Translations under genes and position numbers: made by a program | From: Candidatus Nanosynbacter sp. | Lineage (GTDB): Bacteria > Patescibacteriota > Saccharimonadia > Saccharimonadales > Saccharimonadaceae | Direction of reading: 5' to 3' | Assembly: GCA_015257665.1 (NCBI GenBank) | Contig: JABZJS010000001.1 | Span: forward strand, 155,526-219,525 | DNA: 64,000 nt | Part shown: positions 1 through 64,000 of the stretch, piece after piece | How positions within the stretch are numbered: position 1 is the stretch's first letter | How the letters are laid out: each line of letters opens with the position of its first letter | The notes under the pieces: model-generated | Seen by the model: the letters and a program-made list of their open reading frames with translations, nothing else | Told to the model about the DNA's origin: nothing | The model's database searches: none

Positions 1-29
1 TATATTCTAAGCACATTATGTACAGTGCA

Positions 30-38
30 TGGTATAAT
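30..38 (+). promoter_or_regulatory. Extended -10 promoter (TGgTATAAT) 8 nt upstream of the ATG at 47, implying a leaderless transcript for the glycosyltransferase gene
   Basis: tggtataat at 30-38; ATG at 47 has no Shine-Dalgarno; spacing matches the typical TSS-to-start distance of leaderless mRNAs. Confidence 0.3.
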
Positions 39-46
39 GATAATAG

Positions 47-1249
47 ATGAAAGTCCTAATTGCGTCCGACTTATATCCACCTGTCATCAATGGGGTGGCA
101 ACGTTTTCTCGTAACCTAGCCCATGGGTTAAGTGCTGCTGGGCATGAAGTTATTGTTATTGCACCAAGCCAAACTGGTAAGCAGTATAGCGAGCAAAGTG
201 GTGGTGTTACAGTGCATCGTGTGCGCAGTGTGGTATTTCCCTTTTATCAAAATATACGCATATGTATAGCGCCACAGCTTGAAGTGCGCAATATTATTAA
301 AGAATTTCGTCCGGACATTATTCATAGCCAAATGGTCTTAGGTATTGGGCAAGCAACGACAATGATTGGTCGACGTTATGGTATACCAATTGTATCAACA
401 AGCCACGCAATGCCCGAGAATCTCATGGATAACCTCAAAAACTTATCAGCGTTTTCGCGCCCAATAAACTATATGCTAGCAGACATTGGGAGGCGCTACC
501 ATAGCAAGTCTGATATTGTAACTTCTCCAACGCAATCTGGAATAGACAGTTTATCACGTTTTACGTCAAAGGTAACTGTACCAATAGAAGTCATCTCAAA
601 TGGTATAGATCTAAAAGCTTACAGACCCGACAGTGTGAGCAAATCACTATATCATACATATGGTTTGCCGACGAATAAGCCAATTATTACATATATAGGA
701 AGGCTTGATGCCGAGAAACACGTATGGGTACTGCTGTATGCGCTTCGTGAAGTGTTGAAAGAGCGTGAAGTTCATATGTTAATCGTTGGGAGCGGTGTTG
801 ACTTAGAACATGAAAAGCAGATTGCACAGAATATTGGTGTAGTTGATCATGTTACATTTACTGGCAGAGTGTCTGATGAAGACAAGAAGGCTTTGCATCG
901 GGTGGGGGCTCTATTTGTCGTTGCGTCCCCTGTAGAGTTGCAATGTATTGCAGCTCTCGAAGCAATGGCGAGTGGTAAGCCACTTGTTGCGGTGGATGCT
1001 GGTGCACTTGGTGAGCTGTGTCACCATGGTAAAAATGGCGAGCTATTTGCATTGGATGACTATCAAGGTGCTGCGAGAGCTATAGTGCGTGTTCTAAGCG
1101 ATAAAGACCTTCTGGAGGCGTACGGTAAGGAGAGTAGACAGATTGCTCAGATGCATGATCTTGATCAAGTCATCAAGAGATTCACTCAGTTATATGAAAC
1201 GACTATCGCCAGAAAAAAGAAAGAGATAGCTGGGCGCTCTACTAAATAG
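47..1249 (+). CDS. Glycosyltransferase family 4 (GT-B fold, group 1)
   Basis: 400-aa ORF; N-terminus MKVLIASDLYPPVINGVATF and C-terminal EAMASGKPLVAVDAGALGEL region are typical of GT4 enzymes. Confidence 0.85.
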   Translation: MKVLIASDLYPPVINGVATFSRNLAHGLSAAGHEVIVIAPSQTGKQYSEQSGGVTVHRVRSVVFPFYQNIRICIAPQLEVRNIIKEFRPDIIHSQMVLGIGQATTMIGRRYGIPIVSTSHAMPENLMDNLKNLSAFSRPINYMLADIGRRYHSKSDIVTSPTQSGIDSLSRFTSKVTVPIEVISNGIDLKAYRPDSVSKSLYHTYGLPTNKPIITYIGRLDAEKHVWVLLYALREVLKEREVHMLIVGSGVDLEHEKQIAQNIGVVDHVTFTGRVSDEDKKALHRVGALFVVASPVELQCIAALEAMASGKPLVAVDAGALGELCHHGKNGELFALDDYQGAARAIVRVLSDKDLLEAYGKESRQIAQMHDLDQVIKRFTQLYETTIARKKKEIAGRSTK

Positions 1250-1289
1250 AGCCAACCGTCTACACTAGTAAAATAGCGTAGATAAAGGT

Positions 1290-2144
1290 TTAATTTAGAG
1301 CCAGGAAGTTTTTTATAGCCATCGCCGCTTGGGGAGCCTTTTCATAGTGGATAAGATGACCAACATTAGAAATAACCAAGAACTTTTCTGGTGATATAGC
1401 CTGAGATAGTTTCTTCATATGTGTAAGTGGTGTGACACTGTCCTGGTTGCCTGCAACAAGAAGTACGCGTTTTTGGCGCAGTGCATTGGCATAGTCAATA
1501 GCACCGCGTTTGTTAAAATCTTGAAAAAGTATTTTATAGAATTTGATATTAGAGATAAAATCAAGATTGCGCAAGTGATGTTGATATATTACATGACGCT
1601 GGTCTCTGTCAACTGTTTTGAGAAGGCCAAAGGTGAGTATTCGCGAAATAAGTTTACTTCGTACAAAGGAATCGCCTATTTTGCCAGTTTTTGCACCAAT
1701 TGTGTATTGAGCGTCACCAAGCCGCCGTCCGACTTGGCGTTTGTCTGTTACGCCGTGGATGGCAGTTGGTACGGGGCTTATAAGAATAACCTGCGATGCA
1801 TAGAGTGTTGGTTGTTGGTGAATCATACTGCTCGCTACTAGCCCACCCATAGAATGTCCCAACAAGATAGGAGGCTTAGTAAGGTTGAGTGAGGCGACGA
1901 GCTGGTTTGTCAGCGCAGCAATGCCATCAATCGACCAGTTAGATTGGTTTGGCAGGTCGCTAACGCCAAAGCCCGGTAAATCTGGTATAATAAGATGAAT
2001 ATCAGGCAGGAGTGGTTCGAGATATTGGAACCCTTCATGGCTGCCTGTGAATCCATGGATGAGAACCATTGTCTGCTTTGCGCTCTCGTGATAGCTCCAA
2101 TAACTAACAGACAAAGAGCCGCGCAGTGTTGCCGTGTGTTGCAT
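1290..2144 (-). CDS. Alpha/beta-fold hydrolase
   Basis: 284 aa; HGFTGS oxyanion region and GHSMGG nucleophile elbow. Confidence 0.75.
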   Translation of the reverse strand: MQHTATLRGSLSVSYWSYHESAKQTMVLIHGFTGSHEGFQYLEPLLPDIHLIIPDLPGFGVSDLPNQSNWSIDGIAALTNQLVASLNLTKPPILLGHSMGGLVASSMIHQQPTLYASQVILISPVPTAIHGVTDKRQVGRRLGDAQYTIGAKTGKIGDSFVRSKLISRILTFGLLKTVDRDQRHVIYQHHLRNLDFISNIKFYKILFQDFNKRGAIDYANALRQKRVLLVAGNQDSVTPLTHMKKLSQAISPEKFLVISNVGHLIHYEKAPQAAMAIKNFLALN

Positions 2145-2150
2145 GTATCT

Positions 2151-2627
2151 CTATATCCTATTACGTATTCGTTGCTGCTCTCGCTCCACATCGCGGCGTT
2201 TGATGGTTTCGCGCTTGTCGTAGCGTTTCTTACCCTTACCGAGGGCAATGACGAGCTTAATATAACGGCCACTAGTGAGGAGCTTCGTGGGGACGATGGT
2301 ATAGCCGTCCTTCTTGCGAGCAGCAAGTTGCTCGATCTGCCGCCGCTTTGCCAGGAGCTTACGTGCACTAGTGCTGACTGTCCGGGCATTTGGTTGGCCC
2401 TGCTCGTTGTGACGCAGTGAGAAGCTGGCGTTATTGAGCCACAGCTCGTTATTGCGAATTGTTACATATGCCCCCTTGAGTTGCACGTGGCCCTCGCGCG
2501 CGGCGCGGACCTCTAGACCGGTCAGGTTCATGCCAACCACTATGTCGTCGCTCAGTTCATAATCAAACCGCGCGCGGCGGTTGACAATAGCTGGTACTGG
2601 TGGCTTGGTAAAATGGGACTTGCTCAT
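2151..2627 (-). CDS. smpB: SsrA-binding protein SmpB
   Basis: 158 aa; NRRARFDYEL...GLEVRAAREG...LLAKRR sequence characteristic of SmpB. Confidence 0.9.
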   Translation of the reverse strand: MSKSHFTKPPVPAIVNRRARFDYELSDDIVVGMNLTGLEVRAAREGHVQLKGAYVTIRNNELWLNNASFSLRHNEQGQPNARTVSTSARKLLAKRRQIEQLAARKKDGYTIVPTKLLTSGRYIKLVIALGKGKKRYDKRETIKRRDVEREQQRIRNRI

Positions 2628-2715
2628 ATGTCTCTTCTATTGTAGCAGATGCGATGGATATTGTAGCCTCTGAAGTTCTTGCTGTATCTGCTTGTGTATA
2701 TGAGAGGTTTGCTGG

Positions 2716-3111
2716 CTACTCTGTTGTGGAGATATTAGCGTCGGCTTTGCTATCTGCTGTAAGACTTGTCTCGATGAGCTGAATCATGTCACTCAGTGTC
2801 CCGTTCCTCCCTTTGATAAGCAAGCATTCTTGAGCAAGTTCGCTTGCCATAAGTTTATCAACATCAGCAATCGGATCAATGAATTTGGATAGTGTCGCTT
2901 GTTCTTCTTGTGTAAAATGAATATTGGCCTCGTCGAGCATTTCGTTCGTTGCCATAAATTGCAGCTCATCTGGCGAATGTCGCACTATCTCGCGTGGGGG
3001 GATATTGCGCGGAAAGAGTGCTGTTTGCAAACCGTAGGATGTGACAACATTGTCGCAATCTGCGAGCGTAATGCCGTCACTTTTAACAAAAGCGAGTTGC
3101 TCGCCCTTCAT
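2716..3111 (-). CDS. Hypothetical protein
   Basis: 131-aa ORF between smpB and the ABC-F gene; no recognisable motifs. Confidence 0.4.
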   Translation of the reverse strand: MKGEQLAFVKSDGITLADCDNVVTSYGLQTALFPRNIPPREIVRHSPDELQFMATNEMLDEANIHFTQEEQATLSKFIDPIADVDKLMASELAQECLLIKGRNGTLSDMIQLIETSLTADSKADANISTTE

Positions 3112-3257
3112 AATACAAATAATCCTTTCTGTTATTTTCTAGCGTGTCTGCAGACCATTATACCGCTAAATGTATGGAAAGAATGTCGTAAAAATAACAG
3201 AATAATAATGCGGAGTGCTCAACTCACCCCCTTGCCCGCAAAGGATATAACTCGCCA

Positions 3258-3266
3258 TGCTATAAT
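3258..3266 (+). promoter_or_regulatory. Extended -10 promoter (TGcTATAAT) 7 nt upstream of the ABC-F start codon (leaderless)
   Basis: tgctataat at 3258-3266; ATG at 3274 has no Shine-Dalgarno. Confidence 0.35.
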
Positions 3267-3273
3267 ATCCCCT

Positions 3274-4941
3274 ATGATTGCCGATATTGCCATTACTGAG
3301 AAATCGTTTGGGGCGAAGACGCTGATGACAGACGTGAAGTTTAGTGTGAATGATGGCGAAAAAGTGGGTCTAGTGGGGCGCAACGGTGTTGGCAAGTCGA
3401 CGCTGTTTGGTATGCTAACAGGGGTAGATGATGACTATAGTGGCTCGATTATTTTCAAACGTGGCAGTGTGGTGGTGGCAACGGCCCAAGAGCACCACGA
3501 CAGCGGCGATATCACGGTGCTCGAATATATCTTGCGTGGCCTGCCAGAATATGCGCGCCTACGCCATATCATCACAACTTACCCCGAGACGATGGGCGAT
3601 GACATGCATAAAATCGAGGCATACACCGCGGCGCTGGAGCGCTTTGGCCAGAAAGGCTTCTATCAGATTGAGGAGCTAGTGGCGGAGGAGCTAAAGAACT
3701 TCCAAATGGCAGGCTATGGTGAGCGACATCTGGCGAGTTTGAGTGGTGGACAGAAGCGCCTAGTGGAGGTGGTGAAGATCATGCACGCCCAGGCCGACCT
3801 TGCACTGATCGATGAGCCAACGAACCACATGGATTATGTCGCCAAGAAGCAGTTTATCGACTGGCTTAAGGGCGCGAAGCAAGCAATGCTCGTCATTACC
3901 CACGACCGAGATGTGCTGGCAGAGATGGATCGGATCGTTGAGATAAAAGATGGCACAGCCCTCAGCTACCGGGGTAACTACGATGCCTACCTCCGTCAAA
4001 ACGCCTCGGCAACGGGCAACGCGATGCATGAGTACGAGCAGGTCGAGCGGCGGATTGCTAATGTGAAGGATAAGGTAGTGCAATTTCGCCGGATGAAGGA
4101 GCGAGCGCGCGACCCCGGCACCATCAAGCAGTTTAAGCAGCGTGAGCAACAGGCTATGGCCGAGCTTGAGGAGCTTGAGCAGATTGAGAAGCCGACGTTT
4201 TGGATTGATCGCGACAACGTGGCACAACTGGAGTATAAGATGGCCGATCGCTACCAGAAGTTTAAGGCGCGAACGATTCGCCTCAGTATGCGCGATGGTG
4301 CAATGCGAAGCCAGCGCACGCTAGTAGCGGTGCGAGATTTGGCGCTGGGCTATGGCGAACGGATCTTGTTTGAGGGGGTGAATATCGATCTGCGTGAGGG
4401 TGAAGCTGTGGAACTGCGTGGCCGCAATGGCGCGGGCAAGACGACACTTATTCGAGAACTACTTGCCGCGCAAAATCTGGCGCAAGACAGAGGTAGCGAT
4501 ACGCCAATTGTCTATAGCGGCTCGCTGCAGCTCGATAGTCATATCCGGATTGGCGTGTATGAACAGGAGATTGCCCCGACATATCTTGACCTCACACTGG
4601 CTCAGGCGATTGAGCAGATGCACCTCGACCGTGGGCTGCCAATTGGTCAGACCAAGCTCCGCCAATTGATGAGCGACTACCTCTTTGCTGAGATGGATCG
4701 CGATGTGCCGCTCGCCCGCCTGAGCGGTGGACAGAAAGCGCGTTTCCAGATTATTAGCATGCTCGCTAATGAGCCGCAGCTGCTCATTCTCGATGAACCT
4801 ACTAACCACCTTGACCTACCTAGTATTGAAGAGCTTGAGGCGGCACTGGAGCGCTATACTGGCGCTATCCTCTACGTCAGCCACGACAACTACTTTCGGC
4901 AAAAGTTGGGTGGTGAGGTGGTGCAGATCGGGGCGCAGTAA
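3274..4941 (+). CDS. ABC-F family ATPase (EttA/Uup-like translation factor)
   Basis: Two ABC domains with Walker A motifs GRNGVGKST and GRNGAGKTT, signatures LSGGQKRL and LSGGQKAR, a charged inter-domain linker and no transmembrane domain. Start set at MIADIAITEKSFG (3274); an alternative ATG lies at 3208. Confidence 0.9.
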   Translation: MIADIAITEKSFGAKTLMTDVKFSVNDGEKVGLVGRNGVGKSTLFGMLTGVDDDYSGSIIFKRGSVVVATAQEHHDSGDITVLEYILRGLPEYARLRHIITTYPETMGDDMHKIEAYTAALERFGQKGFYQIEELVAEELKNFQMAGYGERHLASLSGGQKRLVEVVKIMHAQADLALIDEPTNHMDYVAKKQFIDWLKGAKQAMLVITHDRDVLAEMDRIVEIKDGTALSYRGNYDAYLRQNASATGNAMHEYEQVERRIANVKDKVVQFRRMKERARDPGTIKQFKQREQQAMAELEELEQIEKPTFWIDRDNVAQLEYKMADRYQKFKARTIRLSMRDGAMRSQRTLVAVRDLALGYGERILFEGVNIDLREGEAVELRGRNGAGKTTLIRELLAAQNLAQDRGSDTPIVYSGSLQLDSHIRIGVYEQEIAPTYLDLTLAQAIEQMHLDRGLPIGQTKLRQLMSDYLFAEMDRDVPLARLSGGQKARFQIISMLANEPQLLILDEPTNHLDLPSIEELEAALERYTGAILYVSHDNYFRQKLGGEVVQIGAQ

Positions 4942-5252
4942 GAGGTGATCTCATCGTAAAATATCAACTGCTTCTACGCCCCTTCTCTCAAGTACATATC
5001 CTTCAGCATTATGAGAGCTCGCATACTTGGTAGACTTACCTCTCGTAGTGGTGAACGTGAGCATTACAACAAGTCTCCACTTCTCTGCTCTGCACCTTTC
5101 TATCTACTACTTCACGTCGGTGGAGTGTACGTTGATTAATTTTAGAATTATGTAAGCTTCAGACATGAGAACCTATCATACGTATACTATACTGTGCATA
5201 ATTTTGTACCAGCATATTGCTTACGGTTGCAATCTACGCTATTGTAGAAGCA

Positions 5253-7514
5253 ATGCTAGTGAACAAAAATAGATCAAGCGCGGGGTTTGCTCTGCCAACA
5301 GTGATCGTGGCATCGGTGGTGGCAATGATGCTACTCCTCGTGGCGGCGTCTGCATCGACGGCGATTCGCGAGGGGCTCTACGCCCAGCACTACCGGCGCT
5401 TAGCCCGTGAGGCAGCAGAAAGTGGCGTTGTTCTTGCCAGTAAATGCCTTGAGCTTAATAACGACCTTGCCCAGTGGTCTAATAGCGCGAAGTTGCGACC
5501 CAACACCGATTGCAAAGGCGCAGTAGTAGCCGGGCGAACCCAGTATATTCAACAGGATGGCAATGTGCGCACAACCTTTGAAGTGGGTGAGCCAGAGCGC
5601 CGCGAAGGGAGTATTCAGCGTATCACGGCAGTGGGCCGGACGGAGCTTATTCGGACGACGGATGGCGCAGTGTGGAAGAGCTACGAGTATCGCCTGGCGG
5701 GTCAAGCGGGCCTCAGTACATTGCTCGATAGTGTCTCGTTTGGTTATGCAACCGGTGGTGGCTTTGCGATGAGTGGTGCATTCTTTACTGTTATCGATGA
5801 GTTTGGTCGGCCACGCTCGGCAGGGTTCAATGGTTTTGGTCAGCTCGGTGTTGGCTCAACCACTGACACTCTCACGCTTAAGCAGTTTAATATTCCTGCT
5901 AATAAGCGTGCTGTGCGCACCTACACTAACTTTCTCTCTCACGGTCGTAACATGTTTGCTTTGACGGAAAATGGTGAGGTGTGGGGCGCGGGGCTCAATA
6001 ACCATGGGCAGATTGGCAACCCGGGTCAGTCTGTTGCGTGGGTGACGAACCCGGTTCAGTTTGCTTTGCCGAGCACCGATAACGTCGCGACCTTTGTGGC
6101 TCCGCTAGGGATTGTTACCTTTGTCGTGACATCCCAGGGGAACGTCTATGCCGCTGGTCTTAATGAAAAAGGCGTAGCGGGCATCAACTCGACCGCAGCA
6201 ACGATCAAGACGCCCACCAGAGTACCTTTCCCTGAGAAGATTCGGGCCGATGCTCATTCCTGGGCGCTGGATAGCCAAACAGCCTATGCGATTGGCGAGA
6301 GCGGCGCGGTCTATGGCTGGGGTAATAATGAGTTTGGCCAGCTTGCTCAAGGTGACATCAATGAGCGGCGAGCACCTGTCCGCCTAGGTGATTTTGGCAA
6401 GCCTGGTAAGACCAAGGCGGTGCAGCTCGCCTTTGATGGCGACACCGTCTACATTCGCGACAGCGCGGGAGCGGTCTACTCGGCTGGCAAGACAAACTAC
6501 GGCCAGGCGGGGGTGCCGACTTTTCGGTTGCGTGCTGGGGTATCTAATCGCTGTCTAGCAGCAGTAGGAGCAAGCCTGCGGACAGAAAATTGCTCGAGTA
6601 CTGCTGCGAACCAAAAGTGGCACCTTGATCGCACGAATAACGCCCTACAAGTCGAGTCGAACCCAGGCGCAAGTCAAAATCGCTGTGTCGAAGCGACTGG
6701 GCATAATGGCGAGGAAACGCGCATGAGGTGGTGTGCCTGGTGGTCTGGCGGCAAACGTTTCGACTTTCGCTATCCGACAAATTCGTGGAGTTATGTCTAC
6801 CTCAGCAATAGTACCGATATTGGCGGGCGAGGCTTGTGTATAATTGAGGCAAATAGCGCAACTGGTGACACTAAGATGGATTCCTGCGAATATTATACTC
6901 ATAAGGTCTATGCGCCATACAATCCGACGCTGGAGCAGGTTGCTTCTAGTGGTGTCGTCGATATCACAACAGACCAGTACTTTGCGACGATGGTCTATGC
7001 TAATGGCGAAGTGAAAACCTTTGGCCTTAACAACGGTGCACTTGGTAATGGTGTTTATGTTGATACATCAAATTTCGATACATACAAACGTCAAGCTTAC
7101 AACCCTACCCCAGTCAAATTTATTCTCCCGCCCGGTGTCAAGGCGGTGTCGTCATGGACTACCTCCAATGGGGTCGATTCCAAGAATGGCAACACCTTCG
7201 TTGTTACCAGCGATGGTCGTGTCTTTGGTGCGGGCAGTAATGTAACTGGTCAGCTGGGTATTGGACATATCGGTGGTGGCACTAATGGCATCTACCCTAC
7301 CCCGCAGCAGATGTTGGTGCTCGGCGCGCAGGGTAACTTGGCATCGTATGTGCGTTCGGGCTACGGTACGACAGTGGTCTATGCTAACAACCGCAAAGTA
7401 TTCACCGTGGGTAATAACTCCAACGGCCAGCTGGGCGACGATACGACTACCACCAACCCAACGCCCCGTGCTAACAAAAATACCAATCCGCAGCGCCATG
7501 TGAAGTTCTATTAG
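5253..7514 (+). CDS. Surface protein: N-terminal hydrophobic pilin-like or signal-anchor segment, RCC1-repeat beta-propeller and ricin-B (QxW) lectin domain
   Basis: Repeated GxxGQLG motifs (GAGLNNHGQIG, GWGNNEFGQLA, GAGSNVTGQLG, VGNNSNGQLG); ricin-type repeats NRCLAAVG...QKWHL, NRCVEATG, GRGLCIIEA; N-terminus MLVNKNRSSAG/FALPTVIVASVVAMMLLLVAA. The six-frame ORF begins at a TTG (5217); the ATG at 5253 is preferred. Confidence 0.75.
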   Translation: MLVNKNRSSAGFALPTVIVASVVAMMLLLVAASASTAIREGLYAQHYRRLAREAAESGVVLASKCLELNNDLAQWSNSAKLRPNTDCKGAVVAGRTQYIQQDGNVRTTFEVGEPERREGSIQRITAVGRTELIRTTDGAVWKSYEYRLAGQAGLSTLLDSVSFGYATGGGFAMSGAFFTVIDEFGRPRSAGFNGFGQLGVGSTTDTLTLKQFNIPANKRAVRTYTNFLSHGRNMFALTENGEVWGAGLNNHGQIGNPGQSVAWVTNPVQFALPSTDNVATFVAPLGIVTFVVTSQGNVYAAGLNEKGVAGINSTAATIKTPTRVPFPEKIRADAHSWALDSQTAYAIGESGAVYGWGNNEFGQLAQGDINERRAPVRLGDFGKPGKTKAVQLAFDGDTVYIRDSAGAVYSAGKTNYGQAGVPTFRLRAGVSNRCLAAVGASLRTENCSSTAANQKWHLDRTNNALQVESNPGASQNRCVEATGHNGEETRMRWCAWWSGGKRFDFRYPTNSWSYVYLSNSTDIGGRGLCIIEANSATGDTKMDSCEYYTHKVYAPYNPTLEQVASSGVVDITTDQYFATMVYANGEVKTFGLNNGALGNGVYVDTSNFDTYKRQAYNPTPVKFILPPGVKAVSSWTTSNGVDSKNGNTFVVTSDGRVFGAGSNVTGQLGIGHIGGGTNGIYPTPQQMLVLGAQGNLASYVRSGYGTTVVYANNRKVFTVGNNSNGQLGDDTTTTNPTPRANKNTNPQRHVKFY

Positions 7515-7955
7515 ACAGGGTAAATAGTGGATTATGGACGCGTCAGGAATAGTCCGAAATTTAAGGCTCAATGTGCTCAGAATCACCCACTATTCAATAG
7601 AATATGACATGAGTGTAATGGTCGCCTATCAGCCCTGGCACTAGAATCCCATGTTTTGCAAGATAGTGATTAGGATAAGAGGTCTGATATTTAGTCAACA
7701 TCTACGTTAGCTGTTAGTGTTCAATGAGTACTAACTATAGTCAAGAATTAATACAGCACACCTGTTACAAATAAATCAATACACAATAATTATGGTCACT
7801 AAAAAGTCTCTCGTTGAGTCAAACAAAAAAGCATGAACAATATATGTATACTACTTATATTACTTATGCCCCTCCATTTCCCTCGTATGCGAGCAGCCAA
7901 TAGTAAAACTCACTGCCCTTCTCGAGCAGTGAGTTGAATGTGATGCATAGCCAAG

Positions 7956-8225
7956 CTATGCTTCTGGCAGCAATCCCTTTGCTGTAAGGAGCTCATCAAT
8001 TCGAGCTCGGTCAAAGCCATAGACGATCTCGCCAGCAATGTCTGTGACTGGAATACCCTGGGCTTTGCCGCCGGTTTTGGCAGCAAGCTCGTCCGCAGCG
8101 CCAGGCGTTTTCTCGATGTCTTTGACGGTGTAGTGTACGCCCAGCTTGTCGAGATATTGTTTCTCTGTTTTGCAATAGGCGCACCACTCTGCGCTATATA
8201 GTGTAACTGATGGTGTTGTACTCAT
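7956..8225 (-). CDS. Glutaredoxin-like (NrdH/Grx) small redox protein
   Basis: 89 aa; CAYC active-site motif in the glutaredoxin context (YSAEWCAYCKTEKQYLD). Confidence 0.8.
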   Translation of the reverse strand: MSTTPSVTLYSAEWCAYCKTEKQYLDKLGVHYTVKDIEKTPGAADELAAKTGGKAQGIPVTDIAGEIVYGFDRARIDELLTAKGLLPEA

Positions 8226-8341
8226 ACGTATTCCCCTTTCGCTCTTGCTAGTATAGCATGGACGGTGATGAAGTTGGCAAGCGTACTGGGTGTACGGCGC
8301 ACAGCTTCTTTCCTAGCGTTAGCTCTATGAGTGTGGGGAGG

Positions 8342-8548
8342 CTAATCCTCTGTGGTGTGTTGGCTTGTCAGATACCAGCCACCATCGTGCGGTGATTGAT
8401 ACACGCGTAACTGCACATCCAGCTGGTATTTGCGGAGCTCGGTGATAGCGCGCAAGGCGGCTGCACGGCTCGGGTAGCGCTTTTTGGCCGCTTCATTATG
8501 TTGCGGGCGGTAAGGCTGGTGTTTGGGCGTTTTATTGCGGCGTGGCAT
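8342..8548 (-). CDS. Small basic hypothetical protein
   Basis: About 68 aa starting at MPRRNKTPKHQ...; an overlapping alternative frame (8368-8661) looks less protein-like. Confidence 0.3.
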   Translation of the reverse strand: MPRRNKTPKHQPYRPQHNEAAKKRYPSRAAALRAITELRKYQLDVQLRVYQSPHDGGWYLTSQHTTED

Positions 8549-8807
8549 AGCTCTAGTATACGCGGCTTTGCAATGCGACGCCAGTTGTCTTGCATGCATC
8601 CTCTCAAGGAATGGTTATAAAAGTCAATGGAATATAGAGAAGAGCAGTAACTCCACGCCAAATCATCATGATCTATGCGCGCGCTCTATTGGCTCAAGGG
8701 GTGAAGAAAGAGGCTAGGATACCAAGAGAAGCCAGTGCTTTGAGATTCATACCCAACTGCCGCTTCCCTCTTTACGTCTGCCGAGCCTCCTGGTACAATA
8801 AGGCCAT

Positions 8808-9053
8808 ATGAGTATGGAGTCTCGTGAGAATGCCCGCTCGCACGGTAGCCAAGTGGTTAGTGTGTTGTGGTGTGCTGCACTAGGGACGACCTGGCGAATG
8901 GCGGTGCCAACTGTTGGGTTGTTTTTGCTCGGAGTCTGGGCAGACCGGCAGTTTGCAACCAAACCGTGGCTGATGTTTGCTTGCCTCATGGTTGGTGTTG
9001 TCCTTGCAGCTGGGCTCATTACGCACCAAATTAAGGGAGGTCATCGCACATGA
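8808..9053 (+). CDS. Small 2-TM membrane protein preceding atpB (AtpZ/AtpI-like accessory protein)
   Basis: 81 aa with two hydrophobic helices; its stop overlaps the atpB RBS (AAGGGAGGT). Confidence 0.4.
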   Translation: MSMESRENARSHGSQVVSVLWCAALGTTWRMAVPTVGLFLLGVWADRQFATKPWLMFACLMVGVVLAAGLITHQIKGGHRT

Positions 9054-9880
9054 TGTTTTTTGCGGCAGTGCCACACATCTCAGTCAAGGCAGACGAGGTG
9101 TTTTCGATCGCTGGCTGGCCAATTACTAATGCCAATCTCGTTGGTCTGCTGGGCCTCATCGTCTTGGCTTGGCTCATGTTTCGCACACGGGCTGCGGTGC
9201 TGGGCAAGAAGAAGGCGAATTTTGCAACTCGCTTGACTGTCTGGTGCTTCGAGGGGCTGTACAATACCGTTGGGCAGGTCATCCCCAGCAAGAAATGGAC
9301 GCGGCGCGTTGCCCCCCTTGTTATTACAATGTTTTTCTTTATCGCCGCGCAATATTGGCTGGGGCTGTTGCCAGTTGTTGGGCCAGTGATGGTTGGCCAT
9401 ACACCACTATTCCGTGGCCAAAATGCCGATCTTAACATGACCTTTGCCCTCGCAGCCGTTACGATTGTTATGGCGCAGGTATACGCAGCCCGCGAGCTCG
9501 GCTTTGTGGGCAATCTCAAGCGGTATCTTGTTAATCCACTGCGCGATCCGATCATGTCCTTTGTCGGGATTCTCGAGATCGTAGCGGAGTTCTCGCGCTT
9601 ACTGAGCCTGTCCTTCCGTCTGTTTGGTAATGTGCTGGCGGGTGAGATTTTGATCGCGATGATCGCTTACCTCACCCAGGTAGCAATGCCAGCGGTATTG
9701 CAGCCCTTCTATCTCTTTGAGCTATTCATTGGTGGCATTCAGGCCTATATCTTCTTTATGCTTTCAACCGTGTTTATTTCACTCGGGCTCACGCATCACG
9801 GCGGTGATGAGGAAAAAGATACGCACTCAAGCACTTCGACTTCTTCAGACGCGAACCTCGTGACCGAAGGAGCAAAATAA
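9050..9880 (+). CDS. atpB: F0F1 ATP synthase subunit a
   Basis: 276 aa; conserved LSLSFRLFGNVLAGEIL with the essential Arg. Confidence 0.9.
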   Translation: MMFFAAVPHISVKADEVFSIAGWPITNANLVGLLGLIVLAWLMFRTRAAVLGKKKANFATRLTVWCFEGLYNTVGQVIPSKKWTRRVAPLVITMFFFIAAQYWLGLLPVVGPVMVGHTPLFRGQNADLNMTFALAAVTIVMAQVYAARELGFVGNLKRYLVNPLRDPIMSFVGILEIVAEFSRLLSLSFRLFGNVLAGEILIAMIAYLTQVAMPAVLQPFYLFELFIGGIQAYIFFMLSTVFISLGLTHHGGDEEKDTHSSTSTSSDANLVTEGAK

Positions 9881-9912
9881 CATTGGTAATAACTAAATAA
9901 GGAGAAATAATT

Positions 9913-10125
9913 ATGAAAGACATCGCATTTACCTTGGCGTATGCTATCCCAGCAGCGTTTGCTGCGATCGGGTGTGGTTGGATTGGTGCCAACGCCATGA
10001 AGGCAGCTGGTCGCAACCCAGAGAAGATTAACGACCTACGCACCATGATGATCCTTGGTATCTCGTTTATCGATGCTTTGGCTATCATTGGTTTTGTGGC
10101 CGCGATCGTCGGCAAGGTGATGTAA
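9913..10125 (+). CDS. atpE: F0F1 ATP synthase subunit c
   Basis: 70-aa hairpin proteolipid, GRNPEKINDLRTMMILGISFIDALAIIG. Confidence 0.9.
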   Translation: MKDIAFTLAYAIPAAFAAIGCGWIGANAMKAAGRNPEKINDLRTMMILGISFIDALAIIGFVAAIVGKVM

Positions 10126-10138
10126 GGAGTTCGCACTC

Positions 10139-10687
10139 GTGAATACCCTGCACTATTTTGCATCGACAGAGGCGGGTGGTGGCGATTTATTCTCGTCGCT
10201 TGGTCTTGATTGGCAGCTGTTTGTCCTGCAAATGGTGGCATTTGTGGTGCTGCTCTTGGTTTTGAAGAAGTGGGTCTATCCACCGCTGCTCGACATGCTC
10301 GATCAGCGCGATGCGAAGATTCGCGATGGCCTCAAAGCAGCTGAGAAAGCGCAAAAGGCAGCTGACGAGACCGAGGAGCGCACTGCTGCAATGCTCAAAA
10401 AAGCCCGCCACGAGTCACAGGAAATTGTGACCGCTGCCAAAACTGAGGCAGCTAGCATGGTGAACGACGCCAAAGACGACGCCCACACGCAGGCCGAGCG
10501 CATCTTAGCGTCGGCTCGCACCCAGACGCAGACAGAGTTGGCCGAGGCCAAGCGGGCGCTGCGCCGTGAGATGGTCGACATGGTCGTCGAGGCAACGCGT
10601 GCAGTGACCGCTGAGACTGTTGACGCGTCGAAAGACCGCCAGCTGATCGAGAAGCATCTGACCAAGCTTGATAAGGAGCAGCGCTGA
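10139..10687 (+). CDS. atpF: F0F1 ATP synthase subunit b
   Basis: N-terminal TM helix followed by a long charged coiled coil; located within the operon. Confidence 0.85.
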   Translation: MNTLHYFASTEAGGGDLFSSLGLDWQLFVLQMVAFVVLLLVLKKWVYPPLLDMLDQRDAKIRDGLKAAEKAQKAADETEERTAAMLKKARHESQEIVTAAKTEAASMVNDAKDDAHTQAERILASARTQTQTELAEAKRALRREMVDMVVEATRAVTAETVDASKDRQLIEKHLTKLDKEQR

Positions 10688-11097
10688 TGGCGGCCGGTTT
10701 TTCGCGCCGCCGCCTCGCTGCGTATGTCGCTGAGCAGATTGCTGCTGGTGCTGAGGTGTCTGCCTTACTGCGGCAAGTTGCCGCCTATCTTATTGACACC
10801 CGTGCAACGCGCGATGTCGATGTGGTGGCAGCAACGATTGAGGAAGCGCTAGCTGAGCGCGGTATCGTTGTCGCTGAGGTCACGACGGCGCACGAGCTAT
10901 CGGCCGCCCTGCAGAAGCAGCTCAAGACAGAGGTCACGGCACTTGCTGAGCAGAGTGGCACTGCGCCAGTTCGGTCAGTGCAGCTCCGCCAGGTTGTCGA
11001 TCCGTCGGTGATCGGTGGCGTGAAGATTGCTCTGCCGGGCCAGCACTACGATGGCACTATCCAACACAAACTAACCGCCCTTGCGGGCACGAAATAA
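10687..11097 (+). CDS. atpH: F0F1 ATP synthase subunit delta (short form)
   Basis: 136 aa; position between atpF and atpA; start overlaps the atpF stop (TGATG). Confidence 0.65.
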   Translation: MAAGFSRRRLAAYVAEQIAAGAEVSALLRQVAAYLIDTRATRDVDVVAATIEEALAERGIVVAEVTTAHELSAALQKQLKTEVTALAEQSGTAPVRSVQLRQVVDPSVIGGVKIALPGQHYDGTIQHKLTALAGTK

Positions 11098-11109
11098 GAG
11101 GAATTATAC

Positions 11110-12645
11110 ATGGCTGAAACAACGGTTACAGAGTTGTCCGAGAGCTTGCGGCAAGCGATCGCAGGCCTGGAAGCCTCTGAAGGGCTAGAGCAGGTCGGTA
11201 TCGTGACCCGAGTGGGTGATGGTGTGGCCTGGGTACATGGCTTGCGCCACGCTGGCTATAGCGAGGTGCTCGAGATCGAGACCAAAACAGGTGTCGTTGA
11301 GGCATTTGCCCTCAACCTGATGGAAGATGAAATTGGTGCTGTGCTGCTTGGCAGCGACCAAGGTGTGGCTGCTGGTGACCGCGTTAAGCTCAAGGGCGAG
11401 GTCCTGAGTGTGCCGGTTGGTGAGGAGCTGCTTGGCCGCGTGGTGAACCCGCTCGGTGAGCCGCTTGATGGTGGCCCAGCCATCACCACCACGCAGCGCG
11501 GCCTCGTCGAGCGTGAGGCGATCGGCGTGATGGGCCGCAAGAGTGTGCACGAGCCACTGATGACTGGTATTATGAGCATCGATGCGATGTTCCCGATTGG
11601 CCGGGGTCAGCGCGAGCTTATCATTGGTGATCGCCAAACCGGTAAGACGGCAATCGCACTTGACACGATGATCAACCAAGCCCGTCAAAAGACTGGCGTG
11701 GTGAATGTCTACGTTGCCGTTGGGCAGAAGCTGAGTAAGATTGCTCGCCTGGTCGAGCGCCTCAAAGAAGAAGGTGTGATGGACCAAACTATCGTGGTAG
11801 CAACCAGCCCAAGCGACCCAGCTTCCCTGCTCTATCTCGCGCCATACGCTGGTACCGCCATGGGTGAGTACTTCCGTGACAATAGTGGCCATGCTTTGAT
11901 GATCTACGACGACCTCACCAAGCACGCTGTCGCCTACCGCCAGATGAGTCTGCTGCTGCGTCGCCCACCAGGGCGCGAGGCCTTCCCGGGTGATGTGTTC
12001 TATTTGCACAGCCGCCTACTTGAGCGCAGTGCCAAGCTAAGTGATGAGCTTGGGGCAGGTTCGCTCACTGCTCTGCCGATCATTGAGACCCAGGCGGGCG
12101 ATATTTCCGCTTACATCCCCACCAACGTGATTTCTATCACCGACGGGCAGATCTTTATGGAGACAGATCTCTTCTACCAAGGTATTCGCCCAGCCATTAG
12201 TGCTGGTCTCTCGGTGTCGCGTGTTGGTGGTGCAGCCCAGACTAAGGCGCTCAAGAGTGTTAGCGGTAACCTCAAGCTCGGGTTGAGTCAGTTCCGTGAG
12301 TTGGCAAGCTTTGCTCAGTTTGGAAGCGACCTTGATGCTGAGACCAAGGCACAGATTGGCCGTGGTCAGCGCCTAACAGAACTCCTCAAGCAGCCACAGT
12401 ACCAGCCAATGAGTGTCTGGGAGCAGGTGGTGAGCATTGTGGCGGTGAGCCAAGGCTACTTCGATACCGTGCCAGCTACGAAGATCAAAGCTGCGCAAGA
12501 TGCTCTGCTGAGCCGTCTCTGGGCCGAGGCTAAGGAACAAATGCGCACCCTCAACAAGGGCGACCAGAAGTTTGGCGCTGATGAGAAACTCACCCACTTG
12601 ATAGAATCAACCGCGGGCGAAATTGCCAAGGAATTTGCGGAGTAA
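11110..12645 (+). CDS. atpA: F0F1 ATP synthase subunit alpha
   Basis: 511 aa; Walker [10 protein letters not shown]; alpha-subunit signature sequences. Confidence 0.95.
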
Positions 12646-12660
12646 GCAACGGAGGTCGCT

Positions 12661-13548
12661 ATGCCCAATACGCAACAGCTCAAAGCACGGATTCGCTCGG
12701 TTAAGAGTACCAAGCAGATCACCAAGGCAATGCAAATGGTGGCAGCGAGCAAGATGCGTCGTGCCCAAGATGCAAGCCGCACCACTGCGCCATATACTAC
12801 GGCAGCACGTGGCCTCTTGCGCTACCTCTCGCGCCAGGGTGCGACCGACGATCACCCCCTGTTTGCCCAGCGCACAGTCAAGCGCCGCTTGATCATCGTC
12901 ATTGCCGCCGATAAAGGACTGGCTGGTGCCTACAATAGCAATGTCCTCAAGCGCTATGTCCAGCTCCTGCGCGATGACGATGCAGCGGGGATCGACAATA
13001 CTACCATTGCGGTGGGGCGCAAGGCAGCACAGTTTGTTGCTCGTCTTAAGGATACGCAGGTGGTTGGGGTGTATGAGGATGTGCCAGATCGCCCAACTGG
13101 GCCAGCTTTCCGAGCAATTCTCGACACCGCGCACGATATGTTTGTGAGTAAGCAGGTCGATGCGGTCGACGTTGTATTTACCCGCTTTTATAGCAGTATG
13201 ACGCAGCACCCTGATACGATCCACCTCTTGCCCGCTGGCCTTGATGCCGAGCAGCTCGATGCGGTGGATGACGATGAAGCAATCCCAGATGATGAAGCAC
13301 TCTTTGAGCCAAGCCCGCAAGCAGTACTCGACACTATCGCTGCGCGCATGGTGAGTGCCCGGCTCTACCAAGCCCTGCTCGATGCTCGGGCGAGCGAGCA
13401 CAGCCAGCGCATGCTTGCCATGAAAAATGCCACCGATAACGCTACCAGCCTTGTCGATGACCTAACACTCGAGATGAACAAACAGCGCCAAGGTGCCATC
13501 ACGCAAGAGCTGACCGAGATCAGCGCTGGTGTGGAGGCAATGGGATGA
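12661..13548 (+). CDS. atpG: F0F1 ATP synthase subunit gamma
   Basis: 295 aa; N-terminal LKARIRSVKSTKQITKAMQMVAASKMRRAQ. Confidence 0.9.
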   Translation: MPNTQQLKARIRSVKSTKQITKAMQMVAASKMRRAQDASRTTAPYTTAARGLLRYLSRQGATDDHPLFAQRTVKRRLIIVIAADKGLAGAYNSNVLKRYVQLLRDDDAAGIDNTTIAVGRKAAQFVARLKDTQVVGVYEDVPDRPTGPAFRAILDTAHDMFVSKQVDAVDVVFTRFYSSMTQHPDTIHLLPAGLDAEQLDAVDDDEAIPDDEALFEPSPQAVLDTIAARMVSARLYQALLDARASEHSQRMLAMKNATDNATSLVDDLTLEMNKQRQGAITQELTEISAGVEAMG

Positions 13549-14074
13549 AACACTACGCGCGTGTCGTGATAGCTGCGCTTATCATGTATGCGCTTGTATG
13601 TGTGGTGTTGCTTCTTGTGGGTGGTATTCTGATGCTGTCTGCTAGCCGTGGTGAGGGGTTACTCTTTGGCCTTGCGCTGATGCTGCCATTTGCTCTCGGT
13701 GGGCTGTGGTATTGGCGGTATGGCCAGCGGCGCGGCGCAAGCTTTGTGGGTTTTACAACTGGCCTGCTGGTTATCATTTGTGCCGGGCTTGGCTCGTATG
13801 TGGCGGGCTTTCTTGTATCCTTTGCTGTGCATGGTGTGGAGGCGCAAGCTAATGATATTGCTCGCCTGGCCTGGCCAGCTCAGCCTATTATGGCGTGTGC
13901 TGAGTTGCCAGTCGTCAGTAGTCTCTTACCGTATGTGCCAATTGTGGTGTTGCTAGCTTACTGTGGCATTGCAGCCCGTGATGCTATGCGCTATAGACAG
14001 AGGTCTCATACCAAAAAGTCAGGCAGCCAGGACAATCTGCAAGCAAAGAAAGTGGAGCCAGTGAAAGGAAGAAT

Positions 14075-14078
<4 letters not shown>
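13545..14078 (+). CDS. Polytopic membrane protein embedded in the atp operon
   Basis: 177 aa with 4-5 predicted TM helices; ATG overlaps the atpG TGA (ATGA), so it is translationally coupled. Confidence 0.55.
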
Positions 14079-16022
<1,944 letters not shown>

Positions 16023-16043
16023 CACTCTCTGCACATCCTTACA

Positions 16044-16092
16044 CGGCAGCAGCCAACCGAGATATTCTCTCCGTGTTGGCTGCTGTTTTCTT
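16044..16092 (+). terminator. Rho-independent terminator after atpD
   Basis: Hairpin cagcagccaa...ttggctgctg followed by ttttctttg. Confidence 0.55.
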
Positions 16093-16500
16093 TGCCTATC
16101 CTCCTCGCTATTTTCCCCTCCCTCCCCTCCCAACATATAGTACAAATCGATTTGTACTATAGTTACCCTGTTTTTTCTCTGTTGCAGCAGACTCTTTTTC
16201 TCTTCTTTTATATATTTATATATAATAGGAGAGAAATCGATATGGAGATATGGATGTATGGAGATATAGGTAAAGATAGAGGATAGAGATAAATAGAGAA
16301 ATAGAAAGAATAAGTAAATGGAGATAAAAGTAGAGATAAATAGAGAAATAGATATAAAGGTAAGTAAATGGATAAATAGAGATAGAGATGAGTATAGAAA
16401 TAGATAGATAAATAGTAGAGAAAGAAAGTTATAGGGATAAAGAGATGGATATAAAGATATCGATACATAGAGAATAGATATAGTATCGAGATATATTAGT
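16090..16500. repeat. Strand-skewed low-complexity region: pyrimidine-rich (CT) half then purine-rich (GA/TA) half with degenerate ~48-bp tandem units
   Basis: cctcctcgctattttcccctccctcccctccc...ctctttttctcttcttttatatatttatatataat followed by gagataaatagagaaatag...taagtaaatgga repeated 2-3 times; no spacer/repeat regularity. Confidence 0.7.
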
Positions 16501-16666
16501 ATGTATAGAAATATGCTTATTGCAGCGTATTATACTGCGTACAGTATGAGAAAGGAGTAAAGCGCTCAGCTTCAAATAGACGCACTTTGACTTACCCGAT
16601 CAAATATGGCACACTTGAGGGTGGTGGGGCGACCAGCGCTCCCAGACTGCATGGAAAGGAGATACC

Positions 16667-16993
16667 ATGCACAATAGGAACAACGCATGGGACAGCCGTT
16701 CCATGCGACACGAGGCCAGAAGGGCGCGCAACATTGCGCCGTTCTGGCTGGTTGCTGTGGCCTCCTGGGCGGGTGTACCGCTTGGCAGTTACCTGTTGCT
16801 GTTCCACTTTGGTGGGACGGCATTTGAGCATCACGAGCTGCCCTGGCTCGTGATGTATCTCTTATGGCTCCTCTTTGGAGGGGCTATTGTGGCAGGCCAG
16901 CGCCTGCCGAAGGCACCAGGGTTGCTGCTTATTGCTGTAGCCGCCGTCGGAGGGGTCTTCGTATCTCTCCTCGCCTGGGGGCTTTCTATCTAG
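16667..16993 (+). CDS. Small membrane protein (3 TM helices) in the atpD-atpC insert
   Basis: 108 aa; RBS GGAAAGGAGATACC before the ATG; high-GC codon usage; followed by a strong terminator. Confidence 0.5.
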   Translation: MHNRNNAWDSRSMRHEARRARNIAPFWLVAVASWAGVPLGSYLLLFHFGGTAFEHHELPWLVMYLLWLLFGGAIVAGQRLPKAPGLLLIAVAAVGGVFVSLLAWGLSI

Positions 16994-17020
16994 CTCCTTG
17001 GGTCGTCCCTTACCCACCAA

Positions 17021-17070
17021 GGGCGGGTTGAGCAGCGCCATGTGGCTTGCTGCTCCCCGCCCTTTTCTCT
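17021..17070 (+). terminator. Rho-independent terminator
   Basis: gggcgggttgagcagc...gctgctccccgccc followed by ttttctcttg. Confidence 0.55.
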
Positions 17071-17137
17071 TGCTTGAAGTAAAAATCACTTTGCCTTCTA
17101 CCTCGCTTTTTCTCTGCCACTCTGCTATAGTAAGGCT

Positions 17138-17569
17138 ATGGATTTAGAACTTGTGACACTGACTGGTAGCAAGCTGCACGAGACTGTGTATGAGGTGATG
17201 CTGCCGACGCCGGATGGGCAGATTGCGGTCTTCCCGGGGCACGAACCACTGGTAACCCTGGCAGTGCCAGGTGTTGTGGCGGTGCGTCGCGCTAAGGACG
17301 ACAGTGACGACCAGCTGGAATACTTTGCCATCTCTGGTGGGGTGGTCGAAATTAGCCAGACAAAGGTACGTATCTTGGTCGACGAAGCCGAGCACGGCGA
17401 CGATATCATTGAGGCTGAGAGTAAAGCCGCCCTTGAGCGCGCCCTCAAGCAGCGCGACAACGCTAGCACCCAGGTAGAGCTCGAAAAAGCGCACCAGCTG
17501 GTCGACCGTCATGCCGTGCGTCTGAAGGTGGCTGGCCTGCGCCGACGCCACAACAAGCACCGCGTATAA
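17138..17569 (+). CDS. atpC: F0F1 ATP synthase subunit epsilon
   Basis: 143 aa; N-terminal beta-sandwich sequence LVTLTGSKLHETVYEVMLPTPDGQIAVFPGHEPLVT typical of epsilon. Confidence 0.85.
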   Translation: MDLELVTLTGSKLHETVYEVMLPTPDGQIAVFPGHEPLVTLAVPGVVAVRRAKDDSDDQLEYFAISGGVVEISQTKVRILVDEAEHGDDIIEAESKAALERALKQRDNASTQVELEKAHQLVDRHAVRLKVAGLRRRHNKHRV

Positions 17570-17612
17570 AATATTAGGATAACAGAGATAACCGCAGAGA
17601 GACAGCAGTATA

Positions 17613-18566
17613 ATGACGGAATTTTATCCTCCCCATCCATCATTACCAGAGGGGACATATGGTTATCGAGATAATAAGAAGACTACAAGTAATTGCTATG
17701 AGCAGCCTGTCGTATCCTACCAGCTAGGCGATGAGTATGGCCTTGGCAATCTTGATACACCACAGTGCCCCCATGCGGTAGAATTTATCCAGGAACTTGG
17801 TGAACACTACGTGCCAGCAGCGCAGAATATCATTGGCGCGTGTATGGATGGCCGGCCCGGCAGCACAGCAGAAGCAGTGCCAAATGGTGCAGGTGGTGGT
17901 TTACTCTACCTAGTGACAGATCGACTGGTACGTGGTAATAGTGATGGTATTGATGAAACGAATGCGCGTGTCCTGGGGCGAATTGGCCAGATACCCGCGA
18001 CAGTGCACGTCCATCGGGATGACCATGCTCATGGCGAAGACGCTGGCTGTGCAGCGGCCGACAAGGTGGGTGCGATCTTTACTATCATTGCTCAGCATGG
18101 TGAGCAATTGCGCAGCCTCGCCACCGAGCTTGGTCTTGGTAGTGACAGTAGCGACGAAGCACACCAGCAGATTATTCACCATGCAGCAGATGAGTCGAAG
18201 CTTGTTATGGCTAGTGGCAACAAACTCGTGACAATGGTCGACGCGCAGTTAGCAAAGAATACTGATAACACTAATGAGCCTACTGGTGCTCATACCGATA
18301 TATTGTATGGCAACCACCATGAGGTAGCAGTGGTGATGAATCGACGCACAGGGACAACACTCGACCGCCAGTCCTTAGCACAGGAGTTCGACCAGCGGTA
18401 CCAGGCCTTCAATATCGATACATGGGCCTTTGCACCCTCAGCCGAAGCACTCTACCCGGGCGATCCAACTGCCCAGCAGCACGCTACCACTGCTATGCTC
18501 TACTACAACCTCGCTGCTATTATGGCGCTGTGTGGCCCACGCATGACGGTGACCGTGCTTACATAA
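17613..18566 (+). CDS. Hypothetical protein with Cys/His-rich putative metal-binding motifs
   Basis: 317 aa; motifs ACMDGRPG and VHVHRDDHAHGEDAGCAAAD; no confident family assignment. Confidence 0.5.
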   Translation: MTEFYPPHPSLPEGTYGYRDNKKTTSNCYEQPVVSYQLGDEYGLGNLDTPQCPHAVEFIQELGEHYVPAAQNIIGACMDGRPGSTAEAVPNGAGGGLLYLVTDRLVRGNSDGIDETNARVLGRIGQIPATVHVHRDDHAHGEDAGCAAADKVGAIFTIIAQHGEQLRSLATELGLGSDSSDEAHQQIIHHAADESKLVMASGNKLVTMVDAQLAKNTDNTNEPTGAHTDILYGNHHEVAVVMNRRTGTTLDRQSLAQEFDQRYQAFNIDTWAFAPSAEALYPGDPTAQQHATTAMLYYNLAAIMALCGPRMTVTVLT

Positions 18567-18618
18567 TTCTTACTTCGCAGAATAAGGATACCTCACGCAT
18601 CACTACCCTGCCCATACC

Positions 18619-18652
18619 GATGGAGAACCATCGCTTTAGATGGTTCTCCATC
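18619..18652. terminator. Bidirectional terminator hairpin between convergent genes
   Basis: Perfect 14-bp inverted repeat gatggagaaccatc / gatggttctccatc with a 6-nt loop. Confidence 0.6.
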
Positions 18653-18696
18653 TCATAACAACACAATATGAGGATCAAGCATAGCAAGAACGCCAG

Positions 18697-19683
18697 CTAC
18701 TCAGACGCAGACATTGCTTCGTGCCACTGACGGATAATCCGCCGCGCTTCATCCGTGCTGGTGGTATGCATCAGCTGGTCGCGCAGCTCCTTCGCGCCGT
18801 CAAAGTCGCGAATGTAGATCTTGTAGAAGCGTTTGAGCGTCTCGTATGGCCGGCCCAGTGTTGGTTGCCAGTGGTCGAAGACATCGAGGTGGTAGTGAAG
18901 GAGTGCGAAGTTGCGCTGCGCCATAGAGCTACTGCCCTGCGCTACACTATCGGCACGCGGCGCAAAGCAAAATGGATCGGCAAACACCCCACGGCCAATC
19001 ATCAGGCCATTAACGCCCGGGTGGGCGGCTACCAGTGCCATGCCATGCGCCCGATCACGAATATCGCCATTGATAGTGAGCAGCGTCTGCGGCGCAATCG
19101 CATCGCGCAGCGCCACGATATCATCAATCAGCTCATAGTGCGCCGCTACCTTGCTCATCTCCTTCTTGGTACGCAGGTGAATAGTCAAGTTGACGATATC
19201 TTGCTGGAGCAGTGTCGTGAGCCACGCTCGCCACTCATCCACAACACTGTAGCCAAGGCGGGTCTTAACGCTGACTGGCAAGCCAGCCGTCTTGGCCGCG
19301 GCAATAGCGGCTACTGCAACGTCTGGATTGCGAATTAGCGCCGCTCCCCCACTCTTGATAGCACTCTTTGCAGGGCAGCCCATATTAATATCGATCCCTG
19401 CAAAGCCCAGGCGCGCGCAGTGCTGGGCAAATTGCTCCATATCGCCTGGCTCGCCGCCCCAAATCTGCGCTACCAGGGGGTACTCGTCGTCCGTCTTAAT
19501 GAGCCGGCCAGCAATTGCTCTGTCACCAGCGTGTACCCAGCCCGTCGCATTAGCAAACTCAGTAAAAAACACATCGGGCGCACCAGCCCGCTCCACCACG
19601 TGGCGAAATACCACATCCGTCACCGCCTCCATCGGTGCCAAAACAAAAAACGGCTGCGGCAAATCATTCCAAAACGACGTCAT
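18697..19683 (-). CDS. dus: tRNA-dihydrouridine synthase
   Basis: 328 aa; LAPMEAVTDVVFR...IDINMGCPAKSAIKSGGAALIRNP (catalytic Cys context) and the TIM-barrel Dus pattern. Confidence 0.9.
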   Translation of the reverse strand: MTSFWNDLPQPFFVLAPMEAVTDVVFRHVVERAGAPDVFFTEFANATGWVHAGDRAIAGRLIKTDDEYPLVAQIWGGEPGDMEQFAQHCARLGFAGIDINMGCPAKSAIKSGGAALIRNPDVAVAAIAAAKTAGLPVSVKTRLGYSVVDEWRAWLTTLLQQDIVNLTIHLRTKKEMSKVAAHYELIDDIVALRDAIAPQTLLTINGDIRDRAHGMALVAAHPGVNGLMIGRGVFADPFCFAPRADSVAQGSSSMAQRNFALLHYHLDVFDHWQPTLGRPYETLKRFYKIYIRDFDGAKELRDQLMHTTSTDEARRIIRQWHEAMSASE

Positions 19684-19858
19684 ATCAAGCTATTATAACA
19701 CAATTGATCAGGGGAGAGGCCCCGCACCCACGCTTTATGCGTAGATGGGTACCACGGTGGGTGCGGGGCGATGTGAGCAAAATACGGCCTTATAGACCAC
19801 CCCCTTTCTGGGGTCGACTCCTCCAAGGCATTTCCTTGGAGGGTATACTTACTCACGG

Positions 19859-19957
19859 CTGGGATGGCAGGAGTCGAACCTGCGACGAGAGCCCTCACAT
19901 GCCTGTCGCCATTGACAAGCAAACCTCTCGTACCCCTATACCAAACGGGGCATCCCA
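19859..19957 (-). ncRNA. tRNA-like structured RNA (canonical T-arm plus 7-bp acceptor stem, but non-canonical D and anticodon regions)
   Basis: RNA 5'-TGGGATG...ACGAGAG...[hairpin CTTGTCAATGGCGACAGG]...CTCTCGT-GCAGGTTCGACTCCTGC-CATCCCA-G; T-loop GGTTCGACTCC; no 8-9 spacer; 43-nt elaboration where the anticodon arm should be. Confidence 0.35.
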
Positions 19958-20487
19958 GGTTGGTCACCATTGACCAACCATTCCTTACAAAAACTCAAGC
20001 CGGAGCAGATCCGGCGAGTTCCTTGTAAGGATAGAGATAATTGTAATCTACTTGGGCGAGGCTGTCAAGTGGTAGCTCACTAAAGCTGGCTGGCGTATCG
20101 CAGTCTTGCGTTGGTGTGCTCCATTCCCCTTGTGATGGTATACTCAATCAGCTTTGCACACGTGCAAGTATATATTCTCAAGAAAAGGAAGAAGCTCCTA
20201 CCTCAACGCATGATGCGGATGCAGGAGCTCGGGAGAGACTACAAGCGGTTCTGCTCGTCCTGGCCGGTAGCCAGGGCGCGAGTGAATCTCGCGAGTCTCA
20301 CGTGTTTTAAAGAAGCCTCCGTGGCAGGTGCACGGTGCGCGGCAGTGAGACGCACAGCATGAGATTTCTCGATCGTTGCCTCCAAGTGGCAACGATACCG
20401 CCTACCCCCCTTGATGTCCGATAAAGGGTAACCTGCGGCGGTTGCTATGGCAATGCTCTACGCGAAAAACGGAGCATTCGCCAGTAG

Positions 20488-20563
20488 CGGAGATAGCAGG
20501 AATCGAACCTGCACCTCTATGTGAGCTAACACATAAAGGCAAAAGGGGGACCACCCCATCTCC
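20488..20563 (-). ncRNA. tRNA-like structured RNA (second copy of the same architecture)
   Basis: RNA 5'-GGAGATG-GGGGTGGTCCCC-...CTTTATGTG-TTAGCTC-CACATAGAG-GT-GCAGGTTCGATTCCTGC-TATCTCC-G; T-arm nearly identical to the upstream element; 9-bp anticodon-like stem; no canonical D-stem. Confidence 0.35.
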
Positions 20564-20652
20564 AGTGACGGATAGGTGCACGACCTTATTCTGTCGTGGC
20601 TTTTTACCTACTCTCTCAGCCTCGCACGTGAGGCTGACCGTCATCCTGTGTG

Positions 20653-20820
20653 CTACCGACCGTTTGGTCGGCCGCAGGCACAGACATAACCTGTACCATT
20701 ACACGTGGCACAGGCGGATTTGAAGGAAAAAGAAGGCCCTTTTTCCTTTTTACTGCCCCTGCAGGAGGGGCAGATCTTTGTGCCGGTATAACCGTTACCG
20801 GCACAGACCTTACAGGACAT
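20653..20820 (-). CDS. Small DnaJ-type zinc-finger protein (4x CxxCxGxG repeats)
   Basis: 55 aa MSCKVCAGNGYTGTKICPSCRGSKKEKGPSFSFKSACATCNGTGYVCACGRPNGR; RBS GGAGG 10 nt upstream; preceded by a consensus promoter. Confidence 0.55.
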   Translation of the reverse strand: MSCKVCAGNGYTGTKICPSCRGSKKEKGPSFSFKSACATCNGTGYVCACGRPNGR

Positions 20821-20957
20821 GAGGTATTCACCTCCTCTCTGCCGAAGTTTCGGCAAAGACATCGGTGAACCCTTTTTTCAAGGACGCTCTCGTGCTGAGC
20901 GTCTCGAGATAGCTACATCGGGTAGCTACCAGGGTTCACTCAGTTTCGAGCTGTTAC

Positions 20958-20988
20958 TATATATACCAATATACGGCGAGCCTGTCAA
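20958..20988 (-). promoter_or_regulatory. Near-consensus sigma70 promoter (-35 TTGACA, 17-bp spacer, -10 TATATA), copy 1 of a repeated cassette
   Basis: Minus-strand TTGACAggctcgccgtatattggTATATA; the same architecture and spacer core occur at 30054-30082 and 46546-46574. Confidence 0.5.
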
Positions 20989-21343
20989 TCAATATGCGCA
21001 TGTCTTGCAGAGATTCTTGTTTTGTTCTTACGTTCTGCTTCATTCTATGTATTATTCGCAACAAATGACAGACGACGTAGATTTATTGCAATCAAACAGT
21101 TTCATGCTTCCGCTGCAGGAATCAGGTAAAGATAAGCAGATTATCCCCCTAGAAAAACTCACCCACCAGCGCGAGAGCTAAGGATGTCTCGTATACTGCA
21201 CTGAAGATATCCCGGCTAAAGTAGCAGAAAAATCTGCCCATATATTTCGCTCATTAGCCACTCCATTGTCTCCTGTAGTGCGTTGCAGCAAGGGCGTATA
21301 GCGAATACATTGCCTATTGTGTCGCAAGTGCTCGTGCGAGCGG

Positions 21344-24300
21344 CTATTCTCGCTCTTCTATACGCCGCAGCAGATCTTCCTCAAAGGCGAGAATGCCTTT
21401 GTAGGTGGCTGGGTAGTGGCTGGTGTCGGGTAGCTGGAGGTGAGTAATGCAGTGCCACACGGCGGCGATGAGCTGAGCAAATTCATCCAGCTCGGCCTGA
21501 GAAAAGCTGGTGCTGAGCTGGTGGATAGCGCCCGTGTCCTTGTCTGGCTCGACGAACTGCAGCGTGGCCCCGGCAAAGTCGTAGCGCACATAGTCGCGCG
21601 AGTGGCGCACGAGGAGCTCGTAGAACATCAGCTGCTGGCGGTATTTGTGCAGCTTAATCTTCTCGGCATCGGTGCGACCCTGCCAGCTGCGAGCAGGCTT
21701 ACCCGTCTTGTAGTCTGTAACGGCGATGGTATTGGCAGTGTGGTCAATATCGACAAGGTCAAGCGTGCCAGTAAGGCGAGCATCACCAAGCACGACTCCT
21801 TGGCCGGCAAAGCTTAGCTCGGTCTTTTGCTCGGGACGGAAGGTATGCGCCTCGGCCTGCAAGAAGGCGCTCAGTGAATCAAGCCCTTTGCGGCTAAAGT
21901 ACGCGAAGTCCTCTGGCCCCAGTGGCTGGCGATTAAGCTCTTGCTCAAAGTCGCCGAGGATATCTTCGGCCGGTCGCACCTTGCCAGTGGCAGCAAGATG
22001 GGTGTGAGCACGCTGCAATACGTGGTGGATGGCATTGCCATAGATGGCATGTGGGCTCGGTGCCTGCGGAAAGCGCAGCAAGTAGTTGGTTAAGAAGGTC
22101 GTGGGCCCACCCCGCGACACATCTAAGAAGGCAGTAAGATGGGTACTAGAGAGCTTATACTGCTCGAGCATAGGCTGGAGGAGCTGCTGCAAATCGGGCT
22201 CGGGCGTGCCAACTGGCGCAAGGCGGCGCTGCCAATCGGTGGTGAGCTGGGTGGTGAGGCTTGGCACATCATTGGGCATGTCGACAGTGGTTGCAGTGAG
22301 GTCGACACCGTCGAGGAAGCTGGCCGGTAGTGTTGCTTTGCCAGTATCATCTTGGGTGCTGTAGCTGATAGTCAGGTGATTGCGCGCCCGCGTCATGGCG
22401 ACGAAAAAGAGACGGAGGCGCTCGTCGTACGTGTTACCAGCTGGAGCAATAGCAAGATTATCTGGATACGTGATAAGCGACACTGGCGAGCGCACACGCC
22501 GTCCCCAGGTGCTATCAACAGCGCCCATGATGTAGACATGACCAAACTCTAGCCCCTTGGCCTTGTGCGCCGTCATGAGGTTAATACGGCCGGTATGCGC
22601 CTCGGTGCGCTGGCGGATGGTGGTGATCGGCGTCTTGAACTGCCGGTGCATACCGAGGAGATCGAGCATATCGGCAAGCCGGAGCGTCTCATCATCACCG
22701 CGATACTCCTGGGCGCGGCTGCGCAGAGTCCGCAAGGCCTCAAGACAGGCGAGATATGCATCGGGCTGCTCGGCAAGCCTCTCGCGCGAGAAATAATAAT
22801 CGTACAGTGGTGAGCGGTAACGTACGGTGGGCATAGCAGCGGCCGCCTCGGTAGAGAGGCTAATTGGCTGGTCGAGTTGGGCTATCTGCTGCGTCATGTA
22901 CTCGGTAATCGCACTGGCTATGGCGGCCTGAGTCTTTTGGCTATCGGCTGGCTGCGGGACACCAAGCAAATCATCAAGTACCATCTCAAGCGGTTGATAC
23001 TGCGCCTGCCACGCCATATGGATCAGCCACATCGTTAAGGGTTGGAAGGTGGGGCTCGCCATCATCGCCTCGCCCCACGTTTGGCGGTTGCGCCACGCCC
23101 GGAGGCTGAGCTGCCAAATATCCTGGCTGGCAAAACCAAAGGCCGGGTGCGCCACCAGCTTTGAGAGCAAGCTATCAGCCATAGGAAACTCCCCTGCTGC
23201 TATGGCTTCGACCACCCGCGCGAGCAACTCGAGCACCTGGATGACAGGATTATCAAGAATATTGTCGCGCCGCTCGTAATTGATGGCAATCCCTGCCGTC
23301 TGCAGGTGTGGCACCAGCGCCACCAGCTCGCGGTGACGCCGAGCCAGGACGGCAATCTCCTCGGGCGGCGTGCCACTGTCGATCTGCTGGCGAATCTGCT
23401 GTGCCAGCCATTGGCGCTCGGCTAGGCTGGTGGGCAGCTCGGCGAGGTTGACGGCAGTCTGGGTTGGCTGGTGATGGGCGGTGAGCGTCTTATCGAGCTC
23501 GGGAAGCACCGCCTCTAACCGGTCACCCCCCTGAGTGATAACAGCCCGGGCTGGTGTGAGAATGGCGCGACTCGAGCGGTAGTTATCCGTCAAGGCAATC
23601 AGCCGCACATCGCGGTAATGGCTCCGGAAGCGGTGAATGTTACTGACATCTGCTCCCTGGAAGCTGTAGATTGCTTGGTCATCATCACCGACTGCCATAA
23701 TGTTGGGGCGACCCTCGTGGACCGGACTACTCGTCAGCGAAAAGAGGATGCGCAGCTGCGCGAGGTTGGTATCTTGGAATTCATCCACCATGATGTATTG
23801 GTACTGCTCCTCAAGGTTAGCGCGCAGCTCAGGCTGGGCATCGAGCGCCTGAGCGAGCTGGAGAATCATATCATCGTAGTCATACAGACCAGCCGCACTC
23901 AGCTCGGTAAGATATGCATCATAAACCTCAGCAAGGGCGCGCAGCTTACCGAGGCGCTTGCGATCTTTTAAGACATAATTCCCAGTAGCGTCCTTCTCGC
24001 ACCAGTGGTTGCGCCAGGCGGTCAGTGGCGTGGTCTTGCCACTATCGAGCGTCTCATCGATTGCTCGAGCCAGGCTGAGCGAGAAGCTATCAGCCAGTGG
24101 TGGAATGGTGGGCGGCAACGGCGGCAGTGGCAGCTGAGCTGCCTCGCCCGCCAGCGGGGCGAGCTTGCCGGCCATTGGTTTGCTTATTCGCCCGGCGGCA
24201 AAGACCTCGCTGAGGCGTGGTTCGACAGCTGCCACGAGCGCCTCATCTGCATCGATAACCTGCCGAAGCTCTGCGCTACTCAGGCCAGCCTGCTTGAGCT

Positions 24301-24775
24301 GGCTAATACTGCGGCTAATGTCCTGCAGATAGGTAAACTCACCATTTTGCTTACTACTTAGAGGGCTCTGATGATCGAGCTGGCCAAGGATGCTGCGCAA
24401 AATCTCGTAGCTGCCAAGCTCATCGGTAGGTTTACGTGATGCACCGTGATAAAAATACTCCCGGTGGTGGTTTATCACCTCACTGCCAAAGCTGTGGAAG
24501 GTATGGATAGCGACGCGGTAAGCATCTGCCCCAATGATACTGCGCAGACGCTGCCGCATCGCAGCCGCCCCACTGTCGGTAAAGGTAAGACAGAGAATAT
24601 TCTCGGGCAGTACATCTGTTTGGCGCAGGATGTTGGCGGCGCGCATGCTGAGTAGCTCTGTCTTGCCGGTACCGGGGCCAGCCACAACGAGCAGTGGCCC
24701 ATCAATCGTATCGACAGCGGCGCGCTGCTGGTTATTGAGGTGCGTGTATCGAGTCGAAAATTCGTGTTCAGACAT
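21344..24775 (-). CDS. UvrD/Rep-family helicase fused to a C-terminal PD-(D/E)XK (RecB/Cas4-like) nuclease
   Basis: About 1143 aa; Walker A AGPGTGKTE; UvrD helicase motifs throughout; C-terminal IDHT...VTDYKTGK...YRQQLMFYELL nuclease motifs. Start taken at MSEHEF (24775). Confidence 0.9.
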   Translation of the reverse strand: MSEHEFSTRYTHLNNQQRAAVDTIDGPLLVVAGPGTGKTELLSMRAANILRQTDVLPENILCLTFTDSGAAAMRQRLRSIIGADAYRVAIHTFHSFGSEVINHHREYFYHGASRKPTDELGSYEILRSILGQLDHQSPLSSKQNGEFTYLQDISRSISQLKQAGLSSAELRQVIDADEALVAAVEPRLSEVFAAGRISKPMAGKLAPLAGEAAQLPLPPLPPTIPPLADSFSLSLARAIDETLDSGKTTPLTAWRNHWCEKDATGNYVLKDRKRLGKLRALAEVYDAYLTELSAAGLYDYDDMILQLAQALDAQPELRANLEEQYQYIMVDEFQDTNLAQLRILFSLTSSPVHEGRPNIMAVGDDDQAIYSFQGADVSNIHRFRSHYRDVRLIALTDNYRSSRAILTPARAVITQGGDRLEAVLPELDKTLTAHHQPTQTAVNLAELPTSLAERQWLAQQIRQQIDSGTPPEEIAVLARRHRELVALVPHLQTAGIAINYERRDNILDNPVIQVLELLARVVEAIAAGEFPMADSLLSKLVAHPAFGFASQDIWQLSLRAWRNRQTWGEAMMASPTFQPLTMWLIHMAWQAQYQPLEMVLDDLLGVPQPADSQKTQAAIASAITEYMTQQIAQLDQPISLSTEAAAAMPTVRYRSPLYDYYFSRERLAEQPDAYLACLEALRTLRSRAQEYRGDDETLRLADMLDLLGMHRQFKTPITTIRQRTEAHTGRINLMTAHKAKGLEFGHVYIMGAVDSTWGRRVRSPVSLITYPDNLAIAPAGNTYDERLRLFFVAMTRARNHLTISYSTQDDTGKATLPASFLDGVDLTATTVDMPNDVPSLTTQLTTDWQRRLAPVGTPEPDLQQLLQPMLEQYKLSSTHLTAFLDVSRGGPTTFLTNYLLRFPQAPSPHAIYGNAIHHVLQRAHTHLAATGKVRPAEDILGDFEQELNRQPLGPEDFAYFSRKGLDSLSAFLQAEAHTFRPEQKTELSFAGQGVVLGDARLTGTLDLVDIDHTANTIAVTDYKTGKPARSWQGRTDAEKIKLHKYRQQLMFYELLVRHSRDYVRYDFAGATLQFVEPDKDTGAIHQLSTSFSQAELDEFAQLIAAVWHCITHLQLPDTSHYPATYKGILAFEEDLLRRIEERE

Positions 24776-24844
24776 GTCTCCATTATCGCACACTCACCGC
24801 CTCGACTCTAGCGGCCAGGCCGAGATTCCGGTATAATATCCATC

Positions 24845-25336
24845 ATGGACTTTGGTAACCACATGGATGTCGCATATGTGCAAAAGGCTCTCGCCGCGCG
24901 CTTTGGCGTGCAGCTAGTGATCGACCGCGTGGTGGCGCGCAATATTGCCGCAGGGCTTGCCGCCAAGGCGTCGGTGTTTTTTGCGACAGACGGCCAGCTC
25001 TATTGCTTGGTTTATGGGCCATCGCGCCTTCTGCTTGGCGATATCAAGAAGATCGCTGTGCGAATTGGCCTGCGCGCTGAGACATTCTTCCCGCCACGGG
25101 GTCAGCCAGAGTATTTTGACGAATTTGGCCGGCAAAAATTTCGCGAAATATTTCCCGGATTTGGGCGCATCACCGATCGCGACATTATGTACTATCGCAC
25201 TCTTGCACCGTACAACCCAGCTCTCATTCTCGTTGATGAGGTGAAGGACGGCCACATCTACCAAGCAGACAGCGACGCGCGCAGTGGCTGGCGGGTTGCC
25301 GCGAAGTGTCAGTATCATCGAGGAGGAATGAACTAA
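24845..25336 (+). CDS. Hypothetical protein
   Basis: 163-aa ORF, no recognisable motif. Confidence 0.45.
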   Translation: MDFGNHMDVAYVQKALAARFGVQLVIDRVVARNIAAGLAAKASVFFATDGQLYCLVYGPSRLLLGDIKKIAVRIGLRAETFFPPRGQPEYFDEFGRQKFREIFPGFGRITDRDIMYYRTLAPYNPALILVDEVKDGHIYQADSDARSGWRVAAKCQYHRGGMN

Positions 25337-25339
25337 CCT

Positions 25340-27661
25340 ATGAAGGATTATCTGGTCATCATCCGGCGCAACTTTGCCTCGCCCATCGTGCTGGCGATTT
25401 TGCTCCTTGCTATGGCGCTGGTCTATGTGCGGGAGTATCGCGATGCCTGGTTTATATCATTCGTCATTATGGTCAATTCGCTGATTGGTGCCGTGCAGGA
25501 GGTTCGGGCTAAGCGCGCTCTGCGCAAGCTCGAGCTCATGAGCGCCCCACGCGCCCGCGTTGTCCAGGCCGATGGTACCGTAATCGAGGTGCTTTACGAT
25601 GCACTGCAGGTTGGCGATACTCTCGCACTACACACTGGCGATGAGCTACCCGCCGACGGTGTCGTGCTTGACGCAAAAGGCCTCGAAGTGAACGAGAGCA
25701 TGCTCACGGGTGAATCTGCCGCGGTTGACAAAGCACCCGGTGATACCATCTATGCAGCCACAACAGTAGTAGCGGGTACAGCCCACGCTCGCGTCACGGC
25801 AGTTGGTAGCGCCACCAAGGCTGGTGCAATCAGTACCGTACTTAAGCAGTATGCACCGCAGCCCACGCCGCTCCAGCGGGCTATCCAGCGGGCTATTACC
25901 GTCTTAACCTATGGCGCAGTCGTGCTAGCGCTGCTTATCTTCGCGCGCTACCATATTGCGGGGCTGCAGGCGGTCAGTATCCTCAAGACGATTATTACCG
26001 CAGCGATCACAGTTGTGCCAGAAGGGCTGCTCCTGGCGAGCTCGCTCCTGCTTGCCTTTGGCTCGCTGCGCCTGGCTCAGGCTAAGGTTTTACCTCAAAA
26101 GCTCTCGGCGATTGAGGCAATGGCGCTACTTGGTGTGCTCTGCGTGGATAAGACGGGTACCTTGACAAGTGATGATGTTATCTTCGAGCAGGCTGCGTCG
26201 TTCGACACATCGGCTAATGACGAGGTGGTCGCTCAGTACGCTGCCCTGGTTGCGCACGAAACCAGTGGTGGCAACGCGACTGGCCAGGCAATTCTTGCTT
26301 CGCACCAGGCACCCGCCGCCCACGTTCAAGAGGTGATGGCGTTCTCATCGAGCCGGAAAATGGCAGGGGTGCGGGCCGAGATTGATGGCTCAGTGCAGAC
26401 GCTGATGCTAGGCGCACCAGAGTTTGTGGCGCGGCTCGCCCCGCTCTCACCAGCCCAGCAAGCGCAAATCGACGCCTGGGCAAATGATGGCCTGCGTGTC
26501 CTCCTGCTCGCCCGCTTTGCCGACAGTAGCGTGCCACTCAAGCAGCTCACCGCTGGCTCGGGCCAGCCGCTGGGGGCGATTGTCCTGCGCAACAGTCTGC
26601 GCCATGGCGTGGTCGATACCGTACGATTTTTGCAGGGCCAAGGAGTGACAATTCGCGTTATTAGTGGAGATAACCCGCGGACGGTCAGCTATATCGCCAA
26701 GGCAGCGGGGATCCATCGGCCTGAGGCAGCTATCACCGGGGCGGAGCTTGCCCAGCTCGATGATGCAGCCTTTGCCCAGGCGGCCGATACGCACACAATC
26801 TTTGCTCGCGTCTTACCCGAGCAAAAGGAGCGGCTCATTGCACACTTCTCAGAGCAAGGGCGGTTTACTGGCATGGTGGGCGATGGCGTCAATGATGCCT
26901 TGGCGCTCAAGCGAGCCGACCTTGGCGTCGCGATGTATGCTGGTGCACCAGCCAGCCGGCGTGTTGCCGATATCATCTTGCTCAACAACTCCTTCACCTC
27001 GCTACCCCTGGGGATGGAGCTAGGTAATCGCATCATGCAGGCCATTGAGCTCATTGGCGTGCTCTTCTTCCATAAGATTATCTATGGTGTCGTACTGCTC
27101 GCCATTACCCTCACCCTCGGCATTATGTACCCATATGCGCCGCGCCATCTTACCTTCATGAATATTTTCCTCGTGACAATGCCGACCATTATGTGGACGC
27201 TCTTCCCGCCCTCACCGCGACACCGGATTGACCCCCGGCGCTTCTGGCACGATACCCTGCTGGCAGTGGCACCAATTGCAGTGCTCACGGGAGTAACGGT
27301 CGCTAGTGTGTATTGGCTTGGTCGCACACTCTATCCAGATCGCCTTGGCGAAGTAGCAACAATGACAGTGCTGGTAGCGACCTTCTACGGCGTATATCTG
27401 GTATTTTTGGCTGGCCGCATGCTTGGCATCCAGCTCGATAAGCGGGCTCACCTTGCCCGCACACTCTACATGCTCGCAGTATTACTCGTGACAGTGGTGA
27501 GCTTTGGCATCATTCCACTTCGCCAATTCTTTGACTTCACCCCGCCAAATCTGCTCCTCCTCTGGCCCAGCATTGCCATTATTATTCCAGTAACCATCCT
27601 GCAATGGTGGTGGGCGTGGCGTGTGAGCCAGCGCTTTGTGGCGGCGTCTTGTGCTGAGTAG
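25340..27661 (+). CDS. P-type cation-transporting ATPase
   Basis: 773 aa; phosphorylation motif CVDKTGTLT, hinge GDGVNDALAL, multiple TM segments. Confidence 0.9.
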   Translation: MKDYLVIIRRNFASPIVLAILLLAMALVYVREYRDAWFISFVIMVNSLIGAVQEVRAKRALRKLELMSAPRARVVQADGTVIEVLYDALQVGDTLALHTGDELPADGVVLDAKGLEVNESMLTGESAAVDKAPGDTIYAATTVVAGTAHARVTAVGSATKAGAISTVLKQYAPQPTPLQRAIQRAITVLTYGAVVLALLIFARYHIAGLQAVSILKTIITAAITVVPEGLLLASSLLLAFGSLRLAQAKVLPQKLSAIEAMALLGVLCVDKTGTLTSDDVIFEQAASFDTSANDEVVAQYAALVAHETSGGNATGQAILASHQAPAAHVQEVMAFSSSRKMAGVRAEIDGSVQTLMLGAPEFVARLAPLSPAQQAQIDAWANDGLRVLLLARFADSSVPLKQLTAGSGQPLGAIVLRNSLRHGVVDTVRFLQGQGVTIRVISGDNPRTVSYIAKAAGIHRPEAAITGAELAQLDDAAFAQAADTHTIFARVLPEQKERLIAHFSEQGRFTGMVGDGVNDALALKRADLGVAMYAGAPASRRVADIILLNNSFTSLPLGMELGNRIMQAIELIGVLFFHKIIYGVVLLAITLTLGIMYPYAPRHLTFMNIFLVTMPTIMWTLFPPSPRHRIDPRRFWHDTLLAVAPIAVLTGVTVASVYWLGRTLYPDRLGEVATMTVLVATFYGVYLVFLAGRMLGIQLDKRAHLARTLYMLAVLLVTVVSFGIIPLRQFFDFTPPNLLLLWPSIAIIIPVTILQWWWAWRVSQRFVAASCAE

Positions 27662-27739
27662 TTAGTGCGATGCGCTTGCATTAACGGGCTTCTTATAGTA
27701 TTTTTAGAATTATTACAGTGAACTAACTCCCAGAAAGGG

Positions 27740-28015
27740 ATGTATGTTATGTCAGACAATGCAGATAGATCAGTCTACGATAAGGTCATACGCGCTATGC
27801 TGGATGAGCCTGTGACGCTTGTGCTAACGAATGAAGAAGTTAGTAAGCTGATGTTGTTCATCAGTGAGCTGACACTTGGCCCCTATTCGCCCACTGAGGA
27901 AGAGTGGAAACAGATGGAAAATGTGCATGGTCTTTCCTCTGCTGATTATTACTTAAATATTTCCAAGAAGCTGGGAAGGTATCTGGACAATACTACTTCT
28001 CCTAGCGATAAATAA
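27740..28015 (+). CDS. Small hypothetical protein (paralog of 28244-28495)
   Basis: 91 aa; shared motif ELTLGPYSPTEEEW vs ELTMGDYAPDIKGW; AT-rich island. Confidence 0.45.
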   Translation: MYVMSDNADRSVYDKVIRAMLDEPVTLVLTNEEVSKLMLFISELTLGPYSPTEEEWKQMENVHGLSSADYYLNISKKLGRYLDNTTSPSDK

Positions 28016-28024
28016 AGAATACCC

Positions 28025-28112
28025 TAAAGAATAGTATAGAAGCATCATCCCAGCCATAAGGGGCGCACAGATAGACTACACCTGTATAATGAGTGTATCT
28101 ATTCTTATATAT
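28025..28112. repeat. Direct repeat copy A (~80 % identical to 30508-30598); degraded 5' fragment of a membrane-protein paralog
   Basis: agcatcatcccagccataag...cctgtataatgagtgta matches the 5' end of gene 30130-30588 but with the ATG lost and an early stop. Confidence 0.7.
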
Positions 28113-28243
28113 CCTTGCTGGAGATACGGAATGGGTTGGGGTAAAACGACGCCTTAAATCAACCAGTTTCTAGCAATGATACTTGATTTTAAATACAACT
28201 CGAGATATGTTTGATATAGCATTAATACCACAAAGGAGTTTAT

Positions 28244-28495
28244 ATGTCATCCACTGACCCAACATCGAGTTCAGGCAAAAAATACGACTACGACAAGCCA
28301 GTCACCATCACCTTTACCGCGAAAGAATGGTTTGATCTCACTGGGGCAATCGATGAGCTTACGATGGGCGACTATGCACCTGACATAAAAGGATGGGAAT
28401 GGCTGCAAGAGGTAATGGGCGTCGCTGATCGACAGACAATCAACAACTTGAGCGATAGGATCACTTACGCATGCCACAAAGAGCTCAATAGCTGA
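28244..28495 (+). CDS. Small hypothetical protein (paralog of 27740-28015)
   Basis: 83 aa; strong RBS AAAGGAG; paralogous motif. Confidence 0.5.
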   Translation: MSSTDPTSSSGKKYDYDKPVTITFTAKEWFDLTGAIDELTMGDYAPDIKGWEWLQEVMGVADRQTINNLSDRITYACHKELNS

Positions 28496-28526
28496 TTAGG
28501 ACACAATGCAAAGACGGTGATTCTCC

Positions 28527-28859
28527 TTGAATGCCAATTCTTCTGACGGTCAAGCAAATCCTTCTCCAGACAATGCGAAGGAAGAGATGCCAGATCGCTA
28601 CATTCCAGACAATCTCGATGAAATTATGCAGAGAGTCTACGAGCATGGCGTCGTTCAGAGAAGACATCACATCCAACAGGGCATGAGCGAGCAAGAATAT
28701 CTTCAAGCAACAAGAGACACTATTACCTCACCTTCTATCATAGTCGAAGCTAATCAGCACGGCGGCCCCACGCGGATATACGGTCGTAAGTTCGGGAATA
28801 CTGAACAGGTTGTCGTAGTCCCCAATATAGAGGGTGAGGCGGGAGCCGATCGAGATTAG
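28527..28859 (+). CDS. Hypothetical protein
   Basis: 110-aa ORF (TTG start, or an internal ATG at EEMPDRY); AT-rich island. Confidence 0.4.
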   Translation: MNANSSDGQANPSPDNAKEEMPDRYIPDNLDEIMQRVYEHGVVQRRHHIQQGMSEQEYLQATRDTITSPSIIVEANQHGGPTRIYGRKFGNTEQVVVVPNIEGEAGADRD

Positions 28860-28871
28860 AATGCTACACCC

Positions 28872-29390
28872 CTACGATGCACCATCATACCCGTACGCAA
28901 ACGCCCCTGTCGAAGGCGACAAGCAGAATATATCACCGTGTGACTCTGGGCGGTAGCAAGCAACACACTGACTTCCCTCTCCTGTTGCTGCGCGAAGAAT
29001 GTTGCGCGAGTCGGGTGATGAATTTTGCTCGATACTAAGCAGCGGCGATGTTTTGCCATACTCACTATACGGCTGCCACGACGAGCAGCCACCAGAGCAA
29101 TCGGCAAAAGGCTGAGCTTGGAGCAGCTTCTGGCGTGTCTTCGTGTCTGTGACGTAGCCAAGTACTGTGCCGCTTGGGCTTTCGCGGCTGAGCTGAGGCG
29201 ACCCTTTGCTATATTTGACATCGAGCGATTGCGTATATTCGCGAGAAAAGCGCTGCTTAAGGGTCTCAGTTGCATTAACCCGTGCGAACGGTGCATCCAA
29301 AAGCAGATAAGGAAGGCCGTATGTAATAGTGCCGTACGCCATAAGGAGAACCCCAACGATAATAATCTTTCTTCGAGTAGAGTGTCGCAT
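28872..29390 (-). CDS. Secreted or membrane-anchored hypothetical protein
   Basis: 172 aa; N-terminal signal/TM IIIVGVLLMAYGTITYGLPYLLL; Cys-containing C-terminal region. Confidence 0.5.
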   Translation of the reverse strand: MRHSTRRKIIIVGVLLMAYGTITYGLPYLLLDAPFARVNATETLKQRFSREYTQSLDVKYSKGSPQLSRESPSGTVLGYVTDTKTRQKLLQAQPFADCSGGCSSWQPYSEYGKTSPLLSIEQNSSPDSRNILRAATGEGSQCVACYRPESHGDIFCLSPSTGAFAYGYDGAS

Positions 29391-29584
29391 AAAATTTATT
29401 ATAACCTATTAACATACAGGTGTCTAATCCAACACTGTCATTTCTATTCTTGGCCCGCGATGTAAGGTAATAATTGCGTAATAAGATAATTCAAAGGTGT
29501 GCTCACTATCGACAGAAAAACACCAAATGCTCCTACAGGGCGAACATGACAAGCAGCAAGGCGAGTCAGAGGTTCGCGCGGGTG

Positions 29585-29995
29585 CTAGCCCGCAGTTTCC
29601 TCCTCTCTAGGCTCAGGGTTTTCGAAGAAGACGAAAACGTCAAACATCTTCAGATCTTCAGCGTGTGGCGTGCCATATGTATTATCGATGCCCATATAGA
29701 CATCAGTGACACGTGGATCAACACGCTGGAGTGCACGGCGTAGCTCGTATGTGCAAACAATGCTATTCTTAAAGTCCCTCAGATCCTCGAAGACACTAAG
29801 ACAAAGAACATTGCCGTACAGCCGATTGTTGTCGACACTCATCATCTTCTCGATGAATTTAGACACAATAAGCGGAACCTCATGATTTGCAAATTGTGCA
29901 ATCTTCATCGCTCGACGTTGCTGCAATACCAGCTCGTAGTTATGCTCAGCGAGCTGGTGCTCGCGGACAGCTTCGGCTGGAATGAGATCAGCCAT
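29585..29995 (-). CDS. Acidic cytoplasmic hypothetical protein
   Basis: Start reassigned to MADLIPAEAV (RBS GGAGGG 6 nt upstream) because the longer ORF would overlap its own promoter. Confidence 0.5.
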   Translation of the reverse strand: MADLIPAEAVREHQLAEHNYELVLQQRRAMKIAQFANHEVPLIVSKFIEKMMSVDNNRLYGNVLCLSVFEDLRDFKNSIVCTYELRRALQRVDPRVTDVYMGIDNTYGTPHAEDLKMFDVFVFFENPEPREEETAG

Positions 29996-30053
29996 TATAA
30001 CCCTCCTGCTTGTCATGGAAGCTTCTGAGCAGGATAACTCAAAAGCTAATATA

Positions 30054-30082
30054 TATATATCAATATATGGCGAGTGTGTCAA
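30054..30082 (-). promoter_or_regulatory. Near-consensus sigma70 promoter cassette, copy 2
   Basis: Minus-strand TTGACAcactcgccatatattgaTATATA. Confidence 0.5.
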
Positions 30083-30129
30083 TAAGATAAACGTTCTCTC
30101 ATTTCCTCATGACCCTTGGCGATTGAGAC

Positions 30130-30588
30130 CTATAACAATGTAAGCAAAAGAGCAGCCGATACAGTATAGAGGAGAGTGTATGTGATATGGAGTGGCATAT
30201 TCCATGCAAGGTATGTTTTTACGGTCTTCTCATCATCTAATCGCTGCCCACCATTAATAAAAAATTCCGCCTTGGCAAAGCCAGTTACCACATGAGTGGT
30301 AAGCATAAGAAATGGAACAGCCGCTGCGACCACGAGTGGAGCTGGCCCTCTCGTATGGTTGGTAGCGAGAGAAACTATCGACACTATTGCGTGGCCAACC
30401 AATACAGCTGTGTGGTAGATCTGCACTCGAGTATTATTATGAAACAGTGCCCAATTTTGAGATGCGCCAGGTATCTTGTGTTTTAAAATATAATCAAAAT
30501 AGCGTCCTAAAGTAATAGTATACATAAGCATCATCCCAGCCATAAGAGCTGTATAGATAACTTGCACTTGTATAATGAGTGTGCCCAT
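30130..30588 (-). CDS. Membrane protein (4 TM helices)
   Basis: 152-aa hydrophobic ORF; its 5' end lies in direct-repeat copy B. Confidence 0.55.
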   Translation of the reverse strand: MGTLIIQVQVIYTALMAGMMLMYTITLGRYFDYILKHKIPGASQNWALFHNNTRVQIYHTAVLVGHAIVSIVSLATNHTRGPAPLVVAAAVPFLMLTTHVVTGFAKAEFFINGGQRLDDEKTVKTYLAWNMPLHITYTLLYTVSAALLLTLL

Positions 30589-30598
30589 CTTTGTATTT
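30508..30598. repeat. Direct repeat copy B (intact gene 5' end)
   Basis: Aligns with 28025-28112. Confidence 0.7.
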
Positions 30599-30655
30599 CC
30601 TTTCTCAATGTCTGAATCGTGAAGAATCGCTTTTTACAAGTGCGATATAAAGCCA

Positions 30656-31975
30656 CTACGTAAGCCGATCAAGCACCACCAAATGCTCACTATGCGGCGT
30701 GCGAGGGAAAAAGTTGTAGCCCCGGTGGTAGGCAATGCCGTAGTACGCGGCAAGAAGCGCTACGTCGCGCGCCTGAGTGACGGGGTTGCAACTAAGGTAG
30801 AGGATGCGCTGCGGCTGGGTGGCGAGGAGTTTGGTAATGACATCGGCGTGAAGGCCAGCGCGTGGTGGGTCCAGAATGATGAGCGCATCGCCAGTAATGT
30901 GTTCCAGCGCTTGCTCGCTGGGTGCGAGAATAGCCTTGGCTTGGCTCGTGCGGCCCAGCTGGCGGATGTTGCGCTGCATCTCACGCACCGCATTGGCGTT
31001 GATCTCCACCAGTGTGACGTTATCACTGCCGATCGTGAGGCCAATCGTCCCTACCCCGGCATAGAGGTCGAGCGTGGGCCGGGACGTGCTATCCTGCACC
31101 GGGACGAACCGCTGCATATCGCGCAGTGCTTGCTCATAGACCGGCAGATTAACTTGGAAGAACCCTTCGGTGGCGTAGCGAAACGGCACGCCAAGAATGG
31201 TATCCTGTAATACAGGATCGCCAAAGTATGCCAGGCGCTCGGTGATGCGACTGGCTGGCGAGCGGGGGTCGGAGTAGATAATCTCGCCGCCCTGGGCTGA
31301 CAAAGTGGCGGCTTCGTCTGGGCTGATAACATCGCCTAGGCGGTCTTTGGTGTAGAGCTGCCACACGCAGTGGCCGGCTTGGTCACAGCGGATGAGGAGG
31401 GTCTTGAGCTGGCGCGCTGTCACTTGCTTGGTGCGCAGCAGGTCGCGCACCTGCCGGGCGAGCTGGTTGATATCCGGCCGAGCTAAGCTCGTCCCGTCAA
31501 CGACAATTTTGCCCTTGCTCCCCCGCCGAAAGAACGCGAGGTCGAGCGTCTCGGTGCCATCCTCTGCCCTGTCGCTATACCAACTCAGCTCAACTTTATT
31601 GCGGTAGCCATAGGGTATACCATCGCAAAAAACGTCGATCGGCTCTGGCAGGACGATATTGTGCAGCTCAAAGGCTTCCTCGATCAGCGCTGCCTTATAA
31701 TGCTGTTCGCTGGCCAGTGGCATAATTTGCCATGGGCTGGTGCTGAGGTAGCTCTCGGGGTCGCGCGGAGTAATGCGTTCGGGCGAAGCAGCGAGCACCT
31801 CAGTCACCACTCCTTCGACGAAGTGCGATTTTTTCTTGGTGATGCGAATAGTGACGGTCTCGCCAGGTAACCCACCCCAGACGAAGGCCTTGCGGCCATC
31901 ATCAAGTGTGCCGAGAGCTTGCCCACCACCGACGATCTTTTCGAGCTGGATTGTTGCGAATGTTGGTTTTCTCAT
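30656..31975 (-). CDS. rlmD: 23S rRNA (uracil-C5)-methyltransferase RlmD/RumA family (TRAM + SAM-dependent MTase)
   Basis: 439 aa; N-terminal TRAM, FFQVN..., LDLYAGVGTIGL SAM motif, DPPRAGL. Confidence 0.8.
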   Translation of the reverse strand: MRKPTFATIQLEKIVGGGQALGTLDDGRKAFVWGGLPGETVTIRITKKKSHFVEGVVTEVLAASPERITPRDPESYLSTSPWQIMPLASEQHYKAALIEEAFELHNIVLPEPIDVFCDGIPYGYRNKVELSWYSDRAEDGTETLDLAFFRRGSKGKIVVDGTSLARPDINQLARQVRDLLRTKQVTARQLKTLLIRCDQAGHCVWQLYTKDRLGDVISPDEAATLSAQGGEIIYSDPRSPASRITERLAYFGDPVLQDTILGVPFRYATEGFFQVNLPVYEQALRDMQRFVPVQDSTSRPTLDLYAGVGTIGLTIGSDNVTLVEINANAVREMQRNIRQLGRTSQAKAILAPSEQALEHITGDALIILDPPRAGLHADVITKLLATQPQRILYLSCNPVTQARDVALLAAYYGIAYHRGYNFFPRTPHSEHLVVLDRLT

Positions 31976-32040
31976 TATAGTCTAGTATACCATGTGTCGC
32001 GAGGTGATGGCGGCGTCGATGGGTGTTGTGTGGAGCTTCT

Positions 32041-34395
32041 CTATTTGCCTTGCTGCCACTGCCAGGTGGTGACCATTGGGTGGTCGGTGTGGTGCTCGCG
32101 TGCGTGGGCGAGGCACTGCTCAATCGCTGCGTGGCAGTGCTCCGTGAGGCGCTGGGTGTCGTCTGGGGAGATAACGCCTGTTGCACTAAGGCAGGTTGCG
32201 GCGGCAATGGCAAGATCATAGCGGCTAGCCTGCTGGGTAATGAGGCTTGTCATGAGCGTGTCGCCATGTGGTGCCAGGCCGAAGCTGCGGATATCAAACT
32301 GCCGACCATCAACCCCATAAGCAAAGAGCGTTGCCGCGAGAGAGCGTTCTTCGCCCGGGTAGGCGATAATCACCGGCTTGGTCGTTGTGAGGGTACGGGC
32401 GAGCGTTCGCCGCGAGACAGGTTGAGCGAGCGTGCCAAAGCCACGTGGTGTGAGGCTCGAGATATTGACGCAGCGTACCCGGGCAGCCGGGCAAGCATGA
32501 GCGATGAGCTCAATAGCGGCCAATACTTCTGTAGTAGCAACATCGCCACACGCGGCTAGTACAATATCTGGACTGGTGTGGCTGGCGAAGTTCCACGTAG
32601 CAAGCCCCGCCTGCATCTGAGCTCGAGCCGCCTTGGTGGTGAGCCAGGTGGGCTGCGTGGTATCGCTGGCATGCAATATATTGATCACCTGCGTGCTCGA
32701 CAGCATCATATCGAGCGTCACCACCGCGCAGTTGCTATCGGCTGGGAAGTAGACCGTTGTGGGGGCGTCTCGCTGATCAAGCACATTGGTTATCTGCTCG
32801 GCACTCTGGTGCGAGAGGATGGTGTTGAGGCTCGGTAGCGGCGCGCTGCTTGGCTGGCTCGATAGAGCTGCGGTATACGAGCGACTTGCCGCGCTCATGT
32901 CCTCATGCAGGGACGCTCCAACGAAGACGCTTTGCCTCCCCTGCTCCAGATAGCCAAGCTGCATACCGCGTAGCGCGCCTGCTGCTGGGTAGCTCATCGT
33001 ATGGCTATCTGGTGCGTGTGGCGCTGTGCTGGGCTGACTGCCCCACTGCCAGGCTCGTGGGTTTGATGCAAAACGCTGAGCGAGCGTACCGCTCTGTAGC
33101 GACGGACTTATAAACAGCCGGAAACTATCTGGTACCGCGTCCTTGGCAAGATCGGTCAGGTACGAACCAACGCGAGAGAGCGTATTGCTGCGCTGCGTGC
33201 CAGGTGGCGTTGCGACGACTGCATAAGGCTCAATAGCCGGCCGGCGTAGTCGCGTGGCTGATAGGGCGGGCTGCGTAGCGGTGAGCTGAGCTGCACCTAA
33301 GGAGGGGTCATTATCGGCATGAGCTGCAGCCGTGTGCGGCAGAGCCTTCGTCTCGGCAAACGTGAGATTGCCTGCTGCGTCAAACAGATTCTCTGGCTCA
33401 CACCACGCAAGCACCTGAGCAAGCCATGCCTGCGTGCGTGCCTGGCTCGAGTCAGTGCCATCTGCTTTGCGGTGAGCAAGCGCTGCCTGTGCCCGGGCAA
33501 TGCTTGATGGCTGAACATCGCCGCTATCATGTTCGGCTGGAGCGAGTGAGTCCTCTTGTGTTTCGTGCTCAGCGAGTAACGTCTCAAGCTGTTCTGGAGT
33601 ACGCACAAGCAACAGTGGTCGACGGGCTTTGTGTGGGCGCGGTTGGGCTGGCTGGCGCAAAGCAGCAGTGCGCTCAGTTGCCCAGGCGAGCGCAGCAGTG
33701 TAGTCTGCGTCTGGCTGGCACGGGTTAGCTGTGGTACAGTCAACGATTCGCGGCTCATACCCATAGCCAATAAAAAGCGCAAGCAGCTCGTAGGTGGAAA
33801 GCGTAGCGAGCAGTGTCTTGGGCCGCAGCTGAATGATCGGGATAATCGTGCCGTCAGTCGCAGGGCTGAGGAGCTTCGCCAGGTGCCACGGGGTATCGTC
33901 TTGGGCGACTGCGCTATCGATCAAGCAGTAGATCACTTGCTCTGGCTGGCCAAGTGCCCTGCCGCTTGCCTGAGCGAGTGCACCACCAAGACGAGCGTCA
34001 CAGAGATGTATTGCGTCAGACAATGAAGTTTGCGGGTCGTGTGTTAACGTGCAAAGCGCATCAATCCCCGCTTGTGAGCGAGCAATATCGCAGCCAGGTT
34101 GCAACATATCATAGACGAGCGCATGAGCGCGTGCTGCCGCCCATCGCTCGCGATCGGTAATAATGAGCGGCGCTGCGCCACCCGACTGAGCATACTCCGC
34201 AATCTGAGCCAAGCTAAAGCTCAGCGCGAAGTCTGCCGCAAGCGCTGCCCGGAGCTCATCCGAGTCAAGCTGCTTTATATCGCTTGGCTGTAACGGCTGG
34301 CCAGCTGGCAGTGTGCGCCAGAGTGCACGCTGTGCTAGCACAGTATAATAGGCCGCTTGCCGGTAGCGCATCGTCATCCCACCATTCGTATCCAT
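32041..34395 (-). CDS. Divergent phosphoketolase-family homolog lacking canonical TPP/catalytic motifs (possible pseudoenzyme)
   Basis: Several blocks align with Xfp by eye: TDGTIIPIIQLRPKTLLATL...LFIGYGYEP, LGGALAQASG, NILHASDTTQPTWLT...AACGDVATTEVLAA, C-terminal FDIRSFGL. The expected GHWGT and GPGHGG positions are replaced (DELRAALA / TDRERWAA). Ala-rich, ~60 % GC. The N-terminus is uncertain; the six-frame ORF extends to 34524. Confidence 0.55.
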   Translation of the reverse strand: MDTNGGMTMRYRQAAYYTVLAQRALWRTLPAGQPLQPSDIKQLDSDELRAALAADFALSFSLAQIAEYAQSGGAAPLIITDRERWAAARAHALVYDMLQPGCDIARSQAGIDALCTLTHDPQTSLSDAIHLCDARLGGALAQASGRALGQPEQVIYCLIDSAVAQDDTPWHLAKLLSPATDGTIIPIIQLRPKTLLATLSTYELLALFIGYGYEPRIVDCTTANPCQPDADYTAALAWATERTAALRQPAQPRPHKARRPLLLVRTPEQLETLLAEHETQEDSLAPAEHDSGDVQPSSIARAQAALAHRKADGTDSSQARTQAWLAQVLAWCEPENLFDAAGNLTFAETKALPHTAAAHADNDPSLGAAQLTATQPALSATRLRRPAIEPYAVVATPPGTQRSNTLSRVGSYLTDLAKDAVPDSFRLFISPSLQSGTLAQRFASNPRAWQWGSQPSTAPHAPDSHTMSYPAAGALRGMQLGYLEQGRQSVFVGASLHEDMSAASRSYTAALSSQPSSAPLPSLNTILSHQSAEQITNVLDQRDAPTTVYFPADSNCAVVTLDMMLSSTQVINILHASDTTQPTWLTTKAARAQMQAGLATWNFASHTSPDIVLAACGDVATTEVLAAIELIAHACPAARVRCVNISSLTPRGFGTLAQPVSRRTLARTLTTTKPVIIAYPGEERSLAATLFAYGVDGRQFDIRSFGLAPHGDTLMTSLITQQASRYDLAIAAATCLSATGVISPDDTQRLTEHCHAAIEQCLAHAREHHTDHPMVTTWQWQQGK

Positions 34396-34491
34396 TGCCT
34401 CTAGTATACACGCTTGTGCTTGCTGACGGAATAGGCCGAGGCGAGATTGTGTGCGTTTACGACGCATAGGCTTGTTTGCTACACTAGCAGT

Positions 34492-35217
34492 ATGAAACGA
34501 CGTGTTGCTAGCCATGGCCAACATTTTTTGCGTAGCCCCCGCGTGGCGGCTATCTTACTGGGTCATAGTACCATCCGCCGGCGCGATACAGTTTATGACC
34601 TCGGGGCAGGTAGCGGCGTCATTACAAGCGCCTTAGCGCGGCGCTGCCAGCAGGTGGTAGCGGTCGAGAATGAGCCACGTGCGCTCGATGCTCTGCGCAG
34701 GCATACCGCAGCCGTGCCACATGTCCGCATCATCGCGGCTGATATTCGCCAGCTGACTCTTCCTGCTGAGCCATATAAAGTATTTGCCAATATCCCCTTT
34801 GCGCTCAGTGCCGATATCGTGCGGATGCTCACTACCGCCCCTGCCCCACCACAAGCGATCTATCTCATCGTCCAGCGCCAATTTGCGTACAAGCTCGTGC
34901 CGAGCGACCGCCACTTTACGGCGGCGCTGGGTGCCCAACTCGCCCCGTGGTGGCAGGCGCGGATCCGCTACCGCTTGCGCCGGACAGATTTCACACCACC
35001 ACCCGCCGTCGATACGGTATTGCTCGAGCTCTTGCCGCGCACCGAGCCCTGGCTACCCCGCAATCAGCAGGCAGCGTACAGCCAGTTTGTCGCGCAGCAC
35101 TACGCCGAGCCGCGGCGCTTCGCTGCCCTGCCGCGCGCCCAGCTTGGTATCAACCCTGAACGTAAGCCATCAGAACTTCAGCCTAGGCAGTGGGTGCAGC
35201 TCTATCAAATATCCTGA
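34492..35217 (+). CDS. rRNA adenine N6-methyltransferase, Erm/KsgA family (Erm-like)
   Basis: HGQHFL...DTVYDLGAGSGVIT...VVAVENE...KVFANIPFALSADIV...AIYLIVQRQFAYKLV. The pattern is closer to Erm (SIPYHLST / DIYLIVEEGFYKR) than to KsgA (NLPYNISTP). Confidence 0.7.
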   Translation: MKRRVASHGQHFLRSPRVAAILLGHSTIRRRDTVYDLGAGSGVITSALARRCQQVVAVENEPRALDALRRHTAAVPHVRIIAADIRQLTLPAEPYKVFANIPFALSADIVRMLTTAPAPPQAIYLIVQRQFAYKLVPSDRHFTAALGAQLAPWWQARIRYRLRRTDFTPPPAVDTVLLELLPRTEPWLPRNQQAAYSQFVAQHYAEPRRFAALPRAQLGINPERKPSELQPRQWVQLYQIS

Positions 35218-35233
35218 AGAATTTCGGTTACTG

Positions 35234-35581
35234 CTAGGCGAGCTCCTGATTATACGCGAGTGCTCGGTCAATCCAGTAGGATAACTCTCGTTGCCCTTCT
35301 GTATCGAGATCAATGTAGCCATGATAAAGCCGACCCTTCATCAATGTGACGCGAGCACCCTTTCTAGGTAAAACCTGTTTTTCCATTTCTTTGCCAATTC
35401 GCACCATGACAAGATCTTGACCTCGTGAACTGACCGTGACTGCCATCTTCCCACGGACCATAAAGGCTAAGCCGCCAAACATCTTCTTTTCTACTACTTC
35501 TTCCTCGAAGATATGAGGCGAAAGTGTATGTGCTAGAATGCTACGGATCTGTTGGGCTAAGGATTCGTTATATGTCATCAC
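35234..35581 (-). CDS. TfoX N-terminal domain protein
   Basis: 115 aa; KKMFGGLAFMVRGKMAV motif. Confidence 0.5.
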   Translation of the reverse strand: MMTYNESLAQQIRSILAHTLSPHIFEEEVVEKKMFGGLAFMVRGKMAVTVSSRGQDLVMVRIGKEMEKQVLPRKGARVTLMKGRLYHGYIDLDTEGQRELSYWIDRALAYNQELA

Positions 35582-35587
35582 TTGTCC

Positions 35588-36004
35588 TTACTTTAGCATC
35601 ACATCCCAGCCAATACCAAAACGGTCAATCACACGGCTATAAAACTCCGCAAAAGGTTGCTTCTCGAGAGTATAGAGAATTTGGCCTCCTTCTGCAAGCT
35701 GAGCAAAGAATTTATCCGCTTCTTCTCGACTATCTGGGTATATAACCAACCATTGGTTGGGCTGGTGGTTACGAGAAATAGACAGATTATTGAAGACACC
35801 AACATCCTCCCCATTGAGAGTCAGATTCTCAATATCCAAAGCAATCCAGGCAATTTTATTTCGCTTTTCTACTGGAAGACTCGCTGGATCCATCATATCA
35901 CTGGCTCGAGCAATCCCCTTTATCTCTGTCTGAAAAAGGTCTGCATAAAAGCGAAACGCCTCTTCAGCCTGACCATTAAAACTCAAAAATACTCCTAATT
36001 TCAT
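35588..36004 (-). CDS. VOC/glyoxalase-like (PhnB-like) protein
   Basis: 138 aa; overall glyoxalase/bleomycin-resistance-like pattern. Confidence 0.5.
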   Translation of the reverse strand: MKLGVFLSFNGQAEEAFRFYADLFQTEIKGIARASDMMDPASLPVEKRNKIAWIALDIENLTLNGEDVGVFNNLSISRNHQPNQWLVIYPDSREEADKFFAQLAEGGQILYTLEKQPFAEFYSRVIDRFGIGWDVMLK

Positions 36005-36059
36005 TGTTGTTCCTCCGATATTTACGTCTGAGAATGCATTCCTACCAGTAGTTTATCAA

Positions 36060-36863
36060 CTATGATAAAAAATTTCTTATTCTCAATTGCGCTTGTGTGG
36101 CAAGGGAGCGCATGACAAAAACCGGAAGATTAATTGTGATAGGTGGACCACTCGGCAAGGGCCTACGCATGAGGATTTTCTCCTGACGGGCGCTATCTCC
36201 TGTAAAAACGAGAGGCTCGTCACTCCCCCAGCGAAAGTTATGTTTCAAGACATAATTTTTAGTCAGGCGTAAATCCTCTAGTAATTCACAAGCCAAAAGA
36301 TAGTACTGGCCATTAGGCACATTAGCAAAAGTAAATCGCCTCTCCTGACTTAGCGCCACTCCAACAACTGGCGCTTCTTTTGGCATACGAGTCTTAAAAA
36401 GCCCGACACAGCTAATACGAGGCTCATAATCAGCAGGATAAAGAAGCTCTACTACCAGGCGGTTGCTACTTCGATAGTGAGGATCTTGATGTAAGAGTGT
36501 ACCTTTCTCTTCTAGCTGCTTGATCATACAATCATAAGCCTTGGTTGATTCTTGGTAATATCTTTTCGGCGATAGCCCTGTATGGCGCTTAAAGGTGTTA
36601 GAAAAGCTACCCAGACTATCATAACCAACTTCCAGAGACGTCTCAGTTACGTTTTGCCGACCTTCTATAATCTCCTGAATCCCTTTTTCTATCTTAAGAG
36701 CTTCTTGGTATTGTTTGATAGAAAAGCCCATCTTTTTCTTGAAGGTTCTGGACAGATGAGAAGGGCTATAATGGAAGTTCTGCGCCAGCTCTGCGAGGCC
36801 TACTTCTCTATCTGCACGCTGACGAATGTAGATCGCTACTGCTTCCATGGTCTCTCTGGCCAT
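36060..36863 (-). CDS. AraC-family transcriptional regulator
   Basis: N-terminal AraC HTH (HYSPSHLSRTFKKKMGFSIKQYQ) with a C-terminal effector domain. Confidence 0.8.
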   Translation of the reverse strand: MARETMEAVAIYIRQRADREVGLAELAQNFHYSPSHLSRTFKKKMGFSIKQYQEALKIEKGIQEIIEGRQNVTETSLEVGYDSLGSFSNTFKRHTGLSPKRYYQESTKAYDCMIKQLEEKGTLLHQDPHYRSSNRLVVELLYPADYEPRISCVGLFKTRMPKEAPVVGVALSQERRFTFANVPNGQYYLLACELLEDLRLTKNYVLKHNFRWGSDEPLVFTGDSARQEKILMRRPLPSGPPITINLPVFVMRSLATQAQLRIRNFLS

Positions 36864-36990
36864 AATAGTTCTCCTTCTCTCTTTCTGTGTCAGTATCCTG
36901 AAAAGAATTATTACACCAACTAACGTATCTACTCAATAAAGGCTATCATCGTGTACTTACACCACAAAGACGAAGAGATAGTGTGTCTTA

Positions 36991-38451
36991 TTAAAGTGGC
37001 TCGTACTGATAAAACCGATTGCTGTCATGTGCACGTGCATTAGTAATAATATGTGCTGGGCGCGTTAGGTCGCGGTGTTGCTGGCGGTAAGCGCGCGTTG
37101 CGGTAAAGACGGTTTGCTGCTCGGGCACAGTGGTAACAACGCGCAATCGGTCGTTATAGCGAGCAATCATTTCATACATTGGTCGCTCCGTCTCGGTCAC
37201 GGCAAGTGTCATAGGGCGATCGACGCGCACATTGTCACCCTGGAGTTGGTCGTTGAGAAGCTTGACGTCGCTCGAGTAGTGAGCAAGAACATCTGGATTA
37301 TAGCGATACGTCTCGGCATAGCGCCCAATACCAGTAAGGGTGAGCCCACCAATCAAGAGTGTCATAGGTAGTAGCCCAGCCACCCGGGCATATGGGTTGC
37401 GCGGAAACATCTGGTACCAGTGGTTAATCAGCCACGCCACGCCAAATGCAATGATGATCGCCACCACCGGAAAGAGCGAGGTCACCAGCTGTGGATTACT
37501 AATCACCACGCCCAGTAATGGCAGTCCCACCAGGAGCGCTGCATAGCTGCGTGCTGTATAGTAGTGGCTCAGGAGAGAGGTAAGACCAATCAGCATAATC
37601 AAAATCATACCGACTGAATATAATGGCTGCACAAGATACGATTTATTTGATGCAAAGAGCCCAAAGAGTGTGACGCCAAGGCGGCGAAGGTTTGCCCCCA
37701 CATTGATCGATTCGAGCGGCAAGCCAAAGAGCTGCTTGAGTACATCATGGTTAGTGATGCTTGCGTAGATAAGTGGCAGCATCGCCACGAGGCCAATGAC
37801 GGCTGCCAGAGCAAGGCGGCTGCGCTGTACGCGCAGGATTGTATAACGAGCATGCGGGTGAGATACCCCCAGAATTCCAAGGGCAATAACGACATAAATA
37901 CCAAGTGGCGCATACAGCAGGAGTGCCGCCAGTACACAGGCCGTCACTTTCCAGAGAGTGGAGAGAAACTTCTTCGTCCGAATGGCGCGCGTTGCAGCAT
38001 AGAGCAGCCATACAGTGAGGCAGCTAAAGAGTATAGCTGGCGTGCCATCTTGCGCCAAGAAAAGAAACTGCGCCGTCATCGTCACGAGGATCGTTGTAAT
38101 AAGTGCAATGTTCCGCGAAAACCAGGAGCGAAATAGAAGAAGTAGCCCAAGCGCTGTCATCAGGGCGATTACCATAGATGGTAGCTTCACCGACAGTGGT
38201 GTCACGCCGAGCCCTGCAAAGCTTAATTTTTGCAAGCCATGATACGGCGCATTGATAACCATAGCGGGAGTAAGATTTTGGAAAGATAATTGGCTGCTTT
38301 GCAGTGCGCTATCGAGCTCACCTTGCCGCAACTCACCAGGGATAAACAGCCCAGCCAGCACAACTGCCGCAATAATTGCTACCACTACAAAGCCATAGCC
38401 GAGGCCATACCGCCAGCGGTACAAATGGTAGTCGACAACTTGCTTTGCCAT
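36991..38451 (-). CDS. Polytopic membrane protein, possibly a GT-C-type glycosyltransferase
   Basis: 486 aa, more than 10 TM helices with a periplasmic C-terminal domain; no definitive motif. Confidence 0.45.
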   Translation of the reverse strand: MAKQVVDYHLYRWRYGLGYGFVVVAIIAAVVLAGLFIPGELRQGELDSALQSSQLSFQNLTPAMVINAPYHGLQKLSFAGLGVTPLSVKLPSMVIALMTALGLLLLFRSWFSRNIALITTILVTMTAQFLFLAQDGTPAILFSCLTVWLLYAATRAIRTKKFLSTLWKVTACVLAALLLYAPLGIYVVIALGILGVSHPHARYTILRVQRSRLALAAVIGLVAMLPLIYASITNHDVLKQLFGLPLESINVGANLRRLGVTLFGLFASNKSYLVQPLYSVGMILIMLIGLTSLLSHYYTARSYAALLVGLPLLGVVISNPQLVTSLFPVVAIIIAFGVAWLINHWYQMFPRNPYARVAGLLPMTLLIGGLTLTGIGRYAETYRYNPDVLAHYSSDVKLLNDQLQGDNVRVDRPMTLAVTETERPMYEMIARYNDRLRVVTTVPEQQTVFTATRAYRQQHRDLTRPAHIITNARAHDSNRFYQYEPL

Positions 38452-38499
38452 ATTGCCCTATTATACCCGAGTTTGCGGGGGTGCTCAAGAGCGAACCGC

Positions 38500-38994
38500 C
38501 TACCCTTTGCGTGTTCGCAGTAACACATACCACAGATAAAGCGAGCCAAGACCAGAGATAGCGAGGCCAAGAGCAGCACCGGCCGTCGTCTGGAGAAAAG
38601 TGTGTGGACCGAATCCATCTTGAACAAAATAGTGATGGTAGAGATGTACGGCAGCCAATGCGACAAAATAACCAAGGATGGCCACACATGCTACCGCTTG
38701 CTGACGGTACGGCGCAATCGCTGAACGCAGCGTGCGAATAATGACATAGACAGCTTGACTAGTAAGATTGATTGCATAAACAAACATAATGAACATGGTG
38801 ATATACACATGTGGCTCTGTCCTCTCAAAGCCGGTTGACGTGATGTAAATACCCATCGATTCAACAAAAGTGAGAAAAACGCCGATAAGGATAATCCCAC
38901 AGCAGGCAAGAATGGTAGCGAGCCGCTCGATGATTCTGCGCGGCGTGGCTTGAATCGTCTGAGCTGTTACGGTTGTTGTCTGAGATATGGCCAT
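38500..38994 (-). CDS. Membrane protein (4 TM)
   Basis: 164-aa hydrophobic ORF. Confidence 0.45.
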   Translation of the reverse strand: MAISQTTTVTAQTIQATPRRIIERLATILACCGIILIGVFLTFVESMGIYITSTGFERTEPHVYITMFIMFVYAINLTSQAVYVIIRTLRSAIAPYRQQAVACVAILGYFVALAAVHLYHHYFVQDGFGPHTFLQTTAGAALGLAISGLGSLYLWYVLLRTRKG

Positions 38995-39155
38995 AGGTAC
39001 CTTCTCCTTCGTCGTGCTAGAGTGTGTATGGCTATATTATAGCAGGTTTCTTGTTTTCATGGGTTGCCCGTCTATGTATAGGTAGTGAGATCAGTTTAGG
39101 TGGAAGGTTGTGGTGGAGCGCCTCGCGGTGTTAGCAGGCGCAGTGTAAAATCCCT

Positions 39156-39806
39156 CTACCCTCCAATCAGCCACACCCCGTGCCACTCCTCACGCACCGC
39201 GTCAACTAGCGCAGCGGCAAAATCTTCATAACTAATGCCATCAGTTAAGAAGGCCTGCTCGCGGTCGCCTGCAGGTAGTCTGCTGTATCGTCCTTGGCAT
39301 GGGCCGTCTGGTACATACCGAGGCGGCGGGATAAGGTATGACCATTGACACGACTGCTCATGCTGTTCTAGATAATCACGCAAATGCGCGTGACCGATTC
39401 CCCGTGGTAAGGTAACGGCTGGGAAGCCTGGCGTTTCCCAGAATCGTCGCCCATCGTCCATATGCAGAGCTCCTGCACCACCAACATGGACGACAAAGAG
39501 TTCTCGGCTTGCATCGCGCGCGGCAACAATAGACTGATGGAGCTCGACGAGTGCCGATGCAGCAATATCCTCTCGGAGGCGAATCGCATTGACCACCACG
39601 TCAACGCCCTCTAGCGCGGTCGACAAGCTTGTGTGGTCATCGATATCGACAACCCGAAGGGCATCAGCGCCATCCGGCAATGATCGTTGTCCTTCGACAT
39701 AACTTGCCTGACGCAATCCGGCGTACACCGTTGCGTTATCTGGCCGATGCTTACAGACAAGGCGGCCAGTCCGCCCCGTAGCCCCAAGAACAAGAATAGT
39801 TTTCAT
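39156..39806 (-). CDS. NAD(P)H-binding (NmrA/SDR-like) oxidoreductase
   Basis: N-terminal Rossmann MKTILVLGATGRTGRLV. Confidence 0.75.
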   Translation of the reverse strand: MKTILVLGATGRTGRLVCKHRPDNATVYAGLRQASYVEGQRSLPDGADALRVVDIDDHTSLSTALEGVDVVVNAIRLREDIAASALVELHQSIVAARDASRELFVVHVGGAGALHMDDGRRFWETPGFPAVTLPRGIGHAHLRDYLEQHEQSCQWSYLIPPPRYVPDGPCQGRYSRLPAGDREQAFLTDGISYEDFAAALVDAVREEWHGVWLIGG

Positions 39807-41038
39807 GATGACGAGCCCTTTCGTAGGATGGCTCCAAGCGTGAGAAGCGACGTTGCTGCTAGCCCTAGCAGGGCAACTAATGTGAGCGTCAGAGTGCCAA
39901 ACCCTCCGATTGCCTTACCAACCAATGCGCCGATGCTTGCACCGATAAACAGAACGAAACCATTGATCGCCATACCGCTTCCTCGGTGCGGCGCTGCAGT
40001 CTCACCGTACAGCATGATCATTGAGGGAATAGACAGCGCAACACCCGAGACGTAGACAATACTGAACGCGACGACACCAAAAATTGTCTGAGCTGTGAAC
40101 GTCTCTCCCAACATGCCGACTGCAGCTAAGCCAAAGCCCACCTGTGCGACCCGAATTGCACCGATACGCTTGGTCAAAGCGCCTGCCCCGAGGCTAATAA
40201 ACATCGCCGGAAGTGCAGCTAGACGAATGAGAATGATGTTTGACGCGGCAACGTGAAGATCTTCGAGATGGTGACTAATGCCGGTGTATAACGCCACAAA
40301 CGATAACAGCAGCGTAATATGGGCGATGCCAAGCAATACAATGGCCGGCCGAAACAGAAGCACGACGAGGTTGCCAAACTGCTGCAGCAACGTCATTGAT
40401 GGACTGTGGTTGGGAACTTCTGCGACAGAAAAAAGGATGATCGTAAAGATAATCGCTAGAACGACGCCGCATGCAATGAAGAACCACGACCAACTTGCGC
40501 GTAGGGCGATTGTTGATGCCAGCACTTGCCCAAAAATTCCCGCCACCAAGAATGCGGCTGACATCGCCCCGATTGCTCGTGCCCGCCGCTGAGGAGCAAC
40601 AGCCTCAGTCAAATATGCTAATGCCACCGGCGCAAATCCAGACGCAGCTGCACCTTGGAGCGCCCGCAGCCCAGCGAGCATCGGCAGCGACGAAGCTGCT
40701 GAGCACAGGAGTGTTGCCACCGCAAGCACACCAATCGACGCCGTCATCACCTTCTTGCGTCCATAGCGGTCCGAGATAGGTCCCCACACCAGGAACCCAA
40801 CAGCATAGGTCACACTAAAGCATGTCGATAATGCGAAGGTTGCATCAGCTCCCATCGAGGCTCCGACTGGGCCAAGTAACGGAATAGCCGCATACAACTG
40901 AGTCAAGACAAATAGTGCGGCGATAACCAGGACGGAGACAGCACCTCCATTACCCGGATAGATTGCTGTAGGAGAACCACCGCCTTCCTGTTGGTCTACC
41001 GCAATATGGTCTCCATGATGAGGTTGCTGTTTGGTCAT
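39803..41038 (-). CDS. MFS transporter
   Basis: 12-TM pattern with MFS signatures; start at MTKQQP. Confidence 0.8.
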   Translation of the reverse strand: MTKQQPHHGDHIAVDQQEGGGSPTAIYPGNGGAVSVLVIAALFVLTQLYAAIPLLGPVGASMGADATFALSTCFSVTYAVGFLVWGPISDRYGRKKVMTASIGVLAVATLLCSAASSLPMLAGLRALQGAAASGFAPVALAYLTEAVAPQRRARAIGAMSAAFLVAGIFGQVLASTIALRASWSWFFIACGVVLAIIFTIILFSVAEVPNHSPSMTLLQQFGNLVVLLFRPAIVLLGIAHITLLLSFVALYTGISHHLEDLHVAASNIILIRLAALPAMFISLGAGALTKRIGAIRVAQVGFGLAAVGMLGETFTAQTIFGVVAFSIVYVSGVALSIPSMIMLYGETAAPHRGSGMAINGFVLFIGASIGALVGKAIGGFGTLTLTLVALLGLAATSLLTLGAILRKGSSS

Positions 41039-41109
41039 GCTGACACTCCTTTCCAACGTTATCGTTGGAACTAGTGTAGTATAATAAATAAGAAGATGCA
41101 ACCACAACG

Positions 41110-41739
41110 TTGGAGATGAAAGTGAGGCCTCCCTTGGCTTGGGACACAGAAGGCACTAAACGTAAGATCAAGGAAGCTGCGACGGCTGAGTTTGCGCAGT
41201 ACGGCCCTGATGGCACCACAGTCGAGCACATCGCGAAAAAGGCTGGCGTCAACAAAGAACGTGTATACAACTACTTCGGTGGCAAACGTACGTTATTCGC
41301 AACCATCCTTCGTGATGAATTGGCGACGGTCGCTCAAGCGGTTCCAGCTACCTCATTCGCGACGGAGGATATCGGCGACTACGCCGGGCGCGTCTATGAC
41401 TACCATTGCCAGCGACCTGAGCTCATCCGTCTTCTCCGCTGGGAGGCGTTGGTGTTTGACAATGAAGTACCAGACGAAGACCTGCGAAGGACGTTCTACC
41501 ACGATAAAACTGCCGCTGTCCTTGAAGGTCAGAAGGCGGGAGTAGTCACCAAAGACATTGATGCCGCACAATTGATGATGTTCATACTCTCGATTGCAGG
41601 CTGGTGGTCGACCGTTCCTCAAGTCGCGCGTATGCTTTGTGGGCCGCTCTCCGAGGAAGAGCATGCCAGGCGGCGAGCAGCTGTTGTCCAAGCCGCCCGC
41701 CGCCTGGCTGCACCGGGAACGGAGGTACCCGCGAAGTGA
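41110..41739 (+). CDS. TetR/AcrR-family transcriptional regulator
   Basis: N-terminal HTH KIKEAATAEFAQYGPDGTTVEHIAKKAGVNKERVYNYF; divergently transcribed from the MFS gene. Confidence 0.8.
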   Translation: MEMKVRPPLAWDTEGTKRKIKEAATAEFAQYGPDGTTVEHIAKKAGVNKERVYNYFGGKRTLFATILRDELATVAQAVPATSFATEDIGDYAGRVYDYHCQRPELIRLLRWEALVFDNEVPDEDLRRTFYHDKTAAVLEGQKAGVVTKDIDAAQLMMFILSIAGWWSTVPQVARMLCGPLSEEEHARRRAAVVQAARRLAAPGTEVPAK

Positions 41740-41797
41740 TAGTCAGGCCACTTGCGCCGAGTACTACGGGTATTGACAGTTAGCTAGTCTTGAGGGG

Positions 41798-42331
41798 TTA
41801 TAACAGAGCCCTGCTTTGCAGTTGCCGCATTGATGCTGACCGTCCCAACTGATACCACAGGTATATTGCGCCGAGCGTGATCATGATAATACCCATCAGT
41901 ACCGCTAGAGGATTGGTAAATGCCATGATATTCTGCTGTGATTGACTATGTATGAGTGCTTTGTACCCTATCTCGACACCTGCGAGCAGTGGATAGAGCA
42001 GTGTAACACCGAGCCCAAACCCTTCCTCGTGGTAGCGCTGCCCCGAGCGACGGGTGTAAGTATGGATTAGCGCAATTGCCTCAATAATGAGGGCAATCCC
42101 GAGTATCCAAAATAAGCCTACAACGACATATTCTATCCAAATCAGGAATGCAAACGGCCCAATGGCAGAGACTGCTACTGCCCAGCCAAGATAGATGAGC
42201 CACCCAGCAGTGCCAAGGAGGCCAAGTGCTCCACAAATCATCGCACAGCGAACCAGTGGTGAGCAGGACGGTGAGGGTGAAGACGATTCTTTAGTGAGTT
42301 GTGTGTGTGATGATGTCGTGTGAGCTGCCAT
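41798..42331 (-). CDS. Membrane protein
   Basis: 177-aa hydrophobic ORF. Confidence 0.45.
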   Translation of the reverse strand: MAAHTTSSHTQLTKESSSPSPSCSPLVRCAMICGALGLLGTAGWLIYLGWAVAVSAIGPFAFLIWIEYVVVGLFWILGIALIIEAIALIHTYTRRSGQRYHEEGFGLGVTLLYPLLAGVEIGYKALIHSQSQQNIMAFTNPLAVLMGIIMITLGAIYLWYQLGRSASMRQLQSRALL

Positions 42332-42370
42332 TGCTGTGGTCCTCCTATGTGTAATACCTATAGTATAGCA

Positions 42371-43723
42371 TCAATCATGCCGCTTGTCGAGGCTCATAAA
42401 GCGCAGCCGCTCGGGGTGGAAGTAGAGTTGGATCTTGCCCACTGGGCCATTGCGGTGCTTAGCGATGATGAGATCGGTAATATTTTGGAACTCAGGATTG
42501 TCTGGCTCGTAGTAGCCAGGCCGGTAAATAAATGAGACAATATCGGCGTCTTGCTCAATCGAGCCCGACTCGCGCAGGTCGGCCAATTGCGGCACTGGCG
42601 GGGTGCGTGACTCCACCGAGCGGCTTAGCTGGCTCAGAGCAATGACCGGTACATTGAGCTCGCGGGCAATCAGCTTGAGCCCGCGCGATATTTCACTCAC
42701 CTCTTGGACACGGTTGCCATTGTGGTTGCCATTGGCCTGCATCAACTGTAAGTAGTCAACGATCACCAGCCCAAGCTGCTGGTCGTGCATGGCGCGCCGT
42801 GCCTTGGTGCGCATCTCGAGGACGCTCAGACCTGGCGTGTCATCAATGAAGATTGGCGCTTCGGCCATCTCACCCATTGCCTCAGAGAGCTTGGCCCAGT
42901 CATCATCACTGAGGTTGCCAGTACGGATATTCCAGCTGTCCACACCACTGGCATCGGCCAGCATGCGGTCGGTGAGCTGCTCCTTACTCATCTCAAGTGA
43001 AAAGAAGAGGACGGGTTTTTTCTCGATTGTCGCGACGTTATACGCGAGGTTTGTCACCAGCGTCGTCTTACCCATGGCGGGGCGAGCTGCAATGATAATA
43101 AGGTCGGAGCGCTGCAGGCCAGCCGTCATCGTGTCGAGGTCGCGGTAGCCCGTGCGAATGCCACGCAGCTGTCCTTTGTTGCGGTGTAGCTCTTCAATAC
43201 GGTCGAAGCTATCGGTGAGAATACTCTCCAAGCTCACGAGGTCTTGCTTGAGTGACTGGTCAGACACACTAAAGAGCTCTGCCTCGGCCTTTTCGAGCAG
43301 CTCTTGGGTGGTGGTATTTTCGTCGAAGCCAAGCTGGCTAATATCGGCACTGGCTTTAATGAGCCGTCGCCGCACTGCTTTTTGGGCAACGATCTCGGCA
43401 TAGCTACTGGCATGGGCTGCAGTAGGGACGTAGTTGGTTAGCTCGGTCAGATAGGCCGAGCCGCCTACCTCGGCAAGCTGGTCTTTCTTTTGCAATTCAT
43501 TCGTCAGTGTGAGGAGGTCAACTGGCTTATGCCGCTCGTAAAGACGCATCATTGCTCCAAAGATCATCGCGTGACGCTTATCATAAAAGTCTTCTGCGCC
43601 GACATGCTCGCTAGCATCGGCCAAAACTTCTTCGTCGATAAGTACCGCACCAAGCAAACTCATCTCAGCATCGAGACTTTGCGGTGGTACTTTGCCTTTT
43701 GGTTGGGGTGATTGGTCAGCCAT
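42371..43723 (-). CDS. dnaB: Replicative DNA helicase DnaB
   Basis: 450 aa; Walker A GARPAMGKTT; DnaB N- and C-terminal motifs. Confidence 0.95.
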   Translation of the reverse strand: MADQSPQPKGKVPPQSLDAEMSLLGAVLIDEEVLADASEHVGAEDFYDKRHAMIFGAMMRLYERHKPVDLLTLTNELQKKDQLAEVGGSAYLTELTNYVPTAAHASSYAEIVAQKAVRRRLIKASADISQLGFDENTTTQELLEKAEAELFSVSDQSLKQDLVSLESILTDSFDRIEELHRNKGQLRGIRTGYRDLDTMTAGLQRSDLIIIAARPAMGKTTLVTNLAYNVATIEKKPVLFFSLEMSKEQLTDRMLADASGVDSWNIRTGNLSDDDWAKLSEAMGEMAEAPIFIDDTPGLSVLEMRTKARRAMHDQQLGLVIVDYLQLMQANGNHNGNRVQEVSEISRGLKLIARELNVPVIALSQLSRSVESRTPPVPQLADLRESGSIEQDADIVSFIYRPGYYEPDNPEFQNITDLIIAKHRNGPVGKIQLYFHPERLRFMSLDKRHD

Positions 43724-45218
43724 TGATGGTAATTTCTTCTCCTCCCCCCATCATAGCAAGAATGGCGGCTTTTTGGCGATCTTTAGGCGGCTTACTGGTA
43801 GCTAAGACGGCAATCTCTGCAGTAATACCAAGGCGATTTAGTGCTGCGCTGAGTGTGGGGAGGGCGCGATCGATCTGCATTTTGGCGAATTTTTTGCCAG
43901 CGTAGATCGTTAGTGTCTGGCCGTCAAACGTGTGCCCTGCTTTAGTCAGGTACGTGCGCGCTCCGACTACTCCAACCGCATCGAGAAACTGCTCCCATGG
44001 GAAGTCGATTGGCATGGAACTTGCTGCGGGCGTTTCATCGTTTGCTGAAGAAACGCTTGGTTGCTTGACTGGTGTATGATCAGTAGCGGAAGCACTTGTA
44101 GTACCAGATTGACCAGCCGATGATGCTGCCGCACCATTTGTCTCTTGACGGTGAGGGTCTGAAGAAGGAGCTACAGGAGGTTTTTGCGATGATGGTGCAG
44201 CTGGTGAGTGGGTATATGACGCAACTGGCTCACTGACGGTAGCGGGCGATGGCTGACGATGAGGTGCTGCGACTGGTGGCGTTGCCTGGCTTGCAAGAGA
44301 GGTAAGCAGCGCAATACGCGGCCAACCAGCTCGTGGTACAGTCAGTAGTTTATCGAGTAATGGCAACAGTGCTGCGTCCTCTACAACACGCTGGCGCGCG
44401 ATACCAAGCAGCTGCTCGGCAAGAAGTTCAGCTGGTGTGCCGGCCGCCTCAGCCTCATCGATCAGTTGGGCAGCGCGGCCAATATCTGCCGTAGCATAAG
44501 CAGCCAGCAGCCCCTCTACTAGCTCATCCTGCGCAAGGCCCAGCACTTCTGCGACCATCGCGCGGTCGATCGTCTCATCACTTAGTGAGCGCAGTTGGTC
44601 GAGCAAACTAATACTATCTCGAAAGCTCCCCTTCCCCTGCTCAGCAATCAGCTCGAGCGCATCGGGTGTAATGGCAATCTTCTCCTGCTTGGCAATAAAC
44701 GCCAAATGCTTGGCTGCATCACGTGGACTAATGGCTCGGAAATTGAAGCGCTGCACCCGGCTCAAGATCGTCGCGGGGAGCTTGTCGGCGTCGGTCGTCG
44801 CAAGAATGAAGACGACGTGCTCGGGTGGCTCTTCTAGCGTCTTGAGTAAGGCATTAAAGGCCGACTTGCTGAGCATATGAACTTCATCGATAATGTAGAT
44901 CTTTTTTGGACTGCTGGTTGGTGCAATTTGCACCTTGTCGCGCAAATCACGGATATCCTCCACAGAGTTATTGCTCGCTGCGTCGATCTCGATAATATCA
45001 AGATGAGTTGACTCATCGGTGTATGGCAGGCCGTTGATCTCGTGCGCCAAGATACGCGCGATCGATGTCTTACCTACTCCACGTGGCCCCGTTAGGAGAT
45101 AGGCATGGGCAATATGCCCACGAGCAATTGCCCGCTGCAAAATCCGCGTGATATGCGACTGCCCCACAATCTCATCAAGCGACCGACTCCGATACGTCCG
45201 ATATAGTGCTCTGCTCAT
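43716..45218 (-). CDS. dnaX: DNA polymerase III subunit gamma/tau
   Basis: 500 aa; GPRGVGKTS Walker A, clamp-loader boxes, Pro/Ser-rich linker. Confidence 0.9.
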   Translation of the reverse strand: MSRALYRTYRSRSLDEIVGQSHITRILQRAIARGHIAHAYLLTGPRGVGKTSIARILAHEINGLPYTDESTHLDIIEIDAASNNSVEDIRDLRDKVQIAPTSSPKKIYIIDEVHMLSKSAFNALLKTLEEPPEHVVFILATTDADKLPATILSRVQRFNFRAISPRDAAKHLAFIAKQEKIAITPDALELIAEQGKGSFRDSISLLDQLRSLSDETIDRAMVAEVLGLAQDELVEGLLAAYATADIGRAAQLIDEAEAAGTPAELLAEQLLGIARQRVVEDAALLPLLDKLLTVPRAGWPRIALLTSLASQATPPVAAPHRQPSPATVSEPVASYTHSPAAPSSQKPPVAPSSDPHRQETNGAAASSAGQSGTTSASATDHTPVKQPSVSSANDETPAASSMPIDFPWEQFLDAVGVVGARTYLTKAGHTFDGQTLTIYAGKKFAKMQIDRALPTLSAALNRLGITAEIAVLATSKPPKDRQKAAILAMMGGGEEITING

Positions 45219-45384
45219 TTGCTATATTATACCGCAGAATGGATGGAGATGCGATCGAAATGCAGAAGGAGTAATCACGTCGCATACAAACTGAGCGGTT
45301 GTAAAATGTCTACCGAAAATATCAAAAACCTAAACATGAGCAAGAGAGCTCTTTATTATATAAAAGCTATCGATAGCTGTAACT

Positions 45385-45939
45385 TTATAACGGTGCTTCC
45401 ACCGCTGCCCACGTTGCGTCGGGTTTGTCCTCAGGAATGATGACAGTGACCTGATGACCAATCTCAATCCGGAAAAATGTCACACTTGCCAGCAGGATCC
45501 GGTATTCTCTCCCCTGTGCTTCCACGTAGTATGCACCATCGTGTTGGGTGAGTGTGCCAATAATCTGCTTGCGCTCTACTCGCTTGATTTGTTTGTAGAT
45601 AAATCCGCCATCGTCGGCAATTGTCAGCTTGAGCTTGTCGCCCTCAACAAGCTTAGACTTACTGGCGTAATTAGCTGGCACAGGATAATTCTTACCGTCG
45701 GCATCGACCATTACCTGCCCGTCAAAGATACCTTCGACTATCTTGCCCGATACCTCCTCGCGGCTATTGCTTGGCACGACGACTTCGCCATCGTCACCAA
45801 TAATACTCATCAATAATTCCTTTGCAGCGGCCAGGTTTGTCTCTGCCTCTTGAATCAGCGATCGTAATCGCTTCACCTGTTTCTCTGGTAGTTCAGACAT
45901 ATTTTCTCGCAATTCCTTGTCTGTTTTCTTAGTTATCAA
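45385..45939 (-). CDS. Hypothetical protein
   Basis: 184-aa ORF, no motif recognised. Confidence 0.45.
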   Translation of the reverse strand: MITKKTDKELRENMSELPEKQVKRLRSLIQEAETNLAAAKELLMSIIGDDGEVVVPSNSREEVSGKIVEGIFDGQVMVDADGKNYPVPANYASKSKLVEGDKLKLTIADDGGFIYKQIKRVERKQIIGTLTQHDGAYYVEAQGREYRILLASVTFFRIEIGHQVTVIIPEDKPDATWAAVEAPL

Positions 45940-46125
45940 CCCATTATATAGCGATGGGGTGGGGCCTTGTCAAGGCACCTTGTGGTTATCCACAGCAATA
46001 ACAGGGGTAGCCAATAGTTCGTTGTAAAAATGGTACGATGCTTAGAGCGCTACGCATATGGAGTGACGCACAGCAATCAGGAGCAGTGAGCTCAACAGAT
46101 TGCTGTGCGTGGGCACCTCCTTTTG

Positions 46126-46491
46126 TCATCGGCTACTAATCTCTGACGGGAAACCGCGCAGACTATCATACATGTCGATAGCCTTATCGAATACGTGATC
46201 AACAGTGGACACTGATGCCATCATATGGAAACCCATGATAGTCAATGCCCCACCAGTCAGAGCGAAGATCGTCTCACCAGTGTTGATTTGCAAACTGTGG
46301 CAAATAGCAAAGATGAGAATCTCCATCTCGAGAGTGTAACAAGCGAAGAGTATCCAGAGGAGACGAGCTCCCGCCTTCTCTTTGTCTTGAACGTGCCATC
46401 GCAGCTCTCGGCCTACCGCGATGAGTATGATAAACCATGGCAGTGGTCCAATGACCAGCAAAACTATGGCAGCGATAGTCATGACGCTCAT
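46126..46491 (-). CDS. Small membrane protein
   Basis: About 121 aa (start at MSVMTIAAIV, RBS GGAAGGGAGA); driven by promoter cassette copy 3. Confidence 0.5.
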   Translation of the reverse strand: MSVMTIAAIVLLVIGPLPWFIILIAVGRELRWHVQDKEKAGARLLWILFACYTLEMEILIFAICHSLQINTGETIFALTGGALTIMGFHMMASVSTVDHVFDKAIDMYDSLRGFPSEISSR

Positions 46492-46545
46492 GATATTCTC
46501 CCTTCCTCGGAGGTGCAAACCCTCTGCGGTCGCAAAAGGTTAATA

Positions 46546-46574
46546 TATATATCAATACACGGAGGACTTGTCAA
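46546..46574 (-). promoter_or_regulatory. Near-consensus sigma70 promoter cassette, copy 3
   Basis: Minus-strand TTGACAagtcctccgtgtattgaTATATA. Confidence 0.5.
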
Positions 46575-46705
46575 ATTTTCGTAAATTTAGCTACCACGCA
46601 CTACGTTTTCAGTTCTAAATCTTTCGCACTGATTCCATTCTGAACCCTAACCAAAAACACACCCAAGCGGGTGTGCTGATGGTATCAATGCGGTCGGTAG
46701 GGTGA

Positions 46706-47080
46706 TTACGCCAGTTCGACGGTAGCGCCAGCCTCTTCCAAGGTCTTCTTGGCAGCTTCAGCGTCGTCTTTGCTGACCTTTTCTTTGATTGGGCTTGGTG
46801 CGTTGTCGACCAAAGCCTTTGCCTCACCCAGGCCAAGGCCAGTGAGTTCCTTAACAGCCTTGATGACGGCAACCTTTTGGCCGCCAACTTCTTTGAGGGT
46901 GACGGTGAATTCGGTCTGCTCGTCTTCAGCAGCACCAGCGTCGGCGGCTGGGCCAGCGACAGCAACTGCAGCAGCGGCTGGCTCAATGCCGTATTCGTCC
47001 TTGAGGACATTTTTGAGTTCGTTGACTTCCAGAACGGTCAAAGCAACCAGTTCTTCGGCCAGTTTTTTCACATCTGCCAT
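46706..47080 (-). CDS. rplL: 50S ribosomal protein L7/L12
   Basis: 124 aa; [18 protein letters not shown]...[30 protein letters not shown]. Confidence 0.95.
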
Positions 47081-47167
47081 GATGGATTCCTTTCGATAAT
47101 GTGCGGTAGAATTATCGCACGAGTTATTGTCTGCCTAGTGCAAACGTTAGTACAATGCTGCGCTTGG

Positions 47168-47695
47168 TTACGCAGCTGCTTTGGCGTCTTCGATGCCATC
47201 GAGCAACGCATGAAGGTTGCCCGAAAGTGCGTTGGTAGTGTCGTGTACTGGCGAGAGCAGCTGTGCCACCACTTCGGCCACCAGCTGGTTCTTGCTTGGC
47301 AAGCCAGCTAGTGCAGTGACATCGGCTGTGTTGAGAGCTTCACCTTCGCCACTAAAGCCAGCAACCAACTGAAGTGTTGGATGCGTCTTAGCAAACTCGT
47401 GCAACACCTTCGCTGCCATCACTTCGTCATCTGGCGAGATTGCATAAAGCAACTGCCCAGCCAGGGCCGAAGTGTCGGTATCTTTGTAGGTGTCATGCTG
47501 CGCAAAGGCAACACGCACGAGACGGTTCTTCACCACCTTAATGACAACACCAGCTTCGCGAGCTTCGCGGCGCAACACCTGCAGATCTGCCACACTTGTC
47601 CCCTGGTAGGTCGCAACGGCAGTGCCCTTTGCCTCTGCGAGAAGCTCGCTCATTTCAGCCACCAAAGCTTGTTTTTTATCTTTGGAAATTGCCAT
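47168..47695 (-). CDS. rplJ: 50S ribosomal protein L10
   Basis: Start at MAISKDKKQALVAEMSELL; an upstream leader of ~200 nt. Confidence 0.9.
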   Translation of the reverse strand: MAISKDKKQALVAEMSELLAEAKGTAVATYQGTSVADLQVLRREAREAGVVIKVVKNRLVRVAFAQHDTYKDTDTSALAGQLLYAISPDDEVMAAKVLHEFAKTHPTLQLVAGFSGEGEALNTADVTALAGLPSKNQLVAEVVAQLLSPVHDTTNALSGNLHALLDGIEDAKAAA

Positions 47696-48029
47696 AAGAT
47701 AAAATCCTTTCTTTGGAGTTGTAATACCTATGCACACCGAGAAGGAGTGCAGTATTACTGGTTTGTTGTTGTATCCGACCGCGTTGTTAATGTCCGACAT
47801 ATGCCGCAAAAAAATCGCCTCTGCACGATTGCAAAGACGAGTCTCGAGTTTCGTACTAAAACGCTAGCGCAAGAGGCTAAGGCGTATCCGAAATTCCCTC
47901 GGTAGCATACTTATCGACTGCTTTGTCGTACATAACAGCCCGCTACGGTCTTTGGCAATGTCTGGAGAAGATTATAGCAGATGGTGGTGGGTGGATGCAA
48001 GGTGTGGAGTGGCTTTAGATAAGCAGGCT

Positions 48030-50201
48030 TTACTCCATAGCTAAAGAAGAGTTGGCGCTAAGAAGGAGGTCGTCAATCGCCTTGTTTACTTTCTTAATGC
48101 GGCGATAGCTTGCTTTGTTGACTGTTCTCTTACCAAAGTTTTTCTTTCGCCCATTGAGCGCGCTCATACTTGCGAGCTGTTTTTTAGTTGGTTCAAGCCG
48201 ATAGCCAAGTTGTTTGCTTAACTTATACAGGATGTGTGCAGCTTCGCCATAGCGTGCCGACTGCCGATCCTTTTCCGTGAGAACTTGAATTTCGAAGGGT
48301 AGAATGCCCGATGTATGGTCTTCGTAGAGACCCGTTATCTTCGAGACATGGAAACCTTTTTCATTTTCTTCTTTAAACTCTATATATTGCTCGGGATCAA
48401 TGTTGAAATAGCGTTCTTTAAACTTTGTTTTGATATAATTGATAAATTCTGTGCGCCCCTCAACTTTGAGTATCTCGTCTCGGCTTGGCGCAGCATGTGG
48501 CGTGACAGAGTAACCGTTTTCACTGTAACCTTCATCGCCCTGAGCGGGCAGCTGGTTATCTTGAATAAGTTCATCCTGTGAGCGATGAAGGACATTACTA
48601 TTATCCACCATTTTAAAGAATATGTCCATTAGATTTGCTCGGTCTCTTGCGATTAATGTCATACCAAGAAGATCAAAAAGTATCTCAAGCGAGTTGTCTT
48701 CCTTTTTATAGTCGAGAAGAGATACTTCCTTTGGTGTAATTCCATTGAATTCCTCATAGAGCTCAGCCAAATGTATATCCATAAGCTTGAGCAAGGAATC
48801 TGCTACCTTTTTGTTGTATATATGCGACATCTCATCTCGAATATATTCTCGAGTGATATTCCAATCTTCGTTCTTTTCCTTATCTGTCTGATCGGTTCTC
48901 TTCTTGCTGTATGCTTCTAGAGAACTAACAGCAAGAGTAGATTCTTGAATCTTTTGGCGTTCTTCTTCCTGTTGTCTCTCTGCTTTTTCTGCCTGCTCTA
49001 CAAGCCCGCGTGCTAGAGAGCCAACTGACTTCAAGCGAAACACCAATCGCAGCAGATCAGCAATAATATCACCATTGCCTATCACAATATCATGACCAGA
49101 CTCTCCACCAAGTACCAGTTCCACACTATAGCCAGCGCCATTATCAATATCGCCAATTACGGACTCGAGTACTCTGTAGACGATAGTACCATAGTTTTGA
49201 TTGCGCTCTTCGGCTGTGATGGTCTCTTCAGGACTAGCAGCGCTCAATACACCAAGCTCTGATAGTATCTGCTTGGCGAGGTCTACAAAGTGTCCTCTGC
49301 CGGTATTGCGCAGCTGGAGGCACGCCACCTTGCTCCGCAATGCCATTGCTACCCCGTCAAAGCCAATAATCTCACACAGTGGTGCAAGCAATGCCTCGCT
49401 CTTGTATGCTAGCTCATAGGCTTCCGATGTATCATAGCGAGTGTTGTTAAGTTTATTGAGTGTGTTGACAGACTCCATAAAGATAGTCGATAGCCCAACA
49501 TTATGACCTGTCCGCAAAAGGTCATCGATATCAAGCATATTCATTGGTTGTTGCCAAAGTTGTTTCATCATTATTTCGGCCTGCATACGATCATGCATTG
49601 CGGCTTCGAACAGCTGGTCTTGTTGACCCTCTTCAGTCAGGTACTGATTTTCTGTGCCGCCATATGCAGATTGGCTGCTTGCTATGCCTTTGGATTTTCT
49701 AAGTCTGCTTACTCTTCTGATAGCACTATAGAGTGATTCTTTGCTCTGAGCAGTTGGATTTGTCTCAACCTTTTGCGTATTCATGAATTTTTGCCAGGAG
49801 CTCGATAGTCGTGTTGTGTCCATCATGATTGATACGATCTGATTGAACTTTTCTCTTGCCGCTTTTTTATCGTTGCTGCCAGCGTGATCTTGCTCTATTC
49901 TTTGACGGAGAGCGGCAAGATTATTGATGTCAAGCAACTCATCACGGTTATTTGCCGCACAGAGCAAGTATGCAGTATAAGCACTGTGATTACTGTATTT
50001 TGCAAATAGTTCTCCAGCAAAGTCTCGCATAAGGCTCAGGCCCGACACGATTTGCTTTGTTTCAGATTCTGGTATGTCAGTGAGATTGAGCGCTTTTTCG
50101 TATATATCATATCGATCTTTATCAAAGCACACATTTGTCTCGTGTGCTGCAGTGCTATTTGTTGGTCTGGCGGCTCTACGCTCTCTCGTTAGATTCGACA
50201 C
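48030..50201 (-). CDS. Large AT-rich hypothetical protein with a C-terminal RelA/SpoT-like (RSH) nucleotidyltransferase signature
   Basis: 723 aa; C-terminal GRTEFINYIKTKFK...HVSKITGLYEDHTSGILPFEIQVLTEKDRQSARYGEAAHILYK resembles RSH motifs (GRxK...SxxxK; GYQSLHT; EIQIRT...AAHWxYK); long coiled-coil middle region; ~42 % GC. Confidence 0.55.
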   Translation of the reverse strand: MSNLTRERRAARPTNSTAAHETNVCFDKDRYDIYEKALNLTDIPESETKQIVSGLSLMRDFAGELFAKYSNHSAYTAYLLCAANNRDELLDINNLAALRQRIEQDHAGSNDKKAAREKFNQIVSIMMDTTRLSSSWQKFMNTQKVETNPTAQSKESLYSAIRRVSRLRKSKGIASSQSAYGGTENQYLTEEGQQDQLFEAAMHDRMQAEIMMKQLWQQPMNMLDIDDLLRTGHNVGLSTIFMESVNTLNKLNNTRYDTSEAYELAYKSEALLAPLCEIIGFDGVAMALRSKVACLQLRNTGRGHFVDLAKQILSELGVLSAASPEETITAEERNQNYGTIVYRVLESVIGDIDNGAGYSVELVLGGESGHDIVIGNGDIIADLLRLVFRLKSVGSLARGLVEQAEKAERQQEEERQKIQESTLAVSSLEAYSKKRTDQTDKEKNEDWNITREYIRDEMSHIYNKKVADSLLKLMDIHLAELYEEFNGITPKEVSLLDYKKEDNSLEILFDLLGMTLIARDRANLMDIFFKMVDNSNVLHRSQDELIQDNQLPAQGDEGYSENGYSVTPHAAPSRDEILKVEGRTEFINYIKTKFKERYFNIDPEQYIEFKEENEKGFHVSKITGLYEDHTSGILPFEIQVLTEKDRQSARYGEAAHILYKLSKQLGYRLEPTKKQLASMSALNGRKKNFGKRTVNKASYRRIKKVNKAIDDLLLSANSSLAME

Positions 50202-50399
50202 AGTGCATATAACTGTAGCAAAATTATCAAAAAATCACAAGAGTTGACCTCTGAAGCGTGTGTGTCTCTGTATTATAAAAAATAGGTAACTATACAATTC
50301 CAGAAGTGCTCTGTGCTATACAGGCATAATGGTCTCACGCAGGATAAAAGCTATATACTAAAGACTTTGCTATGTAAAAATAGCCCCATAGAGTATTTT

Positions 50400-51074
50400 T
50401 TACTGAAGTTTTGCGTTAATGATCGAGAGGATCTCACGTTGTATCTCATGAGGCGACTTATGTGCGCCGCTATCGCTCATACACTGAATTATAGGCACCT
50501 GGTAATCTTTAGCGAGGACACCATAGCCAGCATGGACGCGCTGCTGGAAATCATTACCTTGTGACTCGAACGTGTCTGGCGTCGTGAGTGGGCCTCGCTG
50601 CTGGATGCGATGCATACGCTCCTGTTCGTTATTAAGCATAAGAATAATGAGATGATCCGGCGCAAGGTAGCGCTGACTGGTAAATAAAGCAGTAACGTGC
50701 CGAATATGTTCTTGGCTCAGACCTTCGCCATACCCCTGATATGCGAGTGTTGAAAAATAATTGCGCGACGCGAGGACGGTTTCGCTGCGCTCCAGCGCCG
50801 GCTGAATCATATGCTGCCATAGTTCGCGTCGGGCAGTGCTGAGCAGCGCAAGGTTGATCTCTGGGTCGCGACGGAGATCGCCGTTTTTGATAACAGTGCG
50901 GAGATAGTGAGCAATTGGCGTGGTTTGGGCTGGGTCATCGCTGCTTGGCTCCTCGACAACCGTCACTGAATGGCCTTGGGCTCGATAGTGCTTCGCAAGG
51001 AGATCGATCTGGGTGGATTTGCCCGTGCCATCGATCCCTTCAATAACAATGTAGCTCCCTCGCTGCTTCGGCAT
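50400..51074 (-). CDS. tmk: Thymidylate kinase
   Basis: IVIEGIDGTGKSTQ P-loop and DRY-like motifs. Confidence 0.9.
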   Translation of the reverse strand: MPKQRGSYIVIEGIDGTGKSTQIDLLAKHYRAQGHSVTVVEEPSSDDPAQTTPIAHYLRTVIKNGDLRRDPEINLALLSTARRELWQHMIQPALERSETVLASRNYFSTLAYQGYGEGLSQEHIRHVTALFTSQRYLAPDHLIILMLNNEQERMHRIQQRGPLTTPDTFESQGNDFQQRVHAGYGVLAKDYQVPIIQCMSDSGAHKSPHEIQREILSIINAKLQ

Positions 51075-51517
51075 TAGCGCATTATCCTGAAGTAAGGTTT
51101 GCGAAGATATATCATTACGTTCTTTTGCTTGTCATCAATCTTGATAAGGTGGGTGTGCTGATGGCCAATTGACTTACTTATTGCGCTCGGTGCTCGCCCA
51201 TAGAATGAATAGCCTTTTGCCTCATACTCTGTTATTGCAGTAAGACAACACTGCTGCTCTTCAGGCAGAAGTTCGTGGAATGCTACGACGTGCCGTCGTG
51301 GGATAACCATTAGCTGGTCAATGACGCCATAATTATCCCAATTATCGTATGGATAACGGTTCTTGATAACAAGACAGTGTTGACGCGCCTCAACGACCTG
51401 TGCGCCACCGTCGCGAACGAGTGTACAAAAAGCACGACCTTTGCCGTGCTCTCGTTGACTGTCGTCGCTATATCGCTTGGCAGTTGCACGGTCCCGAAAA
51501 AACGATGCGCTAAGCAT
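51074..51517 (-). CDS. HIT-family protein
   Basis: Histidine triad HQHTHLI, IKNRYPY. Confidence 0.6.
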   Translation of the reverse strand: MLSASFFRDRATAKRYSDDSQREHGKGRAFCTLVRDGGAQVVEARQHCLVIKNRYPYDNWDNYGVIDQLMVIPRRHVVAFHELLPEEQQCCLTAITEYEAKGYSFYGRAPSAISKSIGHQHTHLIKIDDKQKNVMIYLRKPYFRIMR

Positions 51518-52263
51518 TAGTATAGCCCCTCCGCCAAACCCTCAACGGGGGCTGGCATCGCAATTGGCGAAGCATAGGCTCGCGGCAGGAGCATGCGTGG
51601 GTGCCAGGCTGCCTTGATGGCAGCGAGGTTGTTGCTTGTAATTGTTTGGTAGTTCCCTGACGCATGAGCGTACTCTGTCTCTACTGGTCCGGTCGCGCTA
51701 AAGACAATCTGGGCAATGCGATACCCAACTGGCAAAACAATATGCTCGCGCTCATTGAGGTTATGAATCTCCATCGTCCAGCGATTAATGTAGCCAGGGT
51801 CACCCCAACCTGCGCAGTAGCAAGCCGAGATACCAATCCGTCCTGTTGTGCTGCGAGCTTGCATGCTGGTCGTGCCAGGCGGCAAGATGCCAATGAATTC
51901 ATGAGTGTGTGACAGGATGCGCTCATTTGGCCGCAGGACGATCACTGGATGGTCGTCTGGGATGTTGGCAAGCGCCGTGAGCTGAGCAATCGGCTGGCTC
52001 GCAATATGGTTGCGCACACTGTGCCACGGTTTCGCAATTTTGTATTCACCAAAGTAGCGCTCGACATCTGCTTGATCGAATGGATTAAATAGCTCGTCGT
52101 CTTGCTCGTTACCGCCAGCGTGATAAAAATAGTAGCCGAGTGTCACATCGACACTACTGCCATTGATGTGGGTTGGCGCAGGGTCACAGATGATATGTCC
52201 AGCGCGGAGGGCTGCCTTGATTTCGCTATCACTATAGATACTGGTTGGCATTACTGGGTGCAT
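51517..52263 (-). CDS. dcd: dCTP deaminase family protein
   Basis: INGSSVDVTLG and STTGRIGI...GWGDPGY...EIHN motifs align with Dcd; start uncertain (M at 52272 or 52263). Confidence 0.7.
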   Translation of the reverse strand: MHPVMPTSIYSDSEIKAALRAGHIICDPAPTHINGSSVDVTLGYYFYHAGGNEQDDELFNPFDQADVERYFGEYKIAKPWHSVRNHIASQPIAQLTALANIPDDHPVIVLRPNERILSHTHEFIGILPPGTTSMQARSTTGRIGISACYCAGWGDPGYINRWTMEIHNLNEREHIVLPVGYRIAQIVFSATGPVETEYAHASGNYQTITSNNLAAIKAAWHPRMLLPRAYASPIAMPAPVEGLAEGLY

Positions 52264-52319
52264 ATGTCTCATTATACGGCTTTTGCTGGTCGACACAAGC
52301 AATATGCTATGATACGAAT

Positions 52320-52829
52320 ATGACGCTATATAAAAAATCGTTATCCATAGTTGTTGCGTATGATCGTCAGCGTGGTATTGGTGTAGGTGGTGCCCTGCCC
52401 TGGGGGCGAAGCCTTCCGGCTGATCTTGCACACTTCAAACAACTAACAACCGGTGGCAGTATTATCATGGGGCGCACAACATTTGAATCAATTGGCTCCA
52501 GGCCATTACCTCAACGTGAAAATATTGTCATATCGCGCACTCCAACGCAGGTACACGGCGTGCTAACAGCGGTATCACTTGAAGCGGCGGTAGCCTTGAG
52601 TCGATACCAGCCTTGGATTATTGGTGGCGGGCAATTGTATCGTTATGCATTGCCGTATGTCACAACCATTTACGCAACGGAGGTTGATGCGATGTTTTCC
52701 CGTGCTGATGTATTCTTTCCCTGTTTGGCCCGCGAACAGTGGCGCGAAGTGCATCGGGTACACCACCCTGCCGACAGTGCTAATGCATATGCCTTTGATT
52801 TTGTAGAATACAGTCGAATAAACGATTGA
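52320..52829 (+). CDS. folA: Dihydrofolate reductase
   Basis: SIVVAYDRQRGIGVGGALPW...GRTTFESIG...IIGGGQLY. Confidence 0.85.
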   Translation: MTLYKKSLSIVVAYDRQRGIGVGGALPWGRSLPADLAHFKQLTTGGSIIMGRTTFESIGSRPLPQRENIVISRTPTQVHGVLTAVSLEAAVALSRYQPWIIGGGQLYRYALPYVTTIYATEVDAMFSRADVFFPCLAREQWREVHRVHHPADSANAYAFDFVEYSRIND

Positions 52830-52875
52830 CAAATAGGTATACGGGGTATTCTGCTCCCAATATAATGGTTCTCTA

Positions 52876-53814
52876 TTATACGGCAATTGGTGCCTTGATT
52901 GCAGGATGAGAATGGTAGCCATCGAGTCGGATATCGTCGAAGGTGAAGTCGTCAATGCGGGTGATTGCTGGGTTGAGCCACAGTGTTGGTAGCGAAAGTG
53001 GCTGCCGAGTAAGTTGTTCTTCAACTTGATCAAGATGATTGAGATATAAGTGGGTATCTGCCATCGTATGAATAAACTCACCTGGCTGAGTCTGTGTCAC
53101 ATGGGCAACCATGCTAAGGAGGAGCGCGTATGAGGCGATATTAAAAGGCACTCCGAGAAAGGCATCAGCAGAACGCTGATAGAGATGGAGGTCGAGAATG
53201 TCTTTTTCGTCAGTTGGCGTTGAGCGCACATTGAATTGAAAAAGCGTGTGACATGGTGGTAACCCGCCAATCGCGACAATATCATCTATCTCAGCCACGT
53301 TCCAGGCACTAACAATATTTCTCCGTGATGACGGTTGATGGATAATCGTATCAATTGCCTGCTGAATCTGATCGACCTCTCCGCCCTTGCCATCTGGCCA
53401 TTTCCGCCATTGAACACCATAGACCGGACCAAGATTACCCCAGCGCATTGCAAAATCATGATCGGTCGCGATACGCTGAATAAATTCACGCAGCTGCGTT
53501 TGCCATGCTGAAGAATTTGCTTTGGGTAGTGGTATATTGTTGTGCAGACAATATGCTTTGAAAGGCCATTCGTCCCAAATATGGACATTGTGCTGCGCCA
53601 AATATTCAATATTCCCACTCCCCTGAAGAAACCACAAGAGTTCATGCACAACGCTACGAAAATATAGTTTCTTTGTTGTAACAGCCGGAAAACCTTGAGA
53701 CAGGTTATAACGAACTTGCCGACCAAAGACACTCCGTGTGCCAACCCCAGTCCGATCATCCTTCGTTGTCCCGTTATCACGAATATCGCGAAGAAGATCT
53801 AGATATTGCTTCAT
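52876..53814 (-). CDS. thyA: Thymidylate synthase (ThyA)
   Basis: [11 protein letters not shown], catalytic [10 protein letters not shown], and [20 protein letters not shown]. Confidence 0.9.
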
Positions 53815-53855
53815 ATCACCTCCTGTCTATAAATTAGTGCAAAATACCCCTCACC

Positions 53856-54365
53856 CTATATATCAATCTTTCGCAAAACGGATTCAGACGGTATAATGCC
53901 CTTTGTAATATAACCTGCAAAGATCCGCCCAGCTTGTTCTCCCGTAAATACCTCTTCTGGATGAATACGTATCGTAAATGGTTCGCCATCACGCTGCCAG
54001 GTGAGTGGAACGAATCGCTCTTTATCAGCCACTGGCTTTCGGGCAATCACATAGTGAATATATGGATACTGAGCTGTGTGATTGTCTGGATCTGGCACGC
54101 GCACTTCTATAGTCATGCCGGTATTCGACCCAGCACATTGCATGTAGTAGCCATCAGCCAAGCTATCCTTTGGCACATTCTTTGGATGGTCAATACCATC
54201 TGGCAAGGCCCACACGCAGATACTAAAGCAGCGGTTGCCATCAAGGACAGTTGGGTCGGCAATAGCCTGGCTCACCTTTTGTGCAACCTGCTCTGGTGTC
54301 TGTGGCTGCAAAAATCGCTCAAGATAACCAACACTACCAACGAGCGAGTAGACATATTTTTTCAT
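53856..54365 (-). CDS. Hypothetical protein
   Basis: 169-aa ORF. Confidence 0.45.
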   Translation of the reverse strand: MKKYVYSLVGSVGYLERFLQPQTPEQVAQKVSQAIADPTVLDGNRCFSICVWALPDGIDHPKNVPKDSLADGYYMQCAGSNTGMTIEVRVPDPDNHTAQYPYIHYVIARKPVADKERFVPLTWQRDGEPFTIRIHPEEVFTGEQAGRIFAGYITKGIIPSESVLRKIDI

Positions 54366-54509
54366 ATAGCACCTCCGTTATTATGGTGATGAATGAATTG
54401 TATGAGAGTATCACCACTCATTCCATCATACCATGCATAGGTAGGCACATAAATAATACTGCCAGCTTCCCCGACTGGCAGTATTATAGCGAGTGCTATA
54501 CGCTTATTA

Positions 54510-55490
54510 CTAGTCGAGCTTGTGCTCAACCTTGATGCCGGGCCCCATCGTCGTTGCAGCTGCGATGGATTTGACATACACACCCTTGAGTGAGCTTGGC
54601 TTTTGAGCTTGCAAGCTTGCGAAGAAGGCATCGGCGTTAGCGCGGAGCTTCTCTGTACCAAAGCTTACCTTGCCGATACTGAGGTGAATCGCGGCTTGCT
54701 TGTCTACGCGGTACTCCACCTTACCAGCTTTTGCCTCAGTGACGGCAGTTGCAATGTCAGTTGTTACAGTACCGCTCTTTGGGTTAGGCATCAAACCCTT
54801 TGGCCCAAGCAGACGGGCGTATTTACCAAGCTTTGGCATGTACTGTGGGGTGGCGATCAAAACGTCAAAGTCTAACGTGCCTTTGTCGAGCAGCTTGATG
54901 ATAACCTCTTCGCCAGCAATGTCTGCCCCTGCTTTGGTGGCAGTTGCAACCTCAGCTTCTGGCGCAAAAACGGCAACGCGAACAGTTTTACCTGTGCCGT
55001 GTGGCAAGACAACTGTCGAGCGGATATTTTGATCAGCCTGGCGTGGATCAACACCAAGGCGGACGTGCAGCTCAACACTCGCATCAAACTTAGCAGGATT
55101 AGTCTCAGTCGCAAGCTGGAGTGCTTCGTCTAGCGAGTACACCTTATCTTTTTTAACCTTCTCAGCTAGTTTTCGATAGGCCTTGCCGCGGCGCTCAATC
55201 AGTGGGCGAACCTTTGGCGCGGGCCCTTTCTTGATAGCTGCATCGACATCACCCTGAGGCGTTGTATCGCCAGCCTCTTTGCGGGCTTCTTTCTCAGCCT
55301 TCGCTTCGGCCTCGTCGAGAGCCTTTTGGCTACGCTTACCAGCCTTTGCCACGGTGGCTTCGCGCTGAGCAATGACATCCTTATCGTTTGCGGCAGCGAT
55401 GGCTGCCTCAATCTCTGCAATAGTGTTTTTTTCTGAAACATCGAGTTTCAGCTCTGCTGCTTTTTCAAGCAGATCGGCTTTTTTTGCCAT
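54510..55490 (-). CDS. rplA: 50S ribosomal protein L1 with an ~95-aa Lys/Ala/Glu-rich N-terminal extension
   Basis: L1 core GKAYRKLAEKV...VLPHGTGKTVRVAVFA...GLMPNPKSGTVT aligns with E. coli L1 from residue ~96; the ATG at 55490 gives MAKKADLLEK... Confidence 0.85.
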   Translation of the reverse strand: MAKKADLLEKAAELKLDVSEKNTIAEIEAAIAAANDKDVIAQREATVAKAGKRSQKALDEAEAKAEKEARKEAGDTTPQGDVDAAIKKGPAPKVRPLIERRGKAYRKLAEKVKKDKVYSLDEALQLATETNPAKFDASVELHVRLGVDPRQADQNIRSTVVLPHGTGKTVRVAVFAPEAEVATATKAGADIAGEEVIIKLLDKGTLDFDVLIATPQYMPKLGKYARLLGPKGLMPNPKSGTVTTDIATAVTEAKAGKVEYRVDKQAAIHLSIGKVSFGTEKLRANADAFFASLQAQKPSSLKGVYVKSIAAATTMGPGIKVEHKLD

Positions 55491-55645
55491 AGTACCCTTT
55501 CTGTGGTGCAAGCGGCTTGGGTGCCTCCCACGATTACTCATTAACCTTTCTAGTATAGCATATATGGGCCCTGCAGCATGAGATAATAAGCTTGTACAAT
55601 GCGAAAAAACAGAGTAGTTATTTTGAGCACGCATCACCAATTGTG

Positions 55646-57607
55646 CTATAATAAGAGACGTTGTCGGGGTGTAGCGCAGCTGGTAGCGCGTACGGCTGGG
55701 GGCCGTGAGGTCGCAAGTTCAAGTCTTGTCACCCCGACCATTGAGTCAACACTCAAACCCACGTCATGGAAGCCCCATGACGTGGGTTTTTGCTTGTTTT
55801 TGCTGGGTTTTGGGGCAGGAAGGCCATCATCTGGCAGACCGTACAAGCCTGGCCCTTCTGACACCGAGACGACGATGTCACTTGGCTGGCTCAATGTGAC
55901 TTCGTCGTCTCCAGAGGCTTCCAGGCTGTCGCCATCTCCTACCTCCACACCCTCTTTGCTCAGGCACGGCTCTCCTCCTCTCACCCCCAGCACCCCATCA
56001 AACGGTGGCTGGTAGCGCACCATCGCAGTGAGCAGCCCAGTCTCGTCGTCTGGTGTGATGTACACCTTGTCGAAGAGCACCTGGTTGAGCATGCGCCGGA
56101 TGTGCTCAGGAGCCTGCCGGTAGGCGGTGGCCATGTGCTGGGCAATATCTAACGCTTGCCCGACCAAGGCCTGCCGCTCTGTCATCTCACCCTCCAGCCC
56201 CGTCATCTGCCGCTCCACACCGCACAGCTCACGGCTTATCCGGCTTTGCTCACGCTTGAGGACGTCAAGCGGAATGGCGTCGGCGTAGTGAGCTTGGAGG
56301 AGCTTGTCTCGCTCCCGTTCGAGCCGTCGCCGCACGGTCTTCGCTTCCGTCAGCCGCTGAGTCGACTCTGCTACCAGCATGGCCACCTGCCGCTGCAGGG
56401 CGGTTTCGAGGACAGCTCGCTGCCCAGGCCGCAACGCCACTCGGTCGTAGAGCCGGACGATCTCATCCTCAATCTGCTCCGCCAACGTTGCCCGAAACAA
56501 GCACTGCGGCTGCTTCTTGGAGTGCCGCCCCAAGCAGACGAAGTACTCATACACCACACCGCGGGGCTTCACATTCGTCACGATGAGACGGGAACCACAG
56601 ATCCCGCAGTAGATCGTCGACTTCAGGTAGTGCGCGTGCTTGACCGTCCGCTCACCGTTGACGCGGGTGGCCAGCAGCGTCTGCACCGACTCGTACGTCG
56701 CCCGATCCACCAAGGGCTCATGGCTCCCGGCATAGTGCACCCCTTGGTAGACCACCTCACCGACGTAGAAGGGATTGTGGAGCACCTTGCTGAGTAGCTG
56801 CACCGTCACCGGCTTCTCCGGCAGTGAGGCGGTCGGCACGGTGGTCAGGCCGCGCAGCGTCAACTCTTCGGCCAAGCGCCTGAGCGTCCACTCCCCACTG
56901 GCGTAGGCCGCAAAGGCCCAGGCCACCAGCGGCCCACGTACCTCATCCACCACCACAATGCGCGCCTCCTGGCCATTCTTCGTCGTGATGACGTTGCGGT
57001 AACCCAGCGGTGCTCGGCCGATGCAGCCACCACCCCGCACTTTCTCAGCCATGCCTTTCTTCACCTCATTGGAGAGGTTCTTGGAGTAGAACTCAGCGAT
57101 ACTGGCCATAATGCCGTGAACCAGCAGCCCACCGGGCGTCTGATCGATATTCTCGCTGGTCGACACCAGCCGAACGCCGAGCTCATCGAAGCGTTTACCC
57201 AAGGTGGTGTCGTCGTAGCGGTTGCGCACCAGGCGGTCGAGTTTGTGGACGATGACGTAGTCGACCGGCCGCCCCGACCGAGCCTCCTCCTCCAGGTAGG
57301 TCAGCATCGCCTGGAGAGCCGGGCGCCGCGTGGTAGTGGCGCTGACACCACCTTCGGTGAACTCCTTGCCGATGATGGCGCCGATGCTCATCGCCTTGCG
57401 CTTGTTGGCCGACCGCTGGGCCGGGATGGAGAAGCCCTCCTCACGGCCGCCCCGCCGGGCCTGCTCGCGGGTAGAGACGCGCAGGTAGGACACGGCGCGC
57501 CGGGGAGTCAGCTCCTGGGCCAGCTGCTCGGCCGAGTTTTGGATGGTGGGAGAAGGGGCGGTAGCGCGCCCTGTTGCTCCATAATTAGGTGATAGCGTAT
57601 TGCTCAT
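55646..57607 (-). CDS. Large serine recombinase (integrase of the tRNA-Pro-inserted element)
   Basis: 653 aa; N-terminal resolvase domain AVSYLRVSTREQ (catalytic Ser), recombinase domain, zinc ribbon CGICGSRLIV...CLGRHSKKQPQC and coiled coil. The 3' end of the ORF runs through the tRNA-Pro sequence, consistent with integration into the tRNA 3' end; ~65 % GC. Confidence 0.9.
   Translation of the reverse strand: MSNTLSPNYGATGRATAPSPTIQNSAEQLAQELTPRRAVSYLRVSTREQARRGGREEGFSIPAQRSANKRKAMSIGAIIGKEFTEGGVSATTTRRPALQAMLTYLEEEARSGRPVDYVIVHKLDRLVRNRYDDTTLGKRFDELGVRLVSTSENIDQTPGGLLVHGIMASIAEFYSKNLSNEVKKGMAEKVRGGGCIGRAPLGYRNVITTKNGQEARIVVVDEVRGPLVAWAFAAYASGEWTLRRLAEELTLRGLTTVPTASLPEKPVTVQLLSKVLHNPFYVGEVVYQGVHYAGSHEPLVDRATYESVQTLLATRVNGERTVKHAHYLKSTIYCGICGSRLIVTNVKPRGVVYEYFVCLGRHSKKQPQCLFRATLAEQIEDEIVRLYDRVALRPGQRAVLETALQRQVAMLVAESTQRLTEAKTVRRRLERERDKLLQAHYADAIPLDVLKREQSRISRELCGVERQMTGLEGEMTERQALVGQALDIAQHMATAYRQAPEHIRRMLNQVLFDKVYITPDDETGLLTAMVRYQPPFDGVLGVRGGEPCLSKEGVEVGDGDSLEASGDDEVTLSQPSDIVVSVSEGPGLYGLPDDGLPAPKPSKNKQKPTSWGFHDVGLSVDSMVGVTRLELATSRPPAVRATSCATPRQRLLL
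55665..55740 (+). tRNA. tRNA-Pro (anticodon GGG), CCA encoded
   Basis: Acceptor CGGGGTG/CACCCCG, D-arm GCGCAGCTGGTAGCGC, anticodon loop CTGGGGG, T-loop TTCAAGT, 3' ACCA. Confidence 0.8.
55757..55795 (+). terminator. Rho-independent terminator after tRNA-Pro
   Basis: aaacccacgtcatgg / ccatgacgtgggttt hairpin followed by ttgcttgtttttg. Confidence 0.55.
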
Positions 57608-57781
57608 TGTTTACTCCTTTCATAGTAGGTAATGTTGATTCACTTCGCTCTTTCTAGTAACGCTCCACATCGAGAAAATGTCCAGTCATCACACCGATAT
57701 CACCACACATTCACACGAGACACCGAGAGGGAGGCACTATAGGTAATTGACAGCCACCAACTCAAAGGATACACTTATAGT

Positions 57782-58162
57782 ATGCGTAAATCTCATAGGT
57801 CACACCAAGATGCTCGGCCATCATGTTCCTCTCGCCACGGTGAGTGCTATACCGAACAGCCGGAGGTTGGTGCTACGATCGGGCGCCATGCCGTAGATCT
57901 CGCATCTCCGGACAGCACAGGAGCGACAAGCACAGCCACAGAAACAACCAAGGACGCTGTCACCACGATGGACGCTGAAGCAACGCCTTCCACCACCCCT
58001 GAGGAGTGGGGTAAGCTAACCGAGGAATTCACAGTAACCCTGCACGGCAAGGTTATCCACGCTTTAGTGTACTCGCGCCCTTATGACGACAGATGGACTT
58101 TGTTCACAACTGTTGATGCAGAAACCAATCAGGTCATCAACGCCGAAGTCTCTCTAACGTAG
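57782..58162 (+). CDS. Hypothetical protein (low-GC cargo gene 1)
   Basis: 126-aa ORF (possibly shorter, from MDAEATPST); GC clearly lower than the flanking element. Confidence 0.35.
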   Translation: MRKSHRSHQDARPSCSSRHGECYTEQPEVGATIGRHAVDLASPDSTGATSTATETTKDAVTTMDAEATPSTTPEEWGKLTEEFTVTLHGKVIHALVYSRPYDDRWTLFTTVDAETNQVINAEVSLT

Positions 58163-58179
58163 CCATTCCATCTTTTCTG

Positions 58180-59130
58180 GTGAGGCCTATGACGTCTCAA
58201 GATGATGCAATCGATACCGACCGCCCACCACCCCCTCTTTCTTATCGAATCCCTGCCGCCATTCTCGAATTCATCGGATATTCATCTGCGTTCGTAACGA
58301 TTCTCGGCTATTTTATTGGCCCATTTCCTGAGATTATCCCTCCTCCATGGCGAATCCCCTTAGTGGTTGTCGGGTTCTTGGCTGTGTTGGTCGCCGCATC
58401 GATCACTTCCGCACGAGCCACAACTCGCTACCTATCGCATTTCGACGTTTCTCTCGCCAAGCATCTCGATGATTTCAAAAGCGATGTTGGCAACGCGCTT
58501 GAAGAAGCGACATCCGTGCAAGCGAACGCCGAGGCCATGCGCGCTGCCGGCAAAGAAATTTCCTCGCTCACACACGACCTTCAGAAGTCAGCATTCAAGA
58601 TCAGCAATTCCGACAATCCTCGCGAGTACGCTCGCAATCAGATCCACCAAGCACTCACTCGGTTCGCCCGCACCTATAGCCGTTTGAGCGGGCACGAGAT
58701 GAGAGCTTGTATCAAGATCATCAAGACCGACGACAAAGGCAAACGCGTCGCCGTCACGCTTGCGCGAAGCAACACCACCTTGCTGGACGATGACGAGTAC
58801 AACCTCATCACGCACAACACCGATTTCAAAGCGATCAGTGCTGGTCAGCTGACGTGGCACTCCTCCTCGGTCTCCACCGAGAACGACTACCAAAACTCCA
58901 GCCCGAACCGGCAGTACGAATCTGTTCTCGTCTGGGGGATACGCGATATCGGTAGGCCGCCGCCTACAGATTCCCTTGTCGGCTTCCTCTGTCTCGACTC
59001 AGTCGACGCCGGCGCGATAGACCCAGACAGAGATGCACCTTTCGGCTGGTGGTTCATTGATGCCTTCCGGGCGTTGTGCACGAATGCTCCCGACTCTGTT
59101 TTGGACATCACGTTGTCAAAGAACGATTAA
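58180..59130 (+). CDS. 2-TM membrane-anchored hypothetical protein (low-GC cargo gene 2)
   Basis: 316 aa; two N-terminal TM helices followed by a ~240-aa soluble domain; no recognisable catalytic motif. Confidence 0.5.
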   Translation: MRPMTSQDDAIDTDRPPPPLSYRIPAAILEFIGYSSAFVTILGYFIGPFPEIIPPPWRIPLVVVGFLAVLVAASITSARATTRYLSHFDVSLAKHLDDFKSDVGNALEEATSVQANAEAMRAAGKEISSLTHDLQKSAFKISNSDNPREYARNQIHQALTRFARTYSRLSGHEMRACIKIIKTDDKGKRVAVTLARSNTTLLDDDEYNLITHNTDFKAISAGQLTWHSSSVSTENDYQNSSPNRQYESVLVWGIRDIGRPPPTDSLVGFLCLDSVDAGAIDPDRDAPFGWWFIDAFRALCTNAPDSVLDITLSKND

Positions 59131-59137
59131 CGGTACT

Positions 59138-59935
59138 TCATGTACTCACCGCCCCATTCCGTATCGTCTCCCCGATCTGCTGGTTAGTGATGACAGCGAA
59201 AAGCGCAGCGGGTAGGCGTTGGTCGCTGGCGATGACGCGGCGCAGCTGCTGGCAGCGCGTAGCGCTTGGCACCACCCACAGCACGAGTGGAAAGACACCG
59301 CAGGCTCGCTGCTCGGCCCCACTGGCGTAGTAGGCGGCGTAGCGCTGGCAGGCAGTCAGGACACGGGCGGGGTTCTCGGTGTCGCGGTCGACCTCGATGA
59401 AGTAATGGTCGTCGTAGTGCGGGCTGGTGACGACGGCGTGCAGGTCGGGCCGCAGGGTGAGCTGCTGCCCAGCCGGCCCCAGGTAGGAGCGCCAGCAGCC
59501 TGGCTCGGTGGTGATGGCGGCACTGGCGTCCGTCATGGAGCGAGCGGTCTCGGTTATCTGCACACTGGTCTCGGTGATCGCCAGCAAATGAGCCAAGAAG
59601 CTGATGGACAGGCTGCGCGGGCGCTGCCGACTACGGCTGCCGGTTTGCACGCGGCGCCCACGAGTCGTGAGCGTCCAGATGGAGACGGTAGAGCCGCCCT
59701 GCCAGCCGCCAACCCGTCGCTCCAGGCGGGTGACCAGGTCGTACTCCTGCAGCCGCGCTAGGTGGCGCAGCGTCTGCCGGATAGCGGAGGACAGCGAGCC
59801 ATAAGCCTCAGCTGTCAGGCGGGCCAGCTGGGTCGTCGTCGCGAAGCGGTAGGTGGCCAGCAGCGCCAGGAGCCGATGCGCCGCGGGGTGGTCGCAGGCA
59901 TGGGGAAGATGCTGTCTCATGGTGTCCTCCTCCAT
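59138..59935 (-). CDS. Putative replication-relaxation family protein (winged-helix N-terminus)
   Basis: 265 aa; LLALLATYRFATTTQLARLT...LARLQEYDLVTRLERR pattern typical of plasmid/ICE replication-relaxation proteins. Confidence 0.4.
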   Translation of the reverse strand: MEEDTMRQHLPHACDHPAAHRLLALLATYRFATTTQLARLTAEAYGSLSSAIRQTLRHLARLQEYDLVTRLERRVGGWQGGSTVSIWTLTTRGRRVQTGSRSRQRPRSLSISFLAHLLAITETSVQITETARSMTDASAAITTEPGCWRSYLGPAGQQLTLRPDLHAVVTSPHYDDHYFIEVDRDTENPARVLTACQRYAAYYASGAEQRACGVFPLVLWVVPSATRCQQLRRVIASDQRLPAALFAVITNQQIGETIRNGAVST

Positions 59936-60110
59936 GGTTCGTCCTTCTCCCCCACGGGCCAGTGGTGACGCCAGAACATGGGGTCAGTCACCGCCACTGC
60001 TCGGCCGTATGCCGCGCTATGGCGGGCATTGGTGGCTCGGCTCAGGCCAGCGATCCGTCTGCCGAACCGTCGTGCCAGGCGTCCTGCGAAGGCGGTGCGA
60101 AGCAACGGCA

Positions 60111-62249
60111 TCATCGCCGCCTCCGGCCGATTGGGCTGTCGTTATCCGTCGCTGATGTAGGTGCGCTGGTAGACGTCGATGAGGTGAGGGCGAGCAGCGC
60201 CTGCTCGGTCTGCTCTGCCGGTACGCCGTAGCGCGCGTGGCTGGCGGCATAGAGGGTGGCTGGGTCACGGCGCCGTGCGGCCGCCGGCTGGGTGGTGAGC
60301 GAGAACCAGTCGCTGCGCTGGCCGCGCTGCATCAGCTGGGCGTAGGCGTGGAAGGCGGGCAGCAGCTGGAAGTCGACCGCCTCCAGCTCGGGCGCCAGGC
60401 GGGCGGCCGCCGCGGCGTCGGTGCCTGAGAGGCCGAAGTACAGCTTGTTGCGCGCATTGCTCTCGATCGCCTGCACCATCGCGGGCGACAGCTGCGCGCG
60501 GTACTGATGCGCCAGGTGGAAGGCCCCGCCCAGCGAGCGGGCCTGGGCCAGCGCTTCTGACAGGTCATGCGGCAAGCCACCGATGAACTCATGCGCCTCG
60601 TCGATGAAGATGCTGACGATGTGGCGCTGCTCTGGCGGCAGAGATTGGCGGGCCAGGAGGAGCGTCCACAACTGCGACACCAGCAAGGTACCCAGCAGCC
60701 GGGCTGCACCCGCCCCGAGCAGGCCACGGTTGAGATTGACGACGACGACGCGCCGCCGGGTAAAGAGCTCTGCCAAGTCGAAGCGCGGCTGCGCTTGCCC
60801 CAGCACGGCGCGCAGATAGGGACGCAGGATGAGCTGGCGCAGCTTGTTGAGCACTGGCGCGATCTCCGTCGCTTGCGCCTCCGGTTTCTTGGCGTTGTAG
60901 GCCGCCCAGAAGGCGCCGGTGCCCAGTGGATCGTCCGGCACCTGAGCCAGCACCCACCGGCGAAAGGCCGGATCCGTCAGCAAGGGCGGCAGCCACAGCA
61001 GCGTCGCCTGCGGTAGGCGGACCAAGGTCAGCAGCGCGGCAGATAGGACATCAGCGGTGCGAATGCCCCAGTGCTCGCGAAACAGCGCCTCAAAGGTGCT
61101 CAGCATCGCCTCTGCCGTGACGGGTGCCATCTGAGGCGGCCCGGCCAGCGGATTGAGGCCAACTGGTGCTGGGTTGCTTGGGTCAATCACCACCACGTCG
61201 CGCTGGCGCTGCTCGGGCAGGCGGGCGAGAAAGTCCGTCGCCAGGTCACCCTTAGGGTCGATCAGGAGCAAACCCCGGCCCTGCGCGGCGTCGGCCAGAG
61301 CCAAGGCCAGCATGACGGTGGACTTACCAGCCCCAGTCGGCCCCAGCAGGTGTGTGTGGTAGGCGGCATCGACGATGGCGATCCCTACTGGCTGCGCCTG
61401 GCCAGGCGCGCTGGTCATACCCACCACGCGACGCCGCTCCAGCAGTGGTGTCGACGGCGGCAAACGGCGCGGATGCAGGCTGCCCAGCAGCGGCAATGGC
61501 GCCTCACCGATCGGCCAACCAGTCAGTGCGGCCAACCGACCAGAGCGCAGGCGCAGGGGCCAGCACCAGGGGCGACGGGCCTCATCGATCTTGTCTGTCG
61601 CCTCAGCCACCAGCCGGACGGACGACTGCGCGGTCTCCACCAGGCGCAGCGCCCCAAGCAGCTGAGCAAAGCGCTGGTGTGCCTCAGCACTCGGCCCGCG
61701 ATAGCCGAGCCGGAGGCAGACGGCGGCGCCATGCTGCTCATCGGCTGGTTTGCTGGCGCGGGCGGGCGACTGTGCCGCGTCGTAGCCGACCAGCAACTGC
61801 CGCCAGAGCGAGGGCGGCGGCGTCTCCGCCAAAGAGGCTGGACTGAGTCGGCGCCCCACCAGCAGTTGCAGCACTACCTGCTGCGAACCCGTCAGGCCAG
61901 AAAGGGCAGCATAGAGGGCGCGCACCGCCGCAGTAACGCGCTCGGGCAGGTGACTGACCTGCCGCCCCCGTACCATCACGCGCACCGCCCGCGTCATGGG
62001 CAGGCGCGGCTGCTCGGGTCGGTGCAAGCGTGCCGGCAGGTGATTGCTCAGCAGCGCCGCCAGGCCGGGCCGGCCAGTTTGCGTGCCCACCAGCCAGTGC
62101 GCACCACTGGCGTCGGCGCGCAGCTCCAGCACCAGTGGCCCCAATTCCGTCGCCGTCGTCAGGCGCTCCAATGCCGTGGTGGCCAGTGCTGGGCTGATTG
62201 GGCTGTCCCAGGCCAGCTCCTGCCACTGCCACTGCCGGTGCCCGGTCAT
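60111..62249 (-). CDS. Type IV coupling-protein-like ATPase (VirD4/TraD/TraG family)
   Basis: 712 aa; Walker A GPTGAGKST, LLIDPKGD motif, Walker B region IFIDEAHEF, C-terminal TraD-like HLAHQYRAQLSP. Confidence 0.65.
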   Translation of the reverse strand: MTGHRQWQWQELAWDSPISPALATTALERLTTATELGPLVLELRADASGAHWLVGTQTGRPGLAALLSNHLPARLHRPEQPRLPMTRAVRVMVRGRQVSHLPERVTAAVRALYAALSGLTGSQQVVLQLLVGRRLSPASLAETPPPSLWRQLLVGYDAAQSPARASKPADEQHGAAVCLRLGYRGPSAEAHQRFAQLLGALRLVETAQSSVRLVAEATDKIDEARRPWCWPLRLRSGRLAALTGWPIGEAPLPLLGSLHPRRLPPSTPLLERRRVVGMTSAPGQAQPVGIAIVDAAYHTHLLGPTGAGKSTVMLALALADAAQGRGLLLIDPKGDLATDFLARLPEQRQRDVVVIDPSNPAPVGLNPLAGPPQMAPVTAEAMLSTFEALFREHWGIRTADVLSAALLTLVRLPQATLLWLPPLLTDPAFRRWVLAQVPDDPLGTGAFWAAYNAKKPEAQATEIAPVLNKLRQLILRPYLRAVLGQAQPRFDLAELFTRRRVVVVNLNRGLLGAGAARLLGTLLVSQLWTLLLARQSLPPEQRHIVSIFIDEAHEFIGGLPHDLSEALAQARSLGGAFHLAHQYRAQLSPAMVQAIESNARNKLYFGLSGTDAAAAARLAPELEAVDFQLLPAFHAYAQLMQRGQRSDWFSLTTQPAAARRRDPATLYAASHARYGVPAEQTEQALLALTSSTSTSAPTSATDNDSPIGRRRR

Positions 62250-62486
62250 GACGCCCCTCCATCTGCCCTGTTAGCTGCGGAGTCATTAGCCGCGTCATCA
62301 ACCTCATCGTCATCCGGTAGCGTGGTTTTCTCATCCCGTTGCTGCTCCAGCCGTTGCAGCATGAGCAGCAGCAAGACCCGTGCCAATGCATCGGCGTCCA
62401 GCTCGCTGCGCCAGGACGGCACCGCGCGGTAGTGCGGCCGTCCCTGGTCTCGTCGCTTGCGGCAGGTCATAGCCGCCTCCGATCCA

Positions 62487-62675
62487 TCACCAGCGCTGGC
62501 GATACCAACGCCACACGGCAACTAGCAGCGCCACCACACCGGCCAGGGCCAGCACCCACCAGTAGCGGCAGAGCAGCTCGACCGCCCAGATCAGCAGCAC
62601 CACGCCACCAAAGACGTACACGCAACTGCGGAAGAAGCGCGCCGCCAGCGACCCCATGCCGATTCCATCTCGCAT
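62487..62675 (-). CDS. Small membrane protein
   Basis: 62 aa, 2 TM. Confidence 0.3.
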   Translation of the reverse strand: MRDGIGMGSLAARFFRSCVYVFGGVVLLIWAVELLCRYWWVLALAGVVALLVAVWRWYRQRW

Positions 62676-62696
62676 CAGTCAGTCCTCTCATCGCTC

Positions 62697-63407
62697 TCAT
62701 GACGTGCCCTCCTCGCCAGCGGCATCCATAGCGTCTGTTTCATCGTCAGCCGGAGCCAGCGCCGCCTGCGGCCACTGCCGATCGCTCGGCACGCGGTAGC
62801 CCCAGCGGGCCAGCGAGATGGTCGAGGCGCATTCGTCGCCCCAGATGTCCCAGTGCTGGCGCGATGGCGCCGCCCGGCGGGCGAACAACTCCACAAAGGG
62901 CCCGTTGCCCACCAGTCGCTCGACGATCTGGTGGATCTCCTCCGGCTTGTGCGAGTGCTCCTGCAACGGGTGGAAGCCCCAGTTGGGCTGGGCCCGAAAG
63001 GCCACCCGGGTACCCTGTCCCCGCACGCCCAGCAACAACAGCTCGCCGGCGTTACGGAAGGTGTGCCCCATGGAGAAGCGCGGCTTGGCCCAGAAGTAGA
63101 AGCTGGTGTAGCGGAAGCCCCAGGCCTCCAGCAGCTCGATCCCCTGCGGCACTGTCGCCGTAGTCACCCAGACGAAGCAGAACGAGCGCGGCGCCGTTAT
63201 CTCCCGCACTGCCTCACCCATGGCACGCAGCCGCGGCAGCGGCATCAGGCGGTAGTGCTGCGCCGCCCCGTGACGCCCCATCTGCTGGCTGCACCACGGC
63301 GGATCGGCCAGCACCGCTCGGAACGTCCCACGCTGCGGCGCCCCATCTGCCTGGTTATGCGTGGCGTGCGATTGGCTCGCCAGCGCGTGATTTGTCAGAT
63401 TGCTCAT
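62697..63407 (-). CDS. MT-A70-family N6-adenine DNA methyltransferase
   Basis: DPPW catalytic motif (LADPPWCSQQMG) and MT-A70-like downstream blocks. Confidence 0.7.
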   Translation of the reverse strand: MSNLTNHALASQSHATHNQADGAPQRGTFRAVLADPPWCSQQMGRHGAAQHYRLMPLPRLRAMGEAVREITAPRSFCFVWVTTATVPQGIELLEAWGFRYTSFYFWAKPRFSMGHTFRNAGELLLLGVRGQGTRVAFRAQPNWGFHPLQEHSHKPEEIHQIVERLVGNGPFVELFARRAAPSRQHWDIWGDECASTISLARWGYRVPSDRQWPQAALAPADDETDAMDAAGEEGTS

Positions 63408-63695
63408 TACGATCCCTCCTTTGCGCGCTTATCTGCTATTTGTGTACGCGTACAAAACGCGCTCACACTCCCCATTACGAACCGATTTGCTCGATTTGTG
63501 AACCCCCTCGCCAGCCACAACTCCCACCGACGCGACACGCCACCAGCGATGTGCCGTTCTGGGGTGGCACCACAGAGAACAAAATGGACACGAAGGCCAA
63601 ATAGTGGCGGCGAAAATACATGCTGTAGTTATTGCAACAGGCAGCCAGGTCGGCCCGCACATGGCAATGTGGAGCGCGAATCAGCTGGGCGTCTG

Positions 63696-63977
63696 TCAGC
63701 ACGAGCTGTTCGCGCCGCCTGGCTCGTCCTTGCCGTTGGCGGCCTCTTCAGGCTCCGCAGCCGCCTCCTGCGCCCGCCTCGTCATCGCCACGGCGCTGTG
63801 GAAGGCGGCCAGGTCGTGGGCCTGCTTGGTGGCGATGGCCTGCTGCCAGGCGTCGGTCTGGGCGCGGGTGGTTGTGGTGGGCGAAGTGTCGTCGCGCCAG
63901 ACCGCCCAGGCCAGCAGGGCGATGGCGATGAGCGTCAGGCAGCCGACGAAGGCCAGGCCATTGATGATCCAGCTCAT
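63696..63977 (-). CDS. Small membrane-anchored protein
   Basis: 93 aa, N-terminal TM. Confidence 0.3.
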   Translation of the reverse strand: MSWIINGLAFVGCLTLIAIALLAWAVWRDDTSPTTTTRAQTDAWQQAIATKQAHDLAAFHSAVAMTRRAQEAAAEPEEAANGKDEPGGANSSC

Positions 63978-64000
63978 GGTGGGTATGTCCTTTCTGGTGA

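Follow-up and report, generated by a model that had tools for sequence, protein, structure and literature searches.

Organelles and eukaryotic nuclei offer well-documented cases of transcribed structures that borrow the shape of a tRNA to serve as processing signals, and in bacteria these are mainly represented by scattered RNase P sites in mRNAs. Two RNAs that are handled by tRNA enzymes, YrlA and the mascRNA of MALAT1, resemble the elements described here in being non-decoding mimics of the acceptor, T-arm and D-loop. The mascRNA is eukaryotic, and its excision by RNase P and RNase Z defines the end of the neighbouring RNA, while YrlA has the opposite topology, with its ends forming the Ro-binding stem at the position of the anticodon stem and its gene located beside rsr/rtcB. 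The closest described system is that of the plant mitochondrial t-elements, non-canonical cloverleafs that were found via a screen for the pseudouridine-arm motif GGTTCRANYCC, one of them with a perfectly conserved arm (Forner et al. 2007, PMC1920247). [quoted passage not shown]

We describe two elements of this type in a 64,000-nucleotide stretch (the window) of a Candidatus Saccharibacteria chromosome, a host that the first-pass annotation had correctly presumed to be CPR-like. Like t-elements, they are tRNA-derived non-canonical cloverleafs with a conserved T-arm that lie within longer, predicted transcripts beside mRNAs and other RNAs. The same T-arm motif also selects them: GGTTCRANTCC has two matches in the 64 kb, both in the elements, against a chance expectation of 0.12. 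Unlike the organellar t-elements of plants, they belong to a bacterial lineage in which we only infer the cleavage, and their family appears confined to a single locus, with clade-wide conservation and allelic body variants. By analogy, the elements would be a bacterial counterpart of the plant mitochondrial t-elements. The literature on tRNA-like elements in Saccharibacteria, Patescibacteria or CPR yielded nothing relevant and no paper describing them.

The positions of both elements on the minus strand, as well as the 7-bp acceptor stem, canonical T-arm and non-canonical D and anticodon regions that had been ascribed to each, were confirmed on the sequence and in folds (Table 1). Their description as tandem is not strictly right, the elements being approximately 530 nt apart with a terminator and a strong promoter between them.

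Table 1. Features of the tRNA-like elements and their surroundings (positions in the window).
Feature	Position	Strand	Basis or remark
smpB	2151-2627	-	in window
dus, tRNA dihydrouridine synthase closest to DusB	18697-19683	-	start 176 nt downstream of element 1
tRNA-like element 1, dus-proximal	19859-19957 (read 19957 to 19859)	-	sequence, fold, conservation in relatives
Element 1 discriminator G	19859	-	
Element 1 acceptor stem UGGGAUG/CAUCCCA	19957-19951 with 19866-19860	-	
Element 1 T-arm GCAGG-UUCGACU-CCUGC	19883-19867	-	
Element 1 extended 47-nt arm replacing anticodon arm	19931-19885	-	
Element 1 D-position hairpin CCCC-GUUUGGUAUA-GGGG	19950-19933	-	directly abuts acceptor, no 8-9 spacer
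Predicted leader, promoter to element 1	19958-20032	-	read from sequence
Sigma-70-type promoter TTGACA-17-TACAAT, 11/12 consensus	20040-20068	-	promoter scan
Intrinsic-terminator-like hairpin and U-run	20180-20230	-	closes sORF/element 2/three-way-junction unit
Three-way-junction RNA motif	20235-20299	-	conserved across loci
Conserved, highly structured, ORF-free RNA, element 2 to three-way junction	20300-20487	-	conservation, folding
tRNA-like element 2, distal from dus	20488-20563 (read 20563 to 20488)	-	sequence, fold, conservation in relatives
Element 2 discriminator G	20488	-	
Element 2 acceptor stem GGAGAUG/UAUCUCC	20563-20557 with 20495-20489	-	
Element 2 T-arm GCAGG-UUCGAUU-CCUGC	20512-20496	-	
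Element 2 11-bp hairpin, loop UUAGCU, replacing anticodon arm	20540-20513	-	
Element 2 short hairpin GGG-UGGU-CCC	20556-20547	-	
sORF, 55 aa, DnaJ-type CxxCxGxG zinc-finger repeats, RBS GGAGG	20653-20820	-	ORF reading
Putative upstream-unit promoter: TTGACA (20988-20983), 17-nt spacer, extended -10 TGG-TATATA (20968-20960)	20960-20988	-	sequence reading

Unconstrained minimum-energy folds reproduce both structures, with z = -3.3 for element 1 and -5.1 for element 2 relative to shuffled sequences, and an eighth acceptor pair (C19958 with G19859) is possible in element 1. The elements share the 7-bp acceptor, 5-bp T-stem, UUCGANU loop and purine discriminator with canonical tRNA (RF00005), from which they differ in lacking the 8-9 spacer, a U33/R37 anticodon loop, a conserved anticodon and an encoded CCA; CCA is encoded in the genuine tRNA-Pro of this genome, but the two elements carry the 3' tails GCUA and GCCG. 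A canonical anticodon arm (5-bp stem, 7-nt loop, U33 and purine 37) is found in neither, and the D-position hairpins of both do include GG. The earlier statement that the 8-9 spacer and a canonical D-stem are missing is accurate for the two window elements but not as a family trait, since some relatives retain a canonical U8-A9 and D-arm.

ARAGORN at default settings, tmRNA search included, called neither element, and no Rfam family matched them, the scores being 25.6 bits versus tRNA-Sec RF01852 (threshold 47) and 24.8 bits versus tRNA RF00005 (threshold 29). These programs, proposed in the first-pass annotation as the test of its manual folding, did not assign ordinary cloverleafs, and the reading of the elements as not decodable stands. 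With relaxed settings ARAGORN labelled element 1 as SeC(tca) and element 2 as a tRNA of undetermined identity. In the tRNA-Sec model alignment, the D-stem columns hold non-canonical pairs, 43 nt stand where the model has 19 and the variable-arm stem is mostly deleted, so that the combination of an 8/5 or 9/4 acceptor/T arrangement, a 6-bp D-stem, a long variable arm, UCA and at least 47 bits is absent. A tRNA with an intron was rejected (ARAGORN -i was empty at default and gave inconsistent calls only when relaxed), as was a tmRNA including permuted forms, for which default settings gave none and relaxed settings gave implausible tags (VREVCLSMATGM*).

The kinship with tmRNA or Y RNA that had been suggested earlier found no support. 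Elements of this family do resemble the tRNA-like domain of tmRNA in the acceptor/T-arm top half, in having another helix at the place of the anticodon stem and, for one related class, in a G3:U70 pair with A73, and smpB is indeed present in the window, as had been noted. Unlike tmRNA, they lack an mRNA-like region, pseudoknots and a resume codon or tag reading frame; element 1 has G3:C70 and element 2 A3:U70, both with G73, and the two acceptor strands are no more than 45-70 nt apart, with 45 and 68 nt from acceptor strand to T-arm. Rfam returned no tmRNA match. For Y RNA there was no Rfam match, and neither Ro/TROVE (rsr) nor RtcB (rtcB) was found among the neighbouring or large ORFs scanned, a subset of the window ORFs. 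The elements are not tmRNA, Y RNA, tRNA-Sec or divergent tRNAs.

Approximately 70 of the 80 related genomes have elements of the same kind in the addA-dus gap, on the dus strand, as does a soil relative whose Dus is 62% identical. A strict scan of 80 genome loci for a canonical T-arm with a fully paired 7-bp acceptor recovered 95 elements, all within the addA-dus gap and on the dus strand, with none on the opposite strand and one in shuffled sequence; metagenome relatives (L081, L083, L084 and L095) have them too. Element 1 is kept in all 26 close relatives that cover its position, its body is well conserved inside the close clade, and a U-rich UGG motif is conserved in its D-position loop. 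The body of element 2 has at least three unrelated allelic forms among close relatives. Across the relatives, bodies measure 23 to 74 nt; some are triloop hairpins, that of L084 has a stem with a GAAA cap, and one form of 58 nt has no anticodon arm. The variable loop has 4-5 nt in some relatives, and the D-arm, core and variable loop are fully canonical in L027, L028 and L084; certain relatives exceed the Rfam tRNA threshold, with 64-65 bits for the elements of L028 and L031. It is well supported that the family has retained the top half of the tRNA and shed the decoding half, the lower half ranging from nearly canonical to closed hairpins. This natural series from a near-canonical tRNA to a bare minihelix reveals which parts of a tRNA are dispensable.

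The anticodon-position loop differs among close relatives or is missing altogether, and the anticodons that ARAGORN calls in the relatives' elements fall at odd positions, such that elements from the same gap are labelled Ser, Val, Arg, SeC, Glu, Phe, Trp, Lys or 'undetermined'. Some members receive odd anticodons from tRNA finders, including Phe-AAA, SeC-UCA and a four-base 'anticodon', and such calls could mislead the inference of codon usage or the genetic code in CPR genomes. The notion of true decoding tRNAs whose structure has diverged in a CPR host, which the first-pass annotation had also entertained, can draw on the other translational oddities of CPR genomes and on the relaxed ARAGORN calls, but the inconstant anticodon-position loop, anticodon-position stems that are 10-11 bp long or elaborated, and the sub-threshold Rfam scores refute it for practical purposes.

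The acceptor and T-arm are under strong purifying selection. Nucleotide diversity (pi) of the top half amounts to 0.009 in element 1 and 0.030 in element 2, and dus, for comparison, has 0.221 at 4-fold degenerate sites and 0.034 at codon positions 1+2, which places the top halves 7- to 25-fold under the neutral level. Moreover, compensatory double changes occur in 9 of the 12 top-half pairs, with 98.6% of cells paired. Selection and covariation on the top half, together with the variable lower half and the inconsistent 'anticodons', therefore identify the elements as tRNA-derived, non-decoding top-half mimics, and their assignment to a Saccharibacteria-specific family of tRNA-derived RNAs is well supported. 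A whole clade of ultra-small CPR bacteria thus retains anticodon-less tRNA-derived elements at one locus under strong selection. The same data strongly disfavour decaying tRNA pseudogenes without present function, a highly improbable origin to which the gradation into near-canonical tRNA-like genes (L028 and L031) could point, as could a tRNA-Phe(GAA) gene that ARAGORN places approximately 20 nt before dus in L103, a relative at 41% identity; the T-stem of this gene has one U-U mismatch. Besides the sub-neutral diversity and the compensatory pairing, the persistence of the elements over Dus identities from 96% to 62%, in very small streamlined genomes, argues against decay.

Conservation at the DNA level, with the 3' halves serving as attachment or recombination sites for cassette exchange or mobile elements, appears extremely improbable. 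The sORF and the element 2 body do resemble exchangeable cassettes between conserved flanks, and a real integrated element adjoins the genuine tRNA-Pro in the window. On the other hand, the 5' acceptor strand covaries with the 3' strand at a distance of 23-74 nt, which only RNA pairing explains. Neither 3' half has an exact match in 2.9 million viral contigs, which counts against a phage or plasmid attachment site, and no recombinase gene was found among the neighbouring genes.

The elements sit at the unit boundaries of a transcript cluster that comprises the sORF, structured RNA and dus. Element 2 lies between the sORF, with which it shares one predicted transcript, and a conserved structured RNA with a terminator at its end. 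The putative promoter of this upstream unit was missed by the promoter scan because the last base of its -10 is A, and its conservation is 94-97%. The sORF is hypervariable and cassette-like in relatives; no correlation between sORF type and element 2 body type was found, indicating independent assortment. The structured RNA downstream of element 2 has 76-96% identity per 25-nt bin, mostly at least 90%, with sequence similarity in the close clade only, and the fold of positions 20190-20487 has z = -4.3. The three-way junction consists of P1 (GAGACU/AGUCUC), P2 (CGCGAG-AUUCA-CUCGCG) and a variable P3, with an invariant joining strand GAGCAGAACCGCUUG; the motif is exact in all covering close loci, within two substitutions in most distant loci, and without a match in Rfam. 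The hairpin equivalent to the closing terminator is called as a 12-13-bp terminator in distant loci.

Several further roles for these RNAs were considered and rejected. Pairing of GAGCAGAACCGCUUG with the T-arm ('GAACC' with 'GGUUC') shows no covariation, as the strand is invariant and the T-stem 5' strand varies (GCAGG, GCGGG, GAGGG and ACGGG across relatives), and as an sRNA seed GAGCAGAACCGCUUG has no complementary site of at least 11 nt elsewhere in the window. A resemblance of CAGAACCGCUU to conserved region V of RNase P RNA raised the possibility that the approximately 290 nt of RNA following element 2 are a reduced RNase P RNA, but this RNA has no Rfam RNase P match at E <= 10 and no GGAAAGUCC-like strand, and is unconserved beyond the close clade.

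Element 1 lies between the 11/12-consensus promoter and dus. The predicted transcription start is approximately 75 nt upstream of the element, with the transcript continuing into dus, and the promoter region is conserved at 87-92% in close relatives. Two hairpins can be read in the intervening leader, a long one (CCUUACAA...UUGUAAGG) and another (GGUUGGUCA-AUGG-UGACCAACC) that directly adjoins element 1 on its 5' side.

Among the explanations offered in the first-pass annotation, tRNA-derived regulatory RNAs or processing signals form the class with the best support. The top half is the part of a tRNA that end-processing enzymes recognise, and the elements, deprived of decoding, would therefore probably serve as built-in RNase P/RNase Z cleavage signals, a reading that we hold tentatively, at slightly less than an even chance. 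RNase P would cut the 5' end of each element and RNase Z or a similar 3' nuclease would cut past the discriminator. Cleavage at element 2 would part the zinc-finger sORF mRNA from the structured and three-way-junction RNA that follows, cleavage at element 1 would remove this element from the dus leader, and each time a small, stable RNA of tRNA-like shape would be freed as a by-product. A purine occupies position 73 in 105/105 elements, position 74 is C in 105/105 and position 75 a pyrimidine in 104/105, with variation from position 76 onward. The positions R73-C74-Y75 are said, from work of Kirsebom and Svard in 1994, to pair with GGU of the P15 loop of RNase P RNA, and the conserved nucleotides of the elements could pair likewise. 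The lower half would be free to drift or be replaced, which would account for its variety. This scheme, read entirely from the sequence, provides a testable model for transcript punctuation in small reduced genomes. Some observations do not suit it: a hairpin directly in front of element 1 is a suboptimal setting for RNase P cleavage, the conserved body of element 1 in the close clade counts against a plain cleavage signal, and the canonical D-arm, core and variable loop of L027, L028 and L084 exceed what a bare cut signal needs, hinting at a role of the whole L-shape.

Alternatively, the released tRNA-like RNAs could be the functional product and act in trans via their acceptor end or elbow, which is possible but on the unlikely side. 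They could be matured, CCA-tailed and perhaps aminoacylated, and then either donate amino acids outside the ribosome or titrate tRNA-binding proteins or toxins as decoys or sponges, and loss of the anticodon would exclude them from the ribosome; if so, they would add a novel type of non-decoding RNA to the relatives of tRNA. In L084 and L027 the anticodon stem is sealed by stable caps (GAAA tetraloop, triloops) while the cloverleaf is otherwise canonical, and many family members encode a GCCA or ACCA tail. Furthermore, a GGGUGUG/CACAUCC class has G1:C72, G2:C71, G3:U70 and A73, and retains G3:U70 through a compensatory change at 4:69; G3:U70 with A73 is the AlaRS (alanine) identity set, and a function at the acceptor end would suit this class more than a simple cleavage site. 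The forms of the element 2 body, found at approximately 95% identical Dus, diverge far above neutral sites and could reflect diversifying or balancing selection. The window elements themselves, however, lack G3:U70 and an encoded CCA, G-U pairs occur at most acceptor positions without special enrichment of 3:70, no aminoacyl-transferase gene was found among the neighbouring ORFs scanned, and no body feature is common to all classes, although a shared trans partner would need one. A more specific version appears quite unlikely: dedicated non-decoding acceptor RNAs would be cut out and given a CCA tail, and those of the G3:U70/A73 class at the least would be aminoacylated, to act as donors for a non-ribosomal process or as decoys for tRNA-targeting enzymes or toxins, with the anticodon cap barring the ribosome and the allelic lower halves held by conflict-driven or balancing selection in epibiotic bacteria.

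Finally, the elements could be cis-regulatory tRNA mimics, in which Dus or another tRNA-binding factor would bind the fold in the dus leader and feed back on dus expression. Throughout the clade a tRNA-like element lies approximately 180-550 nt upstream of this tRNA-modifying gene, element 1 is inside the predicted dus leader in the window, and the U-rich UGG motif is kept in its D-position loop. The prospects of such feedback are nevertheless slim, since the D-arm, the site of Dus action on its substrate, is the least conserved part, and element 2 lies approximately 800 nt from dus behind a terminator. A strong terminator parts the element from dus in a majority of the distant relatives and is succeeded there by a conserved -10-like TGTGATAAAAT, and in L030 and L075 the unit of sORF, tRNA-like element, three-way junction and terminator is intact despite the insertion of other genes before dus.

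Relatives of the Dus protein assigned the window to Candidatus Saccharibacteria (TM7, CPR), and comprised, by Dus identity, 26 genomes at 91-96% (the close clade) and 54 Nanosynbacter-like genomes at 70-81%. The two tRNA-like elements are located between an upstream gene encoding an AddA-type helicase-nuclease and dus, encoding a tRNA dihydrouridine synthase closest to DusB, which lies 176 nt downstream of element 1. The 1.66-kb addA-dus gap contains no long ORF and can be read from its sequence as two minus-strand transcription units, A and B, harboring element 2 and element 1, respectively. The promoters of both units (20983-20988 and 20063-20068, minus strand) have a common extended -35 context (TTGACAGGCUCGCC and TTGACAGCCUCGCC), which suggests a duplication or a shared regulator site.

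Features of the addA-dus gap and the tRNA gene of the window
Feature	Position	Strand	Remarks
Unit A promoter, putative	20988-20960	minus	read from sequence
Unit A 5'UTR, conserved and structured	about 20950-20826	minus	between unit A promoter and small ORF
Unit A small ORF	20820-20653	minus	55 aa, zinc-finger; followed by two hairpins, then element 2
tRNA-like element 2	20563-20488	minus	perfect 7-bp acceptor stem around T-arm
Unit A structured RNA	20487-20300	minus	conserved, ORF-free; 3' of element 2
Unit A three-way-junction motif	20299-20235	minus	3' of structured RNA
Unit A terminator-like hairpin and U-run	20230-20180	minus	end of unit A
Unit B promoter, predicted	20068-20040	minus	11/12 consensus positions
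Unit B downstream of promoter		minus	hairpin leader (~75 nt), element 1, three hairpins, dus
tRNA-like element 1	19957-19859	minus	perfect 7-bp acceptor stem around T-arm
tRNA-Pro, genuine	55665-55740		ARAGORN, and Rfam at gathering thresholds

Both elements contain a T-arm of the textbook form GCAGG-UUCGA(C/U)U-CCUGC, and they account for the two occurrences of the GGTTCRANTCC motif in the 64-kb window (0.12 expected). Unconstrained minimum-energy folds reproduced the architecture proposed in the first-pass annotation, i.e., a 7-bp acceptor stem and T-arm combined with odd D and anticodon arms, with folding z-scores of -3.3 (element 1) and -5.1 (element 2). In these folds, the acceptor of element 1 directly adjoins a CCCC/GGGG hairpin with a GG-containing 10-nt loop, followed by a 7-bp stem bearing an inner hairpin (47 nt in total) and then the T-arm, and the T-arm of element 2 is preceded by two hairpins, a short one and one of 11 bp with loop UUAGCU. 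The tRNA-Pro was the sole call of ARAGORN (including tmRNA search) and the sole match of Rfam at gathering thresholds in the window; the outcome that the first-pass annotation had named as refuting it, assignment of both elements as ordinary tRNAs, thus did not occur. Permissive Rfam searches gave scores short of the thresholds, 25.6 versus 47 bits for tRNA-Sec and 24.8 versus 29 bits for tRNA, and relaxed-threshold ARAGORN, with introns on or off, produced calls for the two elements that contradict each other. Neither element qualified as a decoding tRNA, tRNA-Sec, tmRNA, or Y RNA. No Rfam family covered these elements, and full-text literature searches returned no description of such elements.

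The T-loop motif was present upstream of dus in nearly all of 80 genome loci. A strict scan, which demanded a canonical T-arm and full pairing of the 7-bp acceptor stem, returned 95 elements from the dus strand, zero from its complement, and one from shuffled sequence, and most loci that it missed were gained under relaxed criteria. Acceptor stems vary by lineage yet pair (GGAGAUA/UAUCUCC, UGGGAUG/CAUCCCA, GGACAUA/UGUGUCC, GGGUGUG/CACAUCC, GGGCGCG/CGCGCCC, GGGUAUG/CAUGCCC, and CGGGAUG/CAUCCCG). Among 24 distinct top halves (acceptor stem plus T-arm), 9 of the 12 pairs displayed compensatory double changes, and 98.6% of the cells were paired versus 41-57% with the partner slid, a fraction that is partly circular as the scan demanded pairing, whereas the compensatory pattern at equivalent positions of same-gap elements is not. 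Across 21 close genomes, the top half had a nucleotide diversity of 0.009 in element 1 and 0.030 in element 2, no higher than that of dus codon positions 1+2 (0.034) and far below that of its 4-fold degenerate sites (0.221). Because of this covariation and low diversity, strong purifying selection is concluded to act on the top half as RNA; the elements constitute a conserved family, and a chance fold is excluded. Relatives with 52-54% Dus identity had no element, and the family is therefore restricted to one Saccharibacteria subclade. The two elements of one genome differ in their acceptor stems but not in their T-stem, which is GCAGG for the close clade (L001-L026) and GCGGG for the L027 group (L027, L032, L041, L043, and similar loci); this pattern suggests gene conversion between the copies or a shared binding partner.

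The body between acceptor and T-arm ranges from 23 to 74 nt, and nearly all bodies fold as a three- or four-way junction in which one short hairpin contains GG and another, closed and 4-12 bp long, occupies the anticodon-arm site. The family forms a gradient from nearly canonical to much reduced: two elements (L028, L031) reach 64-65 bits in Rfam, yet have loop CCAAAAG with C33; two others (L027, L084) have canonical acceptor, D, and T arms and a capped anticodon stem (a GAAA tetraloop in L084); reduced forms include D-armless elements and a 58-nt form without anticodon arm. ARAGORN called some same-gap elements of relatives as Ser(cga), Val(gac), Arg(tcg), SeC(tca), Glu(ctc), Phe(aaa), Trp(cca), Lys(ctt), or undetermined with a 4-base 'anticodon', these 'anticodons' being at positions 28-37; tRNA finders will thus list some members as odd-anticodon tRNAs in Saccharibacteria genomes. 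Such inconsistent anticodons, together with the selection and covariation data and the lack of viral matches, disfavor divergent decoding tRNAs, pseudogenes, and DNA-level attachment sites as explanations. At 41% identity, locus L103 has a tRNA-Phe(GAA) called by ARAGORN ~20 nt upstream of dus, with an anticodon stem (CUCGC/GCGAG) identical to that of the L028 element and, by our own reading, one U-U mismatch in its T-stem, which is a lead, not proof, for descent of the family from a real tRNA gene at this site. Close-clade genomes have a conserved body in element 1, a variable insert aside, but differ in that of element 2, for which at least three forms that cannot be aligned (58-61, 69-72, and 72-75 nt) exist among genomes with ~95% identical Dus; this divergence is far above that of neutral sites and therefore points to allele replacement by recombination or unusual selection.

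The invariant part of the family consists of the acceptor/T-arm minihelix and the first 3' nucleotides: among 105 elements, position 73 is always a purine, position 74 always C, and position 75 a pyrimidine in 104, with variable positions from 76 onward. RNase P, RNase Z, and the CCA-adding enzyme need no more than such a minihelix as substrate, and in bacterial RNase P RNA the P15 loop carries a GGU to which R73, C74, and C75 pair; U75 could still form a wobble pair. Moreover, each element is located where two separately conserved units meet: the small ORF and the structured RNA flank element 2, and promoter plus leader and dus flank element 1. Because of this invariance and placement, the explanation with the best support, at slightly under even odds, is that the elements are exapted tRNA remnants, retained as putative cleavage signals for RNase P and RNase Z that would punctuate these transcripts. 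By analogy, they appear closest in function to mascRNA-type processing mimics and to the t-elements of plant mitochondria, which were screened for with the same T-arm motif, GGTTCRANYCC, in agreement with this model; one t-element has a perfectly conserved pseudouridine arm, and t-element ends coincide with mRNA ends (PMC1920247).

The tRNA-Pro of this genome encodes CCA; the tails of the window elements are GCUA and GCCG. GCCA or ACCA tails are frequent in the family, in several lineages the canonical core is retained in full and the anticodon stem is deliberately capped, and the GGGUGUG/CACAUCC class has the alanine identity set (G1:C72, G2:C71, G3:U70, A73), retaining G3:U70 despite a compensatory change at 4:69. 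These features would fit excised RNAs that themselves act in trans via their acceptor end, but the window elements do not have them and G-U is not specially enriched at 3:70, rendering this explanation rather unlikely.

In unit A, the three-way-junction motif precedes an intrinsic terminator (together 20180-20299, minus strand; elsewhere, e.g., L074 3866-3985 and L027 3864-3981); its P1 covaries, its P2 hairpin is capped by the loop AUUCA, its P3 is variable, and its 15-nt strand GAGCAGAACCGCUUG is invariant. The motif is exact in all close loci covering it, has at most two substitutions in most distant loci, and has no match in Rfam; it looks like a small RNA or riboswitch-type leader. The preceding structured RNA displayed 76-96% identity per 25-nt bin among close relatives, mostly at least 90%, like coding DNA, and is strongly structured (z = -4.3 for the 20190-20487 fold); Nanosynbacter-like loci yielded no similar sequence. 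The small ORF is preceded by a conserved ribosome-binding site, and in its 5'UTR GGGUUCACC can pair alternatively with upstream GUGAACCC or with GGUGAA beside that site. It has at least three to four unrelated allelic families (DnaJ-type CxxCxGxG, two zinc-ribbon types, and one non-zinc), which recur across close and distant genomes independently of the element 2 body type, and it weakly matches anti-TRAP in NCBIfam (22 bits, cutoff 65).

In Nanosynbacter-like genomes the three-way-junction motif ends ~30 nt ahead of the dus start codon. In two loci (L075 3075-3995 and L030 3345-3989), inserted genes separate the tRNA-like/junction unit from dus, which marks this site as an insertion hot spot; their products are a 306-aa protein with a putative Fic-type motif (HPFSDGNGRTGR, by eye) and a 214-aa protein whose C-terminal stretch is hydrophobic. 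Autoregulation of Dus through tRNA mimicry, attractive from the gene neighborhood, is very improbable, as whole genes intervene in these two loci with the small-ORF/tRNA-like/junction/terminator unit kept, a strong terminator and a -10-like element separate the unit from dus in most relatives, and the D-arm is poorly conserved.

Elsewhere in the window, Rfam matched the leader of ribosomal protein L10 below threshold (47800-47973, minus strand; 38 bits, threshold 44), and the match is probably a divergent genuine leader. At 55646-64000, a large serine recombinase gene adjoins the tRNA-Pro and is followed by a block of 63-69% GC (about 52% elsewhere) encoding a Replic_Relax relaxase-like protein, a TraG/TrwB-type coupling protein, and an MT-A70 methyltransferase. 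The region probably represents a mobilizable or conjugative element that has integrated here, and an actinobacterial (host-like) origin would be consistent with its GC content.

Follow-up and report, generated by a model that had tools for sequence, protein, structure and literature searches.

A conserved structured RNA with a tRNA mimic as a possible expression platform for an exchangeable small-protein gene in Saccharibacteria

The sequence of a mostly non-coding locus in Saccharibacteria points to a conserved structured transcript that acts as an expression platform for one exchangeable small-protein cassette, with a tRNA mimic serving as its processing module for RNase P and RNase Z. We place the probability of this reading at about 0.45. 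A strong promoter of the sigma-70 type would drive a single highly structured RNA of ~0.77 kb (~0.6 kb in Nanosynbacter), whose conserved parts would be a 5' leader with a three-way junction and the ribosome-binding site, a 3' three-way junction, the tRNA mimic, a 3' module with an irregular helix, and a terminator. Together these parts would frame a slot for one cassette, consisting of a small-protein ORF and a hairpin over its stop codon. Comparison of sequences establishes the anatomy of the locus, its conservation and covariation, the selection on its coding part, the polymorphism of the cassette and the non-decoding character of the mimic. The features of the locus in the window (the whole stretch of 64,000 nucleotides that was analysed) are these:

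20960 to 20988, minus strand: promoter P1, with -35 hexamer TTGACA (20988-20983), a 17-nt spacer and -10 hexamer TATATA (20965-20960)
20821 to 20952, minus strand: structured 5' leader, made up of a three-way junction, a 10-bp hairpin and a GGAGG hairpin that abuts the ATG
20835-20831, minus strand: GGAGG ribosome-binding site, read in the sequence
20653 to 20820, minus strand: ORF for a 55-aa Cys-rich small basic protein, the family A allele of the slot (ATG at 20820, TAG at 20655-20653)
20645 to 20684, minus strand: hairpin spanning the stop codon and part of the cassette, from folding; unrelated cassettes each have a hairpin of their own
20567 to 20642, minus strand: three-way junction, GACGG...CCGUC around two hairpins, between cassette and mimic
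20563-20488, minus strand: tRNA-like element 1 (the mimic), from Rfam tRNA, the fold and covariance model R1
20448 to 20483, minus strand: long conserved hairpin, 4 nt after the mimic, 87-93% conserved
20235 to 20299, minus strand: 3' module, in which a closing stem and a variable hairpin cap accompany an invariant irregular helix, 86-98% conserved
20180 to 20230, minus strand: probable intrinsic terminator of unit 1, GAGCUCCU...AGGAGCUU with a U-rich tract after it, from the fold
19719 to 20068, minus strand: unit 2, with its own promoter, leader hairpins, tRNA-like element 2 and a terminal hairpin, and no supported ORF
19958-19859, minus strand: tRNA-like element 2, 100 nt, with an elongated anticodon arm
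19769-19719, minus strand: terminal hairpin of unit 2

We compared 81 loci of 13 kb each, together with 24 further metagenome loci that carry a family A-type ORF. Most of the genomes are MAGs; the isolates and a complete genome (L037, L046, L050, L069 and L074) have the same layout. The locus is flanked on one side by the gene of a UvrD/PD-(D/E)XK helicase-nuclease and on the other by that of Dus, a dihydrouridine synthase, an arrangement that is kept in Candidatus Saccharibacteria genomes, and a Pfam scan of nine flanking ORFs returned ATP synthase subunits, a CDCA-like protein, Dus, the helicase-nuclease, a P-type ATPase and unknowns. Every genome examined devotes ~0.6-1.7 kb to this doubly promoted locus. 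In the close clade, identity in the flanks is 80-98% and the ORF body (20817-20643) is unalignable: the leader, the ribosome-binding site and the 3' RNA modules around the slot are conserved and the content of the slot is not.

An earlier sequence-only reading had proposed a consensus promoter, a 5' UTR and a GGAGG ribosome-binding site upstream of the ORF; the promoter, the ribosome-binding site and the 55-aa ORF are all present. Both promoter hexamers are invariant in 25 related sequences while the spacer varies; in P1 the spacer ends in TG and so forms an extended -10 element (TGgTATATA). A consensus scanner left P1 unlisted because it demands T as the last -10 position. The block at 21040-20941 is 91-95% conserved, as against 51-68% for the DNA further upstream. 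The leader, conserved at 81-96% in the close clade, folds with an MFE of -59.7 kcal/mol (z = -6.5), and an 18-nt block just upstream of the start codon, AGAGGAGGTGAATACCTC, is identical in 15 loci, whose ORFs belong to families A, B, C and D. A small hairpin, GGAGG-UGAAUA-CCUC, encloses the ribosome-binding site, and the site and the strand it pairs with covary from clade to clade (GGAGG/CCUC, GGGG/CCCC and GAGG/UCUC).

The longest mechanical ORF encodes 69 aa from an ATG at 20862. That ATG is missing in relatives, and the real start is therefore the one that follows the conserved ribosome-binding site and gives 55 aa. The sequence-only reading had staked its mini-ORF on the pattern of synonymous and non-synonymous change in relatives, and this pattern shows conservation, with a median dN/dS of 0.137. 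All eight cysteines are invariant in an alignment of 10 family members, and tblastn finds family A homologues at the same position in other loci. By these comparisons the mini-ORF is a real, conserved and expressed-looking gene; its product has a pI of 9.4. The same reading saw four CxxCxGxG repeats forming a DnaJ-type zinc finger, a description that holds in part. Two of the motifs, CKVCAGNG and CATCNGTG, are canonical; a third, CPSCRGSK, ends in K where relatives have CPSCRGTG, and the fourth is CxC (CACG) in the clade of the window and CxxCGG in others. The likeness to DnaJ is present below threshold: the best profile match of the protein is Pfam PF00684 (DnaJ_CXXCXGXG; 21.7 bits, E = 2.4e-4), which does not reach the gathering cut-off of 32.7, and its best PDB match is the solved DnaJ Zn domain 1exk, at E = 0.042. 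A single-sequence AlphaFold model has a pLDDT of 44. The protein is probably DnaJ-like and probably binds two Zn. A word-indexed search of 5.8 billion database proteins gave no word-level match to the 55-aa query, an exhaustive phmmer search of 1.84 billion representatives gave only 7 matches, one of them a stand-alone 55-aa relative, and a search of the E. coli genome gave no match.

The sequence-only reading had further implied a specific partnership between the zinc finger and the tRNA mimic, and this does not survive comparison with sister species, in which the same leader and the same downstream mimic enclose unrelated Zn-ribbon proteins or Cys-free helical proteins. On this comparison the zinc finger is not an essential feature of the locus. 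The slot holds one of ~10 unrelated small basic ORF families in 75 of the 81 loci, all behind the same ribosome-binding site. The families are 44-60 aa long, basic (pI 8.6-10.9) and hydrophilic, without a hydrophobic segment, and many have a basic cluster (KK or RR, for example) at the C-terminus; every one is under purifying selection (dN/dS 0.14-0.29, synonymous sites being saturated). The exchanged segment runs exactly from the start codon to the three-way junction. On the Dus tree and the species tree the families are dispersed and sister taxa differ, yet each family is old, with conservation in both major clades; family G always has the helicase/Dus context. No second or silent copy of a cassette was found elsewhere in the 64-kb window or in the 13-kb loci. 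The slot alleles would swap by recombination in the conserved flanks, and the pattern of alleles points to frequency-dependent selection. As to what the proteins do under such selection, nucleic-acid or ribosome binding is our guess, because the families share size and charge.

Several known kinds of variable locus were considered for the slot and set aside. For an integron gene cassette, the Pfam scan found no IntI-type tyrosine recombinase among the nine flanking ORFs. For a type I toxin, all of the families are too hydrophilic (maximum 15-aa Kyte-Doolittle mean <= 0.81, GRAVY -0.2 to -1.2). In the case of a diversity-generating retroelement, whole ORFs are replaced by non-homologous sequence in place of adenine-specific variation, no RT occurs among the flanking ORFs, and there is no second copy in the window or the loci.

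The slot proteins could themselves be the point of the locus, as a set of small basic effectors whose diversity is maintained by frequency-dependent selection, and which might be anti-phage or anti-defence factors, determinants of episymbiont compatibility or host range, or addictive toxins; the RNA would then be a sensor, an antidote or a high-expression chassis. The age of the families set against their differences between sister species, the precision of replacement, the single copy per genome region and the common size and charge with the frequent basic C-terminus all speak in its favour. We nevertheless regard it as improbable, since there is no partner gene, signal peptide or membrane segment, and since polymorphism alone does not identify the selective agent. 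Viral contigs, moreover, contained no relatives of slot families G and F (F2), and for family A (A2) only partial matches at the level of the CxxCxGxG motif. The same contigs gave no match to the 3' RNA motif, and the T-arm/acceptor pattern matched only an ordinary phage tRNA.

The hairpin over the stop codon is a regular part of the cassette: 60-nt windows centred on the stop codon have a median z of -2.4 in cassettes versus +0.2 at Dus stops (Mann-Whitney p = 5.6e-13). Its presence in all of the unrelated cassettes, the enclosure of the ribosome-binding site in a small covarying hairpin and the restriction of the ORF to 44-60 codons would fit an ORF that acts mainly in cis as a translated leader, with ribosomes melting the stop-codon hairpin to control how the downstream RNA folds, is processed or terminates, and with the peptide secondary. 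Low dN/dS in every family over saturated synonymous sites and, in family A, eight invariant cysteines indicate, however, that the amino-acid sequences are selected; a purely cis-acting role predicts otherwise, and we think this reading very improbable.

The tRNA-like RNA reported some 90 nt downstream of the ORF lies 89 nt after the stop and is, on the comparative evidence, a real RNA structure. Element 1 combines a canonical acceptor stem with a T-arm (GGUUCGAUUCC) and with a D-type hairpin whose loop contains GG; it folds with an MFE of -37.1 kcal/mol (z = -5.7). A strict pattern of a 7-bp acceptor, a 5-bp T stem and a TTCRANT loop occurs at three sites in 64 kb versus 0.02 in shuffles, the three being the true tRNA-Pro and the two tRNA-like elements, and the top-half pattern has 88 matches in the slot across the loci and none in 1.67 Mb elsewhere. 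Our own covariance model R1, which scores element 1 at 51.1 bits, has 95 matches, all on the slot coding strand except the true tRNA-Pro. In the acceptor stem and the T-arm, with its GTTCRANYC loop, 98.1% of cells are paired (33-64% in slid controls), and 10 of the 12 pairs show compensatory changes over 83 distinct mimic sequences. Element 1 scores 24.8 bits against Rfam tRNA (RF00005), short of the gathering score of 29, and ARAGORN called neither tRNA-like element in the window; some orthologues do pass the Rfam threshold (L060, for example, at 40.6 bits).

A search of relatives for mini-ORFs beside tRNA-like elements, as had been suggested, recovered the pairing widely: the mimic is found 50-164 nt downstream of the stop codon in 69 of 75 loci, regardless of ORF family, and it follows the family A-type ORF in 22 of the 24 further metagenome loci.

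What the mimics keep is the top half of a tRNA and its elbow (acceptor stem, T-arm and GG-containing D hairpin); a usable anticodon loop is lost. The 'anticodon' arm of element 1 is a 10-bp stem with a 6-nt loop, and in the close clade the lower half occurs in three unrelated variants, one of which (V2) lacks the arm. ARAGORN run at the mimic locus of different genomes reports Lys, Phe, Trp, Glu, Ser, Pro or an undetermined identity. The anticodon arm is thus not conserved and the mimic is therefore not a decoding tRNA; a real tRNA is ruled out by the inconsistent 'anticodons', the non-canonical loop and the lack of an encoded CCA (GCUAC follows the acceptor stem of element 1, while the tRNA-Pro of the window encodes CCA). 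Because the mimic of one distant lineage still resembles a tRNA-Pro gene, the sequences suggest descent from an ORF that was co-transcribed with a real tRNA. Rfam gave no support at E <= 1-5 for RNase P RNA, SRP RNA, 6S RNA or a T-box. The 'CAGAACCGCUUG' block superficially resembles the RNase P CR-V sequence, and it too is without Rfam support.

That near-intact tRNA-Pro-like copy, the variable DNA near tRNA-like sequences and the 85% identity over 26 nt between the 3' halves of elements 1 and 2 could suggest decaying tRNA genes or att-site remnants, the variable DNA being integration debris. We can scarcely credit this. Such an origin is largely refuted by the compensatory changes in the mimic, by a position that is fixed in at least 75 species, by variable segments whose borders are the start codon and the three-way junction rather than tRNA 3' ends, by the lack of a recombinase among the nine flanking ORFs and by cassettes that encode conserved proteins.

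The RNA around the mimic is conserved as well. The three-way junction ends 3 nt before it (z = -4.2), is supported by RNAalifold with 24 pairs, 6 of which have compensatory double changes, and recurs as an architecture in L060 and L032. The long hairpin on the 3' side occurs in compensatory variants, TGGCAAATGCTC/GAGCATTGCCA versus TATAACAATGCTC/GAGCACTGCTATA. The irregular helix of the 3' module pairs GCGAGAUUCACUCG with CGAGCAGAACCGC and has bulged As; the exact motif pair is found in 54 of the 81 loci, and RNAalifold gives the module a long-range helix with compensatory changes (CUCG/CGAG, UUCG/CGAA and UUUG/CAAA). A cloverleaf suggested for this module by single-sequence folding was dropped, as it is the long-range helix that has compensatory support. 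The module has no Rfam match. A weak terminator-like site lies upstream of it at 20335-20319, a point against the expression platform, and sequence conservation falls sharply just after the probable terminator of unit 1.

Unit 2 begins with a promoter at 20068-20040 (TTGACA, 17 nt, TACAAT) that matches at 11 of 12 positions and has invariant hexamers in relatives. The unit folds with z = -4.0. Its element 2 is scored at 44.9 bits by R1 and at 25.6 bits by Rfam tRNA-Sec, below the gathering score of 47.

Because unit 2 is an ORF-free mimic with a promoter, and because many loci carry two mimics, it can be argued that the mimic RNA has a function beyond mRNA punctuation. The mimics may even be the main products, as stable non-decoding tRNA-shaped RNAs that are charged for non-translational use or that bind or titrate tRNA-handling proteins, the small ORF merely sharing their transcription unit. 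Charged tRNA-shaped RNAs do operate outside ordinary decoding, as in the dedicated non-proteinogenic tRNAs of cell-wall synthesis and in tmRNA, which is charged by AlaRS. The D-loop GG and the T-loop are kept, so the tRNA elbow is under selection; a distal mimic family, GGGTGTG...CACATCC-A (for example L032 5755-5824), has G3:U70 and A73, which is the alanine identity set that tmRNA also uses; and a Dus gene adjoins the locus in nearly all genomes. Against this, the acceptor-stem sequence and the discriminator vary among orthologues (A3:U70 or G3:C70, with G73, in the window), so that the mimics share no aminoacylation identity. CCA is absent from the encoded sequence, the lower half is exchanged or lost freely, and at least one lineage has kept the transcription unit without its Dus neighbour. 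On balance we think it unlikely that the mimics are the main products.

Returning to the expression platform, the mimic would be cut from the primary transcript by RNase P and RNase Z, which would define a 3' end, leave the small-protein mRNA capped by the adjacent three-way junction, and part that mRNA from the downstream RNA module. Acceptor stem, T-arm and elbow are what RNase P, RNase Z and the CCA-adding enzyme recognise in a tRNA. A site scan found no promoter-like or terminator-like site between the ORF stop and the mimic (20652-20564), and the locus thus has, at the sequence level, the arrangement of mascRNA, a tRNA-shaped element that follows the ORF with neither signal between; we infer from it a single transcript of ORF and mimic. 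Efficient recognition by RNase P is not guaranteed, because the mimic of the window lacks U8 and falls below the Rfam and ARAGORN thresholds. The stop-codon and ribosome-binding-site hairpins hint at translation-coupled RNA switching, which is beyond the reach of a processing model, and the alternation of ~10 protein families is not accounted for by platform and processing.

A broader proposal, tentative and in our view somewhat doubtful, would join these threads in an RNA-protein module specific to Saccharibacteria. It would consist of an RNA chassis of ~0.6-0.8 kb, a mimic that retains the elbow and lacks the anticodon, the invariant irregular helix and one exchangeable small basic protein gene, whose ~10 non-homologous alleles would form a long-lived balanced polymorphism across genera. 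RNA and protein would act jointly, for example as a tRNA-mimicking RNP in episymbiosis conflict or compatibility.

Saccharibacteria and other CPR bacteria have genomes that are ~94% coding, and TM7x has been described as having 'no currently validated small RNAs' (bioRxiv 10.1101/2022.03.25.485537). Our search of the literature on tRNA-like RNAs or variable small proteins in Saccharibacteria or Patescibacteria found nothing relevant. If the account given here is true, the phylum would gain its first described tRNA mimics and conserved structured RNAs, alongside ~10 small-protein families that are unannotated or 'hypothetical', a set taken as unannotated because the protein of the window is without a word-level match in the 5.8 billion. 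The locus would also be an unusually clean case of non-homologous genes replacing one another within one RNA scaffold, and frequency-dependent selection on it could bear on the dealings of obligate episymbionts with hosts, phages and each other. Cultured Saccharibacteria are naturally transformable, and hypotheses on the locus are therefore directly testable.

Among known proteins, the 55-aa product most resembles in plan two that carry DnaJ-type cysteines. Anti-TRAP (RtpA of Bacillus subtilis, PF15777) is likewise a stand-alone protein of ~53 aa with DnaJ-type CxxCxGxG zinc motifs and no J domain, and its expression is tied to tRNA biology. A family C slot allele from other genomes matches its profile weakly (E = 2.7e-4, 21.3 bits, cut-off 32), and the protein of the window does not match PF15777 at E <= 0.01. 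Anti-TRAP has four cysteines, whereas the window protein has eight, or two putative sites per chain, and the tRNA is sensed in trans in the Anti-TRAP system, whereas a tRNA-shaped RNA is encoded downstream in cis at the present locus. No T-box or other riboswitch family was found by Rfam in window positions 15000-27000 at E <= 1, and we know of no TRAP context in Saccharibacteria. With the Cys-rich domain of DnaJ/Hsp40 (PF00684, 1exk) the protein shares the spacing of Cys pairs with Gly-rich turns; it differs in falling below the cut-off, in its CxC fourth motif and in having no flanking DnaJ domains. In the DnaJ domain, a V-shaped beta-hairpin fold carries two Zn(II) centres.

On the RNA side, the 3' ends of MALAT1 and NEAT1 in eukaryotes (mascRNA and MEN-beta) and tRNA punctuation offer a tRNA shape with a degenerate anticodon inside a longer transcript. 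There, as is proposed from sequence at the present locus, RNase P and RNase Z cleave, and the mimic of the window directly follows a structure able to cap the new 3' end of the upstream RNA. Unlike those systems, ours is bacterial, its upstream RNA is the mRNA of a small protein, and a second copy has a promoter of its own. tmRNA (SsrA) similarly combines in one RNA a tRNA-like top half without an anticodon arm and a short ORF, and some related mimics have its G3:U70 and A73, which is not so for G3:U70 in the window mimics (A3:U70 and G3:C70). The tRNA-like part of the locus is contiguous and downstream of the ORF, in contrast to tmRNA, and the slot ORF, which codes for a conserved protein, starts at an ATG behind a ribosome-binding site of its own; ARAGORN detects no tmRNA, and this identity was rejected. 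YrlA, the bacterial Y-RNA-like RNA (RF02553), is a non-coding RNA with a T-arm/D-arm module like that of a tRNA, and is a reported substrate of tRNA-modifying enzymes including Dus. YrlA differs in being permuted, with its ends in the Ro-binding stem, and was also rejected as an identity (no match in the window at E <= 1; L060 reaches 21.9 bits where 69 are required, the T-arm alone driving the score).

Dual-function RNAs such as RNAIII/hld of S. aureus and SgrS/SgrT of E. coli also unite a long conserved structured RNA with a small protein. Their ORF is fixed, however, whereas the slot ORF is the least conserved part of the locus and is replaced by non-homologous genes. With allelic cassette loci (integrons, anti-CRISPR and defence hot spots, comC pherotypes) the locus shares conserved flanks, a common promoter, interchangeable content and a distribution of that content that departs from phylogeny. 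It differs from them in that no integrase, attC or viral relatives were found, and in that its unit of exchange is a single ORF of ~150-200 nt with a stop-codon hairpin, set inside an RNA scaffold.

The RNA unit described here lies between two genes of constant order. In 26 Candidatus Saccharibacteria species genomes the counterpart of the window's Dus-family protein is 91-96% identical to it, and in 54 further genomes, including Nanosynbacter isolates and one complete genome, 70-81% identical; the genomes compared are mostly MAGs, with which the isolates and the complete genome agree. In all of them a helicase-nuclease gene is followed by a mostly non-coding stretch and then by Dus. The window's copy spans 1,660 bp (21343-19684), which is large for such a compact phylum, whose model genome is reported as 94% coding and without validated small RNAs (bioRxiv 10.1101/2022.03.25.485537).

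Features of the locus in the window
24793-21344: UvrD/PD-(D/E)XK helicase-nuclease gene, the upstream neighbour
20988-20983, minus: TTGACA of promoter P1, with a 17-nt spacer ending in TG
20965-20960, minus: TATATA of P1
20835-20831, minus: GGAGG ribosome-binding site
20820 (ATG) to 20655-20653 (TAG), minus: 55-aa ORF
20563-20488, minus: tRNA-like element 1
20235-20299, minus: blocks GCGAGAUUCACUCG and CGAGCAGAACCGC
19719-20068, minus: unit 2, with promoter, two leader hairpins, mimic and terminal hairpin
18697-19683, minus: Dus-family protein gene (Pfam Dus, E = 1.7e-46)

The unit appears not to depend on Dus: at L097, an orthologous locus in a more distant lineage, promoter, ORF of the window's type, tRNA-Pro-like mimic, 3' module and terminator all lie downstream of the same helicase, and the gene after the terminator has no Dus-like beginning. 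The Dus mRNA itself is probably leaderless or nearly so, because an extended -10 (TGTTATAAT, 19700-19692) stands only 8 nt before its ATG without a ribosome-binding site (19681-19700, minus); the orthologous loci L060 and L032 are arranged in the same way. Nearby, a 317-aa ORF (17613-18566, plus) hits Pfam CDCA, the cadmium carbonic anhydrase repeat, at E = 6.6e-8, a domain best known from diatoms and unexpected in a Saccharibacterium.

The sequence-only reading had proposed a consensus promoter, a 5' UTR with a ribosome-binding site, a 55-aa ORF and a tRNA-like RNA behind it, and all of these are borne out, with a leader of ~130 nt and an element that begins 89 nt past the ORF stop. P1 is missing from the output of a promoter scanner because the scanner demands T at the last -10 position; both hexamers are invariant in 25 aligned relatives, with a variable spacer, and conservation in the block 21040-20941 stands at 91-95%, versus 51-68% farther upstream. 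Mechanical ORF calling extends the protein to 69 aa from an upstream ATG, but relatives lack that ATG, so we chose the 55-aa start, which follows the conserved ribosome-binding site. The leader forms a three-way junction and a hairpin (folding z = -6.5), and 15 loci with four different ORF families share an identical 18-nt block, AGAGGAGGTGAATACCTC, ahead of the start codon. The ribosome-binding site can also pair with the 4-5 nt immediately 5' of the start codon (GGAGG-UGAAUA-CCUC, 20821-20835, minus, and orthologous sites), and the covariation of the two sides among clades (GGGG/CCCC, GAGG/UCUC) suggests a weak hairpin that occludes it.

The 55-aa ORF is a genuine gene. Related mini-ORFs occupy the same position, by tblastn, in 14 genome loci and 24 metagenome contigs, and median dN/dS is 0.137 (Nei-Gojobori, 12 distinct sequences, many pairs being saturated at synonymous sites). 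The four CxxCxGxG repeats initially described reduce to two canonical and one near-canonical copy, the remaining one being CxC; none of the eight cysteines varies among ten family members. The proposed DnaJ-type zinc finger holds as a real but weak similarity: PF00684 scores 21.7 bits, below its cut-off of 32.7, and the best PDB match is a DnaJ zinc domain at E = 0.042. At E <= 1e-3 an exhaustive phmmer search (1.84 billion representatives) matched just seven proteins, including one stand-alone relative of 55 aa, and a single-sequence AlphaFold model gave no informative fold.

The ORF sits in a slot whose content is exchanged. By intergenic blastn both flanks of the ORF are 80-98% identical, and 20817-20643 is unalignable in most close relatives; between the shared ribosome-binding site and a shared 3' junction (GACGGTCAGCCUC...) relatives carry unrelated ORFs. 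About ten families, delimited by tblastn and by eye so that distant kinship is possible (A with C; subtypes of E, F and G), together fill the slot in 75 of 81 loci; at least three of the six loci without an assigned family lie on truncated contigs.

ORF families in the slot
A: window's type, 14 loci
B: four-Cys zinc ribbon, 11 loci
C: two CxxCxGxG motifs, weak Anti-TRAP profile match, 7 loci
D: 6 loci
E: 8 loci
F: Cys-free, helical-looking, 10 loci
G: Cys-free, helical-looking, 10 loci
H: 6 loci
I: 1 locus
J: 2 loci

For each family with enough members dN/dS is 0.14-0.29, calculated with a script of ours from short sequences that are often saturated. The proteins are all 44-60 aa long, hydrophilic and basic (pI 8.6-10.9), with no membrane or signal segment in any family, and this common size and charge suggest that they may bind nucleic acid or ribosomes. 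Each cassette brings its own hairpin over the stop codon (median folding z of windows centred on stop codons -2.4, against +0.2 for Dus; p = 5.6e-13). The same families recur in the window's clade and in the Nanosynbacter clades, and sister species on the Dus tree carry different ones, an allele pattern that suggests frequency-dependent selection. Second cassette copies were not found elsewhere in the window or the compared loci, the database protein of family G is always in helicase/Dus context, and viral contigs showed no relatives of F or G and matched family A only at motif level. Mimic variant and ORF family assort independently, and one metagenome contig joins an identical ORF to a different mimic variant; the region thus reads as a recombination mosaic.

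Around the slot lies a set of conserved structures that no Rfam family matches. Between cassette and mimic, ending 3 nt before the latter, is a three-way junction closed by GACGG/CCGUC in which 6 of 24 pairs covary, and a conserved hairpin lies 3' of the mimic. Farther downstream are the two most conserved blocks of the region (95-98%), GCGAGAUUCACUCG and CGAGCAGAACCGC, which 54 of 81 loci contain together in exact form. They pair with each other in an irregular helix whose bulged As never vary, whose upper part shows compensatory changes and which a variable hairpin caps, a candidate new RNA motif that recurs at 5861-5935 in L032 and at about 1998-2064 in L097. Behind it stands a terminator-like hairpin whose tail is U-rich.

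The tRNA-like element is a real RNA structure. A strict tRNA top-half pattern has three sites in the 64-kb window (the true tRNA-Pro and two tRNA-like elements) versus 0.02 in shuffles; across 80 loci it occurs 88 times within 1.9 kb upstream of Dus and not once in the remaining 1.67 Mb. A covariance model of acceptor stem and T-arm only found 95 elements, all but tRNA-Pro in the slot and on the coding strand. In an alignment that was itself fitted to the model, 98.1% of cells are paired, against 33-64% in slid controls, with compensatory changes in 10 of 12 pairs. The element retains the tRNA top half and elbow: an acceptor stem, a T-arm and a D-type hairpin whose loop contains GG.

A decoding tRNA is ruled out. 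Element 1 falls under the Rfam tRNA threshold and receives no ARAGORN call, and its 'anticodon' arm has 10 bp in the stem and 6 nt in the loop; in the close clade the lower half has three unrelated versions, one without any anticodon arm, and where ARAGORN calls orthologous mimics it names Lys, Phe, Trp, Glu, Ser, Pro or leaves the type undetermined. The mimic encodes no CCA; the genome's tRNA-Pro does. That gene (GGG; region 55640-55740, plus), the window's sole canonical tRNA and our internal standard for a real tRNA gene of this genome, lies ~10 nt 3' of an extended -10 (TGTGCTATAAT), with a clean intrinsic terminator after it. Identity with tmRNA or YrlA was likewise rejected. After a family A ORF in the more distant lineage, ARAGORN calls tRNA-Pro (AGG) at 349-422 in the orthologous locus L082 and at 1749-1822 in L097; this element has its acceptor stem in common with the window's real tRNA-Pro, but it carries C33 and a loop able to close to 3 nt, and it may be a snapshot of the mimic's origin from a tRNA gene.

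What sequence establishes is how the unit is built, that its parts are conserved and covary, that the proteins are under selection, that the cassettes are polymorphic and that the mimic does not decode. Since no promoter-like or terminator-like site lies between ORF and mimic, P1 would give a single transcript through the terminator. Acceptor stem, T-arm and elbow are the parts recognised by RNase P, RNase Z and the CCA-adding enzyme. Because the mimic keeps these targets and a closed, covarying junction stands immediately 5' of it, we propose, at a probability of roughly 45%, that it is excised as a 3'-end or processing mechanism, which would leave a small-protein mRNA with a structured 3' end, split from the downstream module. 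The ORF may once have been co-transcribed with a real tRNA, a descent that the near-intact tRNA-Pro-like copy fits.

The main doubt about excision comes from unit 2 and the second mimics of other genomes, which lack an ORF and are apparently expressed; they favour a function of the mimic RNA itself, which we nonetheless judge unlikely. The unit 2 promoter (TTGACA, 17 nt, TACAAT; 20068-20040) has 11 of 12 consensus positions and hexamers invariant in relatives. Its 100-nt mimic (19958-19859) has an elongated anticodon arm and a sub-threshold Rfam tRNA-Sec score (25.6 bits); a 13-bp perfect hairpin (19769-19719) ends the unit, and no supported ORF was found in the window's copy. The patch between the unit 1 terminator and this promoter (20073-20183) is hypervariable, with 28-55% identity and up to 57% gaps among close relatives. 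A function of its own would also suit a 66-72-nt subfamily (GGGTGTG...CACATCC-A) with G3:U70 and discriminator A73, the alanine identity set of tRNA-Ala and tmRNA, by virtue of which its members could be chargeable, non-decoding Ala acceptors and AlaRS substrates.

Orthologous loci with G3:U70/A73 mimics
About 5755-5824: L027, L032, L041, L043, L051, L058, L063, L077
Also: L030, L040, L048, L052, L076

The literature searches turned up no case of non-homologous small genes precisely swapped inside a conserved structured RNA with a tRNA mimic, and we know of no described case of such swapping ahead of one. It is conceivable but doubtful that the locus represents an RNA-protein module of a new type; classified conservatively, it combines known kinds in a new variation. 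Its mimic resembles tRNA in the top half and departs from it in anticodon arm and score, and the 55-aa protein has Anti-TRAP and the DnaJ zinc domain as its nearest known proteins while falling short of both profile thresholds. The unit is similar to dual-function RNAs and tRNA-punctuated transcripts, and the slot to cassette hot spots; excision of the mimic, as we propose it, would be the bacterial counterpart of MALAT1/mascRNA.

Follow-up and report, generated by a model that had tools for sequence, protein, structure and literature searches.

Which kind of rRNA adenine methyltransferase does an oral Saccharibacterium encode next to a phosphoketolase-like gene, and how did the gene come to be there? 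The locus lies in a stretch of 64,000 nucleotides, which we call the window, from an oral-plaque Saccharibacterium of TM7 group G1, clade P1. The gene belongs to a well-known enzyme family but is itself uncharacterised, and what is already known of it amounts to a generic annotation in a cultured relative and to the counting of its family in bulk resistome surveys. We therefore ask whether its product is an Erm-type enzyme, acting on 23S rRNA, or the organism's KsgA/RsmA, and whether it was recently acquired or inherited with the chromosome.

An intact gene under purifying selection

The erm-like gene is real and intact (Table 1). It opens with an ATG and closes with a stop codon at 35215-35217, and its translation has 241 amino acids; a sequence-only reading of the locus had counted 240, had placed the gene boundaries correctly, as judged from homologue starts and upstream conservation, and had quoted three peptides (DTVYDLGAGSGVIT, KVFANIPFALS and AIYLIVQRQFAYKLV), each of which is present in the translation. 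An alternative in-frame TTG start at 34447 is unlikely: homologues start at MKR or MRR, and the 45 nt that this start would add show poor conservation in 38 sister genomes. Across 39 genomes, no part of the region is less conserved than these 45 nt 5' of the ATG.

The reading frame is intact in all 38 sister loci (38/38), and the gene is under strong purifying selection, with a dN/dS of 0.02-0.10 (median ~0.06) at a dS of 0.2-0.4 over 37 valid comparisons with sister genomes. Genome L033 was left out of this calculation; its apparent dN/dS of 0.55 is an indel artefact of ungapped comparison.

Table 1. Features of the erm-like gene and its neighbourhood, in window coordinates
Feature	Position	Strand	Basis
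TRAM + U5-type RNA methyltransferase gene, third member of the conserved order	30656..31975	-	Pfam TRAM, tRNA_U5-meth_tr
Phosphoketolase-like gene, divergent, conserved syntenic neighbour	32041..34524	-	XFP_C, XFP_N and XFP domains
Probable divergent intergenic/promoter region common to the erm-like and phosphoketolase-like genes	34396..34491		Sequence
Erm-like rRNA adenine N6-methyltransferase CDS (predicted)	34492..35217	+	ORF, 241 aa + stop; Pfam, NCBIfam, AF2 model
N-terminal basic region (K2 R3 R4) and motif X (G9-Q10-H11-F12-L13)	34495..34530	+	Conservation, 146 sequences
SAM-binding motif I, L37-G-A-G-S-G42	34600..34617	+	Invariant glycines; ErmC alignment
Cofactor-site E59	34666-34668	+	Invariant
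Cofactor-site D84	34741-34743	+	Conserved in ≥90% of family sequences
Catalytic motif IV, N100-I101-P102-F103, predicted target-adenine pocket	34789..34800	+	Conservation
K134, equivalent of the 'basic ridge' residue ErmE K164 / ErmC R134	34891..34893	+	Alignments
Motif VIII, F167-T-P169-P-P171-A-V-D174, predicted adenine pocket wall	34990..35013	+	Nearly invariant
Short helical C-terminal domain, ~58 aa, Erm type, with the conserved end KPSEL.P..WV.LY	35041..35214	+	Erm-model alignment, family profile, AF2 model

Erm-type versus KsgA-type features

The protein matches Pfam RrnaAD (PF00398) with E = 6.5e-36 and has the features of an rRNA adenine dimethylase (RRAD): a Rossmann methyltransferase domain, SAM motifs I-III, an N-x-P-(Y/F) motif IV and a helical C-terminal domain. 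Its top NCBIfam model is the broad Erm model NF000499, which scores 184.5 bits and covers model positions 1-242 of 244; with the ksgA model TIGR00755 the score is 116.2 bits, over positions 6-212 of 256, and the alignment ends before the C-terminal domain. Both scores lie below the curated cutoffs, which are 212 bits for NF000499 and 171 bits for TIGR00755, and no class-specific Erm model is passed (49-110 bits versus cutoffs of 320-800).

Against the PDB, a single-sequence phmmer search has no clear winner (Dim1 74 bits, ErmE 69 bits), and a profile built from 20 family members scores ErmAM and ErmC' at 130 bits, ErmE at 123 and KsgA proteins at 116-119, a modest separation. The same profile reaches residue 239 on ErmAM and ErmE and on most KsgA proteins only ~209. 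The top five Foldseek matches to the AF2 model are to ErmE, Erm38 and ErmC'. Further, in the alignments (MAFFT for the insertion) the protein has neither the insertion that precedes motif IV in KsgA nor the QRRK helix/motif of the KsgA C-terminal domain.

A HMMER scan of 1.84 billion representative proteins returned 87 matches at ≤1e-30. We classified 20 of the best full-length matches with NCBIfam (19 representatives and a Klebsiella plasmid protein); the Erm model was the top match for 20 of 20, and eight pass its 212-bit cutoff. Neighbours 40-49% identical to the window protein score 169-179 bits on this model and three at ~38-39% identity score 200-204 bits, while the eight above the cutoff are ~29-36% identical.

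We built a neighbor-joining (NJ) tree of 40 sequences (240 columns, 300 bootstraps) with references drawn from annotated records: Erm(A), (B), (C), (X) and (42), the Erm(42)-like plasmid protein and five KsgA/RsmA sequences, the KsgA outgroup being purely proteobacterial and TFB1M and Dim1 being left out. Because KsgA separates from the rest with 100% bootstrap support and KsgA plus Erm(X) with 91%, and the Saccharibacteria family joins KsgA in 0% of replicates, the family appears bracketed by validated Erms. It falls inside the bracket of Erm(X), Erm(A/B/C) and Erm(42) and is itself monophyletic at 89-91%.

The HMM scores, nearest neighbours, NJ tree, family profile against the PDB and missing KsgA hallmarks all bear out the Erm rather than KsgA pattern that the sequence-only reading had seen in the motifs. 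That reading had proposed phylogenetic placement as a check, and the tree with Erm and KsgA references puts the protein on the Erm side (0% with KsgA); it had also named a KsgA-specific C-terminal domain as evidence to the contrary, and the marks of this domain are missing, the ksgA alignment stopping at 212/256 and QRRK being absent. On these sequence comparisons, the protein classifies as an Erm-type and not a KsgA-type rRNA adenine methyltransferase.

A separate RsmA in a cultured relative

The sequence-only reading had also entertained the protein as the organism's only KsgA-type enzyme and suggested looking for a separate ksgA. In the cultured Southlakia epibionticum, a separate gene does exist. 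There, SEML1_0379 (726 bp, + strand) is divergent from the phosphoketolase family gene SEML1_0377, and SEML1_0375, annotated as an RsmD-family RNA methyltransferase, occupies the same position as the RNA methyltransferase of the window. Length, annotation and synteny make SEML1_0379 most likely the orthologue of the erm-like gene; unlike in the window, it is separated from the phosphoketolase gene by a 387-bp hypothetical ORF. Because S. epibionticum carries a distinct and well-scoring RsmA alongside this orthologue (SEML1_0666, 786 bp, Pfam E = 7e-54), the erm-like paralogue is not the KsgA of that lineage, which speaks against the only-KsgA alternative.

SEML1_0379 is non-essential in S. epibionticum Tn-seq under all three conditions, which fits an accessory or resistance role. 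RsmA is likewise non-essential in these Tn-seq data. Within the 64-kb window, a phmmer search against six-frame ORFs of ≥60 aa found no second RrnaAD gene, the gene itself being the only match, and an Rfam search found no rRNA genes and a single tRNA. In the part of the TM7 pangenome supplement concerned (Shaiber et al.), an atypical COG0030 cluster is among the entries listed.

Conservation of catalytic and RNA-binding residues

The protein retains the functional residues that mutagenesis has identified in ErmE, ErmS and ErmC, and its active site is intact. The N-terminus, M-K-R-R-V-A-S-H-G-Q-H-F-L, fits the Erm motif X, (G/S/T)-Q-(N/H)-F after a basic region; across 146 family sequences, positions 2-3 are R/K, and Q10, H11 and F12 occur in 143, 140 and 145 of the 146. 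Of 44 known Erms, 6 have histidine at the third position of motif X (PMC7998614). The SAM site aligns with EIGSGKG, E59 and D84 of ErmC, with G38, G40, G42 and E59 invariant in the family alignments and D84 retained in ≥90%. In motif IV, N, I and P are each present in 146/146 sequences, and F103 is invariant. Motif VIII corresponds to ErmE F196 and P198, both of which resistance by ErmE requires. The predicted adenine pocket is thus preserved as a whole, F103, F167 and P169 (equivalents of ErmE Y134, F196 and P198) being invariant or nearly so.

ErmE function needs Arg or Lys at the position of K164, and the equivalent K134, identified by a phmmer alignment to ErmE (6nvm) and a MAFFT alignment, is Lys in 144 of the 146 sequences. 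The position of ErmE R163 is basic in nearly all Erms but not here, where it is Tyr in the window protein and Gln in most of the family; an ErmE R163A mutant has a mild defect only. In the AF2 model (pLDDT 94.9), the C-terminal domain is formed by helices 190-205, 207-211 and 231-240. The corresponding domain of ErmC' anchors that enzyme to a 50S precursor (PMC12652253).

An old chromosomal gene in a conserved neighbourhood

We scanned one genome per GTDB species for relatives; 136 stretches encode them, and the best 80 were kept. The gene is therefore present in at least 80 genomes, at 51-99% identity. Among these best 80 of 136, all but two are labelled Candidatus Saccharibacteria, Saccharimonadales, Saccharimonas or Nanosynbacter, and the other two carry the generic labels 'Patescibacteria group bacterium' (isolate SACCH1) and 'bacterium'. 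Within the same 80, 38 loci encode proteins with 93-99% identity to that of the window; identity is 62-65% in a large group that includes one Nanosynbacter genome and 51-60% in environmental genomes. One close relative (L027, 96% identical) is ORAL_P-B-M_MAG_00010, a 0.99-Mb genome of 52.0% GC from plaque clade P1_c (Shaiber et al. 2020); P1 corresponds to TM7 group G1. The window GC of 53.5% fits that of the L027 genome (52.0%).

The neighbourhood is conserved together with the gene. The phosphoketolase-like neighbour named in the sequence-only reading holds up, both in its XFP domains and in its adjacency, which is kept in the 38 close and in more than 25 distant loci; it scores 230 bits against NCBIfam cutoffs of 777-1518, and its translation probably begins at an internal Met near 34395-34371. 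In distant clades, the RNA methyltransferase beyond it is syntenic as well and 52-75% identical in its best tblastn segments. By tblastn, the order RNA methyltransferase (-), phosphoketolase-like (-), erm-like (+) is found in all of the 38 close loci that are long enough and, among the best 80 of 136, is kept in the 62-65% clade and, for the 55-56% clade, in three loci. A more distant relative has its erm-like gene among the translation genes for S16, TrmD, RNase III and NusB.

The sequence-only reading had taken a high-GC block as a sign of acquisition. The gene (60.1% GC) and its two upstream neighbours (58.8-59.1%) do have a high GC content, ~1 SD above the mean of the 60 longest ORFs of the window (53.5 +/- 6.6%) in the case of the gene, but the block is no compositional outlier, because many other window genes have 57-61%. 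Across clades, gene and background GC are 61/53%, 51/47% and 52.5/49%; because gene GC tracks the clade background, the modest excess appears to be a property of the gene and not a trace of recent import. Among window ORFs searched with Pfam, no integrase, transposase or repeats flank the gene. What does vary is the low-GC segment directly 3' (35234-36863; 42-47% GC), which encodes TfoX_N, glyoxalase-like and AraC regulator proteins and is missing from most of the 38 close loci, being carried by L007, L013, L025, L028 and L029 only. The real mobile element of the window lies at 55.6-64 kb.

Patchy distribution, mobile context and foreign composition, the marks of a mobile or acquired determinant, are thus not seen at this gene. 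Its presence in at least 80 genomes, synteny across clades, GC in step with the background and purifying selection speak against the proposed acquisition, and together they indicate an old, vertically inherited, chromosomal core gene of oral TM7/Saccharibacteria.

Upstream region and expression

The intergenic space between the erm-like ATG and the probable phosphoketolase-like start is ~96 nt. Across 39 genomes, positions 34330-34447 are almost invariant and 34448-34491 are variable. A weak hairpin followed by a T-run at 34450-34468 is the one terminator-like match, at chance level. A 6-codon GTG mini-ORF (34449-34469) was considered as a leader peptide and set aside, since it overlaps the chance-level hairpin and lies in the least conserved stretch. 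No convincing leader-peptide ORF, or room for an erm-type attenuator, was found in the ~96-nt upstream region. Attenuation of the ermB/ermC type is unlikely because the region has ~96 nt only, the hairpin is weak and no leader ORF is convincing; with no leader peptide or attenuator apparent, expression of the gene is therefore probably constitutive.

Proposed mechanism

The usual context of A2058 in 23S rRNA (E. coli numbering) is GGAAAGAC. We propose that the enzyme would hold SAM in the site formed by LGAGSG, E59 and D84, and that its short C-terminal domain and N-terminal basic cap would dock it on an immature 50S particle. By analogy with the structure of ErmC' on a 50S precursor, the C-terminal domain may be the anchor on the assembly intermediate, with the catalytic domain extending to helix 73. 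The adenine to be methylated, most likely A2058 of 23S rRNA, would then flip into the pocket formed by N100-I-P-F103 and F167-x-P-x-P and receive one or two methyl groups at N6. Macrolides, lincosamides and streptogramin B (MLSB) would bind less well as a result. The A2058 target, mono- as against dimethylation and any resistance phenotype are inferences.

Relation to characterised enzymes

Among annotated resistance enzymes in a plasmid collection, the best-scoring are Erm(42) and an Erm(42)-like protein of a K. pneumoniae IncC plasmid. Across 99% of the query, this Klebsiella protein reaches 29.0% identity (E = 1e-29); Erm(42), a 23S A2058 methyltransferase of Pasteurellaceae/Enterobacterales plasmids and ICEs, reaches 30.5% across 82% (E = 2e-23). 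Both share with the window protein an A/S-N-I-P-F motif IV and the same large sub-clade of the tree. Erm(42), which is a monomethyltransferase, differs in a C-terminal tail ~45 aa longer and in a motif X that reads SQNF, and it is mobile and flanked by IS elements, whereas the window gene is chromosomal and syntenic. Because no annotated resistance gene in the plasmid collection exceeds 30.5% identity, identity-based tools such as ResFinder would not call the gene; the AMRFinder HMM cutoff is missed as well.

The Erm(A), Erm(B) and Erm(C') proteins of Firmicutes have two domains and a similar size (243-245 aa versus 241), share near-identical numbering (E59, D84, motif IV at ~100-104, a basic residue at ~134) and the short C-terminal domain, and are 25-26% identical over aligned columns. 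These classical genes are plasmid- or transposon-borne and attenuated by leader peptides, whereas no such leader is seen at the window gene. ErmE of Saccharopolyspora and Erm(37)-(41) of mycobacteria are intrinsic and chromosomal, at 25-28% identity; the erm_SHROVE model gives the window protein 110 bits against a cutoff of 320, and the ErmE-specific R165 and R171 are not conserved. KsgA, RsmA and Dim1 share with the window protein a Pfam family, a fold and SAM chemistry, but the protein falls below the ksgA cutoff, leaves its C-terminal domain unaligned to the ksgA model and has no insertion or QRRK.

Competing explanations

We consider it moderately probable that the enzyme methylates A2058 and confers intrinsic insensitivity to MLSB antibiotics. 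Against this reading stand a score below the NCBI Erm equivalog cutoff (184.5 versus 212), identity to validated Erms of at most ~30%, a Tyr or Gln at the ErmE R163 position and an NJ tree whose only outgroup is proteobacterial KsgA. A second explanation is a paralogue of the Erm branch that retains the catalytic chemistry but serves another purpose, either methylating a different rRNA adenine or making a housekeeping or ribosome-assembly modification with no part in resistance. We regard this as unlikely. In its favour, the family is monophyletic in the tree (bootstrap 89-91%) and scores 169-184 bits, below the Erm cutoff; one basic-ridge position differs; the gene is long-standing and core-like, lacks mobile context, sits among S16, TrmD, RNase III and NusB genes in a distant relative and has another RNA methyltransferase nearby in the window; and it is under strong purifying selection despite being dispensable in laboratory co-culture. 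What holds this explanation back is the bracketing of the family by validated Erms in the tree and an adenine pocket and C-terminal domain of the Erm type. To our knowledge, every characterised bacterial non-KsgA member of the family methylates A2058. Intrinsic chromosomal Erms that confer resistance are also well known, as in the mycobacterial Erm(37)-(41).

The remaining explanations fare much worse. That the protein is the organism's KsgA/RsmA, the dimethyltransferase of 16S A1518/A1519, is very improbable and effectively refuted by a ksgA score of 116 bits against 171 with an alignment that stops before the C-terminal domain, by 0% bootstrap support with KsgA, by the absence of the insertion before motif IV and of QRRK, and by the bona fide RsmA that S. 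epibionticum has besides its syntenic 726-bp orthologue. We give equally little credence to a mobile MLSB resistance gene recently acquired in a foreign high-GC island; the 59-60% GC of the gene and two neighbours, against a window mean of 53.5%, and the lower-GC segment directly 3' would suit it, but it is refuted by synteny, the same gene order recurring where Erm-like proteins are 55-65% identical and in S. epibionticum. Further, gene GC shifts with the clade background (61/53, 51/47, 52.5/49%), no integrase, transposase or repeats flank the gene, and the variable element is the low-GC TfoX/glyoxalase/AraC segment, the mobile element lying elsewhere (55.6-64 kb). Least probable of all is a decaying or inactive remnant, to which non-essentiality in Tn-seq and the degenerate look of the neighbouring phosphoketolase-like gene might point; the ORF is intact in 38/38 loci, dN/dS is 0.02-0.10 at dS 0.2-0.4, the catalytic motifs are invariant in 146 homologues and the fold prediction is confident.

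Implications for oral Saccharibacteria and resistome surveys

If A2058 is methylated, intrinsic insensitivity to macrolides, lincosamides and streptogramin B would extend to a whole, widespread group of bacteria of the human mouth. Such insensitivity would matter for the response of oral communities to azithromycin or clindamycin and for deciding which selective agents and markers to use when TM7 is grown and engineered, and it would support the idea that epibionts tolerate the antibiotics of their actinobacterial hosts. In the literature we found no published macrolide susceptibility of TM7, erythromycin being mentioned for host genetics only.

Tentatively, and with well under even confidence, we extend the preferred A2058 reading to the lineage as a whole: throughout Saccharibacteria, a constitutive and vertically inherited Erm-branch enzyme may pre-methylate A2058, the resulting intrinsic MLSB resistance may be an adaptation to the chemistry of actinobacterial hosts, and the family may form a deep chromosomal reservoir with kinship to mobile Erms, Erm(42) among them. 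Saccharibacteria live as obligate epibionts on Actinobacteria, which are the chief producers of macrolides and lincosamides.

Surveys of CPR genomes from 2021 and 2026 counted thousands of 'erm' matches by BLAST, including ~3.6 per human Saccharibacteria genome, and the sole wet-lab study of CPR methyltransferases explicitly excluded MLS genes. The family described here is counted as 'erm' in such screens, yet it is core and chromosomal and does not reach the curated Erm cutoff; reports of acquired resistance should not include it.

Compositional and genic context of the erm-like gene

The compositionally foreign part of the window is not the erm-like gene, which encodes an Erm-type rRNA adenine methyltransferase, but a block at the window's end (55646-64000), where GC content reaches 62-70% versus 53.5% for the genome. 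This block continues past the window end and is directly adjoined by a tRNA gene (55665-55737). Judged by its gene content (Table), it looks like an integrated element, conjugative or mobilisable. The top plasmid-collection matches of its coupling-protein-like ATPase, from Embleya and Streptomyces, are only 34-35% identical.

Three small genes of low GC (42-47%) occupy 35234-36863, between the erm-like gene and a gene for a PMT_2/GT39-like glycosyltransferase. This trio is missing in most of the 38 close loci, whose erm-like proteins are 93-99% identical to that of the window, and is carried only by L007, L013, L025, L028 and L029; in close loci lacking it, the erm-like and PMT_2/GT39-like genes adjoin each other. 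Judged by this pattern of presence and absence, 35234-36863 is an insertion varying between strains.

Table. Coordinates of features discussed, in the window unless another locus is named.
Feature	Position	Strand	Remark
TRAM + U5-type RNA methyltransferase	30656-31975	-	
Phosphoketolase-like gene	32041-34524	-	neighbour of erm-like gene
TfoX_N domain protein	within 35234-36863		115 aa
Glyoxalase/3-dmu-9_3-mt-like protein	within 35234-36863		138 aa
AraC regulator	within 35234-36863		267 aa
Large serine recombinase	55646-57607	-	
Replic_Relax protein	59138-59935	-	
T4SS coupling-protein-like ATPase	60111-62249	-	
MT-A70 methyltransferase	62697-63407	-	
Erm(42)-like protein gene	L081 2998-3870		K. 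pneumoniae IncC plasmid NZ_OM975890.1
erm-like relative, 49% identical	L093 5001-5720		GCA_049293315.1, contig JBATSN010000017.1

The divergent gene pair

The phosphoketolase-like protein scores 230 bits, the NCBIfam phosphoketolase cutoffs being 777-1518, and it matches XFP_N in part only, leaving about 175 N-terminal residues unmatched. In the Saccharibacteria clade with 62-65% identical erm-like proteins, the equivalent position holds a phosphoketolase with which it shares only ~31% identity; the genes flanking phosphoketolase are 52-75% identical between the window and that clade. From these comparisons, the gene looks degenerate or fast-evolving. Its annotated start overlaps that of the erm-like gene by 33 nt; translation therefore probably begins at an internal Met close to 34371-34395.

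The 5' end of this open reading frame lies in a stretch of ~120 nt (34330-34447) that is nearly invariant across 39 genomes (the window and the close loci), against a synonymous divergence of 0.2-0.4 elsewhere, and contains a perfect TATAAT on the + strand (34343-34348). This near-invariance may reflect an overlapping promoter or regulatory constraint on the divergent gene pair.

In many Saccharibacteria, the TRAM + U5-type RNA methyltransferase gene stays in this place, two genes away from the erm-like one, and the phosphoketolase-like gene thus lies between two rRNA-type methyltransferases. The fold of the TRAM + U5-type enzyme is similar to that of 23S m5U methyltransferases of the RumA/RlmD and RlmCD class; the counterpart in S. 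epibionticum carries the annotation 'RsmD family'.

Distant relatives

The relative at L093 is chromosomal, as in the window, but differs in context: its neighbours are housekeeping translation genes (NusB, RNase III, S16, KhpA and TrmD), and the phosphoketolase linkage is therefore not kept there. The Erm(42)-like plasmid protein (L081) scores 213.5 bits, barely above the Erm equivalog cutoff (212), and reaches only half-way on the Erm(42) class model (290 vs 600 bits). By these scores, it may represent an un-named mobile Erm class of Enterobacterales.
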